42,768 nucleotides of DNA from a virus. Under the pieces are notes generated by a model. It had not been told where the DNA came from and searched no databases. It saw only the letters and a program-made list of their open reading frames with translations. This document shows positions 1-42,768 of this stretch, piece after piece. The stretch is taken from the IMG/VR virus record IMGVR_UViG_3300025885_000007; one strand, written 5' to 3'. Numbering within the stretch: the first letter of the stretch is position 1; each line of letters begins with the position of its first letter. Both the position numbers and the translations under genes were made by a program.

Positions 1-99
1 GAGTAGGAGGCGAAGGGCTTCTGCTGGTTGGGCATCGGGCCTTCGCGGTTCTTCATCACCACCTTGCCATTGCCGATGGCGATACAGCGATGCCTCATT
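1..99. repeat. 99-bp terminal direct repeat, copy 1 (identical to 42670..42768); circular-assembly overlap or true terminal repeat
   Basis: Compared block by block: 1-99 equals 42670-42768 exactly. Confidence 0.95.
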
Positions 100-974
100 C
101 CATCGGTGACGAACTCGTCCGGGACGTCTCCGTGCATCTCCCAGATTTCCACCGGCTTGGCGAACTGCTCTTTCTGCCGCGCCATGTAGTCGTACTCGTT
201 CCGGAACGTGACCTTGCGCGAGACCCACTCCGAGGCCTGGGACCCCTGAAGCGGGTAGTCCCTGAGACGCATGACGGCATTGCGATCGAAGTAGGGATAG
301 GGACCGTTGGCATCGTCCATCAGGTTGTCCCAGTCGTCCCAGTAGCGGTGGATGACCCAGGTCATATCGGCAATCCGCTTCCGGGCCGGCTGCTGCCAGA
401 AGTCGAGACGATCCACAACTTCCCAGGTCGGGCCGTTGAATAGCTCGGCCTTGCCTTCGTACATGACCGGGATGGTGATGCCGGGGGCGATAGTCTCGTA
501 TTTCCGGTATCGGTTCATCCGGGTCAGGTTCTTCCAGCCCCACCGCGCGACACCAGTCCCGCAGATGTCGGCTTGGAGGAAGAAGTCCACCGCCCGCATC
601 ACCGAATCGGCGTCCTTCATCTGGGCCGAGACCAGGACTTCGTTTCTCTTGGCTCTTGCCACATCTTCCGGGGCGTAGCCCTCGAAGCTAACGATGGGCC
701 ACGCTCCGAACGACGTCTGCACCTTCCGGGCGACGTCGCTCTGGATCATGGCAAAGGTGAAGGGGATGGTGATGTTGTTCCGGAACTGAGCGATTCTTCC
801 ACCCCAGATGCCGCGGTAGGTGTTGTAATGCTTCTGGGTGTTGGCGAAGGTGGTGGCGTTGTAGTCCATAGAGGCTTTGCGCCTCGCATCCACCAGTTCG
901 ATGATCCGGTCATCGGAAACGCCAAACCTATTCGGAGGCGCCGCCCCCGTCTTCCCGGCGTACGGAGAAGCCAC
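1..974 (-). CDS. Portal protein, N-terminal part; the gene wraps the window junction and continues at 42768..41733
   Basis: The frame of ORF 41733..42767 stays open from 974 down to 100 and joins through the overlap (636 codons in total). GTG at 974 sits right after the TAG of the upstream gene, with a purine-rich SD. Alternative ATG at 869. Lies between TerL and the scaffold/capsid genes. Confidence 0.8.
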   Translation of the reverse strand, partial: MASPYAGKTGAAPPNRFGVSDDRIIELVDARRKASMDYNATTFANTQKHYNTYRGIWGGRIAQFRNNITIPFTFAMIQSDVARKVQTSFGAWPIVSFEGYAPEDVARAKRNEVLVSAQMKDADSVMRAVDFFLQADICGTGVARWGWKNLTRMNRYRKYETIAPGITIPVMYEGKAELFNGPTWEVVDRLDFWQQPARKRIADMTWVIHRYWDDWDNLMDDANGPYPYFDRNAVMRLRDYPLQGSQASEWVSRKVTFRNEYDYMARQKEQFAKPVEIWEMHGDVPDEFVTDGMRHRCIAIGNGKVVMKNREGPMPNQQKPFASY

Positions 975-1187
975 CTAGCCCTTCTTCCTCGGGCGGTACT
1001 TGCTGTAAGTCTGGGCGAGGTTGGCCTGCCGTCGGGTCTTGGGGTTGCTGGAGTGGGTGGCGGCTTCGATGCGTGCCGCTCCGATCTTCTCGCCTTCGGG
1101 GATTCCCAGCGAACGGTGGAGTCCGCCTTCGGAGGTGGATTCACTCACGGCCTGAAGCGGGCGCTGCTTGATCTTTGCACGGGCCAT
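975..1187 (-). CDS. Small basic protein (70 aa) with GGLHRSLGIPEGEKI motif; conserved small phage/bacterial family, function unknown
   Basis: ORF track; ATG at 1187. The GGLH..LGIP.G.KI plus NPKTRRQA pattern matches a family I recognise (name uncertain, possibly DUF3008-type). Confidence 0.6.
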   Translation of the reverse strand: MARAKIKQRPLQAVSESTSEGGLHRSLGIPEGEKIGAARIEAATHSSNPKTRRQANLAQTYSKYRPRKKG

Positions 1188-1196
1188 CCTAGCCCC

Positions 1197-1439
1197 CTAC
1201 AGAATCTTGGTGCGCTCGTCGATTTCTGCCCGGCCGGACGATACGGCATCGGCAAGGCTCCGGTCTATCGCAGTTATCAGTTTGTTGCGCTCGACGTTGA
1301 GGCTCACCAGCTTTTCGGTGGTCTCAGCGTCCAGCCCCTTCTTGGCGGCGCGGGCCTTGTGAACCAGGTCCTGAACCATGAAACCCTTGATGTTGACGAT
1401 GACGAGGCGGTCGATAAGAGAGCCAATGCTTTCGGTCAT
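1197..1439 (-). CDS. Small helical protein (80 aa), tentatively DUF4254-like
   Basis: ORF track. LIDRLVIVNIKGFMVQD...ERNKLITAIDR pattern. Sits immediately downstream of the GT9-like gene. The family call is tentative. Confidence 0.45.
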   Translation of the reverse strand: MTESIGSLIDRLVIVNIKGFMVQDLVHKARAAKKGLDAETTEKLVSLNVERNKLITAIDRSLADAVSSGRAEIDERTKIL

Positions 1440-1525
1440 GACTGAAGCTCCCGCCGATAGGCCTTCCCAGCCACAAAACCCACCTGCATGGCCTTGAGGA
1501 CGAGCCAGACCCAGACCCGAATCAC
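1436..1525 (-). CDS. 29-aa hydrophobic bridging ORF (MIRVWVWLVLKAMQVGFVAGKAYRRELQS)
   Basis: GTG at 1525 overlaps the upstream TGA (GTGA), and its own TGA overlaps the next ATG (ATGA). Below the ORF-track size cutoff. Confidence 0.3.
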   Translation of the reverse strand: MIRVWVWLVLKAMQVGFVAGKAYRRELQS

Positions 1526-2361
1526 GCTGTGACTTCCTGCTTGAGCCAGCGGTCCCGGAACCTTGGCCACTCCGTCCTCAGTACCGTCTCCGTCTCGTTG
1601 AGTTGGTTTTCTCCGAGGCCACTCCAGATGACTCGCGGGGCTTCCCCAATTGAATCGTGGACCCGGATAGAGTTGACCTTCATTGCTTGGGCAAGAGCCG
1701 CCATGGAAGAGCCACAACCGATGAAACAAGCGGCTTCACCCATGAGCTTGGCGGTCTCCAAAAGACTTCCTCCGTCGTCGAAGTCGCTCCAGTGGGGATA
1801 GGTTCGCGAACCAATCTCTCGGTCTGACTTGTCCCCAAGCCAGAGGACTTCGTCAAAGTGGTCGTCGAGTTCTCGGTGGATGCCGGCGAGGAACTTCCAG
1901 AAGGACGGGGTCTGTTTGGTGTGCGGGCAGATCGCTTGGCCATGGAGCAGGAGTAGATTCCTTTTGGTGGGTTGAGGGTCGAAGACGAAGCAGGGCTCGG
2001 TTTCCAGTGCTTTACGGTCGATGGTCACCGGCAGTTTGACGTTCTCCAGGGTTTCGAGCGTGATTTGCCGTTGCGGGAAGGTCCTGAACCCCATGTGGTA
2101 AATGCTGTGCTCGGCGAAGACCGAGGTCGGAAGGTTCATGTGGAACGGCTGCCCGCCGCACTGATAACCCTCTACCCCCTTCATCAGTTTGACCTCTCCC
2201 ACGCATGGCTGAGAGGCGAACAGGCTCTCCAGCGGCTTGCAGGTCCCTTCGTCGATCCAGCAGTCGAAGTTCTTTCCAGTGACTTTGGCCCACTGATACA
2301 TCACGGGAAACTGGAGGGTGGCATCTCCCATACGTCCCGGAAACGTCGCCACGATGCTCAC
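1522..2361 (-). CDS. GT9-like (heptosyltransferase-like) glycosyltransferase, 279 aa
   Basis: GTG at 2361 is preceded by GAAGGAGG and overlaps the upstream TGA. N-terminal IVATFPGRMGDATLQFPV and C-terminal LLETAKLMGEAACFIGCGSSMAALAQAM resemble the GT9 pattern. Confidence 0.55.
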   Translation of the reverse strand: MSIVATFPGRMGDATLQFPVMYQWAKVTGKNFDCWIDEGTCKPLESLFASQPCVGEVKLMKGVEGYQCGGQPFHMNLPTSVFAEHSIYHMGFRTFPQRQITLETLENVKLPVTIDRKALETEPCFVFDPQPTKRNLLLLHGQAICPHTKQTPSFWKFLAGIHRELDDHFDEVLWLGDKSDREIGSRTYPHWSDFDDGGSLLETAKLMGEAACFIGCGSSMAALAQAMKVNSIRVHDSIGEAPRVIWSGLGENQLNETETVLRTEWPRFRDRWLKQEVTA

Positions 2362-2975
2362 GAAGCCTCCTTCACGTAGAAAAGATCGTTGAGCGCATTG
2401 GGCTGAACCCGAGAAATCTTGGTGTAGCCGAACCCCGCCAAGTAGTCGTCGATCGGCCCGGTCAGATTCCAGCACTCGGTCACGATCACCTTGGGTCTCC
2501 ACCTAGCGAGCGCGATGCCTTTGAGCACGCTCAGTTCGGTGCCTTCGGTGTCGATGCAGAGGGCATCCAGCCTCGGGAACTCATGCTTGGCCAGCAATTC
2601 TTCGAGTGTTCGGACATCGACTTCGATCTGCTTCCAATCCAAGTACAGGGCGCGGCCCCGGGCGGGTACCTCCCCGATGGTCGAGTAAGCCTCCGGACCA
2701 TCGACGTTGATCGTCATAGTCGCCTTGCCGGTGAAGTCGGAGCAGGCGCATTTCTCCACGAACGCCCGGTGCCCGATGAGCCACTCGTGGAACTCCGGAT
2801 TGGGCTCCACGCTCAGGACCTTCCAGCGCCGCACCACCTCAAGGCCATAGGTGGTGTTGACGGTTTGGCCGTCTGAGGCTCCCACATCGATACAATAGCC
2901 GCGGTAGTTGGCGGGGAAATAGCTGGCGATGATGTCCGACAGGCCATGATTTGGCGAGACGCGCATGTGCGGCAT
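2358..2975 (-). CDS. FkbM-family SAM-dependent methyltransferase, 205 aa
   Basis: CIDVGASDGQT...VLSVEPNPE...LDALCIDTEGTELSVLKG motifs. ATG at 2975 lies 2 nt after the upstream TAG. The ORF-track N-terminal extension is alternate-frame. Confidence 0.75.
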   Translation of the reverse strand: MPHMRVSPNHGLSDIIASYFPANYRGYCIDVGASDGQTVNTTYGLEVVRRWKVLSVEPNPEFHEWLIGHRAFVEKCACSDFTGKATMTINVDGPEAYSTIGEVPARGRALYLDWKQIEVDVRTLEELLAKHEFPRLDALCIDTEGTELSVLKGIALARWRPKVIVTECWNLTGPIDDYLAGFGYTKISRVQPNALNDLFYVKEAS

Positions 2976-2977
2976 CG

Positions 2978-4198
2978 CTAGACCACAAAGCTTATGTCGG
3001 GAAGTGGGTACACGAAGGTCGTCCCGGCCTCTCTGAGCGCCGACTCTCTCTCGTGGAACTCGGACCGGAAAGCATAGGGAAAAACCATGCAGTAGTCGGG
3101 CTTGGCTTTTCTCAGGTCGGCCTCCGAGACAATCGGCAGCCATGACCCGACCGTGAACTTGCCTACCTTTGAGGGATTTCTGTCCGCCACCGCAAGAAAG
3201 CTATCGTCGCAGTCCAAATACTGGAGGATGGTCCCCATCTTGGTGCTAGCCCCGTACCCGTAGATCGGCCCCCTGGAGCGCATCGATCCCTTCAATAGGA
3301 ACCGCATCTGGTCCCGCCACTTTTTGATCCTTCTCGAAAAGGACTGCGCCTCTCCGGTTCCGACGTCGTAAAGGCCGATCAAATCAACTGCCCCTCCCGA
3401 GGCTGAATCCTTCATCGCGAATACCCTGACACTCCCGCCATTGACATCGTTGAACGTGATCCTGACGATCTTGAGCCCGTGCGCCTGGTAGATGTTCCGA
3501 AGCGCCGGCACCGAGTAATAGCAGAGGTGTTCGTGGCAAATGCTATCCACGGCATTGGTCTTCATCATCGTCCCGGCATCATTGAGTTGATTGATCCAGA
3601 CGCCGTCCTTGCTCAGCAGTCCCGCGATGTCGCGAACGAAGTCGCTGGGATTATCGACGTCGTAGAAGCAGGCCGCCGATGTGATGACCTGGACCGGGTC
3701 GTCCCTCAGGTCCCGGATGGCTTTCTCTGAGAAGTAGTTGGGGACCACGACGTCGGAGTGCTCCTGAAGCTGGGCGGTGAAGTTGGCCGCAGGCTCACAA
3801 GAGATGCGGACGAAGTTCTCGGGAACCATCGAGAGCAGGGTGCCGTCGTTGGCCCCGATGTCGAGCCATGCGCCCTCGTCGTGGAAGTCTCCGGCCGAGA
3901 AGACTAGATCTCTCAGAGCGTCGCGCATGGTCTGGTTGATTCCGGAGCGGTAGTAGAACTCCCGATAGAGCAGGTCGGGGTCTACCGTATGCTGAAGCTG
4001 TAGCAGGCCACAGAGGGCGCACTGGACCAGATGCAACGGACTCTTGGGGAGGGTGTCATCGGGCTCTTCGACGAAACGGGGGAGATAGTGGACTCCCAGG
4101 TCGAGCACCGAGACCAGCGTCTTCGATCCGCAGGCGCGGCAGGTATGACGCTCGGTATAGACCGGCTGGGCCACGGGCTCGACTTTGGACTTTCTCAT
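2978..4198 (-). CDS. NDP-hexose C-methyltransferase-like enzyme (TylCIII/NovU type: zinc-binding N-domain, SAM MTase, C-methyltransferase C-domain), 406 aa
   Basis: CRACGS...LVQCALCGLLQL zinc motif, YYRSGINQTM, LDIGANDGTLL SAM motif. ATG at 4198 with an AAGG SD. Confidence 0.7.
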   Translation of the reverse strand: MRKSKVEPVAQPVYTERHTCRACGSKTLVSVLDLGVHYLPRFVEEPDDTLPKSPLHLVQCALCGLLQLQHTVDPDLLYREFYYRSGINQTMRDALRDLVFSAGDFHDEGAWLDIGANDGTLLSMVPENFVRISCEPAANFTAQLQEHSDVVVPNYFSEKAIRDLRDDPVQVITSAACFYDVDNPSDFVRDIAGLLSKDGVWINQLNDAGTMMKTNAVDSICHEHLCYYSVPALRNIYQAHGLKIVRITFNDVNGGSVRVFAMKDSASGGAVDLIGLYDVGTGEAQSFSRRIKKWRDQMRFLLKGSMRSRGPIYGYGASTKMGTILQYLDCDDSFLAVADRNPSKVGKFTVGSWLPIVSEADLRKAKPDYCMVFPYAFRSEFHERESALREAGTTFVYPLPDISFVV

Positions 4199-4347
4199 GG
4201 CTGAGCCTTGAGCTTCATGCACCGCTTGAGCATGTTGGCGAGCCAGTGGGCGTCCACGAGTTTCATGCGATGAAGCCATACGGCTGCGACTGCTGCGGCA
4301 TGGATCTCTTCCTCGCTCGGTTCCGTGACGAAGATGCTTTGGGTCAT
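4195..4347 (-). CDS. 50-aa hypothetical protein (MTQSIFVTEPSEEEIHAAAVAAVWLHRMKLVDAHWLANMLKRCMKLKAQP)
   Basis: ATGA overlaps at both ends (with the TerL stop and the C-methyltransferase start). Fills an otherwise empty 145-nt gap. Below the ORF-track cutoff. Confidence 0.5.
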   Translation of the reverse strand: MTQSIFVTEPSEEEIHAAAVAAVWLHRMKLVDAHWLANMLKRCMKLKAQP

Positions 4348-6134
4348 CTCAGGGGCTCCCTAGGCACCGTTTCTCTCCATGAACGACTTTCGTCATCTTC
4401 GTAATCGTAGGGGTCGATGCCTTCCATGTAAATCGGCCGCGCTCCTCGGTCGTAAGCGGCCTTCTGGGTGTTGACCCTTCGCATCGGCTGGTAAAGGTCG
4501 GGCTGGAAGGCATCACTGAATGCGTCGGCTCGGTCAATCTTTAGTTTGGGGTTGACCATGTACTGGCCGATCCGAACGATTTGGTCAATGAGACCAATCA
4601 GTCCGGGGCCTTCCTTCACGAACTTCACGTGACCATCGACAATGTAGTTAGCCGCTGCTACCAGTCTCCCGGTAGGACCTCCGACCGAATGCTGGGCTTT
4701 GGGGGTCGAGTGTCTTGAGAACTCGTAGAAGGGCGGCATCGGCTCTCCCACGTCGTTGAAGTAGTTCTTGAGCAGCGGCTCCCATACGCCCTTTTTGCCT
4801 GACATCGTAGGCTCGTCGGTGATGGCGAAGACCCTGCGTCCCAGCCTGCGGTATTGCTGGACCTTGGCCACCAGGCGCTTGGCGAAGTCTTCCCCTCTCC
4901 AGGTGTTGGAGTAGGCGCACTCCACGACGTAGACATCTCCGCTTCCGTTTCTTGGATAGCCGACCACGACGTAGACGGTTTCATCCTTCCCTGCGAGTTT
5001 GCTTCCGTCCCAGAAGGCGGTATCACAGAGGATGGCGAAGCGGCACGTACCCCAAGGAAGGTCCTGAGGCGAGATCCAGCAGGCTTCCTGCATGCACTGA
5101 TCTCTCGTGACCGGATTGAACTCGGAAATACTGGGGTCGTTCATGACCTGGGCAGCGTATCTCAGGGGGTCGCGTCTCTGGAAGTCCTTGAGCCGTTTCT
5201 CAGGCCAGACCTTTGGAGTGGTGGGGTTGCCGTCTCGGTCTCTTCCCGCCAGGAAGTAGACGTGCCACTTGCCGTCCTCGGTGGTTGCGAGTGAGTCCGA
5301 CTCCATGCCGGAGATCGAAGCAATGCCTTCCTCACGGAATGCGGTGCCGAAGTGATCATCATCTCCGTACCTCGTGCCGACCCAGATGACAAGTCCATCG
5401 GATTGGATGACCGGGAACATGGAAGTCACCTGAGAGTTGACAGCAGAGAACCAGTTGGTGTCGGAGATCATGCGTTCGTAGGAGTTGGGGTCGTCCTCGA
5501 TCCACACGTCTGGGTGGGCTCCCACAATGCTGGTCTCTACGGCAAAGGTGCCGAAGCTCGGGTCCTTGCGGCTGGTGTTTCTTCGGGCCGAGTGGACGAT
5601 TTCCTTGCCGGTCCAGGTGCGGGCTCCGCTGCTCCAGTTGCCATAGAGCTGGGTGAAGAGCGAATAGGGGTCCGACCCATCGAAGACGGCTTTGATGCCG
5701 GCCAGCATCTTCTGGGAGAGTTCGGTTCTCTCGGAGCCGATGTAGATGCTCAGTTCCGGGTCTCTCAAGGCCAGCCATGAGGCTCCGGCCTGATTGATCA
5801 GCGTGGTCTTGCCGACCTCTCGGTGAACTAATACGGCGATGTGCTTCTGTTGACCTCGGCCGAGTCGTCTCCACTCCAGCCACTCGTCGATATGATGCTG
5901 GAACCATCGGGCGATGGGCTCGTGGATCTTGGGGTCGATCCAGACCTTGCCTTTGGGATTGGACTCAGCGCCAAAGACGGTGGTGAAGAAAGTCCAGAAG
6001 TCCAAACGGCCCGCATCTCGGAGCAGGGCCATTTCATCATCAGCGACGTCGGACCATCCGAGTCCGGGAGTGACGACTCTAGGTTTGCGGGACAACGGGC
6101 TCGTCCTTGAGGCTCTTGAGGAAGGTGGCGGCAT
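4344..6134 (-). CDS. terL: Terminase large subunit
   Basis: Walker A-like VHREVGKTT, Walker B-like DVWIEDDP, and a C-terminal nuclease-like region (ILCDTAF, ITDEP). Start is uncertain: ATG 6134 overlaps terS by 56 nt; alternative ATG at 6032 (MALLRDAGRLDFW). Confidence 0.85.
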   Translation of the reverse strand: MPPPSSRASRTSPLSRKPRVVTPGLGWSDVADDEMALLRDAGRLDFWTFFTTVFGAESNPKGKVWIDPKIHEPIARWFQHHIDEWLEWRRLGRGQQKHIAVLVHREVGKTTLINQAGASWLALRDPELSIYIGSERTELSQKMLAGIKAVFDGSDPYSLFTQLYGNWSSGARTWTGKEIVHSARRNTSRKDPSFGTFAVETSIVGAHPDVWIEDDPNSYERMISDTNWFSAVNSQVTSMFPVIQSDGLVIWVGTRYGDDDHFGTAFREEGIASISGMESDSLATTEDGKWHVYFLAGRDRDGNPTTPKVWPEKRLKDFQRRDPLRYAAQVMNDPSISEFNPVTRDQCMQEACWISPQDLPWGTCRFAILCDTAFWDGSKLAGKDETVYVVVGYPRNGSGDVYVVECAYSNTWRGEDFAKRLVAKVQQYRRLGRRVFAITDEPTMSGKKGVWEPLLKNYFNDVGEPMPPFYEFSRHSTPKAQHSVGGPTGRLVAAANYIVDGHVKFVKEGPGLIGLIDQIVRIGQYMVNPKLKIDRADAFSDAFQPDLYQPMRRVNTQKAAYDRGARPIYMEGIDPYDYEDDESRSWRETVPREPLR

Positions 6135-6612
6135 CGGCTTTGGACTGCTTCTCGTCGCGGATGATCTTGCGGGCTTTTTCCTGACACCATGCTGTGACTG
6201 CGACCAGTCCTCGGCCTCTCGGGTAGCCCTGGGGTGTGCCGGATCGTTTGAGCGCCGGCCATTCCCGATAGAGCTGCTTGACGCTCTTGATTCTCAGGGC
6301 GCGGAGTTCTTCTTCCTGGGTCAGGCCGTCTTCGGGGATGACTGGTGCCACGTCTCCGAGATCATTGATCTGGTGCGGGAAGGCTTCGGAGAAAGCGGCA
6401 CGGCAGAGATCCACTCCGAAGGCTTTCATGATCCGCATCATGCGGTGGACTCTCTCGGCGTGAGTTTGAGGCTCGGGCAAAGTAATAGCAGTTCCGCCCC
6501 GGTCCTCGCGCAGCATTTTCAGGGCGCGGAGCTTATCAGCGCCTTCGCCGTTGAAGGCGACGTCTTCGATCTCTTTGGAGATCTCGTCGATGGTGCGCTT
6601 GGGGTCGCTCAT
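6079..6612 (-). CDS. terS: Putative terminase small subunit (177 aa)
   Basis: Assigned by position only. It lies immediately upstream of and overlaps terL, and has an ATGA overlap with the preceding gene. No motif recognised. Confidence 0.4.
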   Translation of the reverse strand: MSDPKRTIDEISKEIEDVAFNGEGADKLRALKMLREDRGGTAITLPEPQTHAERVHRMMRIMKAFGVDLCRAAFSEAFPHQINDLGDVAPVIPEDGLTQEEELRALRIKSVKQLYREWPALKRSGTPQGYPRGRGLVAVTAWCQEKARKIIRDEKQSKADAATFLKSLKDEPVVPQT

Positions 6613-7679
6613 TCTTTCTTATAGGTGACGCAGATGGCTCCCCATGTCGGGACCCCGTCGAAGGCCGGATCGAGGTTGACTCCGGTTTTCGCCGCTGTGT
6701 AGCCCTCAGTGAACGGCGGTGCGGTGCTCAAAACCTGCCGATATCCGGTGGTGAGCGCAAGCCTGTTGGTGGCCTCGCTCACGTCGTGGAGTCCGGTGAG
6801 TCCACCGCTCCATGTTCCGCCAATAGTAATCCCGGCGCCGTCACTGTAGACCGCACCGACGAGCCCGAACACCAGTTCCTCCGACTGGGAGATTCCCCCG
6901 GTCGATCCCGATGATGGCTGATCCGGGTCAGCGCCCGCGGCATCGCCAGCGACGTCAAGCGCGGGAGAGGATAGTTGGGTCGCCTGGGCAACCGTGGCTA
7001 GGATTTGAAACGTATCGACGGGCCCGGTGATCACCACGCTTCCGGTGCCTGCGGTGAGGTCATTCCTCGAAAAGACGGACAGTCCGACATTTTCTCCAGC
7101 GGTTGAGAAATCGGGGTCCATGGAGCGGTCTCGTGCAAGCGATAGTCCGTTCCAGGTTACGCTCCCGCTCTGGCCTATTGTGTTGGTGGACGCCCAGACG
7201 ACGGACACGATGATGCTAGATCCCTGGCTCATGGCGACGTTGGGAATGGTCAGGACATTTGCGGAGGCGGTCGCGGAGCCCTTGTCGGTCACGCTGATCA
7301 TGAAGAACGCTCGTCCGCCGCTGAAGACGTCGGAGGTGCTTCTGCCGGTGGTGTGACCCGATGTCCCTCTCGCCGCGGAGTCGCCCCTCGCATCCGCCGT
7401 GGCGACGGTGATGCCCTTGCTCTTGAACTTACATTTGGGATTGGTGCACTCGGTCTCCCGTCGGATCGGGACTCGGGAGATGAGTTTGGTTTCGAGCGGC
7501 GACTTGCATCTTGGACAGCGCATGATTTCGCGCGCTGGAGTCTCGGCTGTGCGGGTTGCGTCCTGCGTGGGCATCGGGCCCAGCAGAGAGACTGAGCCTC
7601 GCGGTGGCAGCACGACTTTCGGGGCTGGCTTGATCTGGGGCTTGGGAAGCTTGCGGTCGGGATCGCGCTTGGCTTTCAT
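6609..7679 (-). CDS. Zinc-ribbon protein with a beta-rich C-terminal domain (356 aa), function unknown
   Basis: ATG at 7679, 8 nt after the upstream TAG. CPRCKS...ECTNPKCKF ribbon. The upstream 230 codons of track ORF 6609..8369 are an alternate frame of the neighbouring gene. Confidence 0.65.
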   Translation of the reverse strand: MKAKRDPDRKLPKPQIKPAPKVVLPPRGSVSLLGPMPTQDATRTAETPAREIMRCPRCKSPLETKLISRVPIRRETECTNPKCKFKSKGITVATADARGDSAARGTSGHTTGRSTSDVFSGGRAFFMISVTDKGSATASANVLTIPNVAMSQGSSIIVSVVWASTNTIGQSGSVTWNGLSLARDRSMDPDFSTAGENVGLSVFSRNDLTAGTGSVVITGPVDTFQILATVAQATQLSSPALDVAGDAAGADPDQPSSGSTGGISQSEELVFGLVGAVYSDGAGITIGGTWSGGLTGLHDVSEATNRLALTTGYRQVLSTAPPFTEGYTAAKTGVNLDPAFDGVPTWGAICVTYKKE

Positions 7680-7687
7680 GGTCCGTC

Positions 7688-8431
7688 CTATCCGTGGACT
7701 TCGATCCAGAGTTCGGCAACATCGAGGTCGGCGGTGTCGATAGCGGGTGAGGCACCAGACCAAGAGTAACGCAGGGCCACGTCGGTCAGTGCATTGACCG
7801 AGGCCCAACTCCATGGTTGGCCGTTGGGCTGGAGTGTAATTTGGCCGGTGCCGACGAAGAATTGCGGGCGGCTGTCTCCGACCCAGCTCTGGTCCCGTTC
7901 CAAGACAAATCCAACTGCGGCAACATCTCCTCCCACACCATTGGTCCCGAGCCCGGTGCCGATGGTCGGGTCGTCGTTGATGGCTGGAGACTCGGCGGAA
8001 TCGGGGCCGACGGTCCAGCCGAAGCGAGTCCCGGGATGGGTGGGAAATCCCGGCCAGGTCGAGGATGCTCCACCGTTCCATGCCACGCGGACATAGGGCC
8101 CGACGTCGGCGATGAACGCCTGAGCCCTGAACTTGAGGTAGCGGATGGCGAAGGTTTGAAAATGTGTCGGGACGTCGGCGATGACGGTGGCCTTGACTTC
8201 GGCAGTGCCGCTCGCTTGTGGGGAGGCTTGTCGGTAGCTGGTGGTGGTCTGGGGGCTTTGGTCGCCGAGTGGGCTTGGGGTCGTTGGCCTGACGATCACC
8301 AGCTTCGGTGCCGGAGGGCTGCCCCAGAAAATCAATTCTCGTTTGAACGAGAATCCGCACTCGGAGCAAACTTCACCGAGGTTGAGATGTCCACATTCGG
8401 GGCACGGGGCTAGTCCAGAAATGCTGGCCAC
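7688..8431 (-). CDS. Zinc-ribbon protein with a beta-rich C-terminal domain (247 aa), function unknown
   Basis: GTG at 8431 overlaps the upstream TAG by 1 nt. CPECGH...CSECGF ribbon, a Pro/Ser/Thr linker, then a Trp/Gly-rich domain. Confidence 0.65.
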   Translation of the reverse strand: MASISGLAPCPECGHLNLGEVCSECGFSFKRELIFWGSPPAPKLVIVRPTTPSPLGDQSPQTTTSYRQASPQASGTAEVKATVIADVPTHFQTFAIRYLKFRAQAFIADVGPYVRVAWNGGASSTWPGFPTHPGTRFGWTVGPDSAESPAINDDPTIGTGLGTNGVGGDVAAVGFVLERDQSWVGDSRPQFFVGTGQITLQPNGQPWSWASVNALTDVALRYSWSGASPAIDTADLDVAELWIEVHG

Positions 8432-8604
8432 TAGGACTTCCTGCGGATGGGCTTCTTACCTCGGTCCGGAGATCCGGTCGCATCCTCGTTGGCTTTCTCG
8501 TTCAGGTAGATGGCGATGGCCTGCTTGCGGTTGGTGACGGTTTTCCGGGAGCCGGACTTAAGCCGCCCAGACTCGAACTTGCTGAATACCCGACTAGCGG
8601 GCAT
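8431..8604 (-). CDS. 57-aa small basic protein (MPASRVFSKFESGRLKSGSRKTVTNRKQAIAIYLNEKANEDATGSPDRGKKPIRRKS)
   Basis: My own translation; below the track cutoff. The F..G.LKSGS...V..RKQAIAI motif belongs to a widespread small-protein family (possibly DUF6496-type). Confidence 0.55.
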   Translation of the reverse strand: MPASRVFSKFESGRLKSGSRKTVTNRKQAIAIYLNEKANEDATGSPDRGKKPIRRKS

Positions 8605-8679
8605 GGCGGAGCCATCCCATCAGTCGAGCACCGCGGCGGGACCGAGCGCCACAGCCATGGCGCTGCCAGCCGATCCATC

Positions 8680-8904
8680 TCATCGGGACTTGATGCTGCG
8701 CTGGATGGTGGCCACGCCTGACTTGATCTTGTTCACGGCGTTGGCCCCCTGCTCGATCAGTTCCTTGGTTCCGGAGACGACATCCTGAGCGAAGTTGGGG
8801 AGCCGGGAATGGCTGATAGGGGGAATCTGCATGCGGTGGGTCCGGGCGTAAGGGTCGGGTGGGCCGATGAAGCCGGGATCGGAGCTACTGACTTGCTTGG
8901 CCAT
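8680..8904 (-). CDS. Hypothetical protein, 74 aa
   Basis: ORF track; fits the compact minus-strand operon. Confidence 0.5.
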   Translation of the reverse strand: MAKQVSSSDPGFIGPPDPYARTHRMQIPPISHSRLPNFAQDVVSGTKELIEQGANAVNKIKSGVATIQRSIKSR

Positions 8905-8913
8905 GAGTTCTCC

Positions 8914-9132
8914 CTATTCGGAATCTTGAGCCAGCTTCAAAAGTGCGAGTCTGGCTTCGTGGAGCTGATCCAGAGTCACGATCTCACCTCCAGCCATCTC
9001 CAGAGCTTCCAGGTTGCCCGCATTCAGGCTTTGGAGGGCTCGGGCGAGGATCGGGCCACAAGTGACGACAGCACGTCTGGCGGAGGCTTTGAGAGCGGTT
9101 TCGCTTCGGTTCAAAGTCGCGGCGCGGCTCAT
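8914..9132 (-). CDS. Hypothetical protein, 72 aa
   Basis: ATG at 9132 forms an ATGA overlap with the upstream stop. The longer track start at 9174 is less likely. Confidence 0.5.
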   Translation of the reverse strand: MSRAATLNRSETALKASARRAVVTCGPILARALQSLNAGNLEALEMAGGEIVTLDQLHEARLALLKLAQDSE

Positions 9133-9404
9133 GGGGTGGTTGTACTCCCGGAATCGGTGGGGGTCAACGACCAATCCTCCGGGGCGAGGGTCATTGGTCG
9201 TTCCTCACATGGCGTGAGTTCAAATTTCCTCCAGGCCTCTATGGCCCGAGAGAAGCCCTCGTAGCGGGCCCACTCCATTTGGCGAATGCATTCATCGGCC
9301 ATGCGTTCCGCCCGGATCTTCTTTCTCACCTTCTGCGGCCCCATGCTCATGGGAATATCTCCGACCTTCAAGAGCCGCCTTGCCAGTTGCTCTCTCAAAG
9401 TCAT
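9129..9404 (-). CDS. Hypothetical protein, 91 aa; paralog of 15657..15944
   Basis: Shares MTLRE.LA.R, ADECIRQMEWAR and TLAPEDW with the plus-strand ORF at 15657..15944. Confidence 0.6.
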   Translation of the reverse strand: MTLREQLARRLLKVGDIPMSMGPQKVRKKIRAERMADECIRQMEWARYEGFSRAIEAWRKFELTPCEERPMTLAPEDWSLTPTDSGSTTTP

Positions 9405-9577
9405 TTGGCCTCCGGTTTCTGGAAATAGGCTTCATCGGCGGGGCGAATCTGGGGCTTCCTGAGTTCGTGCCACCAGTCGGGAGTCGAGTCGATGTTGCGG
9501 ATGATGGCGGCGATGACCCGTGCCACTTCGCTCTTGGTGGGATGGGGCGGGGGCGGAACCCATTCACCGTCCGTCAT
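9401..9577 (-). CDS. Hypothetical protein, 58 aa
   Basis: ATG at 9577 overlaps the upstream TGA by 1 nt; GAGGAGAAG SD; ATGA overlap at its 3' end. Confidence 0.5.
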   Translation of the reverse strand: MTDGEWVPPPPHPTKSEVARVIAAIIRNIDSTPDWWHELRKPQIRPADEAYFQKPEAK

Positions 9578-10260
9578 CACCACTTCTCCTCTCTGGCGAT
9601 CTCCAAAACTCTGGACTTGGCATCAGATTCGGACAGGCCCTGAGCTTCTAGGAGACTGAGTCGAACTTGAACCTTGGGATGGCTCCAGAACCTAGGGCCT
9701 GGATCTTTTTCCTTTCCAGTTAGCTTGCTAACGGTTCGGACTTTGGCCCGCCTACTATCGGAGTCAGAAACAGCAGAAGAGTCAGAGTCTTTTGTATTTA
9801 TCTTAGCTTCAACACCCTCTGCATCTGCTTCTGCCTCTGCATATGCTTGGGCTGATTCTGCTGACGGCTGCTGACTCGTGCTGACGCTTGCTGACTTCTG
9901 CTGACGCCTACGCTTCTGGGCCTCACGGTTCTGGCGTCTCCGCTCTTCCGCGTTCCGGATGGCCCGGTAGTGCTCGTAGTTCACGATCCGCCACCCCCAG
10001 TCGCGATGATCGTCCAGCCTGACAATCCTGCGCCCCTCTTCGTTCGGTGTCCGGCTCGATGCATCCTCCGACTCCAGCGCCACAACCGCTTCTCTCACCC
10101 TGGTTTCCCCAAGCCCGGTGTCGTCCCCAATCTTGGCATGAAGCACGTTCACTTCCCCCACCGGATCACAGTGCGTCAGCAAGTAGATAAACACCAACTG
10201 CTCGTCCGGATGCCCCCGCATGCTCCCGTCCCAAAGACTCGTGAACACCTTCCCGTACAT
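9577..10260 (-). CDS. Replisome-organizer-like winged-helix protein (227 aa) with an iteron array inside its coding sequence
   Basis: ATG at 10260 preceded by AAGGAGGGGG. The N-terminus MYGKVFTSLWDGSMRG...LVFIYLLTHCD...GETRVREAVVALE resembles phage replication-organizer N-domains. Basic, low-complexity centre. Confidence 0.55.
   Translation of the reverse strand: MYGKVFTSLWDGSMRGHPDEQLVFIYLLTHCDPVGEVNVLHAKIGDDTGLGETRVREAVVALESEDASSRTPNEEGRRIVRLDDHRDWGWRIVNYEHYRAIRNAEERRRQNREAQKRRRQQKSASVSTSQQPSAESAQAYAEAEADAEGVEAKINTKDSDSSAVSDSDSRRAKVRTVSKLTGKEKDPGPRFWSHPKVQVRLSLLEAQGLSESDAKSRVLEIAREEKW
9859..9908. repeat. Five tandem 10-bp iterons (TGCTGACNNN); candidate origin of replication
   Basis: Reads tgctgacggc tgctgactcg tgctgacgct tgctgacttc tgctgacgcc. 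A degenerate sixth copy (GGCTGAT) is at 9850-9856. The 10-nt period is out of phase with codons. An AT-rich stretch lies at 9787-9812. Confidence 0.6.
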
Positions 10261-10275
10261 AACCCCCTCCTTGGC

Positions 10276-10303
10276 GTCAGCGGCTGTCAGCAGGCATGCT
10301 GAT
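10276..10303. repeat. Inverted copies of the iteron motif just upstream of the organizer-like gene
   Basis: GTCAGC (10276-10281) and GTCAGCA (10286-10292) are 10 bp apart; TGCTGAT is at 10297-10303. Together they form TCAGCA-ggca-TGCTGA. Confidence 0.5.
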
Positions 10304-10306
10304 GCG

Positions 10307-10335
10307 TGCTTACACCACGCCACGGGGAGCGTCAA
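10307..10335 (-). promoter_or_regulatory. Candidate leftward promoter for the minus-strand operon
   Basis: On the minus strand: TTGACG-N17-TAAGCA with an upstream AAAATTT tract. The same bases also read as TGGCGT-N5-aaGCA (-24/-12-like). The -10 element is weak. Confidence 0.25.
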
Positions 10336-10862
10336 GCCCGTTCTACTACCTAAATTTTGGGCGCAGTTCGGGACTCGCGTGCGTCTCCCTTTCGCTTTCC
10401 GCGCGGGGGGCCCGCCCCCGTCTCTTCACGCGTACCGCACGCTCGCTCGCACGACGCAAGGCTATGCTAGCGCGTGTGTTGCGTAGTGCACGCGTGTGTC
10501 GTGGAGCGTGGGAGCTCGAACGGATTCCCAGCCCAGCAGGACTAGCCGTGACAGGAGCTTGCCTGAGTGTCCGTTTATGGGAATCATTAGACTTACGGGG
10601 TGTGTAAGGATGAGGTCTTAATAAGCTCTTAGCTTAGTAAGTAAGTCTTAGGGACACGGAGACGGTTGCCGAGGACTCATGGGACTACGGAACGAGGCCG
10701 CTCGGGCTGTCCGAGTGCTATGAGGCGGGACGCATGAGCGGAGGCGGGTTGCGTCCGGTTAGGCTCTCGTGCTGTGCGGCCCGACTCTGCTCTCAGGCGG
10801 GCTTTGATGCCGTTCCCTGAGGCCGAGGCCATCCGGAGAGAGATCGGCCAGCCTGAGGCATC

Positions 10863-11075
10863 CTAGGCCGTCCTGCGCCGTCTGGCCATGTAAGCCCGGT
10901 TGTACGCCCTAGTGCATTCATGGCACCATGCCCCAGGAGCTTTCGGGAACTGACGCCTGGGCTTGAACGACTGGCAGGCCCGGCAGTATCGCTCCGGCCT
11001 CTGGTACCTCGCCCGGCACGATGATACATGATGCCCCTCTTCCCCACACCTCGTGCAACGATGCCTCGGCGCCAT
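10863..11075 (-). CDS. Small zinc-finger protein: CCHC knuckle plus C4 ribbon (70 aa from ATG 11075; track start 11111)
   Basis: CTRCGEEGHHVSSC fits CX2CX4HX4C. It is followed by CRACQS...CHEC. Confidence 0.5.
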   Translation of the reverse strand: MAPRHRCTRCGEEGHHVSSCRARYQRPERYCRACQSFKPRRQFPKAPGAWCHECTRAYNRAYMARRRRTA

Positions 11076-11129
11076 GCCCCACACCCTAGAGGCTTGGCCA
11101 GTGAAAAGCAACTATCTCTTTCTTTCCTA

Positions 11130-11158
11130 TTGACAGAGGCATTATCAGGCCTTATCCT
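11130..11158 (+). promoter_or_regulatory. Sigma70-type promoter candidate for the rightward SPFH cassette
   Basis: TTGACA (11130-11135), a 17-nt spacer, then TATCCT (11153-11158). About 50 nt upstream of ATG 11211, which has a GGAGGG SD. Confidence 0.5.
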
Positions 11159-11210
11159 GGTGTCGGTGGCGTGACCGCGTGGGCCGCGCCGGACCCAATC
11201 GGAGGGCGGA

Positions 11211-11426
11211 ATGAAGTGGTTCTGGATCATCCTTGCGGCCGGCGTCGGATTGGTCGCACTCAGCTCGCTCACCAGCATGCTTGGGGCAGCAGCCTCCCAA
11301 CGGAGTGACTTCGGAGTCATTGCCGCGAGCGTCCTAGGCATTGTCATGGTCGCTGCCGCGGTGCCGATTACGCTCCATTTCATCAAAAAGGCTCAGGGAA
11401 CGAGCGAAACCAAGGAGAAGCCTTGA
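11211..11426 (+). CDS. Two-TM small membrane protein (71 aa)
   Basis: Two hydrophobic segments (WFWIILAAGVGLVALSSL and VIAASVLGIVMVAAAVPITL). Its stop overlaps the next start. Confidence 0.6.
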   Translation: MKWFWIILAAGVGLVALSSLTSMLGAAASQRSDFGVIAASVLGIVMVAAAVPITLHFIKKAQGTSETKEKP

Positions 11427-12268
11427 AGCGCATTCTGCCGCTCGCCGCACTCGTCATGCTCTCAGGCTGTGGAATGACCACCATTCCTCCCGGATGGGAA
11501 GGCATCCGAGTCAACAACGTCGGGGCTCGGCGTGGCACCGAGGATTATCCCGTCCAGACCGGGCGACTGTTCTACAACCCATTCACGGAGGACGTTTACA
11601 AGTACCCGACCTCCAAGCAGAACTATGTCTGGGCCGCCGGGAGCACCGAGGGAAAAGCCAACGACGAGAGCATTAGCTTCAATAGCGTCGAGGGCACGGC
11701 CATCAGTGCAGACGTAGGTGCTGTGTTCAACGTCAAGACCGGCAAGACCCCGGCCCTGTTTGTGGCCTACCGCAAGGACATCGGAGAACTCACCGACGGC
11801 ATAATCCGCAACGAAGTCCGCGATGCCCTGAACCGTGAAGCCGGCCGCATGAAAGTCATGGACATCATCGGCCCCAAGAAATCCGCCCTGCTCGATAGTG
11901 TCAAGGTGGACTTGAACGCCGGGCCGCTCGGCAACTACATCTCGTTCGAGACTGTGAGTTTCGTTCATGCCCCACGCCCCGACCCCCAGGTTGCGGCTGC
12001 AATCAACGCGGTGATTACCGCTATGAACAACGCCAATGCCGCGACCGCCAAAGTGCAGCAGGCCAGAGCCGAGGCGGAGCAGATCGTGGCCACCGCCCGT
12101 GGAGACTCGGCCTCCAAGGTCATCAACGCCGTCGGTCAGGCCGAGGCCAACCGCATCTTGAATGCTTCCCTAACTGGGAATCTGATCGAATGGCGCAAGC
12201 TGGAGAAATGGGACGGCTCGCTCCCGCAAGTCACCAGCGGTGGCGGCATCATCGTCGGCTTGAAGTAG
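11423..12268 (+). CDS. SPFH/Band-7 (prohibitin-like) domain lipoprotein, 281 aa
   Basis: TTG start preceded by AAGGAGAA. Signal peptide with lipobox LSGC. SPFH-like core followed by an Ala-rich helix and a C-terminal W.G.LP motif. Confidence 0.75.
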   Translation: MKRILPLAALVMLSGCGMTTIPPGWEGIRVNNVGARRGTEDYPVQTGRLFYNPFTEDVYKYPTSKQNYVWAAGSTEGKANDESISFNSVEGTAISADVGAVFNVKTGKTPALFVAYRKDIGELTDGIIRNEVRDALNREAGRMKVMDIIGPKKSALLDSVKVDLNAGPLGNYISFETVSFVHAPRPDPQVAAAINAVITAMNNANAATAKVQQARAEAEQIVATARGDSASKVINAVGQAEANRILNASLTGNLIEWRKLEKWDGSLPQVTSGGGIIVGLK

Positions 12269-12274
12269 GTCATA

Positions 12275-12339
12275 CCGCACGTTATGGGCAATGGCGTGCG
12301 GCTCGCCCGGGGGTCGGTTCGAGGGAATCGGCCCCGGGC
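12275..12339 (+). terminator. Two consecutive GC-rich hairpins after the SPFH gene (putative terminator or insulator; no U-tract)
   Basis: CCGCACG (12275-12281) pairs with CGTGCGG (12295-12301). GCCCGGGG (12305-12312) pairs with CCCCGGGC (12332-12339). Confidence 0.4.
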
Positions 12340-12411
12340 ATCCTGAGATGGATGCAACGCGATTCCGCAACGCCCTTCGCTCGCACCGGAGGTAAAGCGT
12401 TGCCACGAGAA

Positions 12412-12427
12412 TGGCACGAGGCTGGCA
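12412..12427 (+). promoter_or_regulatory. Sigma54-type -24/-12 promoter candidate
   Basis: TGGCACG-aggc-TGGCA against the consensus TGGCACG-N4-TTGCW, with correct GG/GC spacing. Lies in an intergenic gap about 50 nt upstream of ATG 12479. Confidence 0.35.
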
Positions 12428-12478
12428 ATAGCGTATGGGTACGCAGTCAACGCAGCGGACCCCAGCAAGGAGCAGACG

Positions 12479-12985
12479 ATGGAAGCCACCAGCAGAGAAT
12501 ACGTCAGCGTCACCGACACGGCGAAGATGCTGCGCGAAGCCCTCAAGCGCAATTGGCCGAGCATCAAGTTTTCGGTCCGCTCCAAGTCCTATGCTGGCGG
12601 CGCTTCGATCCGTGTTACCTGGCAGGATGGGCCGAGTGGCGCGATGGTGGACAAGGTTGCGCAGCGGTTCCACGGTGCCGACTTCGATGCAATGGTTGAC
12701 TTGAAGTCGAGCGTCGAGCAAATCCTCGTCGGCAGCGACGGTGCTATCCGTAGCGTGCGCTTCGGTGCCGATTACGTCTTTTGCAGCCGCGAGACGAAGG
12801 ACGGACTCGAAGCGGCCTGCATCGCCGAGTACGCCAAGAACTACGGCGGCGATCTGAACGACTGGCAGGCGCAGCGCAGCCGAGACCACTCGATTATGAC
12901 CTCGCTCGCCGAGCTTTCAATCCCGGCCGACGAGCCTGTCACCGAGACGGCGCGGCGCGTGGTCGATCATATCTACCGGGGGTAA
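12479..12985 (+). CDS. Hypothetical protein (168 aa), tentatively LPD29-like domain
   Basis: AAGGAG SD. The TAKMLREALKRNWPSIKFSVRSKSYAGGASIRVTWQDGP...FDAMVD pattern is seen in phage and plasmid polyvalent-protein-associated domains. Confidence 0.55.
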   Translation: MEATSREYVSVTDTAKMLREALKRNWPSIKFSVRSKSYAGGASIRVTWQDGPSGAMVDKVAQRFHGADFDAMVDLKSSVEQILVGSDGAIRSVRFGADYVFCSRETKDGLEAACIAEYAKNYGGDLNDWQAQRSRDHSIMTSLAELSIPADEPVTETARRVVDHIYRG

Positions 12986-12987
12986 AC

Positions 12988-13353
12988 ATGACCGACAAGT
13001 TACACGGCACCGCGATTGACGGCTTCGAGCTTCACAAGGTCCAACTGCGCCCCAACAACGGCATGGAGATTGACGCCTGGCTAGACGATCAAACGCTATT
13101 CGTGCTCCGCGTGGACTCTCGCGCCGGGCACGTCAACGTGTCGTGGGACGGGCGCAGCGTCTTTGATTCTGGAGTCATTACTCCACTATCGGACCCACAG
13201 ATTGAGGCTCTCAAGTCGCAGGTAGCCAAGCTCCGCGCCGCCCTGGAAGGCATCACCACGAGGGACAGCGTAGAGCGACGACACGAAGTCTGTTTCTATC
13301 ATGACCACACGACAAGCTGCGATATATGCGACGCCTTGGGTTCCTCATCATGA
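12988..13353 (+). CDS. Hypothetical protein, 121 aa
   Basis: ATG at 12988, 2 nt after the upstream TAA. The upstream part of the track ORF is alternate-frame. Confidence 0.5.
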   Translation: MTDKLHGTAIDGFELHKVQLRPNNGMEIDAWLDDQTLFVLRVDSRAGHVNVSWDGRSVFDSGVITPLSDPQIEALKSQVAKLRAALEGITTRDSVERRHEVCFYHDHTTSCDICDALGSSS

Positions 13354-13748
13354 AGCGCCTGCCCATCAAGGCGGCCCGCGACGTGGCGAAAGCCTACAGC
13401 CTCTCGCAAGTAATCCTCGCAGCGTGGGACGGAGAGCGGACGCATATCGTGACCTACGGCAAGACGACAGAGGACTGCGCGCAGGCAGCAATGGGCGGAA
13501 ACAAGATCAAGGACGCCCTCGGCTGGCCCAAGTACCTGCACGCTGAACCATCCCGCATCAAGACGCTGCTCGCCTCTAATTCCGAATTACTGGCGGCGGC
13601 TGAGTTTGCCATTCTCACCATGGGCGGCGAGAACATCATGGGTGGGTGCTCGACCTGCGGCACAGAGAAGCAAGGCCAGCACGCGGACGATTGCTCCTAT
13701 GTGCTGGTGCGCGAAGCAATCCGCAGAGCCCGGAGAGCACATGCCTGA
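13350..13748 (+). CDS. Hypothetical protein, 132 aa
   Basis: ATGA overlap with the upstream gene. Conserved-looking N-terminus IKAARDVAKAYSLSQVILAAWDGERTHIVTYG. Confidence 0.5.
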   Translation: MKRLPIKAARDVAKAYSLSQVILAAWDGERTHIVTYGKTTEDCAQAAMGGNKIKDALGWPKYLHAEPSRIKTLLASNSELLAAAEFAILTMGGENIMGGCSTCGTEKQGQHADDCSYVLVREAIRRARRAHA

Positions 13749-14085
13749 CGACTCCGGGAAGTACATCACGCACGAGCAGGCGATGCGAGAGGCAGACGCC
13801 TGGGGCCGGGTGCGTCTTAGCCTGAAACTCCACGAAATGACCATCCGCTCCGGTGCCGGGTCGGCTGCCGAGTTCAATTCCCGCAATGAGTTGCTTCAGG
13901 AAATATCGAGATACGCCAGCCCACATCTAGCGGTATGGAAACCCCAGGAAGTCGGCTGGACATCTCAGGCTGCCCTCACGGAGCTTGTTGACCTCGTGGA
14001 ATCAATTATCTCCGACGGCAAGCTGAGAGACGAAACAGACCGAAAGGCGAGAGAGATTATCGCCCGTCTGAGGCCGGAATCATGA
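13741..14085 (+). CDS. Hypothetical protein, 114 aa
   Basis: ATG at 13741 overlaps the upstream gene by 8 nt. Confidence 0.5.
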   Translation: MPDDSGKYITHEQAMREADAWGRVRLSLKLHEMTIRSGAGSAAEFNSRNELLQEISRYASPHLAVWKPQEVGWTSQAALTELVDLVESIISDGKLRDETDRKAREIIARLRPES

Positions 14086-14306
14086 ACCCGACGCCAGAGA
14101 AATGGGATACATGGGAGTATTTCGACCCCCACAAGAAAGGCCAGCCGACCATCGCCACGCACCGAATCTACGACATTGGGGAAACGGAGGCCTGGTGCCT
14201 CGTGATCGTCAAAGCGGATGGCCGCTCGTTCAAGGCCGCATATCCGCTGATCGACTTCACGCGACGCGATTCGCCTTACCGCCTAGCCGTGTGGACCGTC
14301 CGATGA
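14082..14306 (+). CDS. Hypothetical protein, 74 aa
   Basis: ATGA overlap at both ends. Confidence 0.5.
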   Translation: MNPTPEKWDTWEYFDPHKKGQPTIATHRIYDIGETEAWCLVIVKADGRSFKAAYPLIDFTRRDSPYRLAVWTVR

Positions 14307-14527
14307 GCATGTATGCCGACCTCATGCTGTCCCGCCTGCTCTCTGGCTTCGATGAACTGATTGCCCGCTCAAAGCTCTGCAATCTGCCGGAAGTGGCAAC
14401 CAGGCTGGAGGAACTTCGGGACGTGATCCAGCGAGGCGTTGATCTTAGAAAGCTGGTCGAGCAGGAGGAACGCAATGCCCGCAATCGCACAACGCCCGAT
14501 GCCAAGCAAGGCTCTGATGCAGGGTAA
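14303..14527 (+). CDS. Hypothetical protein, 74 aa
   Basis: ATGA overlap with the upstream gene. Confidence 0.5.
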   Translation: MSMYADLMLSRLLSGFDELIARSKLCNLPEVATRLEELRDVIQRGVDLRKLVEQEERNARNRTTPDAKQGSDAG

Positions 14528-14636
14528 CGAGATGCGGCTGGCACCTGAGATGCACTACTCGGACGGTGCGGCAAGTCGCCGCGAGATGACGGGGCCGGCT
14601 GCAGACGGACCCGACCAACGACGGAGGATGCGATGA
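14517..14636 (+). CDS. Possible 39-aa bridging ORF
   Basis: ATG at 14517; its TGA overlaps ATG 14633 (ATGA). It competes with the -24/-12 motif reading of the same gap. Confidence 0.2.
   Translation: MQGNEMRLAPEMHYSDGAASRREMTGPAADGPDQRRRMR
14539..14554 (+). promoter_or_regulatory. Second sigma54-type -24/-12 motif
   Basis: TGGCAC-ctgaga-TGCA with consensus GG/GC spacing. Lies in the 105-nt gap between 14527 and 14633. Confidence 0.25.
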
Positions 14637-14866
14637 CGCGGTTCCTGCACATGGCCTTCTCGGTAGACATCGCCCGCTGGCCAGATAGTCGGCTCGCTGG
14701 CTTGATGTCCGAAGTGATGGACGACGGCACGGAGCGCCCGCTTGCCGTTGAGGAGATTCGTGCCCATATCGCCGATCTCAAGGCGCGGGGATTCGAGGTC
14801 GTGCCGCCGTGCGACAACAGCGACCCCAAGACCGGGCGCTGCCTCGGCCACGAGCGTGCATCGTGA
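14633..14866 (+). CDS. Hypothetical protein, 77 aa
   Basis: GGAGGA SD; ORF track. Confidence 0.5.
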   Translation: MTRFLHMAFSVDIARWPDSRLAGLMSEVMDDGTERPLAVEEIRAHIADLKARGFEVVPPCDNSDPKTGRCLGHERAS

Positions 14867-15168
14867 CCCCCGACACCAAGCAGGCGCACACTCCGGACGG
14901 TGGCAAGACGCTCGCCCTCTTGATGGCCGACGACAAGCTCTCTGCCATCCTCAAGACGCTCGGCAAGCTGATGCGGACGCTCGACGGGGACGACGAAGGA
15001 TACAGCTTTGAGGTGGCGCACAGCGATCTGTGCCCGGCGCGTGGCCACTACGCGACGCATCATCAGTGCGGATGCGGATTGGCTGACGCCATCGACCGGC
15101 TGCACGAAGCCGAAGCCGATGCGAACAACGTGCGCGAGCAACTCGCGCTGCTCGGGAGGCGCAAGTGA
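14863..15168 (+). CDS. Hypothetical protein, 101 aa
   Basis: GTG at 14863 forms a GTGA overlap with the upstream stop. Confidence 0.45.
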   Translation: MTPDTKQAHTPDGGKTLALLMADDKLSAILKTLGKLMRTLDGDDEGYSFEVAHSDLCPARGHYATHHQCGCGLADAIDRLHEAEADANNVREQLALLGRRK

Positions 15169-15374
15169 GACAGATTCATGTGCTGCTGACTCTTAGTGAA
15201 GACGAGGCCAATGCCTTGGCTGCGGTCGGCCAGTCCACCGATGAGTTTGTCCGAGTCACCCGCTCTCAGTGGGAACGACTCAAGCGAGACGCCACTGAGA
15301 TGCAGTCGTGGAGCCCGGAGCCGCAGACCCGCGAGCAGAGACAAGAATATGCGAAATCGTGGGGGATGAAATGA
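15165..15374 (+). CDS. Hypothetical protein, 69 aa
   Basis: GTGA overlap with the upstream gene. Confidence 0.45.
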   Translation: MRQIHVLLTLSEDEANALAAVGQSTDEFVRVTRSQWERLKRDATEMQSWSPEPQTREQRQEYAKSWGMK

Positions 15375-15580
15375 CCCGCTGGCAGTACCAGGAATGGAAC
15401 CTGACTCCCATCGGTCGGGACTATCAGCAATGGCTCGACTACGAAGCGGTTGCGTCCTTCTGCACCTTCATGGGCAGGCAACTGTGGGAGGCGGACCGTC
15501 AAACTGCCAGAGCCGAGAACATGGACCGGCTCCGTAAGCTCCACCAGGAACTGAGAGAGAAATACGGGGACCCGAGATGA
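15371..15580 (+). CDS. Hypothetical protein, 69 aa
   Basis: ATGA overlap; MTRWQYQEW start. Confidence 0.45.
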   Translation: MTRWQYQEWNLTPIGRDYQQWLDYEAVASFCTFMGRQLWEADRQTARAENMDRLRKLHQELREKYGDPR

Positions 15581-15660
15581 AACTGCTGGGCTTGGTTGCG
15601 GTCGGGGCGGCGCTGTTCTTTCTCGGGGCTTGGGCTCTGCTGGGTTGGGCCGGCCAATGA
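15577..15660 (+). CDS. 27-aa hydrophobic peptide (MKLLGLVAVGAALFFLGAWALLGWAGQ)
   Basis: ATGA overlaps at both ends; a single TM-like segment. Below the track cutoff. Confidence 0.4.
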   Translation: MKLLGLVAVGAALFFLGAWALLGWAGQ

Positions 15661-15944
15661 CTCTGAGAGAAGAACTGGCGCAGAGGATGCACAGGGTTTA
15701 TTGGGCCGAGATAAAAATGAAGTTTCCGGAACTGTATCCCGCCACCGAGCGTGCCCCACATGCAGCGACACTTGTCGGCTACTTGGCCCAAGCCGACGAG
15801 TGCATCCGGCAGATGGAGTGGGCGCGCACTCGGCAATGGGTCCAGATCGACAGCAGCGGCCAGCCATTCATCCACAGCGGCGACTGGGGCACGCCTTGGC
15901 ACATGAAGTCGCTCACGCTCGCCCCCGAGGACTGGAAACCATGA
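15657..15944 (+). CDS. Hypothetical protein, 95 aa; paralog of 9129..9404
   Basis: Shares the MTLREELAQR, ADECIRQMEWAR and TLAPEDW motifs with the minus-strand gene. Confidence 0.6.
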   Translation: MTLREELAQRMHRVYWAEIKMKFPELYPATERAPHAATLVGYLAQADECIRQMEWARTRQWVQIDSSGQPFIHSGDWGTPWHMKSLTLAPEDWKP

Positions 15945-16096
15945 CCGACCTCTAGCGCCGCGCCTGGGAAAGCTGGCTCTTTGAACTTGCCCTAGCGGCA
16001 AGGTTCAGACGCACCCGCACCGTCCTGCGGGAAGCCCAGAAATACGCAGACAGGTTGGAAGTGGAGCGCATCATCGCAGCATCGAGGCAGCCATGA
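15941..16096 (+). pseudogene. 51-codon reading frame with ATGA overlaps at both ends, interrupted by an in-frame TAG at codon 5 (15953-15955)
   Basis: Reads ATG ACC GAC CTC TAG, then 46 open codons (RRAWESWLFELALAARFRRTRTVLREAQKYADRLEVERIIAASRQP) ending in a TGA that overlaps ATG 16093. Confidence 0.3.
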
Positions 16097-16293
16097 GCGG
16101 AGCGAAGTACGCCACCGTCTTTGAGAGCATCGCCAACCTTGAGGCGGGGGGAGACTTTCATGTGCTTCTGGATACGGCACTGGTTGAAGGACTGAAGCCC
16201 GAAGTCGCCAAAGAGTTCCTCGACTGGGTCAACAAGATCCATGAGCAAGGCCTCAGGCCGCGCCACTGTCCTTTTTGTGGAGTTCCAGTATGA
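16093..16293 (+). CDS. Hypothetical protein, 66 aa
   Basis: ORF track. Confidence 0.45.
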   Translation: MSGAKYATVFESIANLEAGGDFHVLLDTALVEGLKPEVAKEFLDWVNKIHEQGLRPRHCPFCGVPV

Positions 16294-16538
16294 GCGGAGC
16301 GACAGCGAAGCGGGCGGCCGCCGAAGGCGACATGAGGGAGCAAGAGATGGGTCCCGGAGTGAAGTCAGTAGGCGGCCGTGAAGTTTGGTCGGCCGGAGGC
16401 GGTGAACACGCGTTCTCAGAAGGCCCGAGGCCCGTCTCCGGTCCGGCCGATTGTCCCTGTGGTGCTCCCGGCCCGGGATTGTGCCCGGCATGCCGAGAAA
16501 GTTTGGAATCCTGGTTCGATGAGAGGGAGGGAAAGTGA
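16290..16538 (+). CDS. Hypothetical protein, 82 aa
   Basis: ATGA overlap. Its first 13 nt (ATGAGCGGAGCGA) are identical to those of the gene at 16093. Confidence 0.4.
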   Translation: MSGATAKRAAAEGDMREQEMGPGVKSVGGREVWSAGGGEHAFSEGPRPVSGPADCPCGAPGPGLCPACRESLESWFDEREGK

Positions 16539-16738
16539 CGCAGTGGCGAGAAAACCTGTTGGCCCGTGGCTATGTGCCCGGGCAGCGTCCTCTCGTAGAC
16601 ATGGTGTGGGACCTCCCCGACTGGCCGACACCCGACCCCGGAGAGCCCGTTGAAGATTATCTCGCCCGCCTCCGGCACCACCGCCGCGAGTGCGAGGCGT
16701 GGGAAGCGAAGCACCAAACCCGCCCGGAGGACAAGTGA
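16535..16738 (+). CDS. Hypothetical protein, 67 aa
   Basis: GTGA overlap. Confidence 0.45.
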   Translation: MTQWRENLLARGYVPGQRPLVDMVWDLPDWPTPDPGEPVEDYLARLRHHRRECEAWEAKHQTRPEDK

Positions 16739-17037
16739 GCGCTCCGTTGTGCCCAGATCATTCCGTCCCGATGAGGGTCAGCAAGGTTCCGGGAGTGGCT
16801 TTCTACTGCACCCAGCGCACCGCGGACGGCGAATACTGTAAGCAGTCCATCCGGGCCCCGAAGCCAACCTCAATCGCCAGCCCGCCCACCTCTCCTGTCA
16901 GCCCTTCCGGTGACGTTCTCGCCGCTGCGGCTCTGAACTTCGCTGCCAGTATGTACCGGGGAGCGGGGGGAGAACTCGCGGACGATGCCATTGCTCTTGC
17001 GGTGAAGGCATACTCGGCCATGAAAGCAGTCAGCTAA
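16735..17037 (+). CDS. Hypothetical Cys/His-containing protein, 100 aa
   Basis: GTGA overlap. CPDH...FYCTQRTADGEYC looks like a zinc ribbon. Confidence 0.45.
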   Translation: MSAPLCPDHSVPMRVSKVPGVAFYCTQRTADGEYCKQSIRAPKPTSIASPPTSPVSPSGDVLAAAALNFAASMYRGAGGELADDAIALAVKAYSAMKAVS

Positions 17038-17528
17038 TGGGCCGGTACAGCGTTCCTCCAAAGAGGATTCCCATGGCGGTCAGATTTTGGGACAAGGTGG
17101 CTAAGATTCCGTTTCATGAGTGCTGGGAGTGGGTCGGCGGCCGCAACAAGTCGGGATATGGGACCATTGGATTTGGTGGCTGGCGCGGCCCCGTCACAAC
17201 CTCAAACCGCGCCGCATGGATACTCGCGCACGGCTCGATCCCGCCAGGGATGATGGTGCTCCACCACTGCGACAACCGTCTCTGCGTAAACCCGGACCAC
17301 CTTTGGCTTGGAACAGCGGCCGATAACGCGCATGACATGGTGAATAAAAACCGACAGGCTAGGGGCGTAAGGAATGCTAAAACGAAGCTGTCGGAACTAG
17401 ATGTTCCGGTGATTCGCAGATTGCGAGAGGAAGGACTGAGCGCGCTGAAGATCGCTAGACGCTATGGACTCGGCGAAAGCACCGTCCGCCAGATTGTTGC
17501 TCGCCAGATTTGGAAGTGGGTGGAGTAG
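17037..17528 (+). CDS. HNH homing-type endonuclease with a C-terminal HTH (163 aa)
   Basis: CWEWVGGRNKSGYG...HHCDNRLCVNPDHLWLGTAADNAHD motif. Confidence 0.85.
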   Translation: MGRYSVPPKRIPMAVRFWDKVAKIPFHECWEWVGGRNKSGYGTIGFGGWRGPVTTSNRAAWILAHGSIPPGMMVLHHCDNRLCVNPDHLWLGTAADNAHDMVNKNRQARGVRNAKTKLSELDVPVIRRLREEGLSALKIARRYGLGESTVRQIVARQIWKWVE

Positions 17529-18358
17529 TGGCCCAAGCACAGACTCACCTGTCTACCGTCGTGTCCGGGGCTGGAACCGGCGACGCTACTCAAGCGGTCA
17601 GGTCATTGCTTGAGTACGGGCTGTCGGTTGTTTTAGAGCGCGAGAGACAACAGAGAATCGCTGACGGAAAAGAGCAGCGCGAATACCCGTATGTATCAGA
17701 CGCCGGAAGGTGCCCGAGGCAACTGTTCTTTGCCTTGACGAATGTTCCCAAGACTGGGCCGTTAACTCTTGATTCATGGATGACCCTGGCCCTTGGCAGC
17801 AAGGCGGAGGAGCTATACATCCAGTTACTAGAAGCGGCAGGGGTCACGATTCTTACCCAAGAGCGGGTTGAGTTGGAGCGCGACGGCGAGAGGGTGGTTG
17901 GGAAGCTGGACCTATTGATCGAAGTGCCGGAATCTGTGCGGGCACTGATCCCAGGACTTGAGCCGAGAGAGCTATGGGAACTTAAGCTAAAAAACTCCCG
18001 CGCCCTCGGGTGGATGCTCAAGCGGGGCGGGCCAGAAAACGACGATGGCCACGTCAAACAGACGCGCCTTTACCTTGAAGCAGCCGCCCAGGGCAAGGTG
18101 CCACGTCCAAGTACCGCTAGGGGTCGCTTGGTTTACGCAGCAAGTGGCGCGACCAAAGGCGAACCCCTGTTTCACGCATGGTGGGTCAACCACGACGCCC
18201 TAGAAGCCAAGAAAGACTTGAAGCAGTTGGGGCAGGCGATGAAGGATGCGCGAGACGGCAGGGACCCGGGCATTCCGGAGCAGTACGCCGACTGCCCCAA
18301 CTTTCCGTGTGGCTACTGCGACTGGAAGCGGAAGTGCTTCCCCGTGAGGCCGAGATGA
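17528..18358 (+). CDS. Cas4/RecB-like PD-(D/E)XK exonuclease with a 4-Cys (Fe-S type) cluster, 276 aa
   Basis: N-terminal RCPRQLFF. GKLDLL, ELKLK and QTRLY motifs. C-terminal CGYCDWKRKC (CX2CX5C). GTG at 17528 overlaps the upstream TAG; GGTGGAG SD. Confidence 0.8.
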   Translation: MAQAQTHLSTVVSGAGTGDATQAVRSLLEYGLSVVLERERQQRIADGKEQREYPYVSDAGRCPRQLFFALTNVPKTGPLTLDSWMTLALGSKAEELYIQLLEAAGVTILTQERVELERDGERVVGKLDLLIEVPESVRALIPGLEPRELWELKLKNSRALGWMLKRGGPENDDGHVKQTRLYLEAAAQGKVPRPSTARGRLVYAASGATKGEPLFHAWWVNHDALEAKKDLKQLGQAMKDARDGRDPGIPEQYADCPNFPCGYCDWKRKCFPVRPR

Positions 18359-18678
18359 AGGGCCGCCCGGCAATGATGCCCGACGGCAAGCCTCATCCGT
18401 TCGTCTGGTATGGCAAGCGGTCTCCATGGATTGAAACGACCCGTGGCGTTTTCCGGTGTCACAGATTCGCCGATGGAATCAAGGCGCTCGTTTGCAAGGC
18501 ATTCGGCTGCGCGTGGAAGGAGAAGGAACACAGCTACAGCGAAGAGACGATTCGCAGCGCCGAGCAATCATGCGGGCCGGTTTTCCTGCCGCGATTTACT
18601 CTGGTCTGCAATCGCTGCGGCTCGACAGCAATGCCGTGGAAGATATGGACCGCGGACGACCTCAAGGAGACCAAGTGA
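18355..18678 (+). CDS. Hypothetical Cys-rich protein, 107 aa
   Basis: ATGA overlap. Confidence 0.45.
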   Translation: MKGRPAMMPDGKPHPFVWYGKRSPWIETTRGVFRCHRFADGIKALVCKAFGCAWKEKEHSYSEETIRSAEQSCGPVFLPRFTLVCNRCGSTAMPWKIWTADDLKETK

Positions 18679-19223
18679 GCGAAAACCTGCTGGACCGCCT
18701 CGCAGAGATTCGTGAGAAGCAGGGCCGGACCCCAATCGACGGGACCCGGATACAGGACGATCCTCTTGCCGACTGGACTCCACCCACCCCGACTGCTCCA
18801 CCGGAGTACATCCACGAAGACCCCGACGAAGAGCCCGAGAAGGAAGTCAGCCCCCTGGTCCGGGCTGCTTTGCCCGAGCCCAAGTCGCTGCCCCAAATCC
18901 CGATTCCTGACCTAGCAGTTCTCGACTCTCTCGCCTCCTATCAGGGCCACGATGTCAAGCTCAACGACTCAGAAACGAGGCAAGTCAAGGCGGTCATCGT
19001 CAGAGCCCTCCAGCGTGACCTGAGAGACAAGATGTCCGCCTTGAAGTCTCTGGAGCCAAGACGGCAGAGAAAGTCCAAGCCAGCCCAGCCACGGCTTCCT
19101 AAGAGTATTCAGGTTCAGGGTCCGACCGGGCCGCCGACAACCGTGCATGATCCTGAAACCATCGCTGCCGTGGTTGCTGGCGCCAAGCGCCGGGGCAGGC
19201 CGAGGGGGAGCTTGCTCAAATGA
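18675..19223 (+). CDS. Hypothetical protein with a C-terminal AT-hook-like motif (KRRGRPRGS), 182 aa
   Basis: GTGA overlap; Pro-rich centre; RGRP core at the C-terminus. Confidence 0.5.
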   Translation: MSENLLDRLAEIREKQGRTPIDGTRIQDDPLADWTPPTPTAPPEYIHEDPDEEPEKEVSPLVRAALPEPKSLPQIPIPDLAVLDSLASYQGHDVKLNDSETRQVKAVIVRALQRDLRDKMSALKSLEPRRQRKSKPAQPRLPKSIQVQGPTGPPTTVHDPETIAAVVAGAKRRGRPRGSLLK

Positions 19224-19387
19224 ACTTCGGCACAGACGACGCGGACGAGCGGCTAAAGCGGGAGATCGAATATCACACGCTATGCGCTCGCTTCACCTTG
19301 GATCAAGCGAAGCCCCCGGGAAGGCAGTGGACGCCTCGCCATATGTCGGTGACTCTCAAAGCCTTCCAGCCCAAGAGGAAGCCATGA
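19220..19387 (+). CDS. 55-aa hypothetical protein
   Basis: ATGA overlaps at both ends. My own translation begins MNFGTDDADERLKREIEYHTLCARF. Below the track cutoff. Confidence 0.45.
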   Translation: MNFGTDDADERLKREIEYHTLCARFTLDQAKPPGRQWTPRHMSVTLKAFQPKRKP

Positions 19388-19674
19388 AGTTCGGCGGCGC
19401 CATCCAACCTTTTTGCCCGATTTGTGATGGTCGGCACGGTGAAGGTCAGTGCCGGTCCATCGAGGCTCCGATCAGCAAAGCCCCGCTCGAAACTCCTAGC
19501 CACAACGGCGCATATCGAGGCTCAGCCCCGGTCCGAGTCATTCCTTCTGGAGTCGCTTTAGGAGACGCTGATACATGGCAGAAGAAAGCTCTCACAGGTC
19601 ATGAAGTCCAGTCCCGTAAGGCCCGAGAGAGGGCAGCTATCAAGGCGAGGCAAAGGAGATTGCACAAGCCATGA
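19384..19674 (+). CDS. Hypothetical protein with a CCHC-like knuckle (CPICDGRHGEGQC), 96 aa
   Basis: ATGA overlap. The upstream part of track ORF 19147.. is alternate-frame. Confidence 0.45.
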   Translation: MKFGGAIQPFCPICDGRHGEGQCRSIEAPISKAPLETPSHNGAYRGSAPVRVIPSGVALGDADTWQKKALTGHEVQSRKARERAAIKARQRRLHKP

Positions 19675-20090
19675 ATGCTCTCATTCTCGCTGCTGCTCTT
19701 AGCTGGGCGGCTCCGGGCGGCACGATGACGCTCCGGGGCTACGTCACAGTTCCTCCGGCCTACACTCCCGGTTCAATCTTCGCAGTCGTCTCCGAGCAAG
19801 GAGGCTACTGGCGCAAGTTGGCTTGGGAGTGCGGAGATGGATCGGTCCAGTGGCCCCGCAATCAGCGGCTCGTGGCGGTGCTCCCCGACTCGTCTCGCGT
19901 CCCATGCGATGCGCTGATGGCGATGTCCGCCGACAAGCTGGAGCCCCGCAACCTCCTGTCAGGAGAAGTGCTCAACGTCTCAGACCTGCACCGCAAACCA
20001 CTCAACGGCAAGCAAGCCGTGATGCTGTTCGTGCGGTTCCCCGGCCTCCGGCAGGACCCGGTGGCCATCGAAGTGTCGCAGGGACGATAG
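19671..20090 (+). CDS. Hypothetical protein with a signal-peptide-like N-terminus, 139 aa
   Basis: ATGA overlap; MNALILAAALSWAAPGG. Confidence 0.45.
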   Translation: MNALILAAALSWAAPGGTMTLRGYVTVPPAYTPGSIFAVVSEQGGYWRKLAWECGDGSVQWPRNQRLVAVLPDSSRVPCDALMAMSADKLEPRNLLSGEVLNVSDLHRKPLNGKQAVMLFVRFPGLRQDPVAIEVSQGR

Positions 20091-20103
20091 GGAGGATGCT
20101 GAC

Positions 20104-20310
20104 ATGAAGAAACTCGGCTGCACGCTGCTGCTGTGTCTGGCGCTGGTGACCCCGGCCGGTGCCACGCTCGGCGGAGACGATTCACACGCGCTGCCCATGC
20201 CGACATTCGAGCAAGGGATGTGCGGCATTTGCTCCATCGCAGGATATTCGCCTGCGTGCATCATCTGCACAGTGATGATGATGTTCGATGCCGTGGGGGG
20301 CTGGGATTAG
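20104..20310 (+). CDS. Small Cys-rich secreted or membrane protein, 68 aa
   Basis: GGGAGGA SD. Signal-like MKKLGCTLLLCLALVTPAGA and a hydrophobic Cys-rich C-terminus. Confidence 0.45.
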   Translation: MKKLGCTLLLCLALVTPAGATLGGDDSHALPMPTFEQGMCGICSIAGYSPACIICTVMMMFDAVGGWD

Positions 20311-20312
20311 CG

Positions 20313-20774
20313 ATGTCGGCAAAGCCATCTCCAGAACGCGACCGGGCGCGCTTCTGGAAGTACGCCGTCACGAGCGAAGGCTGCTGGGGATGGCAAGGCC
20401 ATCACTCAAAGAAAGGCTATGCGCATGCGTATTGGGCCGGCAAGACGGTTCGGGCTCATCGCCTCGCATGGATGCTGACCTACGGATCGTGGCCCTCGTC
20501 AGAGACTTTGGACCATCTCTGCAACAACCGATCATGCGTCAGGCCCGACCACCTACGCGAGGCTACGAACCGCGAGAACATTCTGCGCGGCTGCGGCATC
20601 ACGGCCGTGAACGCCGTAAAGCAGTACTGCCTGCGCGGACACCCGTTCATCGAAGCGAACACGCGAATCAATCGGAAGGGACATAGGACGTGCCGGGCAT
20701 GCCACAACGCTCGGACGCGACGCCTCAAAGCTCGCATCCGCGCCAAGGTGACCCACGAAGGGGCGAGCGAATGA
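20313..20774 (+). CDS. HNH endonuclease (153 aa), second copy
   Basis: CWGWQGHHSKKGYA...DHLCNNRSCVRPDHLREATNREN, plus CLRGH...CRAC. Confidence 0.8.
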   Translation: MSAKPSPERDRARFWKYAVTSEGCWGWQGHHSKKGYAHAYWAGKTVRAHRLAWMLTYGSWPSSETLDHLCNNRSCVRPDHLREATNRENILRGCGITAVNAVKQYCLRGHPFIEANTRINRKGHRTCRACHNARTRRLKARIRAKVTHEGASE

Positions 20775-21079
20775 GCACAACGCGGCCGTGGGTCGATGCC
20801 TTCGCCGACGAGATGGAGGCGAAGCTGGCGGAGAACCGATACAAGGGCGACCGGGAGGGCTGGGCCAAGATGCGAAGCGGATGGCTGCTCAAGCGCCTGC
20901 GCGCAGAGGTTGACGAACTGTCGCAAGCCTGTCGCCGGAATCGTGGGGCGAGCCCTCTCGCTAACGAGAGAGTCCGACGCGAAGCCGCCGATGTGGCCAA
21001 CTTCGCCATGATGATCGCCGACGTTGCAGGCGGACTGCGCGCCAAGGCGGCCCACGATGCGAAGGGGGCGCAGGAATGA
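20771..21079 (+). CDS. MazG-like all-alpha NTP pyrophosphohydrolase-family protein, 102 aa
   Basis: ATGA overlap. KGDREGW...LRAEVDEL...EAADVANFAMMIAD pattern. Confidence 0.5.
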   Translation: MSTTRPWVDAFADEMEAKLAENRYKGDREGWAKMRSGWLLKRLRAEVDELSQACRRNRGASPLANERVRREAADVANFAMMIADVAGGLRAKAAHDAKGAQE

Positions 21080-21309
21080 AACTGTTGGACGACGCCGAGG
21101 CTCCGAAGGAGATCATGCGGCTTCGCGAGATCATGTGCTCTCAGGTAATGAACAGCGACGAGCGTTGGGAGCGACTCATCGAGTGCGCGTTCTATCTGAT
21201 CCTGCGCGTCCCGGCCCGATGGGTGGACTCGGCGCGCGGCCTGCTGATCGAGGCTGAGAAGCGACGCGACTGGTGGTGGCGTCTCGATGGATGGCGCGCA
21301 GATGCCTAA
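21076..21309 (+). CDS. Hypothetical protein, 77 aa
   Basis: ATGA overlap. Confidence 0.45.
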   Translation: MKLLDDAEAPKEIMRLREIMCSQVMNSDERWERLIECAFYLILRVPARWVDSARGLLIEAEKRRDWWWRLDGWRADA

Positions 21310-21700
21310 CCGCGACCCGCTCGACGCGCTCGACGCCGCTGCGGCGAAGGCCACGCCGGGGCCGTGGGCATGGGATGACGACGAGCAGGAGCTTCGAGCA
21401 CCGTTCGTGGAGGACGAGGAGCGTCGCGGACAGCCGCAATACGACTGGGGCGCTACGCCGCCCGTGTATCCCGCCAGCTTGGCGATCATTGAGAGCGACG
21501 GCGGATTCTATGGGCCGGGCCAGTCAACGGGGCGCTACCTTGCTCTCTGCGATCCGACCACCATCCGCGCGCTGGTAGCACGATGCCGGGCGGCTGAGGC
21601 GGTGTGCGAGGCTGCGCAGGAGACCGACGTGGCATGGACCGAGGAGAGCGTGCTGGCGCTCAACGCAGCCATCGCCCACTGGCGGGAGGTGCGAGGGTGA
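21302..21700 (+). CDS. Ead/Ea22-like protein (132 aa; alternative start 21287)
   Basis: AKATPGPWAW...LALCDPTTIRALVARCRAAE pattern. Confidence 0.5.
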   Translation: MPNRDPLDALDAAAAKATPGPWAWDDDEQELRAPFVEDEERRGQPQYDWGATPPVYPASLAIIESDGGFYGPGQSTGRYLALCDPTTIRALVARCRAAEAVCEAAQETDVAWTEESVLALNAAIAHWREVRG

Positions 21701-22464
21701 GCGCGCGCCAGACGCCGGAGGGGCGGCCGCGTGCGCTCGACCTGTTCTGCGGCGCTGGCGGTGCCGCGATGGGATTGTGGCGTGCGGGCTTCGATGTCGT
21801 GGGCGTGGACATCGTGCGCCAGCCGCGCTACCCATTCCCATTCGTTCAGGGCGATGCGCTCAAGCCTCCGATGCGGCTGGATGACTTCGATCTCGTATGG
21901 GCGAGCCCGCCATGTCAGGGATACTCGATCATGCGGAACCTACCGTGGCTCAGAGGCCGCAAATATCCGATGCTGATTCCGGTCGTACGCGAGATGCTCA
22001 TGGCGAGCGGCGTGCCGTTCATTATCGAGAACGTCAACCAAGCCAGGTACCGAAGCACTCTGCCCGAAGGCATCAAGGGCGGCTACCTGTGTGGCACCAT
22101 GTTCGGGCTTCCGATCTATCGGCACCGTCGCTTTGAAACATCGTTCATGTGGATGGCCCCGGCCCATGCGAAGCACACGGCCACGATCCGCTCTGGGCAC
22201 GCACTGGCCGGGCGGGCGCGGGACATGACATTCACTCGGCCCAACGGGATGCGGTACGGATTCGACCAACCCCACTCGGCCGTCGGACACGGCCGCCATG
22301 CTCGCACAGGAGCGAAGGAAGCCCTCGGCGTTGAGTGGATGACGTACGAAGGCGTCTCGCAAAGCATCCCGCCCGCCTACAGCGAGCACATCGGCCGCTA
22401 CGCCATGATGGCGCTGGGCCGCGACCCCGACGAGATGGCCCGTTGGCGGGAGGTGCGAGGGTGA
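21697..22464 (+). CDS. DNA (cytosine-5) methyltransferase, 255 aa
   Basis: GTGA overlap. Motif I DLFCGAGG, motif IV SPPCQGYS, and ENV. Confidence 0.85.
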   Translation: MSARQTPEGRPRALDLFCGAGGAAMGLWRAGFDVVGVDIVRQPRYPFPFVQGDALKPPMRLDDFDLVWASPPCQGYSIMRNLPWLRGRKYPMLIPVVREMLMASGVPFIIENVNQARYRSTLPEGIKGGYLCGTMFGLPIYRHRRFETSFMWMAPAHAKHTATIRSGHALAGRARDMTFTRPNGMRYGFDQPHSAVGHGRHARTGAKEALGVEWMTYEGVSQSIPPAYSEHIGRYAMMALGRDPDEMARWREVRG

Positions 22465-22471
22465 GCGCGCG
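22444..22471. repeat. 28-bp direct repeat of 21680..21707 (gene-junction sequence)
   Basis: tggcgggaggtgcgagggtgagcgcgcg is identical at both sites. It encodes WREVRG-stop plus a GTG start. Confidence 0.9.
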
Positions 22472-22646
22472 AGGCGAAGTGCTGAAGATCGAAACCGTTG
22501 GCGACGCGGTACGGGTGACGGCTCAACTGAGGCGGAAGGCCGACGCCCAGTGGCGGCCGTGGCGCACGCTGGTGATCGACATGGCCGACCACGAGGCACG
22601 GCATTATCGCGTCGGCGGCAGGATCAGCGTCGAGGTCCGCCCGTGA
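22461..22646 (+). CDS. Hypothetical protein, 61 aa
   Basis: GTGA overlap; starts VSAR like the methyltransferase. Confidence 0.4.
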   Translation: MSARGEVLKIETVGDAVRVTAQLRRKADAQWRPWRTLVIDMADHEARHYRVGGRISVEVRP

Positions 22647-22684
22647 CCGGCCCCGCGCGCCAGACGCCGGAGGGGCGAGCGTGA
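22643..22684 (+). pseudogene. 13-codon mini-ORF (VTGPARQTPEGRA), a remnant of the methyltransferase 5' end
   Basis: Contains a 24-bp copy (22654-22677) of 21702-21725. GTGA overlaps at both ends. Confidence 0.4.
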
Positions 22685-22908
22685 GCCTGCCGCGCTTGAA
22701 GTCCCGCTATTACCCGGTCAAGCCCGGAGAATGGATCAGGCCGAGGCGGCGCGGCTATCGGCTTTCCTGCTGCGATTGTGGGCTGGTTCACCGAATGGAC
22801 TTCAGGATCGTTGGCAGGCACATTGAGTTCCGGTCCTTTCACGCCAATCGTTCCACATCGGCGGTCAGGCGCAGTCCGCATCCATTCGTTCGGAGGGATG
22901 AGAAATGA
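22681..22908 (+). CDS. Hypothetical protein, 75 aa (CCDCGLVH motif)
   Basis: GTG start; ORF track. Confidence 0.45.
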   Translation: MSLPRLKSRYYPVKPGEWIRPRRRGYRLSCCDCGLVHRMDFRIVGRHIEFRSFHANRSTSAVRRSPHPFVRRDEK

Positions 22909-23054
22909 GCAATGCGACGCGATGCCCGGTGTGCTTGGGCAGCGGGAGACTCCCGATCCAGACTCTCGCCGGGACCCCGGCATGGACCACCTCGGGCCCC
23001 GAGACCAAGGAGTGCCACGGCTGTCTTGGCAAGGGGTGGGCGGTCATCCCATGA
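22905..23054 (+). CDS. 49-aa DnaJ-type zinc-finger protein (two CXXCXGXG motifs)
   Basis: CPVCLGSG and CHGCLGKG. ATGA overlaps at both ends. Below the track cutoff. Confidence 0.55.
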   Translation: MSNATRCPVCLGSGRLPIQTLAGTPAWTTSGPETKECHGCLGKGWAVIP

Positions 23055-23635
23055 AGGTCCTCGTGGCCTGCGAGTTCTCTGGGATAGTCCGAGGCGCCTT
23101 TCACGCTCGCGGTCACGATGCCTGGTCGTGTGATCTGCGGCCGACCGAAGAGTCCTTCCATTGGCACCATCTTAGGCGAGACGTCAGGCATTATCTGACA
23201 AAGAATCAGAAATGGGACCTGATGATCGCTCATCCGCCCTGCACCTACCTCGCGGTATCTGGCGCACGATGGTTCAAAGACCGCCAGCGAGAGCAGGCCG
23301 AGGCGTTGGACTTCGTGCGGACGCTGCTGGGGGCACCCGTCCCACGCATCGCCTTGGAGAACCCCATCAGCGTTATCTCATCGCGCATCCGCAAGCCTGA
23401 CCAGATCGTTCACCCGTGGCAGTTCTGGGCCGGAGAGCCCGGCAAGGGAGAGGTCAAGGCGACGTGCCTATGGCTCAAGAACCTGCCCAAGCTGGTACCC
23501 ACGACTCCGAACGAGACGGGTCGCATCGCCCGCGTGTGGCGCATGGGTCCCGGACCGAACCGGAGCGCAGACCGGGCACGCACTAATCCTGGCTTGGCGC
23601 TGGCGATGGCCGAACAGTGGGGCGCCCATGCCTAG
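23051..23635 (+). CDS. Second phage-type DNA methyltransferase (C5-like), 194 aa
   Basis: VLVACEFSG, HPPCTYLAVSG, ENP and TCLWLKNLP motifs, typical of a phage methylase family. Confidence 0.6.
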   Translation: MKVLVACEFSGIVRGAFHARGHDAWSCDLRPTEESFHWHHLRRDVRHYLTKNQKWDLMIAHPPCTYLAVSGARWFKDRQREQAEALDFVRTLLGAPVPRIALENPISVISSRIRKPDQIVHPWQFWAGEPGKGEVKATCLWLKNLPKLVPTTPNETGRIARVWRMGPGPNRSADRARTNPGLALAMAEQWGAHA

Positions 23636-23990
23636 CGCCCGGATCGAGCTGACGATCCCGACCGTGCCCGAGCGGCTGAACGTTCTGCTCAGGAAGCATT
23701 GGTCCGTGCGCAAGCGCGAGCAGCGGAGGCTCGACGATTGCGTATGGTTCTACCAGCGGCAGCTTCCTATTGCATGGGGCAAAAGCGGGACCATTGACCC
23801 GGCCATAGTGACACTCACGTTTCGTTCGCCCCGGCGCCGGGACCCTGATGGAATGTGCAAGCAAATCCTAGACTCGATGGTCCGCGCTGGCCTGATCGTG
23901 GACGACGGGCCGCCGCACCTAGTCGAACTCCGCCTGCGCTCCGAGCAGGGCCCAGCGCAGACGCGCATCGTCGTGGAGGGGGCGGTATGA
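23628..23990 (+). CDS. rusA: RusA-like Holliday junction resolvase, 120 aa
   Basis: RRRDPDGMCKQILDSMVRAGLIVDDGP motif. Confidence 0.7.
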   Translation: MPSARIELTIPTVPERLNVLLRKHWSVRKREQRRLDDCVWFYQRQLPIAWGKSGTIDPAIVTLTFRSPRRRDPDGMCKQILDSMVRAGLIVDDGPPHLVELRLRSEQGPAQTRIVVEGAV

Positions 23991-24274
23991 GCGGCGACTA
24001 TCCGACCGAGGATGAGTTGGAACGCATCGCTAAGTGGGACGCCGACGACTGCGCGGGGCTGTTCGAGTTCATCCGCTCCGTCTGGCACTGGCCCGACTTC
24101 GCCACGATGGAGGGCGGCATGCTGCGACTGGCCACGGGTGGCTGGAGCGGCAACGAGGACATCATCGGAGCCATGCACGACAACGCCATCGTCTGGCTCA
24201 TGTGCTGGCAGTCGAGCCACCGGGGCGGCTTGCACTGGTTCAAGGACTGGAAACGCGCTAGGGAGAACGAATGA
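23987..24274 (+). CDS. Conserved phage hypothetical protein, 95 aa
   Basis: ATGA overlap; LATGGWSGNEDIIGAM motif. Confidence 0.5.
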   Translation: MSGDYPTEDELERIAKWDADDCAGLFEFIRSVWHWPDFATMEGGMLRLATGGWSGNEDIIGAMHDNAIVWLMCWQSSHRGGLHWFKDWKRARENE

Positions 24275-24308
24275 CCGCCCGCCGCTGCGCTCAGGAGGTG
24301 CTCGCGCT

Positions 24309-24440
24309 GTGAGTGACACCCTGCGTGTCGTCGTGCATAGGGTCACCGATGTTGAGCCGTCGGCTTGGCACGCGGCTGGGGCGCTGCTATTCATCGTGCT
24401 GGCCATCGTCGTTCTGTCTCGGCCGAGGCGCCTCCGATGA
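24309..24440 (+). CDS. 43-aa single-TM protein
   Basis: GTGA at the start and ATGA at the end. TM segment AAGALLFIVLAIVVL followed by RPRRLR. Confidence 0.35.
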   Translation: MSDTLRVVVHRVTDVEPSAWHAAGALLFIVLAIVVLSRPRRLR

Positions 24441-24465
24441 CCGCGCTCGCCGTGCGGGGGATGCG

Positions 24466-25014
24466 GTGAAGCTCTTGGCTTCAGTGGCCAGTGCCATCAT
24501 GCTGGCTTGGACCAACCCCTCAGGGCATCCAATCACGAGATACGAGCAGCAGAGAAAATATCCAGGAGGGAGTTGGTCGGCCTGTGCGCTCTGGGTCGAT
24601 GCTGCGGCTTCCGGGAACAAGACCAGTCCTTCGGGGCCTGGGACGGACGATTCGGGGTGGGTCTATATCCATCCGTCCCCTTCGGTCCCGGCTCTTTATC
24701 GGGTCCGGGCATGCAATGGGACGGCGTGCGGGCCATGGTCCAATCAGGAGATTGTCAGTGCGGCTTCAAGGTGGGTCGCCGCCTCGGTCGATACCCCCTA
24801 CTATCTGCTCCGGGCCGGGAGATGTTCCACGTGCTACTCGGACCCCGCATGGTCTCAGTCCGGGCTCTTAGGTTGGTCACTGGCTCCGGGGGACTCCGTG
24901 GGGTTCCAGATCATGAGCTGCGAGACGGTCAACCGCGCGGAGCGTTCCAACTCGTGCCGCCTCTTTCCGGGGCTTGGCTGGCCGCTTCGGGGAGGCTATC
25001 TTTCGTGTCCATGA
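24466..25014 (+). CDS. FN3-like domain protein with a Cys-rich C-terminus, 182 aa
   Basis: GTG at 24466 (GTGA overlap). LAWTNPSGHPITRYEQQ...YRVRACNGTACGPWSN. Confidence 0.5.
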   Translation: MKLLASVASAIMLAWTNPSGHPITRYEQQRKYPGGSWSACALWVDAAASGNKTSPSGPGTDDSGWVYIHPSPSVPALYRVRACNGTACGPWSNQEIVSAASRWVAASVDTPYYLLRAGRCSTCYSDPAWSQSGLLGWSLAPGDSVGFQIMSCETVNRAERSNSCRLFPGLGWPLRGGYLSCP

Positions 25015-25406
25015 AGCGACTGCTCCTGCTGCTCCTGCTCTTGATCCCGACGCGAGCTGATGCCCAGACCACCAGCCTGACGCTGGAGTGGTCGAGTTCC
25101 GGAGACGACGGCTTCGTCGGCACCGGCACGGCCTACGACCTCCGTTTCTCCACCTCCCCAATCACCGGCGCCAACTTCTTCGCCGCCACTCAATGGACCT
25201 CTGGCATGCCCGTCCCTGCTATCAGTGGAACGGTTCAGTCAGTGGTGATCTCAGGGCTTCAGTTCTCCACCGTCTATTACTTCGCCATCAAGGAGGGGGA
25301 TGAGTCGGGCAACTGGAGCCTCATGAGCAATGTGCTCCAAGTCACCACCGCCCCGGCGCCGGACACGGCACCCCCCGGCCAGATTACGAACCTCCACGCC
25401 AGATGA
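25011..25406 (+). CDS. Secreted FN3-like domain protein, 131 aa
   Basis: Signal peptide MKRLLLLLLLLIPTRADA. LTLEWSSSGDDG...YDLRFSTSPIT...YYFAIKEGDESGNWS. Confidence 0.6.
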   Translation: MKRLLLLLLLLIPTRADAQTTSLTLEWSSSGDDGFVGTGTAYDLRFSTSPITGANFFAATQWTSGMPVPAISGTVQSVVISGLQFSTVYYFAIKEGDESGNWSLMSNVLQVTTAPAPDTAPPGQITNLHAR

Positions 25407-25729
25407 AGCGAGGGACGATCAAGCGCGGCGGGCCGATTCGTCGCGTCTCCCGACAGCAGCGGAATCTGATTTCCCGAGACATCATCTTCCGGGCTCAGAT
25501 CCTGAAGCGGGATGGCGGATGCGTGGTGCGGGGCTACGGGGAGTGCTCGGGTGCTCTGGAGTGCTGCCACGTCAAGCCCAAGGGCAAGTGGCCTGAACTG
25601 CGCTACGACCCGGTCAACGTTTTCATGGGCTGCCGGAGACATCATGCATGGGCGCACCGAGAAGCGATTGGCTTCAAGGCTTGGTTCCGGGAGACCTACC
25701 CGACCCGGGCGGAAGTGTTGAATCTGTGA
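25403..25729 (+). CDS. Small HNH-type nuclease (NinG/Rap-like, tentative), 108 aa
   Basis: Basic N-terminus. CCHVKPKG...DPVNVFMGCRRHHAWAH. Confidence 0.55.
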   Translation: MKRGTIKRGGPIRRVSRQQRNLISRDIIFRAQILKRDGGCVVRGYGECSGALECCHVKPKGKWPELRYDPVNVFMGCRRHHAWAHREAIGFKAWFRETYPTRAEVLNL

Positions 25730-25795
25730 GCGCCCCCAGGATCGCTCCGGCCGACTCCTAAACCGGCTGTCCACTCGGAAGCGCCCACAGAACAC

Positions 25796-26119
25796 CTAGG
25801 CCTTCTGAAGCCCTGCCGCGATGGCCGGATGCCGGACGAAGAACTCGTGCAGCAGACTGGCCTGAACCGATTGCCATACCGCTCCGGCAATGGGACCCAG
25901 GAACGAGAATGCGCCCCCAAGACTGAAGGCCACCACCAACGGACCCCCCGAGGCATGGGCCGTCCCGGGAGCCAGCACCTGACCCAGGAAGGCGAGCAGG
26001 GTGTTGAGGTAGGGAATGATGGCATTGGGGATCTTGGCCAGCGGCGGGAAGTACTTGACCAGCAGGCCCACCACCAGAAGCACCAGAGGATTCTGAAGGA
26101 TGGCTGAGAAGGCATCCAT
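25796..26119 (-). CDS. Multi-TM membrane protein, holin candidate (107 aa)
   Basis: AGGAG SD. Three hydrophobic segments. Last gene of the lysis cluster. Confidence 0.5.
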   Translation of the reverse strand: MDAFSAILQNPLVLLVVGLLVKYFPPLAKIPNAIIPYLNTLLAFLGQVLAPGTAHASGGPLVVAFSLGGAFSFLGPIAGAVWQSVQASLLHEFFVRHPAIAAGLQKA

Positions 26120-26128
26120 GCTTGGCTC

Positions 26129-26485
26129 CTACTTGAGGACGCGATAGGAGAGATGGACCCGGGCGTTCCAATCGGGACTATCCGTCCAGTCGCGGTCGAA
26201 GTTGCCGGCGAGGGTCAACTCGTCGGTGATCGGAAGCCGCAGTTCGGCCCCCAGGAAAAAGGGATCGCAGTTGCCCCGCCTCGGTGGAACTGGCACTAGG
26301 ATGGTCGGGCAGTCCGGACACTCCTTGTCCCAGCGGAAACCTGCCGTCACGGCAAAGCCATCCTTGATTTTCTGCCATGCACAGGAACTCGGAGCCGGCT
26401 GCTTGCCCTTGGCGCGGTGGAGGTCGTTGCAGTTTGCCAGTGCCGGGCTGGCCACCAGCATCAGAAATACGGCCAGAAGCTTCAT
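26129..26485 (-). CDS. Secreted 6-Cys protein (118 aa), possible outer spanin-like component
   Basis: ATGA overlap. Signal peptide MKLLAVFLMLVASPALA-NC; the lipobox is atypical. Confidence 0.4.
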   Translation of the reverse strand: MKLLAVFLMLVASPALANCNDLHRAKGKQPAPSSCAWQKIKDGFAVTAGFRWDKECPDCPTILVPVPPRRGNCDPFFLGAELRLPITDELTLAGNFDRDWTDSPDWNARVHLSYRVLK

Positions 26486-26886
26486 CAGCGTCTCTCCCAG
26501 TGGGGGTAGGGCGGCCCGACCGGAGCAGTCAGTCTGGCTTCGCGCTCCAGTCGGGCAATCATCAACTCCTGTCGGTCCATCCGCTCCGTCATCTCGGCCA
26601 GAATCCCCAGCACCGCATTGGTGTTGGCGTTGGAATAGGTGAGCTTGGTCTCGGTCGAGTCCAACTTGCCCTCGACCGCCTCGGTTTTCTGCTGTTGATG
26701 ATTGGCCACCACCGCCGAGGGGGTGATGATCGCGGCCAGAAGGCCCACGATCCGGCCTGTCAGCTTGGTCGATGCCTCCCACTCCGGGGGTACGTACCGA
26801 AGCGGGTTGCCCCAATGACGCTTACGGGAGCGGGTTCGCCGCGACCGCATCCGCGAGGGCCTGGGTCTGGGCTTCGATCTGGGCAT
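26485..26886 (-). CDS. N-terminal TM plus coiled-coil protein, i-spanin-like (133 aa; alternative start 26850)
   Basis: Arg-rich N-terminus, TM segment IVGLLAAIITPSAVV, then a helical region. Confidence 0.45.
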   Translation of the reverse strand: MPRSKPRPRPSRMRSRRTRSRKRHWGNPLRYVPPEWEASTKLTGRIVGLLAAIITPSAVVANHQQQKTEAVEGKLDSTETKLTYSNANTNAVLGILAEMTERMDRQELMIARLEREARLTAPVGPPYPHWERR

Positions 26887-27124
26887 TGACGGCCACGACG
26901 CGACTCATGTCACCCGAGGCAATGGCGGCATCCAGCGCCGCCTTGAGTCCCTGAAGTAGGGTTACCGCCGAGGCAATGACTCCAGCCTCTGCGGCGACGT
27001 CGGCTTCCAGCTTGTCCAGCTCTCCAGCCATGTGTTGCTCCTTTCGGTTGATACTGATCAGCGCCCGCTCGATGCGGGCGAGTGTAGCGTGGATCAAATC
27101 CAGCTCGTCCTGAATCCAGCTCAA
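26822..27124 (-). CDS. Coiled-coil protein, 100 aa
   Basis: ORF track; ATGA overlap with the upstream gene. Confidence 0.45.
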   Translation of the reverse strand: MSWIQDELDLIHATLARIERALISINRKEQHMAGELDKLEADVAAEAGVIASAVTLLQGLKAALDAAIASGDMSRVVAVNAQIEAQTQALADAVAANPLP

Positions 27125-27408
27125 TGGCCCCTCACGAGCAGACCCACCACTCCCAGCGTCAAGGCGACGACCAGACCGATCAGCCAGCGCATCTCCGCCT
27201 TGGTGACGAACTCGTTCCGGTCTGACAGAGACTGCTCATGCGCGTGGTTCAGGATGTCGAGCCTCCGTTCCAGTTCTCTGCGAGCCAGTTGGACCGCACG
27301 GTCGATACTGTTCTCGGTCCGGTCGATCCTAGCTTCCAGTGCCCGGGCCCGCTCTTCCACCCGGGTGATGGTGATGGCGATTTGCTCACTGTCCTCGGAC
27401 AGGCTCAT
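27121..27408 (-). CDS. Coiled-coil protein with a C-terminal TM anchor, 95 aa
   Basis: ORF track; WLIGLVVALTLGVVGLLV at the C-terminus. Confidence 0.5.
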   Translation of the reverse strand: MSLSEDSEQIAITITRVEERARALEARIDRTENSIDRAVQLARRELERRLDILNHAHEQSLSDRNEFVTKAEMRWLIGLVVALTLGVVGLLVRGH

Positions 27409-27524
27409 CGCTGACAGTAGGAGACGATGAACAGGAGCAGCAGGGTCAGGAACCCGGTCGCCACGGAGGCGATCCGGTAGCGATTGAAGCTAAGAACCGT
27501 TCTGAAGCTGGCGGATTTGCTCAC
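27405..27524 (-). CDS. 39-aa single-TM ORF (VSKSASFRTVLSFNRYRIASVATGFLTLLLLFIVSYCQR)
   Basis: GTG preceded by GGAGGG. Its TGA overlaps ATG 27408. Below the track cutoff. Confidence 0.35.
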   Translation of the reverse strand: MSKSASFRTVLSFNRYRIASVATGFLTLLLLFIVSYCQR

Positions 27525-27681
27525 GGGCTTCGGCCCTCCATTCGCGCAGCGATTCCAGGTCTTCATCGTGAGCCAGCAACTTGTTCCCGTGCTCCCCCAC
27601 CCGCCACCACACTACCCCCGACTGCGCCACCACCCCCAGCACCATGATCCATAGCTTCGGGTCGCTCAACCACTCGGCCAT
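27490..27681 (-). CDS. 63-aa N-terminal TM plus helical protein
   Basis: ATG at 27681 with an AGGGGG SD; LWIMVLGVVAQSGVVWW. It starts where the endolysin catalytic domain ends. Confidence 0.45.
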   Translation of the reverse strand: MAEWLSDPKLWIMVLGVVAQSGVVWWRVGEHGNKLLAHDEDLESLREWRAEAREQIRQLQNGS

Positions 27682-28099
27682 TGTCTGCCCCCTGGATTCG
27701 TTCTGCCCTTCTCTGACCGAGCGTCTTCCCACCATGATGCTCGAAATGGGGCATGTCGGGATGCTTCCATCTGCCTCCCCAGTCGAGCCCAACTTGTTCG
27801 CCCAAATCTCCGACTTCGCTCCATGGCCCATCGTAGTAGTTGAGCGGCGTGATGTCGCCCGCCCACTTCTTGATCGCTACGTCGAAGGCCCTTCGGAATT
27901 CGTGCCAGCTGTACCCAGGGGGTGAGTTAGTGACGACGATTCCGACCTTGGTCCTGCCTTGAGCGTAGAGAGCGGCCTGTTCCTCCGCGGTCCTATAGGT
28001 CTGGGTCACGACTAGCTCGATGCCATGAGATAGAGCCGAGGCCAGCAAGTCCTCCGCCATGATCCGGACGTCTGGGTCCAACTCGCTCAGCGATCTCAT
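27563..28099 (-). CDS. Endolysin, peptidase M15 (L-alanyl-D-glutamate / VanY-like) family
   Basis: SWHEFRRAFD and WGGRWKHPDMPHFEH motifs. The last ~40 codons are low-complexity and overlap the next gene. Confidence 0.8.
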   Translation of the reverse strand: MRSLSELDPDVRIMAEDLLASALSHGIELVVTQTYRTAEEQAALYAQGRTKVGIVVTNSPPGYSWHEFRRAFDVAIKKWAGDITPLNYYDGPWSEVGDLGEQVGLDWGGRWKHPDMPHFEHHGGKTLGQRRAERIQGADNGRVVERPEAMDHGAGGGGAVGGSVVAGGGAREQVAGSR

Positions 28100-28112
28100 T
28101 GCACCTCGTTAT

Positions 28113-28170
28113 CCGGAGCGCGGGGGCATCCATGCCCCACGGGTAGCCGACGCGGCCCGCTGCGCTCCGG
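28113..28170 (-). promoter_or_regulatory. Nested stem-loop between the internal-protein gene and the endolysin
   Basis: Outer 9-bp stem: CCGGAGCGC (28113-28121) pairs with GCGCTCCGG (28162-28170). Inner hairpin: GGGGCA-tcca-TGCCCC. Confidence 0.45.
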
Positions 28171-28173
28171 AAG

Positions 28174-29400
28174 TTAGTAAGCCTTCTCGGGCGGTCCGGG
28201 CATCACGGCTTGCGCTGCCCCGACTCCGGTTCTCAGAATATTGGTGGCCAGCGGGGCAAGCATGGGATTGCCCAGCGCCCATGAAGCAAGCGCAAGCCTT
28301 GAAGCCAGCCCCGGAGGAATGGTCACTCCCGCCTTTACGGGGCCGACCCCAACCCCAATGCCAGCCGAGTAGGGCTTGATCTCAGACTCGAAGACGGCCC
28401 GAGAGACGCCGATGGCTTTCTTCTCCACGGCTCTCGCTGCGCGGACGCCGGGGATGGTCTTGACTGCATTGCTGGCCCCTTGGGCAATCATTCGATCCAA
28501 ATCTGGGATCGCAGTCGTGGGCAGACCAGAGGCTTCGGCCATCAGCGAACCTTTGGCCTGCCGGGCGGCGGCCTTCCGCAGTTCGTCGGCCACCATCGGG
28601 GTGACGGGAGCCTGGAAACGCTTCTCTCCGACTCCCAGCACGGACTTGAGCAGTAGTTCGTCCGAACGATCCTGAACGGTCTTCACTAGGTCAATGGTTT
28701 CGGTCGGGTCGAGCGGGCGGCCCAGCTTCTTCTCCACCGCCTGGACTGCGGGGGCGGCGACGTGGCCAATGTCAAAGGTAGTGCCTTTATTTGTCGCGGC
28801 ACGGAGCAGTCCGACGACCTTGCCGGTGGCATCTCGTCTGACTTGGTCGGCCGCCTCTGCCCCACCCTTACCCATCCACCGATTGACCGTGGCCCCTTGC
28901 CTCAGCGCATCCTCAACCACGGTCCGGAAGTTCTTGACCAATCCCTTAGAGGGAGCAAGCGCCCGAGCCATCTGAGCGCGCCCAAATGCCTCGCCACCGG
29001 ATTTAAGGGCCGGGGCTAGGACCTTGCCCGGAAGACCCTCAGCGGCCCCGTATAGGGCAGCGTTGCTCGCCTGCTGGCCGTAGGCCTCGGGGAGATTGGC
29101 TGGCCCTTCGACTCCAAGGGGCCCGGATAGGGACTGCTCTACGGCCTTGCCGAGTGCCGCCCCCATCATCGCCGTGCCGATGGCTCCGGGTCCGGTCTCC
29201 AGTCCCAGCACCCCGCCTAGCGTGGCTCCGACCGCGGGAAGGTTCTTGGCCTGCGACCGGGCGAGTTGCTTCAAGAATCCCGGCTGGGCGCGGGTGTGCT
29301 CTTTGACCACGACCGCAGGAGCGCCCCCAGCCTCTTGGGCCAAGGCGTCGTAGTCCACCGCCCCCATAGATTGGGCGATCTTGTCGTAGTCCTTGGCCAC
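28174..29400 (-). CDS. Putative internal virion/ejection protein, 408 aa (Ala/Gly-rich)
   Basis: GTG at 29400 directly after the upstream TAG. Assigned by position in the late operon only. Confidence 0.35.
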   Translation of the reverse strand: MAKDYDKIAQSMGAVDYDALAQEAGGAPAVVVKEHTRAQPGFLKQLARSQAKNLPAVGATLGGVLGLETGPGAIGTAMMGAALGKAVEQSLSGPLGVEGPANLPEAYGQQASNAALYGAAEGLPGKVLAPALKSGGEAFGRAQMARALAPSKGLVKNFRTVVEDALRQGATVNRWMGKGGAEAADQVRRDATGKVVGLLRAATNKGTTFDIGHVAAPAVQAVEKKLGRPLDPTETIDLVKTVQDRSDELLLKSVLGVGEKRFQAPVTPMVADELRKAAARQAKGSLMAEASGLPTTAIPDLDRMIAQGASNAVKTIPGVRAARAVEKKAIGVSRAVFESEIKPYSAGIGVGVGPVKAGVTIPPGLASRLALASWALGNPMLAPLATNILRTGVGAAQAVMPGPPEKAY

Positions 29401-30693
29401 CTACGGAATCCCCGCGCGCTTCTTGAAGGCGTCGGCCTGCGCTTGGCTCGTAAAGTGGTAGGTCTTCTTGTTGGGGGCGGTCACGGAAATGAGCCCGGGA
29501 GACTCGGCCGGAGCAGGCTGGAATCCGCCGCCTTCCGAAGAGGTTGGGGTCAAGGCTCCCACCTGATTGATCGAATTGATGCGGTACTGGAGGTTCTTCT
29601 TCTCGCGGTTGACTCCTGCCACGATTCGGTTCAGCGGCCAGTCGGCGCTCAGGACTCTTTCAGCCAACTGCATGGCCTTGTCCGAAGGGACACCGCCCGC
29701 CGAGTAGATGTTGGACATCTCAGGAATCAGTGTCGCCACTTGGCCATTGAGTTCGGTGGCCACTTGCTGGGCCTCTGGGCTCATCAGGCCCCACTCTCGC
29801 GATCCCTTGACCAGAAGCTTATTGATCGGGGTGTTCCGAGTACTCGGCGACAGTTCATTGAGCCGAGTCGCGAGAGAGACCACATCGTCCAGTCCCGGCA
29901 TGACCGTAGTGGCTGACTGGCGAATCTGAGTCTGGAGTCTTCCGTTCAAGGTGGTGAAATGCGCCTTGACGGCAGAGAAATCCTGCTGGGCCCGAGAGAG
30001 GTTGAAGCCCGACTTGGCCAACTCTGTGGCCACCGGACCTTGGGCCAGCCGTGAGTATTGGCTCAGGTTCGGGGGCAAGTCGCCTCGCTGGATTCCTTCC
30101 GCAATGGCTTTGGGATCGGTGGCGGAGTAGGACTGTCCGTAGACCCCGCCGCCACCCGCAGGCTTGGCGTTGGCGACCGCAAGCTTGTTCTCTCGGTCGA
30201 GCTTGCTCTGTTCCGACCTGAAGGTATGGTCAGCGTTCTGCTTCACCAAATCATAGGTCTTGGAAAGGGCTTCCAGCTTGGTCCTAGCTGTGGCTTCCGC
30301 TTCAAAGTCCCCTGCCTTCTGGGCTGCTTCCGCCTTCTGCTTGAACACATCTTGGAGGGCTTGGAGGTTGTCGGCCCGCTGCTGGAGAAGTTGGGCTCTG
30401 GACTGTTTGACTTGCTGCTGACCTTCCTGCTGATAGGAGGGATTCCCGGATAGGACCGAGGCCACGTTGCCGAACAGGGCCGGGATCAGAGCCTGGAACA
30501 TTCCCAAGTCTGGAGCTGGCTGCTGGGCCGCTTGCTGGTACTGCTGTCCTGCCTGCTGGGCGGCCTGGGTGGCCTGCTGGGTGTGCTGGGCCAGAGCCTC
30601 AGCGATCTGCTGCTGGAGGGCATCCATGGGCGTCTGAGCCGTCATGCCCTGGAGCGTGCCGTTCAGGTTGCCGAGAATGTCTGCCGTGGCCAT
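29401..30693 (-). CDS. Putative internal virion/ejection protein, 430 aa (Gln-rich N-terminus)
   Basis: ORF track; assigned by position. Confidence 0.35.
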   Translation of the reverse strand: MATADILGNLNGTLQGMTAQTPMDALQQQIAEALAQHTQQATQAAQQAGQQYQQAAQQPAPDLGMFQALIPALFGNVASVLSGNPSYQQEGQQQVKQSRAQLLQQRADNLQALQDVFKQKAEAAQKAGDFEAEATARTKLEALSKTYDLVKQNADHTFRSEQSKLDRENKLAVANAKPAGGGGVYGQSYSATDPKAIAEGIQRGDLPPNLSQYSRLAQGPVATELAKSGFNLSRAQQDFSAVKAHFTTLNGRLQTQIRQSATTVMPGLDDVVSLATRLNELSPSTRNTPINKLLVKGSREWGLMSPEAQQVATELNGQVATLIPEMSNIYSAGGVPSDKAMQLAERVLSADWPLNRIVAGVNREKKNLQYRINSINQVGALTPTSSEGGGFQPAPAESPGLISVTAPNKKTYHFTSQAQADAFKKRAGIP

Positions 30694-30696
30694 TGG

Positions 30697-31299
30697 CTAC
30701 TGATACCCGAGGCTGCCCTGACGTGATCCAGTTGTGCTCCAAGAGCCGCCGCCACCAGTTCCCGCATACCTCTGTTTCAGCCACTGCTCCAGCAGAGGGC
30801 CAAAGGAACTGAGCCCCGCCCCAAAGTACTGCTGGGTCTGGCTAGGTCCCTGGCTGCCCTGAAGCGCAGCGAGCTGGGCTTGGATGTCTGAGTCAGCCTG
30901 ATTCTGTGCCGCCCCGTAGGCTGAAGTCCGAAGCTGGGACTGCTGGCTCCCCACGATGGAGGGAAGCAGGCTGGAGAGAATGGCTCCGGTCCCCGAGGTC
31001 CCGATACCCCTTGCCCCCAAAGCAGACTGGAGCCCGCCTTGAGTGGCATTGGCTCCGGCCGCAATCTGCCCCTGTGCCTGTGAGAACGCCGGGGAGCCCT
31101 GAGCCTGCTGATAGTACTTGTTGATCAGGTCAGGACGTTGGGTCAGGAGCTTCGCCACCATGGCCCGGTAGTGGGCTTGGGGGTCGCCCCCGAAGAGATG
31201 CGACAAGAGGCCGGGCAGGAAGGAGAACAGGCCCCCGGTCAGGAGCGATCCGATCCCTCCGGTCGCCGCACCCGCAACGGCGGGAAGTGCTGAGGACAT
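30697..31299 (-). CDS. Gly/Gln-rich putative virion protein, 200 aa
   Basis: ATG at 31299 with a GGAGGTGA SD. Confidence 0.4.
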   Translation of the reverse strand: MSSALPAVAGAATGGIGSLLTGGLFSFLPGLLSHLFGGDPQAHYRAMVAKLLTQRPDLINKYYQQAQGSPAFSQAQGQIAAGANATQGGLQSALGARGIGTSGTGAILSSLLPSIVGSQQSQLRTSAYGAAQNQADSDIQAQLAALQGSQGPSQTQQYFGAGLSSFGPLLEQWLKQRYAGTGGGGSWSTTGSRQGSLGYQ

Positions 31300-31350
31300 T
31301 GGCTCACCTCCATGTGTCGAGCGGCAGGATAGCACCGCCCGGAACGATGT

Positions 31351-31689
31351 CTATAGTCCAAGCGTTCGGGACAATTCGAAGAACGAAACTCCATCACTTT
31401 GAAGCACGACGACGGCCGTCTTGAGTGCGGTCCCGACGATCACTCCCACCGAGACGATTCCAGTTCCGAGTGTGATGGTTCGGATCACCGCATCATTCGT
31501 GACCATGAGGGTAATGACTCTCCCCGCCTGCTGTCCCGCCGTGATGTTGACGGTCTCGTTCTCTCCCGCCGTCCATTTGAATAGGTTGCCGAGCGTCGCA
31601 TCAATCGACACCGTGGCCCCGGGCGCCGGAGCGGATGAGGCGTTCTTGTTGACATCCGCGGTTGAGAGCACGGCTCCGAAGGCAGGCAT
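31351..31689 (-). CDS. Hypothetical protein downstream of the fibre gene, 112 aa
   Basis: ATGA overlap with the fibre stop. Confidence 0.45.
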   Translation of the reverse strand: MPAFGAVLSTADVNKNASSAPAPGATVSIDATLGNLFKWTAGENETVNITAGQQAGRVITLMVTNDAVIRTITLGTGIVSVGVIVGTALKTAVVVLQSDGVSFFELSRTLGL

Positions 31690-33344
31690 CAGCCCAGAAT
31701 CCCCTTGGCCTGAAGATCAGCAATCACGGTCCCCAGAACATCGGCGACCTCATCTAAAGTCGTTGCGTTCGCATCGTATGCGCGATCAGTCGTGACGTTG
31801 GTGGGTGTGTATGCAGAACTGGGATTGGTCACAGAGATCGGTCCCACGAATGTCCCCGATGAACTGATGCGCGAGAGGATGGCGTTGCTTCCCCCCGCCA
31901 CTTCATCGCGCCACTCAGTCAGGTTAGCCGTGGAACCATTGGTAGCCCGGTAGACTTTGAGCGGAATCGGAGAAGCACTTCCGCCGCGATTGTCCACGGT
32001 GACGGTGGAGTTGTTGCCTCCGGTGTCCTGAAGATTCACCGTCAGGGCAAGGCCCGACATCGTTGCCGACACCGTGCCCATCGAGATCACCAGTGGGTCC
32101 ACGGACCCTGAAGGGACATCGAAGATGACGTCCTGAGAGTTGGTCAGGGTGATCCTTGCCACTGAGGTATTGAAGGTATTGGAGAGCAGCGACAGCGCAT
32201 CAGAAACCAAAACTCCCCCAGCAATGTCTCCCACTGAGTTGATGTTGGTCAGCACCGCCCCGGCCTGGGACTGGACCTGAAGGAAATCAGCAGTCTGAGA
32301 CGTGGCCCCGATTAGGTAGAGAGGCGAGGTCCCTGGGCTGGTGGTTTCTAGGGTCGCCATGGCTGACAGGATCTGAGAGTCGGTCCCGACTCCAAGCTTT
32401 CCATTGGCGTCCACCCCACCATGGGCCGTCCCAGAGACCACGTCCCAGCGAATCAGGCCTACAACCGGACTGCCGCTGATCGTCATCCAAACGTCTGAGA
32501 CATCGGCATTGTCGGCAGGCGTTCCGCTGAAGCCCCCCGAGGCGATCACGATGCGTAGGTCGGTGTAGTCCCCGGCAATCGCTGTGATCTCTGCCGCCGA
32601 GAGGGTGAATGAGCCCTGGGTCCACGATGCCGAGATGGGAATGTCGTTGATCGCCGGCCCCAGGTGGACGACGGTCGAAACCTTGTCGAGTTCAAACTGT
32701 AGGTTGATGCTGGTCCCGTGCGCCGTGTTGTTCCGGTAACGGTAGAAAACCGTATGCGTCGCGCTGGATGAGGGCGCGCCCGATGGGGTCGCCAGCCGAA
32801 AGGAAGCGGCCCCGCTCCCTTGATGCAGATAGGTACCGTCGTTGGCGTCGTTGACGTAGTTGTGCAGATTGGTGGTGCCGGAATCTTGTCCGGTGCATCC
32901 CGCCCCTGCGACCGTGGCTGAAGGCCGGAGCGTGGTCGTGTCGGAGCGTTGGCTGAGATGAACCACCGCGCCGGGACTGGTAGTGCCGATCCCGAGCCTA
33001 GTATTGACTTCGTCAAAGGCGGTCGAGTCGCCAAGGAGAATCGAGCCCTTGGTGCCGGTAGGGTTGGAACTGAGCGTCCCGCCCTGCCCAGAGCCAGAGC
33101 CCATGTAGGCAATGAACGGGTCCGAGATTCCGGGCTTGAACCAGTAGTCAGTGAGCGTCCCGCCGCCCCCAATCGGAGTACCCGAGCCGTCAGGAACTTC
33201 TCCGACGCTGATCCTCTGCACTCCCCGAGACAAATCCCGCAAGTAGTAGTCGATTGGCGCGAGCATATCGCGCAGCCGAGAGTGGAAATCCGGGGCGTCG
33301 GGCGGGGGTAGGCTCCCTACTGAGATTCCAGTATAATCGCGCAT
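31689..33344 (-). CDS. Tail fibre / spike protein, 551 aa
   Basis: Gly/Ser/Thr-rich beta-type sequence. C-terminal TDRAYDANATTLDEVADVLGTVIADLQAKGIL motif, common in phage fibres. Confidence 0.65.
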   Translation of the reverse strand: MRDYTGISVGSLPPPDAPDFHSRLRDMLAPIDYYLRDLSRGVQRISVGEVPDGSGTPIGGGGTLTDYWFKPGISDPFIAYMGSGSGQGGTLSSNPTGTKGSILLGDSTAFDEVNTRLGIGTTSPGAVVHLSQRSDTTTLRPSATVAGAGCTGQDSGTTNLHNYVNDANDGTYLHQGSGAASFRLATPSGAPSSSATHTVFYRYRNNTAHGTSINLQFELDKVSTVVHLGPAINDIPISASWTQGSFTLSAAEITAIAGDYTDLRIVIASGGFSGTPADNADVSDVWMTISGSPVVGLIRWDVVSGTAHGGVDANGKLGVGTDSQILSAMATLETTSPGTSPLYLIGATSQTADFLQVQSQAGAVLTNINSVGDIAGGVLVSDALSLLSNTFNTSVARITLTNSQDVIFDVPSGSVDPLVISMGTVSATMSGLALTVNLQDTGGNNSTVTVDNRGGSASPIPLKVYRATNGSTANLTEWRDEVAGGSNAILSRISSSGTFVGPISVTNPSSAYTPTNVTTDRAYDANATTLDEVADVLGTVIADLQAKGILG

Positions 33345-33355
33345 TCACAGGCCTC

Positions 33356-33425
33356 GGCCGGGCAGGGCAAGCTTAGGCTCGGCACGGCTCCGTATGGCAT
33401 GGCATCCTTCGGCAAGGCATGGTTT
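33356..33425. repeat. Pentamer-phased GGNNN array (plus strand), 11 of 14 consecutive pentamers start with GG
   Basis: Reads ggccg ggcag ggcaa gctta ggctc ggcac ggctc cgtat ggcat ggcat ccttc ggcaa ggcat ggttt. Intergenic, between the nozzle stop and the fibre start. Confidence 0.8.
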
Positions 33426-33427
33426 GT

Positions 33428-36037
33428 TCATTTTCCGCTGTCCTCTAGACCCCAACCCTCACCGTCTAGAATCAAGTTGTGCTGCGCGAAGGCCGAGGCA
33501 GTAATCGTCGCCGTGATCACGACGCCTTCGCACATGCTATTGAAAACCACCTTGTGAAGCGGCTGGCCTGCGAGTGTCGTTGACTTGGAGCTTCCGGTGG
33601 CCGTCACTGAGTCCGTCTTGGCATTGTTGAGTTGGTAGGAAATCGTCGGCGTCGTGCTGCCATACCCGCCGCAGAATCCATAAACCTCGGACAACTTCCA
33701 CTCGGAGCCCTCGTCGGCAAGGAACATTCTCCGCGTCGCGTACTTGAGCGTGTCGTCTTGGCTCGGGATTGTCGATCCACTCTCCCTGTAAACGTAACCC
33801 GATCCGGCACCGGTCGAGACGCCTCCATAGCCAAGAAAAACGTCCTGTGCCCCCGAGGTCCTTCGTGCCGTCCATGCACTGGTGACGCTGGCCCTGAGAC
33901 TTCCCGCCGAGAGGAAGTTCCGGACATGGACTGGCCCAGAAATCTTGGGTCCTCCCTGCCAGTGATCATTGGCGTAGGAGAGATGGAGGCACAGATAGGT
34001 CTCGTTGGTGTTGTCGTCGTTGCGGAAGTAGAACAGCAACTCTTGGCGGTCGCGGTCGTTGATTAGGGCGATGGCGTTGGACGTCCCGGTCCGAGAGATG
34101 ATCTGGCTCCAGTCCAGTCCATCGGTATAGGTATCGAAGCTGAATCCATCGGTGCCATGGATGCCATGGTCGGAGACGAACGCCAGGGTTTCAGAACCTC
34201 CGTCCCTTGAAAAGACCGCAGCGCACATGGGATTGACGATGCCGTAGCTCCGAGAGATGGGCTCGATGGCCTTGCCACGGTCGAAGGAAGCATCTCTCTC
34301 CGAGGGAAGGTAGTTGGCCCGGAAGACGGCCGTTTGGAGCCCGATCACGAGCCGAGAGTTCACCGTCTTGATGCAGGTGACGTTGTCGTTGTCCCGGGTC
34401 TCGAAGTCCAAGAAGTAGGTCGGAGGGAATGACTCCGGGTCACCCGGAACCGAGTAGCGAATCAGCGCCGAGTTGGAAGCGTCGTTGACCACCAAGGCAT
34501 CCTCATAGAGGTCGCCGGTGCTGGAACTTGGTGGCGCACCGTTCTTCCCCACCTGGGCCACGATGTCCCCGAAGGTGTAGGCCACCGTCGGGAAGACGAT
34601 GGTCGTATCGGTACTCCCTCCGTAGTAGACCTTGACCGTGACGTAATCGACCGAGAGCGTTACGTTGGTGGGAGAGGCAAGTCCGATCACCAGCATGAAC
34701 CCAGATGCGGTGAAATCGGAGTCCCGGAATGGAATCTGGTCCCCTGGGAACCAGCGGTCAAACGGACCTCCCAGGGTGTAGACCGTCCTTGAGGTCGTAG
34801 CCGTAAAGGCTTTGCTTGCGGTGTTGGCCTTGGTGATGGTCTGGGCCGCCAGGTTTTGGGCCGGGACATAGTCACTGACGTGGGGCACCCAGCTTCCGTC
34901 CGTTTGTCTTCCCCTCGCCAGAGTCACCGAGACCGAAGACGTTCCGGTGTTGACCAGAGCCTCAAGCGTGACTTCGATCCCCTGCACGGGTCCGGTGAAG
35001 CCGCCGAAGTTGAAGCCGTAGACCCCCTGCTTCTTGATCCCGATCAATCCTCCCGAGATCGCCATCGTCGCGTCGGAGTTGTCGTCTGCTGTCAGACGAC
35101 TCGGGTTGGTCATGTCCTTGTAGACCGTGGCCGCGTCTGCGACCCCGTTGAAGTTGGCTGGGAAGATGGCTCCGGTGTTGGCAACCGTCTGGCTGTCCTG
35201 CATCGACGTTGCAGCAATCGAGATGTCGGAGCCGATCATGAAGCCGGTCGGGAACTTCTTGTCGGTCTGCTTGTCCTTCTTGGGACTCCGATAGACTCTC
35301 CAGTGAGTCGCAACCGCGGTGTTGACGATGTCGGGCCTCTGGATCAGCGGCACCATGCTCACCGACGTGACCCAGATGGTGGCTGGAGTTCCGTTGAAGG
35401 TGGACTCCATCGAGAAGTCGGCCCCGTCCTGAGTCGAAGTCGCGACTTCCGTGGTCCAGTACTCGTAGTAGCCGGTGACGGTCTGGGAGAACGTCCCCGC
35501 CGTTGAGGTCACAATCGGAGTCGAAGCCACTGGCAACATGCCATGCTGGCGACTGCTGGGAGTCGTCCCAGCTCCCGTGGCGCTTAGGTAGACCACGAGG
35601 TTGGAGTTGACTGCGGTGGCTGAAGTCGATGCCGCCGTGGCTCCGTTGAACAGGAAGAATCGGTTCCGGTAGTGGACCACTTCCAGTTGGGTGCCAGCGA
35701 CGAAGGCGGAGGCCAGGGTCGCAAAGGTTCCGGTATCTGCGACCGGGGCGTAGCGGTAGAAGCCATTCCCAGTCGCGGTGCCGGAGATCATCGCCACCAG
35801 ATGATGGTCGCCGTTGTCGAACTGGATGTCCCGCAATCCCAGAACGTCGGTGGCTGTAGCAGATGCACCGTTGGCCGTGACGGCACCGAACTGGGCTCTT
35901 CCTCTGGCTCTCTGGAGGGCTTGAGAGCCGGGAAGGTAGACCCCGTTTCTCAGATAGGAGAGCTGGCCATTTTCCAGCTTGGCGGGGTCGGGCGCGGTCC
36001 AGAGACCCAAGCCCAGGTTTTCCACATGACGCGGCAC
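33428..36037 (-). CDS. Large tail protein, nozzle / tail-tubular-B-like, 869 aa
   Basis: Assigned by size, position after the adaptor-like gene, and a beta-rich sequence. GTG start 1 nt after the upstream TGA. Confidence 0.45.
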   Translation of the reverse strand: MPRHVENLGLGLWTAPDPAKLENGQLSYLRNGVYLPGSQALQRARGRAQFGAVTANGASATATDVLGLRDIQFDNGDHHLVAMISGTATGNGFYRYAPVADTGTFATLASAFVAGTQLEVVHYRNRFFLFNGATAASTSATAVNSNLVVYLSATGAGTTPSSRQHGMLPVASTPIVTSTAGTFSQTVTGYYEYWTTEVATSTQDGADFSMESTFNGTPATIWVTSVSMVPLIQRPDIVNTAVATHWRVYRSPKKDKQTDKKFPTGFMIGSDISIAATSMQDSQTVANTGAIFPANFNGVADAATVYKDMTNPSRLTADDNSDATMAISGGLIGIKKQGVYGFNFGGFTGPVQGIEVTLEALVNTGTSSVSVTLARGRQTDGSWVPHVSDYVPAQNLAAQTITKANTASKAFTATTSRTVYTLGGPFDRWFPGDQIPFRDSDFTASGFMLVIGLASPTNVTLSVDYVTVKVYYGGSTDTTIVFPTVAYTFGDIVAQVGKNGAPPSSSTGDLYEDALVVNDASNSALIRYSVPGDPESFPPTYFLDFETRDNDNVTCIKTVNSRLVIGLQTAVFRANYLPSERDASFDRGKAIEPISRSYGIVNPMCAAVFSRDGGSETLAFVSDHGIHGTDGFSFDTYTDGLDWSQIISRTGTSNAIALINDRDRQELLFYFRNDDNTNETYLCLHLSYANDHWQGGPKISGPVHVRNFLSAGSLRASVTSAWTARRTSGAQDVFLGYGGVSTGAGSGYVYRESGSTIPSQDDTLKYATRRMFLADEGSEWKLSEVYGFCGGYGSTTPTISYQLNNAKTDSVTATGSSKSTTLAGQPLHKVVFNSMCEGVVITATITASAFAQHNLILDGEGWGLEDSGK

Positions 36038-36038
36038 G

Positions 36039-36956
36039 TCAGTAATCCCACGGTATCGAGACCGTTGACCCTGCGTCGGGGGCTGCGACGTGGAGATGCG
36101 CGGGCTGGAAGCCTAGGCTTTCATCCGCCACGTTGGTCTGGTCCTTGAGCATCGTGGTCAGCCCCTCCTGAGCCAAGGAAAGCCAGGTCGTCGCCTGGTC
36201 CTTCCTGCCTTCTCCCTTGTCGGTCAGGAAGTGCCACTTGGCCCAGGCAATCGGGTAGCTCTCGTAGTCTTCGGGAAGGTCCAGGGTCCCAGTAGCGCCC
36301 GAGGCCGAGCCTAGGAAGAATCTCCGGTAGTAGCGGATTTGCAGGGTGTCGGAAGTCCCGGGGGCTGGGAGCAGTCGAATCTGCCCGCCCGACCCACCCC
36401 GGAAGAGGTCGTAGTTGTACGGGCTGCTGGCAAGGTTCTCGTCCCCAACGCCCCGGTCCCAAGACCTGCGACCGACGTACTCCAGCTTCCGGTTCGTTCC
36501 CAGAAGCCTCACCGAGTAGACGCTCTTCCAGTCGCTGGGAAGATTGTAGAGGTCGCGCTGGGCTGAAGCAGTGATCGCTGCTGTGCCAATGAAACTCGCT
36601 GAGACATTGAAGCCAAAGCCCGAGGCTGCGGTGGCCGTGACCCTAGTTCCCAGAACGAAGACCGGATTGATCAGCAGATCGCCGGGCAGGATGCCATGTC
36701 CAGCAGGAGATGCGGCGGAGACCGCTCCCCCCGAAGCCGTGACGGCCGTGACTGCGAACGGAGCCACGACGAATACTGGCGGGGCTTCGGTGCGGAGAAA
36801 GTCCCACTTGTAGCGTCCGGCGAAATGCTGGAACGAGGCCCTAAGAGAAAGGTGGGCCCGGTTCAGCATCTCGCTATCGGCGGAGGCTCCAGCAGAGTCG
36901 GCAACCGCTTGGACGGCGGAGACCCATGGAAGCGTTGATGGGTTGAATACGCTCAC
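36039..36956 (-). CDS. Head-tail adaptor / tail-tubular-A-like protein, 305 aa
   Basis: GTG preceded by AGGAGG. Assigned by position; ...IRLLPAPGTSDTLQIRYYRRF...LPEDYESYPIAW pattern. Confidence 0.4.
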   Translation of the reverse strand: MSVFNPSTLPWVSAVQAVADSAGASADSEMLNRAHLSLRASFQHFAGRYKWDFLRTEAPPVFVVAPFAVTAVTASGGAVSAASPAGHGILPGDLLINPVFVLGTRVTATAASGFGFNVSASFIGTAAITASAQRDLYNLPSDWKSVYSVRLLGTNRKLEYVGRRSWDRGVGDENLASSPYNYDLFRGGSGGQIRLLPAPGTSDTLQIRYYRRFFLGSASGATGTLDLPEDYESYPIAWAKWHFLTDKGEGRKDQATTWLSLAQEGLTTMLKDQTNVADESLGFQPAHLHVAAPDAGSTVSIPWDY

Positions 36957-36965
36957 CTAGGCCTC

Positions 36966-38288
36966 CTAGGCCGGGGCCGCCTCGGCCGTCATGGCCTTCT
37001 CTTCCGCTTCCGCCTCGGCCTGGATTTTATCCCATTGCTCGTCCGAGACGTGGGGCTGCTCCAACTTGCGCTCTTCCCTCAATCGCTCCCAGTAGGAAAC
37101 CAGGTCCGGGACCTTCTTCATCGCGTCCCGGTTCTCATGCACCCAGTCCTTGGCGTTCCGGCCCAGCTCCAGACGTAGGGTCTCGTCCTCGATCAGCTGG
37201 GACAGTTTGCTCTCAAAGTCCTCGGGGCCATCGAACAAGAGCCCAGTTTGGCCATCCACGATCTCGTTCTTGTAGTCGCCGGACCGCTGCGCCAAGGTGG
37301 CAACATCCTTCTTCAGCACCGAGGCTTCGTAGAACTTGATCGCCGAACGGCACTCGTTGAAGACATGGTCCTGAAGTGGGGCGAGCGAGATGTCGTGTCC
37401 GATGGTCGCCAGTCTCAGTCGGTACTCGTTGTAAGGACACCAGTCCTTGTAGGTGTAGCGATGGGGAGGAATCAGTTCGTTGACCCAGTGGTACTGGGCC
37501 CCCCAGATCACCCAGTGGACTTGAGGGTACTTCCGAGTGATGTTGCCCAGAGCCTGACGGAGCGGGAACCAGTCCTCGAAATGGGCGACACCTCCTTGCC
37601 AGAGAATCTTGATGGTCTCGGGGTCTTCCTTGAGGTCCACCTGCTCGTAGTCATTGAACCGGACCAGATTCGGGAACACCTCGGCACGTCTCGGGGTGAC
37701 TTCTTTCAGCAATGCCTTCTTCACGGCTTCGGTCGAGCAGGTCACGGCATCTGCCAGAGTCAGCATTTGACGATAGCCCATCAGCATCTGGTGATTGCGC
37801 CGGATGTCGAATCCGTTCTCTCCCTGCTGCCACAACACCTGACGCTCTCCTTCTCGCACCACGCCGATCTGCATCGGCCTGCCATCGTCTGAGGTCGGAG
37901 GAATGTCCACTCCGTTCAGGTCCCGGATGCCCAGATTCTTGAAGGCGGGATTCAGAGGCGAGACGTTGAACAGGTTGTCGTCGGTCTCCAGAATCACGGT
38001 GGGGGGCCACTTCCACTTCCCTTCCCGTTTGGAGGGAATGAAACTCTGCACCCCCTTGATGTTGTTCATCGGGACATCGCCCATCGGCTGATAGATCAGG
38101 ACGATGTCGGCCTCACAGAAGTTCTGGATACGGACCTCGGGGCGGACCCCGGCGTCCATCCGGTCCACGATCCCCTTGACGTTGAGCCCCAACTCAGACG
38201 CCGTCTGGAGTGGCACAGCGAGCCTGTAGTAATAGCTCGCAGAGGCCCCATGAGGGATGGACGTATAGACAACGAGCGGGTCTTTCAT
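36966..38288 (-). CDS. GT-B fold glycosyltransferase (GT1/GT4-like C-domain), 440 aa, inside the structural module
   Basis: CRSAIKFYEASV...NEIVDGQTGLLFDGPEDFESKLSQLIEDETLRLELGRNAKDW is typical of a GT-B C-terminal domain. Confidence 0.65.
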   Translation of the reverse strand: MKDPLVVYTSIPHGASASYYYRLAVPLQTASELGLNVKGIVDRMDAGVRPEVRIQNFCEADIVLIYQPMGDVPMNNIKGVQSFIPSKREGKWKWPPTVILETDDNLFNVSPLNPAFKNLGIRDLNGVDIPPTSDDGRPMQIGVVREGERQVLWQQGENGFDIRRNHQMLMGYRQMLTLADAVTCSTEAVKKALLKEVTPRRAEVFPNLVRFNDYEQVDLKEDPETIKILWQGGVAHFEDWFPLRQALGNITRKYPQVHWVIWGAQYHWVNELIPPHRYTYKDWCPYNEYRLRLATIGHDISLAPLQDHVFNECRSAIKFYEASVLKKDVATLAQRSGDYKNEIVDGQTGLLFDGPEDFESKLSQLIEDETLRLELGRNAKDWVHENRDAMKKVPDLVSYWERLREERKLEQPHVSDEQWDKIQAEAEAEEKAMTAEAAPA

Positions 38289-38527
38289 GGGAAGATGGGC
38301 GAAGGCTGGCGATTGGCCCGGCGCGCCCGCTTGATCGCCTCGAAGGCACTCTGCCTGCCCCCCGTCCCGCTCAGATAGGAAGCCTCCGTCTTGGTGAGCT
38401 TGGTGCCGGTCAGGTCGGCCAGCATCTCCGGGTCCATGCCCGAGGTGTCCACGGGAGCGACGTAGTTCCCCGCCCTCCCCATGGCGGTGTCTGCCTGAGC
38501 CCGGCCTTTGATCTGTGCCCTAGCCAT
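38285..38527 (-). CDS. Hypothetical protein, 80 aa
   Basis: ORF track; ATGA overlap with the GT start. Confidence 0.45.
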   Translation of the reverse strand: MARAQIKGRAQADTAMGRAGNYVAPVDTSGMDPEMLADLTGTKLTKTEASYLSGTGGRQSAFEAIKRARRANRQPSPIFP

Positions 38528-38828
38528 TGCTGGTGCTCCCCTTCAGGATGTCTCCGGGATTCAAGTCTCCGACTCTGGCCTCCGGGTTCTGAACGTCGGT
38601 CGAGCCGGTCGGAATGCTGCCACCACTCGGGACGTCGGGGCTCAGGTCCGGGTCCCCGGGAATCCCACTGTAGGTGGCCTGAACGAAGTTCACTCCCGGG
38701 CCGACACCATCCGAGTTGCTGGTGTCCAGCAAGGGCTGGGGACTTCCACTGGTCGGGACTCCCGGGTCTCCGGTGATACCGAATCCATCCGGGCCCGCAT
38801 AGGTGGCCTGCTTGATGTTGACGCCCAT
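38520..38828 (-). CDS. Gly/Pro/Ser/Thr-rich protein with an internal duplication, 102 aa
   Basis: GVNIKQATYAGPDG...PTSGS and GVNFVQATYSGIPG...PSGGS. Confidence 0.5.
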   Translation of the reverse strand: MGVNIKQATYAGPDGFGITGDPGVPTSGSPQPLLDTSNSDGVGPGVNFVQATYSGIPGDPDLSPDVPSGGSIPTGSTDVQNPEARVGDLNPGDILKGSTSNG

Positions 38829-38830
38829 GG

Positions 38831-39184
38831 CTACTCTCCGATCTTCTTGGTGACGACGATTCCATTCGTCAGCATGTTGGGGTCACGAGTCCTGCGCCGG
38901 TCGTAGGTGCAGTACTCGGGGTGCTTGTCGAGCCAGCCGTAGAACTTTTTCTTGTCACTTAGGAACTCAGGCTCGATGGCTCGCAGCAGGTCCTCGACTG
39001 GGCCCATGAGATTGGCAACGCGTCGGAACTCGCTGCCCCGATGGAGTGACCCATCGTCCATGGATCTTAGTTCCTGGATGGCATCGAACCTGTCTGCGAC
39101 GTCAGGATTCCGAGCCACCAGTCCCGAAGGGTCGCAGACCTTGTCCATCAAGCCTTCCGATGGACGAACGAAGAACGAGTCCAT
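38831..39184 (-). CDS. Hypothetical protein, 117 aa
   Basis: ATG at 39184 forms an ATGA overlap. The upstream part of the track ORF is alternate-frame. Confidence 0.5.
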   Translation of the reverse strand: MDSFFVRPSEGLMDKVCDPSGLVARNPDVADRFDAIQELRSMDDGSLHRGSEFRRVANLMGPVEDLLRAIEPEFLSDKKKFYGWLDKHPEYCTYDRRRTRDPNMLTNGIVVTKKIGE

Positions 39185-39519
39185 CACAGGTCCCGAGTGG
39201 TATCGCCGGCCGCGGGGTCGGAGAGCGTCATCTTGGGCTTGCCCTCTTCCTTCGACTCTCGTCCGACGTCTGGGTAGTTCCAGGTGATCTGCTCGTTCAT
39301 CACCGGGCCACCCGTGGAGTCTGCCGCCTGATCGGCACCCGGAAGCCCGCCCGGAACCTCTCCCAAGCCACGGTCGAACGGCTCTCTCGGATGGTCCCAA
39401 GCCGTCAGGACCTCACCGACATACTCGCCCTTTTCCTGATCCCAGATGCGGGTTGCATCCCAGCCCTGCGTGGCGCTGATCTGAATCAACGACCGCGAGA
39501 TGCTGTTTGCCTTTGCCAT
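39184..39519 (-). CDS. Hypothetical protein downstream of the capsid gene, 111 aa
   Basis: GGAGGTGA SD; ORF track. Confidence 0.5.
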   Translation of the reverse strand: MAKANSISRSLIQISATQGWDATRIWDQEKGEYVGEVLTAWDHPREPFDRGLGEVPGGLPGADQAADSTGGPVMNEQITWNYPDVGRESKEEGKPKMTLSDPAAGDTTRDL

Positions 39520-39542
39520 TGGTCACCTCCGCTAGGAAGGGA

Positions 39543-39558
39543 GCGGGCCGAAGCCCGC
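39543..39558 (-). terminator. GC hairpin with a tetraloop, 3' of the capsid gene
   Basis: Minus strand reads GCGGGC-TTCG-GCCCGC followed by TCCCTTCC. Confidence 0.4.
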
Positions 39559-39570
39559 CCCTCGCCTAGT

Positions 39571-39640
39571 CCTTGCCTTGCCGGGCCTCGCCCAGCCCCA
39601 CCTGACCGTGCCTTGCCGAACCATGCCTCGCCATGCCAGG
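39571..39640. repeat. Pentamer-phased CCNNN array on the plus strand (NNNGG on the minus strand), 14 consecutive units
   Basis: Reads ccttg ccttg ccggg cctcg cccag cccca cctga ccgtg ccttg ccgaa ccatg cctcg ccatg ccagg. Intergenic, directly after the capsid stop. Confidence 0.85.
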
Positions 39641-39658
39641 AGGATGAACTTCATTCTA

Positions 39659-40615
39659 CTACGTGTTGATGACGCCGGTGATCGCTCCCCACGAGCTTGG
39701 ATGGTCGATCTGCAAAGTTGCCTCGAGCAAAACAATTCCCTGCGTGTGATCTCCCGCCTTCCCCATCGGCTTATGCTGTGCCGGCCGCAGGACAGCCAGC
39801 TTGGCCATGGAGCGGTCGCCCATGTAGTAGGCACCCGAAGCCACGGTGGTGAGCGGGATGAAACGGTCGGTGATGACCGCGAACAACTGGCCGAACGGAG
39901 ACTCGAACACGTCCACGTTCATGCTCAGACGGTTATCCACCGCCGCGATGTTGCGAGCGTTGATGCTGGTGCCGATGGTCTGGAGGAAGAACTGATACTT
40001 GGAACGAGGTGCGAACCAGAGCGAGTCAGGCTCTGCCCCGTTGGTGAACATGGTCTGGGCCAGCAGGGCAATGTCTGCGGTCAGCACCACGCCGGAAGCG
40101 GAAGCCGAGGTGAAAATGGCCCCGTTGCCGAACGTACCCAGGAATCCTGCCATACGAGGCGGAGTGCTGGCGGTGATACCCGATGCTGAAGCGGCTGAAG
40201 CGACGCCGATGGTCCAGAACCGTGACTCACAGTCCCGGGCGATGTCCTTGAAGCCCTTCATCACCTGGTGTTCGTAGAAATCCCGGATTCCGGCAGGCTT
40301 CACCGCTCGTTCGCGGTCCGAGACCTGAACGTGCTTGGAGAAGATCTGCGTGTAGTTGTAGAGCCGGACCGGGGTGGTCAGGGAAGCCGCGAGGAAGTTG
40401 ACGCCTTCTGACGTCCCCGCGGTTGAAGTTGCGTCCAGTGCGTCGATGGCCCAGCTATGGACCACGTCTGTTGCCCTGATCTTGGGCATCGAACTGAACA
40501 TCGGGGTCTGGAACGAGTCGATGATCGTCACCAGATCCATCAAGTCTTCGTGCTGTGGCGCAGTCGCTGAAGGCCATGAGCCTACGTCATAGGTAGTTCC
40601 AGATGCAGCCGCCAT
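39659..40615 (-). CDS. Major capsid protein (HK97 fold, DUF5309/SU10-type), 318 aa
   Basis: DLMDLVTIIDSFQTPMFSSMPKIRATDVVHSWAIDAL N-terminal motif. Lies after the scaffold gene. Confidence 0.85.
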   Translation of the reverse strand: MAAASGTTYDVGSWPSATAPQHEDLMDLVTIIDSFQTPMFSSMPKIRATDVVHSWAIDALDATSTAGTSEGVNFLAASLTTPVRLYNYTQIFSKHVQVSDRERAVKPAGIRDFYEHQVMKGFKDIARDCESRFWTIGVASAASASGITASTPPRMAGFLGTFGNGAIFTSASASGVVLTADIALLAQTMFTNGAEPDSLWFAPRSKYQFFLQTIGTSINARNIAAVDNRLSMNVDVFESPFGQLFAVITDRFIPLTTVASGAYYMGDRSMAKLAVLRPAQHKPMGKAGDHTQGIVLLEATLQIDHPSSWGAITGVINT

Positions 40616-40638
40616 TCCTTGGCTCCTTCAAGGTTCCT

Positions 40639-41376
40639 TTATTGATTCAGGAACTCGTCGCTGATTGCTGTTTTGAGACGGGTCTTGGCATAGCGGGTGG
40701 CATCGCTTGGGCTTCCCGTCTTCTGCCACTGCTCCCAGGCGTTGGCCACTTCGTTCTGGTTGCCGTTGATCCTCCGGGCGTCTCCGCTGCGAGACATCGG
40801 GATTCCGGCGTGGCTGCTGGCTTCCTGCATCAGGCTCTCGGACCCGTCAGGCTGAACCTGCCGTCTCCTAGACTCTCCGAACTTCAGGAAGGCGTACTCG
40901 AATGCAGCCACCGGATCGGTGGAGAAGATGCGCTGGTAACTCTGATTGAGGTTGGGATCGGACTGGATGAACTGAGCCACATCAGCCTCGAACTTGTTGT
41001 AGTCCGGGTACTGAGCCAGCACGGTGTTGCGAGCCGTCATCCCGGCCGCAATCGGCGCAAACGCACTCTGGAGTTTGTCGTTGACGTACTGGTCTAGAGC
41101 ATCAACGGGAACTCCGAACTCGGACAGGCGGTCGGAGGGGGTATTCCTCTGGGGGACATTCTGGCGCGGGGTTGCCTGCGCCTGGTAGGACTGAAGTAGC
41201 TGTCCCCTGGTGGCTTCGAGTTCGTCGTGGAGGCGCTTAGCCTCGGCACTGGACGAACCGTACCTTCCTTCCAACTGTCGATAGGCGTTGGCCAACTGCT
41301 CTGGAGTCTGGAATCCGGCCAGTTCGGGATTCAGGTTCTGGTTAGGAACCTGCGGTGCTTCCTGGGGCTCTGCCAT
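40639..41376 (-). CDS. Scaffolding protein, 245 aa
   Basis: Lies between the portal and capsid genes. Helical, Gln/Glu-rich composition. Confidence 0.6.
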   Translation of the reverse strand: MAEPQEAPQVPNQNLNPELAGFQTPEQLANAYRQLEGRYGSSSAEAKRLHDELEATRGQLLQSYQAQATPRQNVPQRNTPSDRLSEFGVPVDALDQYVNDKLQSAFAPIAAGMTARNTVLAQYPDYNKFEADVAQFIQSDPNLNQSYQRIFSTDPVAAFEYAFLKFGESRRRQVQPDGSESLMQEASSHAGIPMSRSGDARRINGNQNEVANAWEQWQKTGSPSDATRYAKTRLKTAISDEFLNQ

Positions 41377-41393
41377 CTGAGGTTTCCTTCCTC

Positions 41394-41425
41394 TCCGGGA
41401 TTACCGGAAGCCCGGGATTGCCGGG
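41394..41425 (-). promoter_or_regulatory. Two tandem near-identical stem-loops upstream of the scaffold gene
   Basis: TCCGG-gatta-CCGGA (41394-41408) and CCCGG-gattg-CCGGG (41411-41425). Confidence 0.45.
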
Positions 41426-41427
41426 TG

Positions 41428-41733
41428 CTACCTCGGGATGTGACTCCCGTTTTCCTGGCCCTGGAGTTCTTCCAGGTGCCGGTTGTAATCAAACACCTTG
41501 ATCTCGTTCTGAAACGCTGCTGCGAGCCACTGACTGTCCTTGATGATGGCTCTCAGCACCGCATCGTCGGTGTCTTTGAACTCTCCCCCCGCTGCTAGGC
41601 GTTCGTCCCGAGAGAGAGTCAAGGCATCCAGGGCTTGCTTGCCGCGGTTGAGCGTGGCCGGGACGACCACTTCAGTCCATCCGGGCATCATGACCATGGC
41701 CCGGAGCTTATGGACTTGATCTTCGTTCAGCAT
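41428..41733 (-). CDS. Hypothetical protein, 101 aa
   Basis: ATGA overlap with the portal stop. Confidence 0.5.
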   Translation of the reverse strand: MLNEDQVHKLRAMVMMPGWTEVVVPATLNRGKQALDALTLSRDERLAAGGEFKDTDDAVLRAIIKDSQWLAAAFQNEIKVFDYNRHLEELQGQENGSHIPR

Positions 41734-42768
41734 CAGGCCGCCGCCATCGGTGCAGGACCTTGAGAGTTGAACAGTTGGGACAAGACGTCTGGGCTCATCT
41801 GCTCCAGGGGACTGGAAGCAGCTCCTGCGACTGCTTGGGGGCTGGTTCCATTATCCTGGGCGATCTGGTTCACCATCGGCACCTGTTTCACTAGCAGTTC
41901 TTCCACGCTGGTAAAGTCGAACAGGAGGAAAGCCTGTCGGGCGAAGTTGGCCCAGTTGACCAGTTGCATTAGCGCCGGATTGCTCGACATCATCTGCAAG
42001 AGGCCCAGCATGTTCTGCTGCCTGACACTCCGCCCCATCATCTGGGAAGCGCCAACTGCTCTGGCCCGATAGTCGGGGGCCAGATCCTCATAGTCAATCC
42101 TCGTGTTCTCGGGCGGATAGGGAAGCCCTGTCACGGGGTTGATCGTTGCCAGACTTCCCAGGATCTTGATCTCGTGCGGGAGCGGAAGCAGAAGTCTATC
42201 GAGAGAGCGGAAGGCATTCGCCAGCGGCTCGATGAATCCCTCTTCGGCCATCCGGGCTTCCAGAGAGAGTCGGGTCAGAGCATTTTCCTGACGTCCCAGG
42301 AAGCCTCGGGCAGTCTCACGACTGCTTCCGGCTTGCCCCATGATGGCTTCAGTCTCTCCGGTTCCCAGCTGCATCATTTGGAAGAGACGTGCGATCTCTT
42401 CGTTCCCGACCTGAACTCCACGCATATCCGGACTCAGAGCCCGGATGCTGGTCTCGTCGGCTGGACCATCGACCAGAATGACCCGTCCCGACCTTGAGAA
42501 CAGGTTCTGGGTGTTGATGTTCGCAGAACTGGAGACGACGTACTGGTTGTCGATCAAGAGGTCGATGGCATCCAGTCTCTGGTTGTTCAGTCGGTCCGCG
42601 GTCTGCTGGGGGCCGTAGGCGATTTCAGCTTTTCCGACGCCATCGAACGAGTAGGGGTCGGACATCGGCGAGTAGGAGGCGAAGGGCTTCTGCTGGTTGG
42701 GCATCGGGCCTTCGCGGTTCTTCATCACCACCTTGCCATTGCCGATGGCGATACAGCGATGCCTCATT
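41733..42768 (-). CDS. Portal protein, C-terminal part (continues from 974..100 through the junction)
   Basis: Same frame as 1..974. The track ATG at 42767 is internal. Confidence 0.8.
   Translation of the reverse strand, partial: MRHRCIAIGNGKVVMKNREGPMPNQQKPFASYSPMSDPYSFDGVGKAEIAYGPQQTADRLNNQRLDAIDLLIDNQYVVSSSANINTQNLFSRSGRVILVDGPADETSIRALSPDMRGVQVGNEEIARLFQMMQLGTGETEAIMGQAGSSRETARGFLGRQENALTRLSLEARMAEEGFIEPLANAFRSLDRLLLPLPHEIKILGSLATINPVTGLPYPPENTRIDYEDLAPDYRARAVGASQMMGRSVRQQNMLGLLQMMSSNPALMQLVNWANFARQAFLLFDFTSVEELLVKQVPMVNQIAQDNGTSPQAVAGAASSPLEQMSPDVLSQLFNSQGPAPMAAA
42670..42768. repeat. 99-bp terminal direct repeat, copy 2
   Basis: Identical to 1..99. Confidence 0.95.

Follow-up and report, generated by a model that had tools for sequence, protein, structure and literature searches.

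Candidate virion glycosylation genes between terminase and portal in an uncultured podovirus

The large terminase (TerL) and portal genes of an uncultured podovirus are separated by a cassette that encodes predicted sugar-modifying enzymes. We analyzed its 42,768-nt contig (IMG/VR record IMGVR_UViG_3300025885_000007; here, the window) together with related loci. The cassette enzymes may form a cytoplasmic, lipid-carrier-independent glycan module coexpressed with the virion genes. The best explanation, to which we give about an even chance, is that this module attaches a methylated glycan to a protein of the virion. Remodeling of the host envelope is the main rival.

Layout and conservation of the cassette

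The contig (42.7 kb) is circular, with its first 99 nt repeated as its last 99 nt, and the portal gene spans the contig junction, running from a GTG start at 974 to position 1 and on from 42768 to 41733. Six to seven coupled genes had been predicted to separate terminase from portal, and seven closely packed minus-strand open reading frames (ORFs) indeed fill positions 975 to 4347 (Table 1). The tight packing expected of a late operon is borne out by ATGA or GTGA overlaps at five junctions (TerL/orf50, orf50/C-MT, FkbM/GT9L, GT9L/orf29, and orf29/DUF4254) and by spacers of 2, 9, and 0 nt at the remaining three. An independent gene caller used by a public collection found the same genes, the 29-aa ORF excepted, and called a TerL of 583 aa. 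No promoter- or terminator-like sites above chance expectation were found, and the GC3 of the cassette matches that of the adjacent genes. None of the seven cassette proteins has a transmembrane-like segment (maximum KD19, <1.4), and the enzymes are all predicted to be soluble.

Table 1. Cassette genes, flanking genes, and the distal glycosyltransferase (GT) gene of the window
Feature	Position	Strand	Evidence
TerL, large terminase subunit, upstream flank	4344..6134	-	phrog_38 terminase large subunit, 3.4e-40
orf50, 50-aa ORFan	4195..4347	-	ATGA overlaps at both ends; included by public gene caller
C-MT, NDP-hexose C-methyltransferase, 406 aa	2978..4198	-	Three Pfam domains; PDB matches over full length
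FkbM-family SAM methyltransferase, 205 aa	2358..2975	-	PF05050, TIGR01444, phrog_8156
GT9L, GT9-like GT-B glycosyltransferase, 279 aa, GTG start	1522..2361	-	AF2 model and Foldseek
orf29, hydrophobic ORF, 29 aa	1436..1525	-	Start/stop overlaps with GT9L and DUF4254
DUF4254-like protein, 80 aa	1197..1439	-	PF14063, 1.7e-7, passes cutoff
basic70, basic ORF, 70 aa, pI 11	975..1187	-	Sub-threshold Thx match only
Portal, N-terminal part, downstream flank	1..974	-	SU10_portal type (public annotation)
Portal, C-terminal part	41733..42768	-	Continues portal across contig junction
GT4-type GT-B glycosyltransferase, 440 aa	36966..38288	-	phrog_7162; AF2 and Foldseek

Synteny in related phages, whose TerL is 51 to 78% identical to that of the window, was checked across 36 nonredundant intervals. 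The C-MT ... GT9-like core is kept in the TerL-portal slot in 31 of them, no exception occurring among relatives that have sufficient flank and a portal of at least 55% identity, and this recurrence of the order TerL, C-MT ... GT9-like, portal indicates that the arrangement is not chance. Around the core, gene content is fluid: about 20 gene orders occur among the 31 core-bearing intervals (25 across all 36), and relatives add zero to five GT2-like (GT-A-like) probable paralogs and one to four FkbM genes. The window is the minimal form. In the cultured Pseudomonas phage tf, which has the same capsid type, TerL directly abuts the portal gene with nothing in between. Sugar-tailoring genes also occupy the slot in more distant relatives. 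At locus L120, it holds a DegT-type sugar aminotransferase (1e-24) and a small methyltransferase, and at L069 the same four genes in a different order.

The three smallest ORFs, although present as originally listed, do not count among the conserved components of the system. The ATG of orf50 overlaps the TerL stop and its own stop overlaps the C-MT ATG; it has neither a family match nor a homolog at any related locus, and its status as a real gene is uncertain. Similarly placed is orf29, its GTG start overlapping the stop of GT9L and its TGA overlapping the ATG of DUF4254. It has no homolog at any locus, GT9L directly abutting DUF4254 in the relatives, and is doubtful as a gene. The basic ORF has a homolog only in L048 and L084 (83%), located upstream of TerS, and probably lies outside the sugar system.

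Assignment of the enzymes

Profile and structure searches recovered the predicted families for the two methyltransferases and the GT4-type enzyme, and that of the GT9-like protein by structure only. The predicted TylCIII/NovU-like C-methyltransferase (C-MT) is a solid assignment by sequence homology: a zinc ribbon, a class I SAM domain, and a C-terminal Methyltransf_14 domain (Methyltransf_13/23/14: PF08421, 5e-12; PF13489, 1e-11; PF08484, 2.7e-27) align over the full protein with MtmC (4rv9, 1e-36), TcaB9 (1e-31), and KijD1-type enzymes (1e-26). Its longest ORF begins at 4279; an identical 406-aa product is already on record. Across 120 phage homologs, the Cys4 site, a DIGANDG motif, and a Glu-His dyad are invariant. 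Throughout the phage clade, His181 and Tyr222 of TcaB9 are replaced by Asp and Cys, and Tyr76 is replaced mostly by Trp. Only seven matches occur in GenBank phage records. In L050 and L109, an intein sits exactly at the invariant C-H-E-H catalytic motif, as an intein also interrupts TerL in L046, which we count in favor of importance of the enzyme to the phage. A C-MT homolog adjoins genes for GDP-mannose 4,6-dehydratase (Gmd) and a reductase/GDP-fucose synthase in two other phage lineages (L071 and the cultured Synechococcus phage DSL-LC02), and these triplets point to GDP-4-keto-6-deoxymannose as the substrate.

Equally solid is the assignment of the next protein to the FkbM family (PF05050, 8.7e-19; TIGR01444, 8.4e-17; phrog_8156, 1e-6), as predicted; it is a probable sugar O-methyltransferase.

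A sequence-profile search with GT9L gave no match in Pfam, NCBIfam, PHROG, or PDB. Its confident AlphaFold model (pLDDT, 90.6; pTM, 0.90) is predicted to be closest in fold to GT9 heptosyltransferases, the best Foldseek matches all being GT9 enzymes (Veillonella GT9, WaaC, and WaaF; 3tov, 2gt1/2h1h, and 1psw; TMq, 0.61 to 0.69; E, about 1e-8). Next in the list, scoring below these, are the protein glycosyltransferases TibC and EarP, and the neighbors include giant-virus GTs. The family is rare: 272 relatives were found among 1.84 billion representative proteins, none by tblastn against 50,697 GenBank phage records, and the patterns used turned up none among 185,579 species genomes of bacteria. 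Some relatives also carry a Glyco_transf_9, GT2, methyltransferase, or PLOD-GT domain in the same protein, and the fusions to GT2, methyltransferase, and PLOD-GT count as Rosetta-stone support for a glycan module. The small helical protein of the original prediction can be refined to a DUF4254 fragment, the Pfam model being matched over its C-terminal half; DUF4254 occurs in 18 of the 31 core-bearing relatives, nearly always immediately 3' of GT9L.

The second predicted GT-B glycosyltransferase, distal to the cassette, matches phrog_7162 (7e-28). Glyco_trans_1_2 and Glycos_transf_1 fall below the Pfam threshold, and many homologs pass PF00534, PF13524, or PF13692. Its model (pLDDT, 89) matches GT4 structures at E of about 1e-13 (TreT, MshA, PglA, BshA, MMP mannosyltransferase, and PimA). 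The gene has head genes on one side and the SU10 adaptor gene on the other, a position kept in all relatives, and homologs at 30 to 33% identity occur in L120 and L125, both of which lack the cassette.

Pathway and acceptor of the glycan

On sequence grounds, the cassette genes are cotranscribed and translationally coupled with TerL and portal. C-MT would act on a host-made NDP-4-keto-6-deoxyhexose, most likely GDP-4-keto-6-deoxy-D-mannose supplied by host Gmd, to give a C-methyl branch, whose presumed position, on the model of TcaB9 and MtmC, is C-3. The window encodes neither Gmd nor a reductase, so that the proposed pathway would rely on putative host enzymes, a point against it; a host 4-reductase or epimerase is invoked to finish the donor because the window has none. 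GT9L, probably with its DUF4254 partner, could then transfer the methylated sugar; the donor of its nearest structural relatives is a purine-nucleotide manno-heptose. FkbM may O-methylate the glycan, and the GT4-type enzyme, perhaps the older and more widely conserved transferase, may prime it or add a second sugar. In relatives, the GT2-like and FkbM paralogs would lengthen and diversify the glycan, and the TerL-portal slot would therefore behave like a serotype locus.

A virion acceptor would accord with where the cassette lies, when it is expected to be expressed, and which enzymes it encodes. No acceptor motif for the glycan was identified. In L041 and L048, the MCP is 93 to 95% identical while the cassette proteins are only 46 to 67% identical; the MCP and the cassette are exchanged independently, so recognition is not tightly coevolved if the MCP is the acceptor.

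Alteration of the lipopolysaccharide (LPS) core, O-antigen, or capsule of the host, for example, to block superinfection or prevent adsorption of progeny to debris, is an unlikely but serious contender. It draws on the ranking of WaaC and WaaF above TibC and EarP, which counts against a virion acceptor, on the link of DUF4254 to LPS RfaF in Flavobacteriia, and on L072, where a WavE-like LPS gene and a sugar-activation set (kinase and nucleotidyltransferase-HAD) flank the GT9L/C-MT pair. The DSL-LC02 cluster, moreover, sits among host-like auxiliary genes, and the variable GT and methyltransferase content recalls O-antigen loci. A cyanomyovirus and 105- to 125-kb contigs carry homologous C-MT/GT/FkbM clusters outside their structural modules, an observation at odds with a virion role; phage clusters so placed are commonly interpreted as host-surface remodeling. 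Against envelope remodeling, coupling to TerL and portal places the cassette in the late structural operon, where envelope glycans would arise minutes before lysis, to little effect. Lysogenic conversion is unlikely since no integrase was found in the window and no prophage copy among the 185,579 species genomes. Membrane-associated and lipid-carrier genes were not found either, and flippases, polymerases, ligases, and polyprenyl-phosphate transferases did not appear in the cassette census. As a lead only, in a weak hhalign match to WaaC, Gly-Ser-Ser falls at the position of the WaaC Asp-Thr-Gly sugar-binding motif.

More doubtful still is a soluble or nonvirion acceptor, with a methylated oligosaccharide or glycoside in free form, or a glycosylated nonstructural phage or host protein, as the product. 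C-MT belongs to a family known chiefly from the deoxysugar pathways of antibiotics, and the GT4 model resembles small-molecule and polysaccharide GTs (MshA, BshA, TreT, and methylmannose-polysaccharide mannosyltransferase 7qsg), but aglycone or export genes were not found in the window, and the strict head/packaging-module position across >30 lineages is hard to reconcile with a metabolite. Glycosylation of DNA bases before or during packaging, the less likely of the two alternatives raised originally, is very improbable: the adjoining terminase gene, the precedent of late DNA modification by Mu Mom, a C5-cytosine-methylase-like gene at 21604 to 22464, and a very weak TET-associated glycosyltransferase match (E, 0.09) of one relative's GT-A-like paralog speak for it, but C-MT belongs to the nucleotide-sugar enzymes, the scanned ORFs yielded no hydroxymethylase, TET/JBP, DpdA, or aGPT-Pplase, and up to five extra GTs and four O-methyltransferases would build an oligosaccharide far exceeding known DNA modifications.

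Comparison with known systems

C-MT is homologous to TcaB9, MtmC, TylCIII, and KijD1 from end to end, across all three domains, and has their Cys4 zinc site, SAM motif, and Glu-His catalytic dyad, at about 25 to 30% identity; neighboring genes in other phages favor a GDP-sugar over a dTDP-sugar for C-MT, which, unlike them, is encoded in a phage genome with no further deoxysugar genes. GT9L resembles WaaC/WaaF in its GT-B fold, nearest GT9, and, as in Flavobacteriia, in its adjoining DUF4254 gene, but it is shorter (279 versus about 320 to 350 aa), is 11 to 14% identical, and lacks a Pfam Glyco_transf_9 match, and its DUF4254 neighbor covers only the C-terminal half of that family.

Phage DSL-LC02 (OR032571) and the IMG/VR contigs L071 and L073 (105 to 125 kb) carry C-MTs of the same clade (33 to 41% identical), FkbM, and several GTs, L071 and L073 also having a GT9-like homolog. 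They encode their own Gmd and reductase in a cluster outside the structural module, whereas the window phage has a pared-down set within the packaging/head operon. A064R-type GT-GT-methyltransferase enzymes of chlorovirus PBCV-1 are virus encoded and cytoplasmic and build up O-methylated glycans on capsid proteins independently of the host, a parallel to the module proposed here. Such multidomain fusions recall those among GT9L relatives, although giant viruses infect eukaryotes, their enzyme families are unrelated, and their glycan structure is demonstrated.

A precedent for a virion acceptor comes from mycobacteriophages Che8, Corndog, and Myrna, in which capsids and tail tubes are glycosylated by phage GTs adjoining an O-methyltransferase (Freeman et al. 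2023, as described in PMC11600133 and PMC12363180). According to these descriptions, glycosylation is demonstrated there, whereas it is predicted from genes in the window phage, an SU10-type podovirus rather than a siphovirus or myovirus of Actinobacteria. The enzyme families differ, no NDP-hexose C-methyltransferase, GT9-like enzyme, or DUF4254 figuring in the accounts cited, and the window genes occupy instead the TerL-portal slot, with one GT inside the head module. As far as those accounts go, the two systems share phage GTs beside an O-methyltransferase, cytoplasmic action, and accessory genes that vary within a phage group.

Layout of the genome and its sugar-gene cassette

Seven ORFs separate the large terminase (TerL) gene from the portal gene of this uncultured podovirus, at exactly the coordinates of the original prediction, and we regard it as close to certain that this cassette serves to build a methylated glycan. 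The first 99 bases of the window (1-99) are identical to the last 99 (42670-42768), so the assembly is circularly closed, with a true genome length of 42,669 bp. Late genes occupy the minus strand from ~11400 down to 1 and onward from 42768 to ~25300, early genes occupy the plus strand (11423-25406), and the structural module is of the SU10 type, with a scaffold gene at 40639-41376 and small head protein genes at 38285-39519. Neither a DNA polymerase nor an integrase was detected among the scanned ORFs of the window.

Features of the window and of the corresponding interval in a related contig
Feature	Position	Strand	Length, matches, or remarks
Portal	from GTG at 974, across the contig junction	minus	PF23899 (public annotation)
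basic70	975-1187	minus	70 aa, basic, pI 11
DUF4254-like protein	1197-1439	minus	80 aa; PF14063
orf29	1436-1525	minus	29 aa, hydrophobic
GT9-like glycosyltransferase (GT9L)	1522-2361	minus	279 aa; AlphaFold2 model and Foldseek
FkbM methyltransferase	2358-2975	minus	205 aa; PF05050, TIGR01444
NDP-hexose C-methyltransferase (C-MT)	2978-4198	minus	406 aa; PF08421, PF13489, PF08484
orf50	4195-4347	minus	50 aa
TerL	4344-6134	minus	phrog_38, 3e-40
Late gene just upstream of TerS	6609-7679		356 aa (public call); no family match; CxxC...CxxC zinc-ribbon-like stretch, then Ser/Thr/Gly-rich C-terminal domain
Late gene just upstream of TerS	7688-8431		no family match
Early gene	11423-12268		SPFH/Band-7
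Early gene	12479-12985		LPD29 domain
HNH gene, early region	17037-17528
Early gene	17510-18358		PD-(D/E)XK nuclease
HNH gene, early region	20133-20774
Early gene	21604-22464		partial C5-cytosine DNA methylase match
Adaptor	36039-36956		PF24175
GT4-type glycosyltransferase	36966-38288		phrog_7162, 7e-28; AlphaFold2 model and Foldseek
Major capsid protein (MCP)	39659-40615		PF17236, 2e-52
Slot genes of related contig L120	1907-2998 and 3497-4072 of L120		169-aa ORF between them (L121 and L122 likewise)

Adjacent genes overlap by ATGA or GTGA at five of the cassette junctions, and spacers of 0-9 nt occupy the remaining ones. A public gene caller agrees on the genes and their lengths (583, 50, 406, 205, 279, 80, and 70 aa), the 29-aa ORF excepted. 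A scan of the cassette returned no promoter- or terminator-like sites above shuffled expectation, its proteins contain no TM-like segments, and its GC3 (0.68-0.79) is the same as in the rest of the genome. We rejected recent acquisition as a moron because GC3 matches that of the neighboring genes and the cassette lacks signals of its own. The three smallest ORFs (orf50, orf29, and basic70) are not conserved parts of the sugar system. A single homolog of basic70, 83% identical, lies upstream of TerS in another lineage (L048:1175-1372); basic70, whose C terminus is weakly similar to ribosomal protein Thx, is a small mobile gene.

Enzyme assignments

The C-MT was originally read as a TylCIII/NovU-like enzyme, and profile searches and alignments bear this out. 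The three-domain architecture is complete, with Methyltransf_13 (PF08421, 46.2 bits; gathering cutoff, 31.3), Methyltransf_23 (PF13489, 45.1; 27), and Methyltransf_14 (PF08484, 96; 23.5) all above cutoff, and the protein aligns end to end with PDB sequences of the D-mycarose 3-C-methyltransferase MtmC (1e-36), TcaB9 (1e-31), and a third sugar 3-C-methyltransferase (1e-26). By sequence, its membership in the NDP-hexose C-methyltransferases is unambiguous. It is without a PHROG family and has homologs in only 7 of 50,697 GenBank phage records.

Across 120 phage homologs, a CxxC...CxxC motif (Cys4 zinc site) and a DIGANDG SAM motif are invariant in 118-120, and a Glu-His pair equivalent to Glu224/His225 of TcaB9 is invariant. 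His181 of TcaB9 is replaced by Asp in 119 homologs and Tyr222 by Cys in 112, and at the position of Tyr76 the window has Tyr, where most relatives have Trp (TcaB9 positions were read off mutant chains in the PDB alignments). We take these five TcaB9 residues to be active-site residues probed by mutagenesis, with catalytic roles that Bruender and Holden reportedly described in 2012. By this comparison, the phage clade has kept the presumed catalytic dyad, whereas presumed substrate-lining residues have changed.

Inteins typically persist at conserved sites of indispensable genes. In two related contigs (L050 and L109), the C-MT is a 766-aa ORF (L050:3685-5985) with a LAGLIDADG intein (Intein_splicing, LAGLIDADG_3, and Hint) inserted at the precise point where the Cys of the invariant C-H-E-H catalytic motif follows, which argues that C-MT matters for phage reproduction. 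An intein within a sugar C-methyltransferase is unusual. The large terminase of two other contigs (L046 and L075; L046:1274-4222) also bears an intein with a LAGLIDADG endonuclease, at a GTRY motif.

The FkbM assignment held as well, passing both the Pfam (PF05050, 68.7 bits; cutoff, 22.7) and NCBIfam (TIGR01444, 62 bits; cutoff, 37.7) thresholds. For GT9L, support came from structure and not from sequence profiles: no sequence profile in Pfam, NCBIfam, or PHROG matched (E of ≤0.01 to 0.1), Glyco_transf_9 included. Neither phmmer nor the family profile gave a genuine match to PDB sequences; the only profile matches, to dihydropteroate synthase, were spurious. An AlphaFold2 model built with 26 homologs as input (pLDDT, 90.6; pTM, 0.90) is predicted to have a GT-B fold with GT9 enzymes as its nearest structures. 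The top nine Foldseek matches in the PDB were all GT9 enzymes (Veillonella 3tov, WaaC, and WaaF; TMq, 0.55-0.69; E, 1e-8 to 2.5e-7), followed by the protein heptosyltransferase TibC and then the protein rhamnosyltransferase EarP, and neighbors in BFVD include phage proteins named GT9, RfaF, or Aah/TibC. Aligned by hhalign to an approximate WaaC sequence, the family gave a weak local match (probability, 10%; E, 0.003) with its Gly-Ser-Ser opposite the sugar-binding Asp-Thr-Gly motif of the C-terminal domain. In two distant relatives that are fusion proteins, a separate Glyco_transf_9 domain gives a borderline match; fusions of distant relatives to a second Glyco_transf_9, GT2, class I methyltransferases, and a PLOD-type GT domain tie the fold to methylated-glycan synthesis.

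The protein originally described only as small and helical matches DUF4254 above cutoff (31.6 bits against 27; model positions 73-137 of 144), and its gene lies directly downstream of GT9L in the window and in 18 relatives. DUF4254 is linked to RfaF in Flavobacteriia (PMC9425974), and the phage thus reproduces a bacterial GT9-DUF4254 gene pair.

The second GT-B glycosyltransferase of the original prediction, distal to the cassette, was confirmed by its PHROG match and by its model. The product falls below Pfam cutoffs (21.6 and 18.3 bits), and many orthologs carry Glycos_transf_1-type domains that pass them (PF00534, PF13524, or PF13692). Its AlphaFold2 model (pLDDT, 89) has a predicted GT-B fold nearest GT4 enzymes (E of the top Foldseek matches, ~1e-13), with matches to MshA, BshA, PglA, TreT, PimA, and a methylmannose-polysaccharide mannosyltransferase.

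Gene content of the terminase-portal slot in related phages

We mapped synteny in relatives by tblastn and HMMs. A blastn search of 900-6200 against GenBank phages returned zero matches, as did tblastn of GT9L against the 50,697 GenBank phage records. GT9L forms 48 clusters in a 5.8-billion-protein collection, typically on contigs of ~40-45 kb, and a set of 1.84 billion representative proteins contains only 272 relatives of it; 71 IMG/VR loci encode it, and a scan with the portal profile added more.

The original expectation that packaging and portal genes are normally adjacent holds for this capsid lineage, since TerL abuts the portal gene in Pseudomonas phage tf, a cultured phage whose MCP belongs to the same family. 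The interrupted arrangement recurs: wherever the portal of a relative is at least 55% identical and the upstream sequence suffices, the order is TerL, C-MT ... GT9L, portal. The C-MT and GT9L core is present in 31 of 36 nonredundant complete TerL-portal intervals. These slots range from 2.1 to 7.3 kb and show 25 gene orders, ~20 of them among the core-bearing intervals, which contain 0-5 paralogs of a ~210-aa protein, 1-4 FkbM genes, and, in 18 cases, DUF4254. Part of the sugar gene set sits just upstream of TerS in some lineages. The minimal order, C-MT-FkbM-GT9L-DUF4254, is that of the window (identical to L126) and also of L064.

A GT2-like GT-A identity is probable for the ~210-aa paralogs. 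This assignment is weaker than the others and is made mainly because, within a set of 438 sequences, the family profile matches the Pfam GT2 domain of P0368, a fusion of GT9L and GT2 (E, 1.6e-5). Weak Pfam GT2-type matches occur in 4 of 20 members, and the family has an Asp-Asp pair that is fully or almost fully invariant; comparison by hhalign with two individual GT2 sequences gave nothing. A profile search of the PDB gave chance matches, to FMDV VP2.

More distant relatives fill the slot differently. Three contigs with portals ~40% identical (L120-L122) encode, in place of the C-MT/GT9 set, a small methyltransferase and a nucleotide-sugar aminotransferase of the DegT/DnrJ type (1e-24 against WbpE and enzymes like perosamine synthetase), and three others (L123-L125) encode a single protein of ~200 aa. 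The slot behaves as a hotspot for sugar-tailoring genes. The GT4-type gene keeps its position between head genes and adaptor in all relatives, and occurs at 30-33% identity in L120 and L125, both without the cassette.

Free-standing HNH endonuclease genes interrupt the cassette in several contigs (L001:10816-11361, also L037, L042, L050, L052, L054, and L062). On a 30-kb viral contig (L072:306-10190), the genes ahead of a GT9L/C-MT pair encode an APH-like kinase, a nucleotidyltransferase fused to HAD, and a WavE-like protein, and the pair is followed by an 866-aa pectate-lyase-type tailspike; the kinase, phosphatase, and nucleotidyltransferase set resembles an NDP-heptose activation pathway.

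Sugar substrate, acceptor, and relation to known systems

C-MT is predicted to C-methylate an NDP-4-keto-6-deoxyhexose; we infer the methylation position and the donor nucleotide. No nucleotide-sugar synthase, dehydratase, or reductase was found among the scanned window ORFs, and larger phages offer a clue. On a 105-kb contig (L071; 441-15002), GT9L, FkbM, and C-MT are followed by an NAD-dependent epimerase/reductase, one ORF, and a GDP-mannose 4,6-dehydratase (Gmd; 2e-108), amid GT2, GT1-like, and sulfotransferase-like genes; an IMPDH/GMP-reductase-family gene is also present. In the cultured Synechococcus phage DSL-LC02 (OR032571, 91157-110365), a C-MT homolog (33% identical) lies between an annotated Gmd and GDP-L-fucose synthase, with glycosyltransferases and an FkbM gene beyond. 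Because Gmd and a reductase adjoin C-MT in both, GDP-4-keto-6-deoxy-D-mannose is most likely the substrate of the C-MT clade, and the window phage would depend on its host for Gmd and a reductase. A donor with a manno-configured sugar linked to GDP would also suit the modeled GT9L, whose nearest structural relatives use ADP-manno-heptose.

On balance, we judge the chances about even that the cassette functions in virion decoration, for which we infer the acceptor and the roles of the two transferases. The case rests on translational coupling to TerL and portal, a second glycosyltransferase inside the head module, and a position strictly retained over >30 diverged lineages. It rests further on enzymes that are all soluble and on the lack of genes for a lipid carrier, flippase, polymerase, or ligase. 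Phage assembly takes place in the cytoplasm, and glycosylation of virions needs a set of this kind. Two more points in its favor are the lack of an integrase and of prophage copies in the searches described below and the mycobacteriophage precedent (PMC11600133, PMC12363180). Against it, homologous clusters in larger phages lie outside structural modules, and the MCP has been swapped independently of the cassette (MCPs of L041 and L048, 93-95% identical; cassette proteins, 46-67%). More broadly, the window MCP is 87-95% identical in L041/L080, L048/L084, and L105, whereas TerL, portal, and cassette proteins there are 46-69% identical, which indicates recent MCP gene exchange between lineages.

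The nearest structures of GT9L and the DUF4254 linkage also count against virion decoration, as both point to LPS core chemistry and would favor remodeling of the host envelope. We nonetheless consider that function unlikely: no integrase was found among the scanned ORFs of the window, and two scans covering 185,579 species genomes, one using the GT9L profile and the other the portal profile, yielded no prophage, cellular ortholog, or host assignment, which removes the usual rationale for envelope conversion. A gtr-type seroconversion or O-antigen module (gtrABC) was rejected because no integrase was found, the cassette encodes no membrane protein, and it sits in the packaging/head operon. Another soluble or nonvirion acceptor seems still less probable, and DNA as the acceptor is very improbable. 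As to the host, the nearest MCPs among cultured phages are those of podoviruses of Proteobacteria, with identity of ≤31%. The only host hint is 'Candidatus Methylomirabilis', from an 8.8-kb related-phage contig (L130; GCA_035288285.1, DATEAQ010000114.1) binned in a 'Candidatus Methylomirabilis sp.' MAG, and it is too weak to name a host.

Returning to virion decoration, we tentatively propose, with less assurance than for decoration itself, that the TerL-portal slot is a hypervariable, virus-encoded glycan serotype locus. Its core (C-MT, GT9L with or without DUF4254, and the head-module GT4 enzyme) would make a C-methyl-branched sugar from host GDP-4-keto-6-deoxymannose, and lineage-specific GT2-like and FkbM paralogs would assemble differing C- and O-methylated glycans directly on proteins of the virion.

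In kind, both the glycosylation of virions by phage enzymes and glycan clusters in viruses are already known. Different here are the enzyme set, with an NDP-hexose C-methyltransferase outside PHROG families and a GT9L/DUF4254 pair without a GenBank phage homolog, the TerL-portal location, and the locus-like hypervariability around a fixed core. We found no literature description of this enzyme set in phages, which is absence of evidence only. To our knowledge, some actinobacteriophages are essentially the only bacterial viruses with documented virion glycosylation. If the particles are decorated, the phenomenon would extend to a large family of uncultured podoviruses (>70 IMG/VR contigs and >120 C-MT clusters at 90% identity). 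The implications would bear on the stability and adsorption of phages in the environment and on how hosts or grazers recognize them, as well as on the reading of "auxiliary metabolic" glycosyltransferase and methyltransferase genes in viromes. The conserved Gmd-C-MT-reductase context offers a route, open to testing, toward a rare branched sugar linked to GDP, and the active-site intein an unusual marker of the enzyme's indispensability to the phage.

Two reports on mycobacteriophages describe glycosyltransferase and O-methyltransferase genes responsible for modification of capsid and tail tube (PMC11600133, PMC12363180). If our proposal is correct, the chemistry here would be unprecedented, a C-methyl-branched and O-methylated deoxysugar derived from a hijacked host intermediate, and no other virus particle is known to carry a C-branched sugar. 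Among bacterial viruses, it would be the counterpart to capsid glycosylation in chlorovirus and mimivirus, and phage surface glycans would diversify through a dedicated hypervariable locus, much as bacterial O-antigens do.

What the first reader, a model, noticed from the sequence alone, without database searches (positions are those of the whole stretch)
33351..33427. Pentamer-phased GGNNN array filling the nozzle-fibre intergenic gap
In the 83-nt gap, 11 of 14 consecutive pentamers start with GG, mostly as GGCAN: ggccg ggcag ggcaa gctta ggctc ggcac ggctc cgtat ggcat ggcat ccttc ggcaa ggcat ggttt. The G-rich strand is antisense to the late mRNA. A strict 5-nt (and so also 10-nt) periodicity is not a coding feature. 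It is the geometry expected for binding sites that wrap a ring-shaped or filament-forming protein (for comparison, TRAP binds triplets spaced every 5 nt), for two-tetrad G-quadruplexes, or for intrinsically bent DNA. See the partner array at 39571-39640.
Basis: seen in the sequence. Interest (0 to 1): 0.65.

Follow-up and report, generated by a model that had tools for sequence, protein, structure and literature searches.

The report
Orphan VIPR-type guide RNA arrays
The two five-base-periodic GG arrays have the sequence of VIPR guide RNAs, a phage RNA-guided DNA-silencing system first described in 2026, but this phage has no gene for the partner protein, and each array spells a near-copy of a segment of its neighbouring gene as found in rival related phages.

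Summary
Array 1 (33356-33425, + strand) has 11 of 14 phased GG pentamers. Its partner (39568-39637, - strand) has 14 of 14. Nothing else in the window exceeds 7 of 14, and 5000 dinucleotide shuffles never exceed 9.

A scan of IMG/VR found at least 120 viral contigs with the same degenerate GGY-NN arrays. In 79 of 109 usable loci the arrays sit next to a ~200-aa protein that matches PDB 36pp, "SUSP1 Vipr protein".

Two 2026 preprints describe this class, VIPR. vrRNAs carry 9-16 GGY/NN repeats, Vipr forms a filament with one protomer per repeat, and the NN dinucleotides read double-stranded DNA with one base skipped.

Decoded by that rule, array 2 spells I-E-I-S-K-T-Q-G-W-D-P. That is codons 12-22 of the gene just downstream (g111) as found in related phages (18-20 of 22 positions), against 16 of 22 in the phage's own copy. 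None of 2000 random guides exceeded 18.

Array 1 is antisense to the late genes. It lies 18 nt downstream of the only TATAAT in the genome, and its best match among flanking genes is in the fibre N-terminus (P about 0.01-0.03).

No vipr gene was found in this complete genome, so these appear to be orphan guides. I rate this a new variant of a known kind, interest about 0.6.

The parts
33356..33425 (+). Array 1: 14 pentamer units, 11 of them intact GGYNN. Units 4, 8 and 11 are degenerate (GCTTA, CGTAT, CCTTC). Units 1-11 are taken as the variable guide (NN = CG AG AA TA TC AC TC AT AT AT TC). The last three units, GGCAA GGCAT GGTTT, are the class-typical 3' end. The G strand is antisense to the late operon.
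   Evidence: periodicity. (3'-terminal units enriched for GGCAA, GGCAT and GGCAG across 228 arrays). (the same GGTTT plus T-rich ending as arrays upstream of vipr in L013, L095 and L104). (an orthologous array in the same gap in L003).
33332..33337 (+). Perfect -10 hexamer TATAAT, 18 nt upstream of array 1 on the G strand, lying inside codons 3-5 of the fibre gene on the other strand. Candidate promoter for an antisense vrRNA.
   Evidence: this is the only TATAAT on either strand of the 42.8-kb window. L003 likewise has a single TATAAT in 14.4 kb, immediately upstream of its array on the G strand. No good -35 element was found (one search does not list the site).
33426..33436 (+). T-rich stretch GTTCATTTTCC after the last unit of array 1; possible 3' end of the RNA. 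It overlaps the stop codon of the 869-aa gene on the other strand.
   Evidence: The fold shows no strong hairpin here, and the array region folds less well than its shuffles (z = +1.65).
33237..33269 (-). Fibre gene codons 26-36 (DMLAPIDYYLR). This is the self copy of the site that array 1 resembles when decoded by the 1-nt-skip rule ([DE][IM][IM][IM][DE]V[DE]Y[FL]LR). Self match is 14 of 22; L001 (SMLTDIDYFLR) matches 16 of 22.
   Evidence: the same in-frame homologous site is the best match in the window, L001 and L003, with the next best at 10-11. P = 0.008 (shuffled units) or 0.028 (random NN) within +-400 nt of the junction in 5 relatives.
33345..33431 (-). 28-codon mini-ORF on the late-gene strand that runs through array 1. 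It starts at the ATG of the ATGA stop/start overlap of the 869-aa gene and ends at a TGA directly abutting the fibre ATG. Possibly it preserves translational coupling across the insertion.
   Evidence: L001 and L002 have the bare ATGA overlap and no gap. L003 has an equivalent 25-codon ORF. This is inference only; NNGCC arrays are naturally free of stop codons.
39568..39637 (-). Array 2: 14 of 14 phased GG units, with a strict GGY run at 39573-39637. It lies on the sense strand between the major capsid stop codon (39659) and a hairpin. Units 1-11 form the guide (NN = AT GA AT TC AA AC CA GG TG GA CC). The last units are GGCAA GGCAA GGACT.
   Evidence: Decoding and targets.
39532..39569 (-). 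GC-rich hairpin with a UUCG loop (CTAGGCGAGGGGCGGGCTTCGGCCCGCTCCCTTCCTAG) immediately 3' of array 2. It would serve as the 3' cap or tail of the RNA and as the post-capsid terminator/attenuator.
   Evidence: -31.4 kcal/mol, z = -2.1. Relatives without the array keep a hairpin at this position. Solitary arrays in other phages end in similar hairpins (for example L067).
39653..39658 (-). TAGAAT, a 5-of-6 match to the -10 consensus, 15 nt upstream of array 2. Weak candidate promoter; the array may instead be cut out of the capsid transcript.
   Evidence: Read directly from the sequence. No test was done.
39455..39487 (-). g111 codons 12-22 (IQISATQGWDA). This is the phage's own copy of the site that array 2 encodes. 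Self match is 16 of 22 (73%), below the 80% used in the VIPR preprint. It differs from the common allele IEISKTQGWD at E-to-Q and K-to-A.

Best explanation
Both arrays are genes for VIPR-type guide RNAs (vrRNAs). A vrRNA is a run of GGY-NN pentamers. In the published system one Vipr (RAMP-family) protomer binds each pentamer and hides GGY. The NN dinucleotides then pair with double-stranded DNA that carries the same dinucleotides separated by one skipped base. The bound complex blocks transcription.

Shown here:
- The arrays have the class sequence signature, length, polarity and 3'-end units.
- Array 2 obeys the 1-nt-skip code. Its best targets are codons 12-22 of the g111 homologue in related SU10-like phages, with the skipped base at the wobble position. 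The phage's own g111, 50 nt downstream, has diverged at guide-critical positions.
- Array 1, and the orthologous array in L003, show the same pattern more weakly against the genes that flank them.
- The complete genome has no recognisable vipr gene.

Inferred:
- The RNAs are made. Array 1 would come from its own antisense promoter, and array 2 from the capsid transcript or a weak promoter, capped by the hairpin.
- They are loaded onto a Vipr protein supplied in trans, by a resident prophage or satellite, the host, or a co-infecting phage.
- The loaded complex sits on the late operon of competing relatives at the start of g111 or in the fibre gene, and silences their downstream structural genes.
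- The linked resistant allele protects the carrier.
For: Class identity:
- Across 228 strict arrays, position 3 is C in 76% and T in 20%, interior NN is close to uniform, the median length is 12 units, and the terminal units are biased to GGCAA, GGCAT and GGCAG.
- 79 of 109 loci carry a ~200-aa protein next to the arrays, 62 of 63 in sense orientation. It matches PDB 36pp_D 'SUSP1 Vipr protein' at E = 7e-8, with the G-loop GIGDFRP aligned to GVGDWRP.

Code test for array 2:
- Matches of units 1-11 are 20/22 in L133, 19/22 in L134, L150, L151, L152 and L153, and 18/22 in L001, L002 and L135. The self match is 16/22.
- 2000 random or shuffled guides reached at most 18/22 in the same 104 kb.
- Skip rules 0, 2 and 3 give only 15-16.
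- The skipped base falls on the wobble position.

Code test for the other two arrays, within +-400 nt of the nozzle-fibre junction:
- Array 1 reaches 16/22, P = 0.008-0.028.
- The L003 array reaches 17/22, P = 0.0015-0.003.

Other support:
- The only TATAAT in the genome lies upstream of array 1, and L003 shows the same arrangement.
- Between the window and L003, GGY positions are 30/42 identical and NN positions 15/28.
- The arrays are insertions relative to L001 and L002.
Against: - No vipr or vap gene was found. The HMM built from 79 diverse Viprs (33 clusters at 45% identity) found nothing in six-frame ORFs. HHalign probabilities were 2% or less, and there is no G-loop motif.
- A defining component of the system is therefore missing, and function in trans is conjecture.
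- No perfect target was found in IMG/VR, JGI metagenomes or GTDB genomes.
- The best natural match is 91% over 11 units, or 79% if all 14 units are counted.
- Array 1 has three broken units, and its best match is only 73%.
- The flank-restricted tests were designed after seeing the array 2 result.
- No expression data exist.
- The two arrays do not share a tail, unlike arrays within one canonical VIPR locus.
Confidence: 0.62

Rival explanations
1. Anti-VIPR decoys. The arrays are guide mimics with no target of their own. They are expressed at high level (array 2 sits in the 3' UTR of the capsid message) to soak up a host-encoded or prophage-encoded Vipr that would otherwise be armed against this phage. 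This would be analogous to RNA anti-CRISPRs.
For: No vipr gene in a complete genome. Array 2 is placed directly behind the most highly expressed late gene. About 20 other viral loci have solitary arrays with terminator-like hairpins and no Vipr within +-5 kb.
Against: A decoy needs only GGY. Here the NN code of array 2 matches one specific site in the neighbouring gene family far better than random guides do. The other two arrays show the same tendency. Decoy and guide functions are not mutually exclusive.
Confidence: 0.13
2. Relics. The arrays are remnants of a VIPR locus, or of recombination with one, left in tolerant intergenic slots after loss of vipr, and are no longer functional.
For: Array 1 has 3 of 14 broken units. 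Both arrays are absent from the closest relatives L001 and L002. No vipr gene is present.
Against: Array 2 is intact (14/14) and its code still fits a natural gene at 91%. Array 1 and the L003 array occupy the same gap in phages whose nozzle proteins are only 53% identical. Both keep the GGY frame, the 3' units and a unique TATAAT, while NN has diverged. The preprint notes that internal degeneracy is common in functional vrRNAs.
Confidence: 0.12
3. Cis-acting RNA elements of the late operon. Array 1 would give a cis-antisense RNA that pairs with the nozzle-fibre junction to tune fibre translation. Array 2 would be a 3'-UTR stabiliser or attenuator that masks the g111 ribosome-binding site.
For: There is a candidate antisense promoter at array 1. 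In the MFE fold, CCUCCU upstream of array 2 pairs with the GGAGG of g111. A mini-ORF bridges the array 1 insertion.
Against: This does not explain the strict 5-nt GGY frame, the class-wide occurrence next to Vipr genes, or the 1-nt-skip matches to coding sequence. Relatives manage with a bare ATGA overlap.
Confidence: 0.06
4. DNA-level feature: a wrapped binding site for TerS or another ring protein, two-tetrad G-quadruplexes, or intrinsically bent DNA.
For: GG every 5 nt could in principle form two-tetrad G4s, and the 5/10-bp period is helical.
Against: Position 3 is constrained to a pyrimidine. In 314 arrays the G strand is strongly biased to the sense strand of flanking ORFs: 154 fully sense against 10 fully antisense, which points to RNA. 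Arrays co-occur with an RNA-binding RAMP protein. The published biochemistry shows these arrays are RNAs.
Confidence: 0.03

Closest known systems
VIPR systems and their vrRNAs (bioRxiv 10.64898/2026.04.26.720920; structural companion 10.64898/2026.04.26.720927)
   Same: Alternating GGY/NN pentamers within the 9-16 repeat range. NN is hypervariable while GGY is conserved. The element is phage-borne. The 1-nt-skip decoding puts the skipped base on the codon wobble position. The predicted target is a competing phage, and the self match stays below 80%.
   Different: There is no vipr or vap gene anywhere in the complete genome. The arrays are solitary and embedded in the structural late operon, not flanking vipr. 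One array is antisense with its own -10 box. The 3' end is a plain terminator-type hairpin (array 2) or a T-rich stretch (array 1), not the invariant pseudoknot tail. Each guide sits next to the gene family it appears to target.
Orphan CRISPR mini-arrays and RNA anti-CRISPRs carried by phages (from my own knowledge, not tested here)
   Same: Guide-like or repeat-like RNAs on a virus that lacks the effector genes, presumed to use or jam an effector supplied by the cell.
   Different: The RNA architecture differs: pentamer code versus repeat-spacer. The effector family and recognition rule also differ.
Free-standing homing endonuclease genes (HNH, Endonuclease VII) in phage intergenic slots
   Same: They occupy the same slot. 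Relatives carry HNH_3 (L135, L136) or Endonuclease_7 (L134) genes exactly between the capsid gene and g111, where the window has array 2. The logic is also the same: the element attacks the neighbouring sequence in genomes that lack it, while its carrier has a resistant allele tightly linked to it.
   Different: Recognition would be by an RNA guide rather than a protein. The expected outcome is silencing, not cleavage, unless a nuclease partner is recruited. Homing-like spread is only inferred.
TRAP-binding (G/U)AG-NN repeats in the Bacillus trp leader
   Same: A conserved triplet every 5 nt with two spacer bases, read by one protomer per repeat of a protein oligomer on RNA.
   Different: TRAP is a closed 11-mer ring that regulates attenuation, and its spacer bases carry no information. 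Here the spacer bases are the information, and the partner forms an open helical filament that goes on to bind DNA.

Membership tests
VIPR vrRNA | Tandem YNNGG / GGY-NN pentamers, 9-16 units, internal degeneracy tolerated | tested here: met
   Array 2 has 14/14 GG and 13/14 GGY. Array 1 has 11/14 GGY in strict phase. Neither value was reached in 5000 shuffles.
VIPR vrRNA | GGY conserved while NN is hypervariable between related arrays | tested here: met
   Window array 1 against the orthologous L003 array: GGY positions 30/42 identical, NN positions 15/28. Across 228 arrays the interior NN is near uniform. Only one orthologous pair was available.
VIPR vrRNA | Invariant structured 3' tail capping the repeat tract | tested here: inconclusive
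   Array 2 is followed at once by a strong hairpin (-31.4 kcal/mol). Array 1 is followed by GGTTT plus a T-rich run, as in arrays upstream of vipr in L013, L095 and L104. The two tails differ from each other and from the SUSP1 pseudoknot. The terminal units do match the class-wide bias.
VIPR vrRNA | NN dinucleotides specify a natural target under the 1-nt-skip rule, with the skipped base on the codon wobble position | tested here: met
   Array 2, units 1-11: 18-20 of 22 in nine g111 homologues. Null maximum was 18 in 2000 trials. Skips 0, 2 and 3 give 15-16. The phase is wobble. Array 1 reaches only 16/22 (P about 0.01-0.03), so for array 1 alone the result is inconclusive.
VIPR vrRNA | No self-targeting at 80% or more NN match | tested here: met
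   Best self matches are 16/22 (73%) for array 2 and 14-15/22 for array 1.
VIPR vrRNA | Expressed as a discrete ~100-nt RNA that co-purifies with Vipr | not testable with these tools
   Only sequence hints: a unique TATAAT upstream of array 1, and TAGAAT plus a hairpin around array 2.
VIPR system (complete locus) | A vipr gene (~20 kDa RAMP with RRM core, thumb and G-loop) adjacent to the arrays | tested here: not met
   A profile of 79 Viprs (33 clusters at 45% identity, anchored to PDB 36pp) finds nothing in six-frame ORFs of the complete window (best E = 2.4). HHalign probability is 2% or less for every ORF of 80-340 aa. No G-loop motif is present. Fold-level comparison of every ORF was not done.
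VIPR system (complete locus) | A vap accessory gene next to vipr | tested here: not met
   The commonest second family next to arrays (19 loci) has no match in the window. Other vap types were not modelled.
TRAP-type regulatory RNA | (G/U)AG triplets with 2-3-nt spacers in a leader that controls a downstream terminator, together with a TRAP (MtrB) protein | tested here: not met
   The triplet is GGY, not GAG/UAG. The arrays do not lie in a biosynthetic leader. No Rfam family matches.

The most novel reading that the evidence does not exclude
A Vipr-less phage carries guide-only cassettes. Each orphan vrRNA lies within about 100-250 nt of the gene segment it targets in rival relatives, and it is linked to a resistant allele in its own genome. 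The phage would borrow the effector protein from a resident prophage, satellite or host and turn it against its closest competitors. The 'guide plus immune allele' unit would then behave like an RNA-guided counterpart of a homing endonuclease, in the very slot where relatives carry HNH or Endonuclease VII genes. The adjacency could also hint at how new vrRNA guides originate.
Probability: 0.33. Interest if true: 0.8.

Novelty: new variant of a known kind. Interest (0 to 1): 0.62.

Why it matters
VIPR was described only months before this database snapshot, and it was defined from the protein outwards. This window shows the reverse case: clean guide arrays in a complete phage genome with no effector gene.

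If they work in trans, VIPR effectors are a shared resource that other phages can reprogramme. That changes how inter-phage conflict and VIPR host range should be modelled, and it means protein-centred surveys miss part of the system.

About a quarter of the array-bearing IMG/VR loci sampled here also lacked a nearby Vipr. The guide-next-to-its-target arrangement, in a slot used by homing endonucleases in relatives, gives a concrete, testable model for how such guides spread and are kept.

Array 2 offers a natural self/non-self allele pair (IQISATQGWDA versus IEISKTQGWDP) for measuring the mismatch tolerance of the 1-nt-skip code.

Tried and rejected
Ideas dropped:
- Sigma-54 promoter spacing (GG-N10-GC). 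The register is off by one base.
- The nick consensus TACT/RTGMC of the distantly related phages tf and LUZ24. There is no TACT context.
- A Rho rut site on the C-rich strand. The two arrays have opposite orientations relative to transcription.
- Pentapeptide-type coding. NN shows no 3-nt constraint.
- A simple microsatellite. TRF finds nothing and the units are not identical.
- Long-range RNA pairing or an inverted-repeat mobile element between the two arrays. The 83% complementarity is what two GGCAW-rich arrays in opposite orientation give. The NN agreement is only 9/14 at the best offset.

Searches that led nowhere:
- Megablast of 10 kb against GenBank phages.
- Relatives of two early-region proteins in IMG/VR, so the early regions of relatives, and any vipr there, could not be compared.
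- Exact-pattern scans for a perfect array 2 target in IMG/VR, JGI metagenomes and GTDB genomes.
- The single metagenome hit L137 (23/28, GC 0.29, no homology) is a chance match. It shows the background in very large databases.
- A 16-base pattern for array 1 in IMG/VR gave 12 heterogeneous chance hits.
- Rfam gave no match.
- A general -10 enrichment upstream of arrays in IMG/VR is absent (9% against 6%).
- Guides from 196 other arrays show no excess of hits in the unrelated DNA held. This serves as a negative control.
- My first ORF-context tally was confounded because arrays lack stop codons. It was redone with the arrays masked.
- No second Vipr-like family emerged around the Vipr-less arrays.
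- Structure prediction was not used, because single-sequence models of the small orphan ORFs would have been unreliable.

Full report
**1. The observation**

The gap between the 869-aa gene (33428-36037, - strand) and the 551-aa gene (31689-33344, - strand) contains 14 consecutive pentamers from 33356 to 33425 on the + strand. Eleven of them begin with GG, and all eleven are GGY.

The partner array is cleaner: 14 of 14 phased GG on the - strand at 39568-39637. It lies between the stop codon of the major capsid gene (39659-40615; phrog_1328 and Pfam SU10_MCP) and a GC-rich hairpin that precedes the next gene, g111 (39184-39519).

- A 14-unit scan of both strands of the window gives at most 7 elsewhere.
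- 5000 dinucleotide shuffles of the two gaps give at most 8 and 9.
- GG co-occurrence peaks at lags 5 and 10.
- The same arrays are present, base for base, in independent ENA and JGI assemblies of this phage.

**2. Context**

The window is a complete, circularly permuted genome of about 42.8 kb. The portal gene is split over the two ends, and an ENA contig of 42,810 nt carries the same phage. Its structural module is SU10-like, with portal, MCP and adaptor Pfam families. All late genes are on the - strand.

Relatives were found in IMG/VR and other assemblies: L001-L004, L133-L136 and L150-L153.

- In L001, L002 and L135 the nozzle-like gene and the next gene overlap in ATGA, with no gap.
- The window and L003 keep that ATGA and then carry an insertion of about 80 nt holding an array, with the G strand antisense in both.
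- After the capsid gene, relatives have only a hairpin (L001, L003, L004, L152, L153) or a homing-endonuclease-type gene: HNH_3 in L135 and L136, Endonuclease_7 in L134. Only the window has an array there.

Both arrays are therefore accessory insertions at variable junctions.

**3. What kind of thing it is**

Apart from a few homopolymers and simple repeats, the hits are degenerate GGCNN/GGYNN arrays like those in the window. They occur in contigs of 39-70% GC, often several per contig and co-oriented.

Over 228 strict arrays:
- Position 3 is C in 76% and T in 20%.
- Interior NN dinucleotides are nearly uniform.
- The median length is 12 units.
- The last units are biased. The last unit is GGCAG in 27% of arrays, and GGCAA makes up 18% at the two preceding positions.

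The window arrays end GGCAA GGCAT GGTTT and GGCAA GGCAA GGACT.

With the arrays masked, the G strand is the sense strand of both flanking ORFs in 154 cases and antisense to both in only 10 of 314. This points to an RNA.

In 79 of 109 loci the arrays lie next to a ~200-aa protein ending in G-x-G-D-[FWY]-R-P. It matches PDB 36pp chain D, "SUSP1 Vipr protein", at E = 7e-8.

A full-text search then found the description of the class. These are VIPR systems, in which vrRNAs carry 9-16 YNNGG repeats followed by a 3' tail. Vipr is an ancestral RAMP protein. The NN dinucleotides recognise double-stranded DNA with one skipped base, usually the codon wobble position, on either strand and without a PAM. 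The outcome is transcriptional silencing of competing phages, satellites and prophages. The companion cryo-EM preprint shows one Vipr protomer per repeat in a helical filament that hides GGY and presents NN.

**4. Testing the code on the window: array 2**

Array 2 has NN = AT GA AT TC AA AC CA GG TG GA CC AA AA CT. Read as NNx codons this gives I/M-D/E-I/M-S-K/N-T-Q/H-G-W/C-D/E-P-K/N-K/N-L.

In all DNA held at that point (1.2 Mb), the best 1-nt-skip matches were in L001 and L002. They fall in the homologue of g111, the gene immediately downstream of the array, with the skipped base on the wobble position. A protein search retrieved eleven more family members, most carrying L-I-E-I-S-K-T-Q-G-W-D.

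I took units 1-11 as the variable guide, because the last units are the class-wide conserved end and match at random level. The matches are:

| Locus | Match over 22 positions |
|---|---|
| L133 | 20 |
| L134, L150, L151, L152, L153 | 19 |
| L001, L002, L135 | 18 |
| Window's own gene (IQISATQGWDA) | 16 |
| L003, L004 | 15 |

Two thousand shuffled or random guides reached at most 18 of 22 in the same 104 kb of relatives. Skip rules 0, 2 and 3 gave 15-16. Array 2 therefore behaves as a guide against the common allele of a neighbouring gene. The carrier's allele falls below the 80% criterion used in the preprint.

**5. Testing the code on the window: array 1 and the L003 array**

The variable units of array 1, seen from the coding strand of the fibre gene, read [DE][IM][IM][IM][DE]V[DE]Y[FL]LR. 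The best match within the first 240 nt of the fibre gene is at the same in-frame site in the window (DMLAPIDYYLR, 14/22), L001 (SMLTDIDYFLR, 16/22) and L003 (14/22). The next best anywhere in those segments is 10-11.

The L003 array best matches a conserved site (TYTAQNRKTND) about 200 nt before the end of the nozzle-like gene in L001 (17/22), again in wobble phase.

Restricted to +-400 nt around the junction in five relatives, these scores have P = 0.008-0.028 and P = 0.0015-0.003. I designed this restricted test after seeing the array 2 result, so it is supportive rather than decisive.

Array 1 also lies 18 nt downstream of the only TATAAT hexamer on either strand of the genome. L003 has its only TATAAT in the equivalent place. 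This suggests a dedicated antisense promoter.

**6. The missing protein**

A profile of the 79 Viprs is diverse (33 clusters at 45% identity, with G-loop variants DWR, EWR, DFR, DYR, TWR, EGR and RFR).

- It finds nothing in six-frame translations of the window or of the held parts of relatives.
- HHalign against every plausible ORF gives 2% probability or less.
- No ORF carries a G-loop-like motif.
- Pfam and PHROG scans of 30 of the larger ORFs show structural proteins, methyltransferases, an HNH endonuclease, a PD-(D/E)XK nuclease and an SPFH protein, with no RAMP.

All seven VIPR types in the preprint were reached by PSI-BLAST from a single query. A sequence-level miss of a canonical Vipr is therefore unlikely, though not excluded.

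About 30 of the 109 IMG/VR loci also lack Vipr within the stretch held. Some 20 of them show a solitary array ending in a terminator-like hairpin, as array 2 does. One is L067, a distant relative of this phage.

**7. Interpretation**

The arrays are vrRNA-type guide genes; I put that at roughly 0.9. The most likely mode of action is that they are transcribed and loaded onto a Vipr supplied in trans. The complex would then sit on the late operon of competing relatives, while the linked divergent allele protects the carrier. With these inferred steps included, my overall confidence is 0.62.

Rivals:
- Decoys that titrate a hostile Vipr.
- Decaying relics.
- Cis-regulatory RNA roles.

**8. Novelty**

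The class is known from 2026 preprints. What differs here:
- There is no effector gene.
- The arrays are solitary and sit inside the structural operon.
- One of them is an antisense unit with its own -10 box.
- Each guide lies next to the gene family it appears to target, in a slot that relatives fill with homing endonucleases.

I rate it a new variant of a known kind.

Noticed in passing
window 39520-39658; L135 9515-9997; L136 6544-7005; L134 939-1451; L002 11024-11470: The gap between the capsid gene and g111 is an insertion hot spot. It holds HNH_3 genes in L135 and L136, an Endonuclease_7 gene in L134, another small ORF in L002, only a hairpin in L001, L003, L004, L152 and L153, and the vrRNA-like array in the window.
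   Followed up: partly
window 33345-33431 (- strand); L003 11052-11129: A 28-codon ORF starts at the ATG of the ancestral ATGA stop/start overlap, runs through array 1 on the late-gene strand, and stops directly before the fibre ATG. L003 has a 25-codon equivalent. It may keep translational coupling across the insertion, or it may be trivial because NNGCC repeats contain no stop codons.
   Followed up: no
window 33332-33337 (+): TATAAT occurs exactly once on both strands of the 42.8-kb genome, and that occurrence is just upstream of array 1. The same holds for L003 (position 3291 on its - strand).
   Followed up: yes
window 39638-39658 (- strand) and 39521-39531: Upstream of array 2 lie a palindrome ATGAAGTTCAT and the anti-Shine-Dalgarno-like CCUCCU. 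In the minimum-free-energy fold CCUCCU pairs with the GGAGG ribosome-binding site of g111, enclosing the array and the hairpin. The fold is not significantly better than its shuffles (z = -1.3).
   Followed up: no
L011, L029, L042, L067, L071, L079, L107, L118 and others: About 20 IMG/VR loci carry a single GGYNN array that runs straight into a terminator-like hairpin, often followed by a T run, with no Vipr-family ORF within the +-5 kb held. No second protein family is shared around them. Orphan or single-guide units may be common.
   Followed up: partly
L013 600-2000 (- strand): A textbook VIPR locus: one array upstream of a 205-aa Vipr gene and several arrays downstream, four of them followed by a conserved ~55-nt tail containing a hairpin (GGGCGGCTAAAAACCGCC). 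L014 and L028 look like the 'staggered' arrays mentioned in the preprint. L024 tails contain CTGAAA motifs that might be ribozyme-like; this was not checked.
   Followed up: no
window 33391-33425 versus 39603-39637: The NN code of array 1 units 8-14 (AT AT AT TC AA AT TT) resembles array 2 units 1-7 (AT GA AT TC AA AC CA), with 9 of 14 bases matching at offset 7. This could be chance (roughly P = 0.04 after allowing for offsets) or a trace of common origin. It explains the 83% 'inverted repeat' I2.
   Followed up: partly
window 2978-4279 (-), 21604-22464 (+), 22778-23635 (+), 17037-17528 (+); L154 3876-4493: The genome carries several methyltransferase-like genes: a C-methyltransferase with a zinc-binding domain, a Methyltransf_21 gene called on the near-identical contig L154, and a C-5 cytosine DNA methylase fragment. 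It also has a free-standing HNH_3 endonuclease with an HTH. No DNA polymerase was recognised among the larger early ORFs scanned.
   Followed up: no
L137 523-554 (- strand): A 29% GC metagenome contig matches the array 2 code at 23 of 28 positions in an unrelated ORF (MEILNTHGWEPQHE). It is a reminder that matches of 80% or more arise by chance in databases of this size, so context is needed.
   Followed up: yes
window 9818-9934: Tandem Repeats Finder reports a cluster of 6-, 10-, 15- and 20-nt repeats (CTGCTGACGC-like units) in the early region, near the start of the 9577-10335 ORF on the opposite strand. It is unrelated to the pentamer arrays.
   Followed up: no
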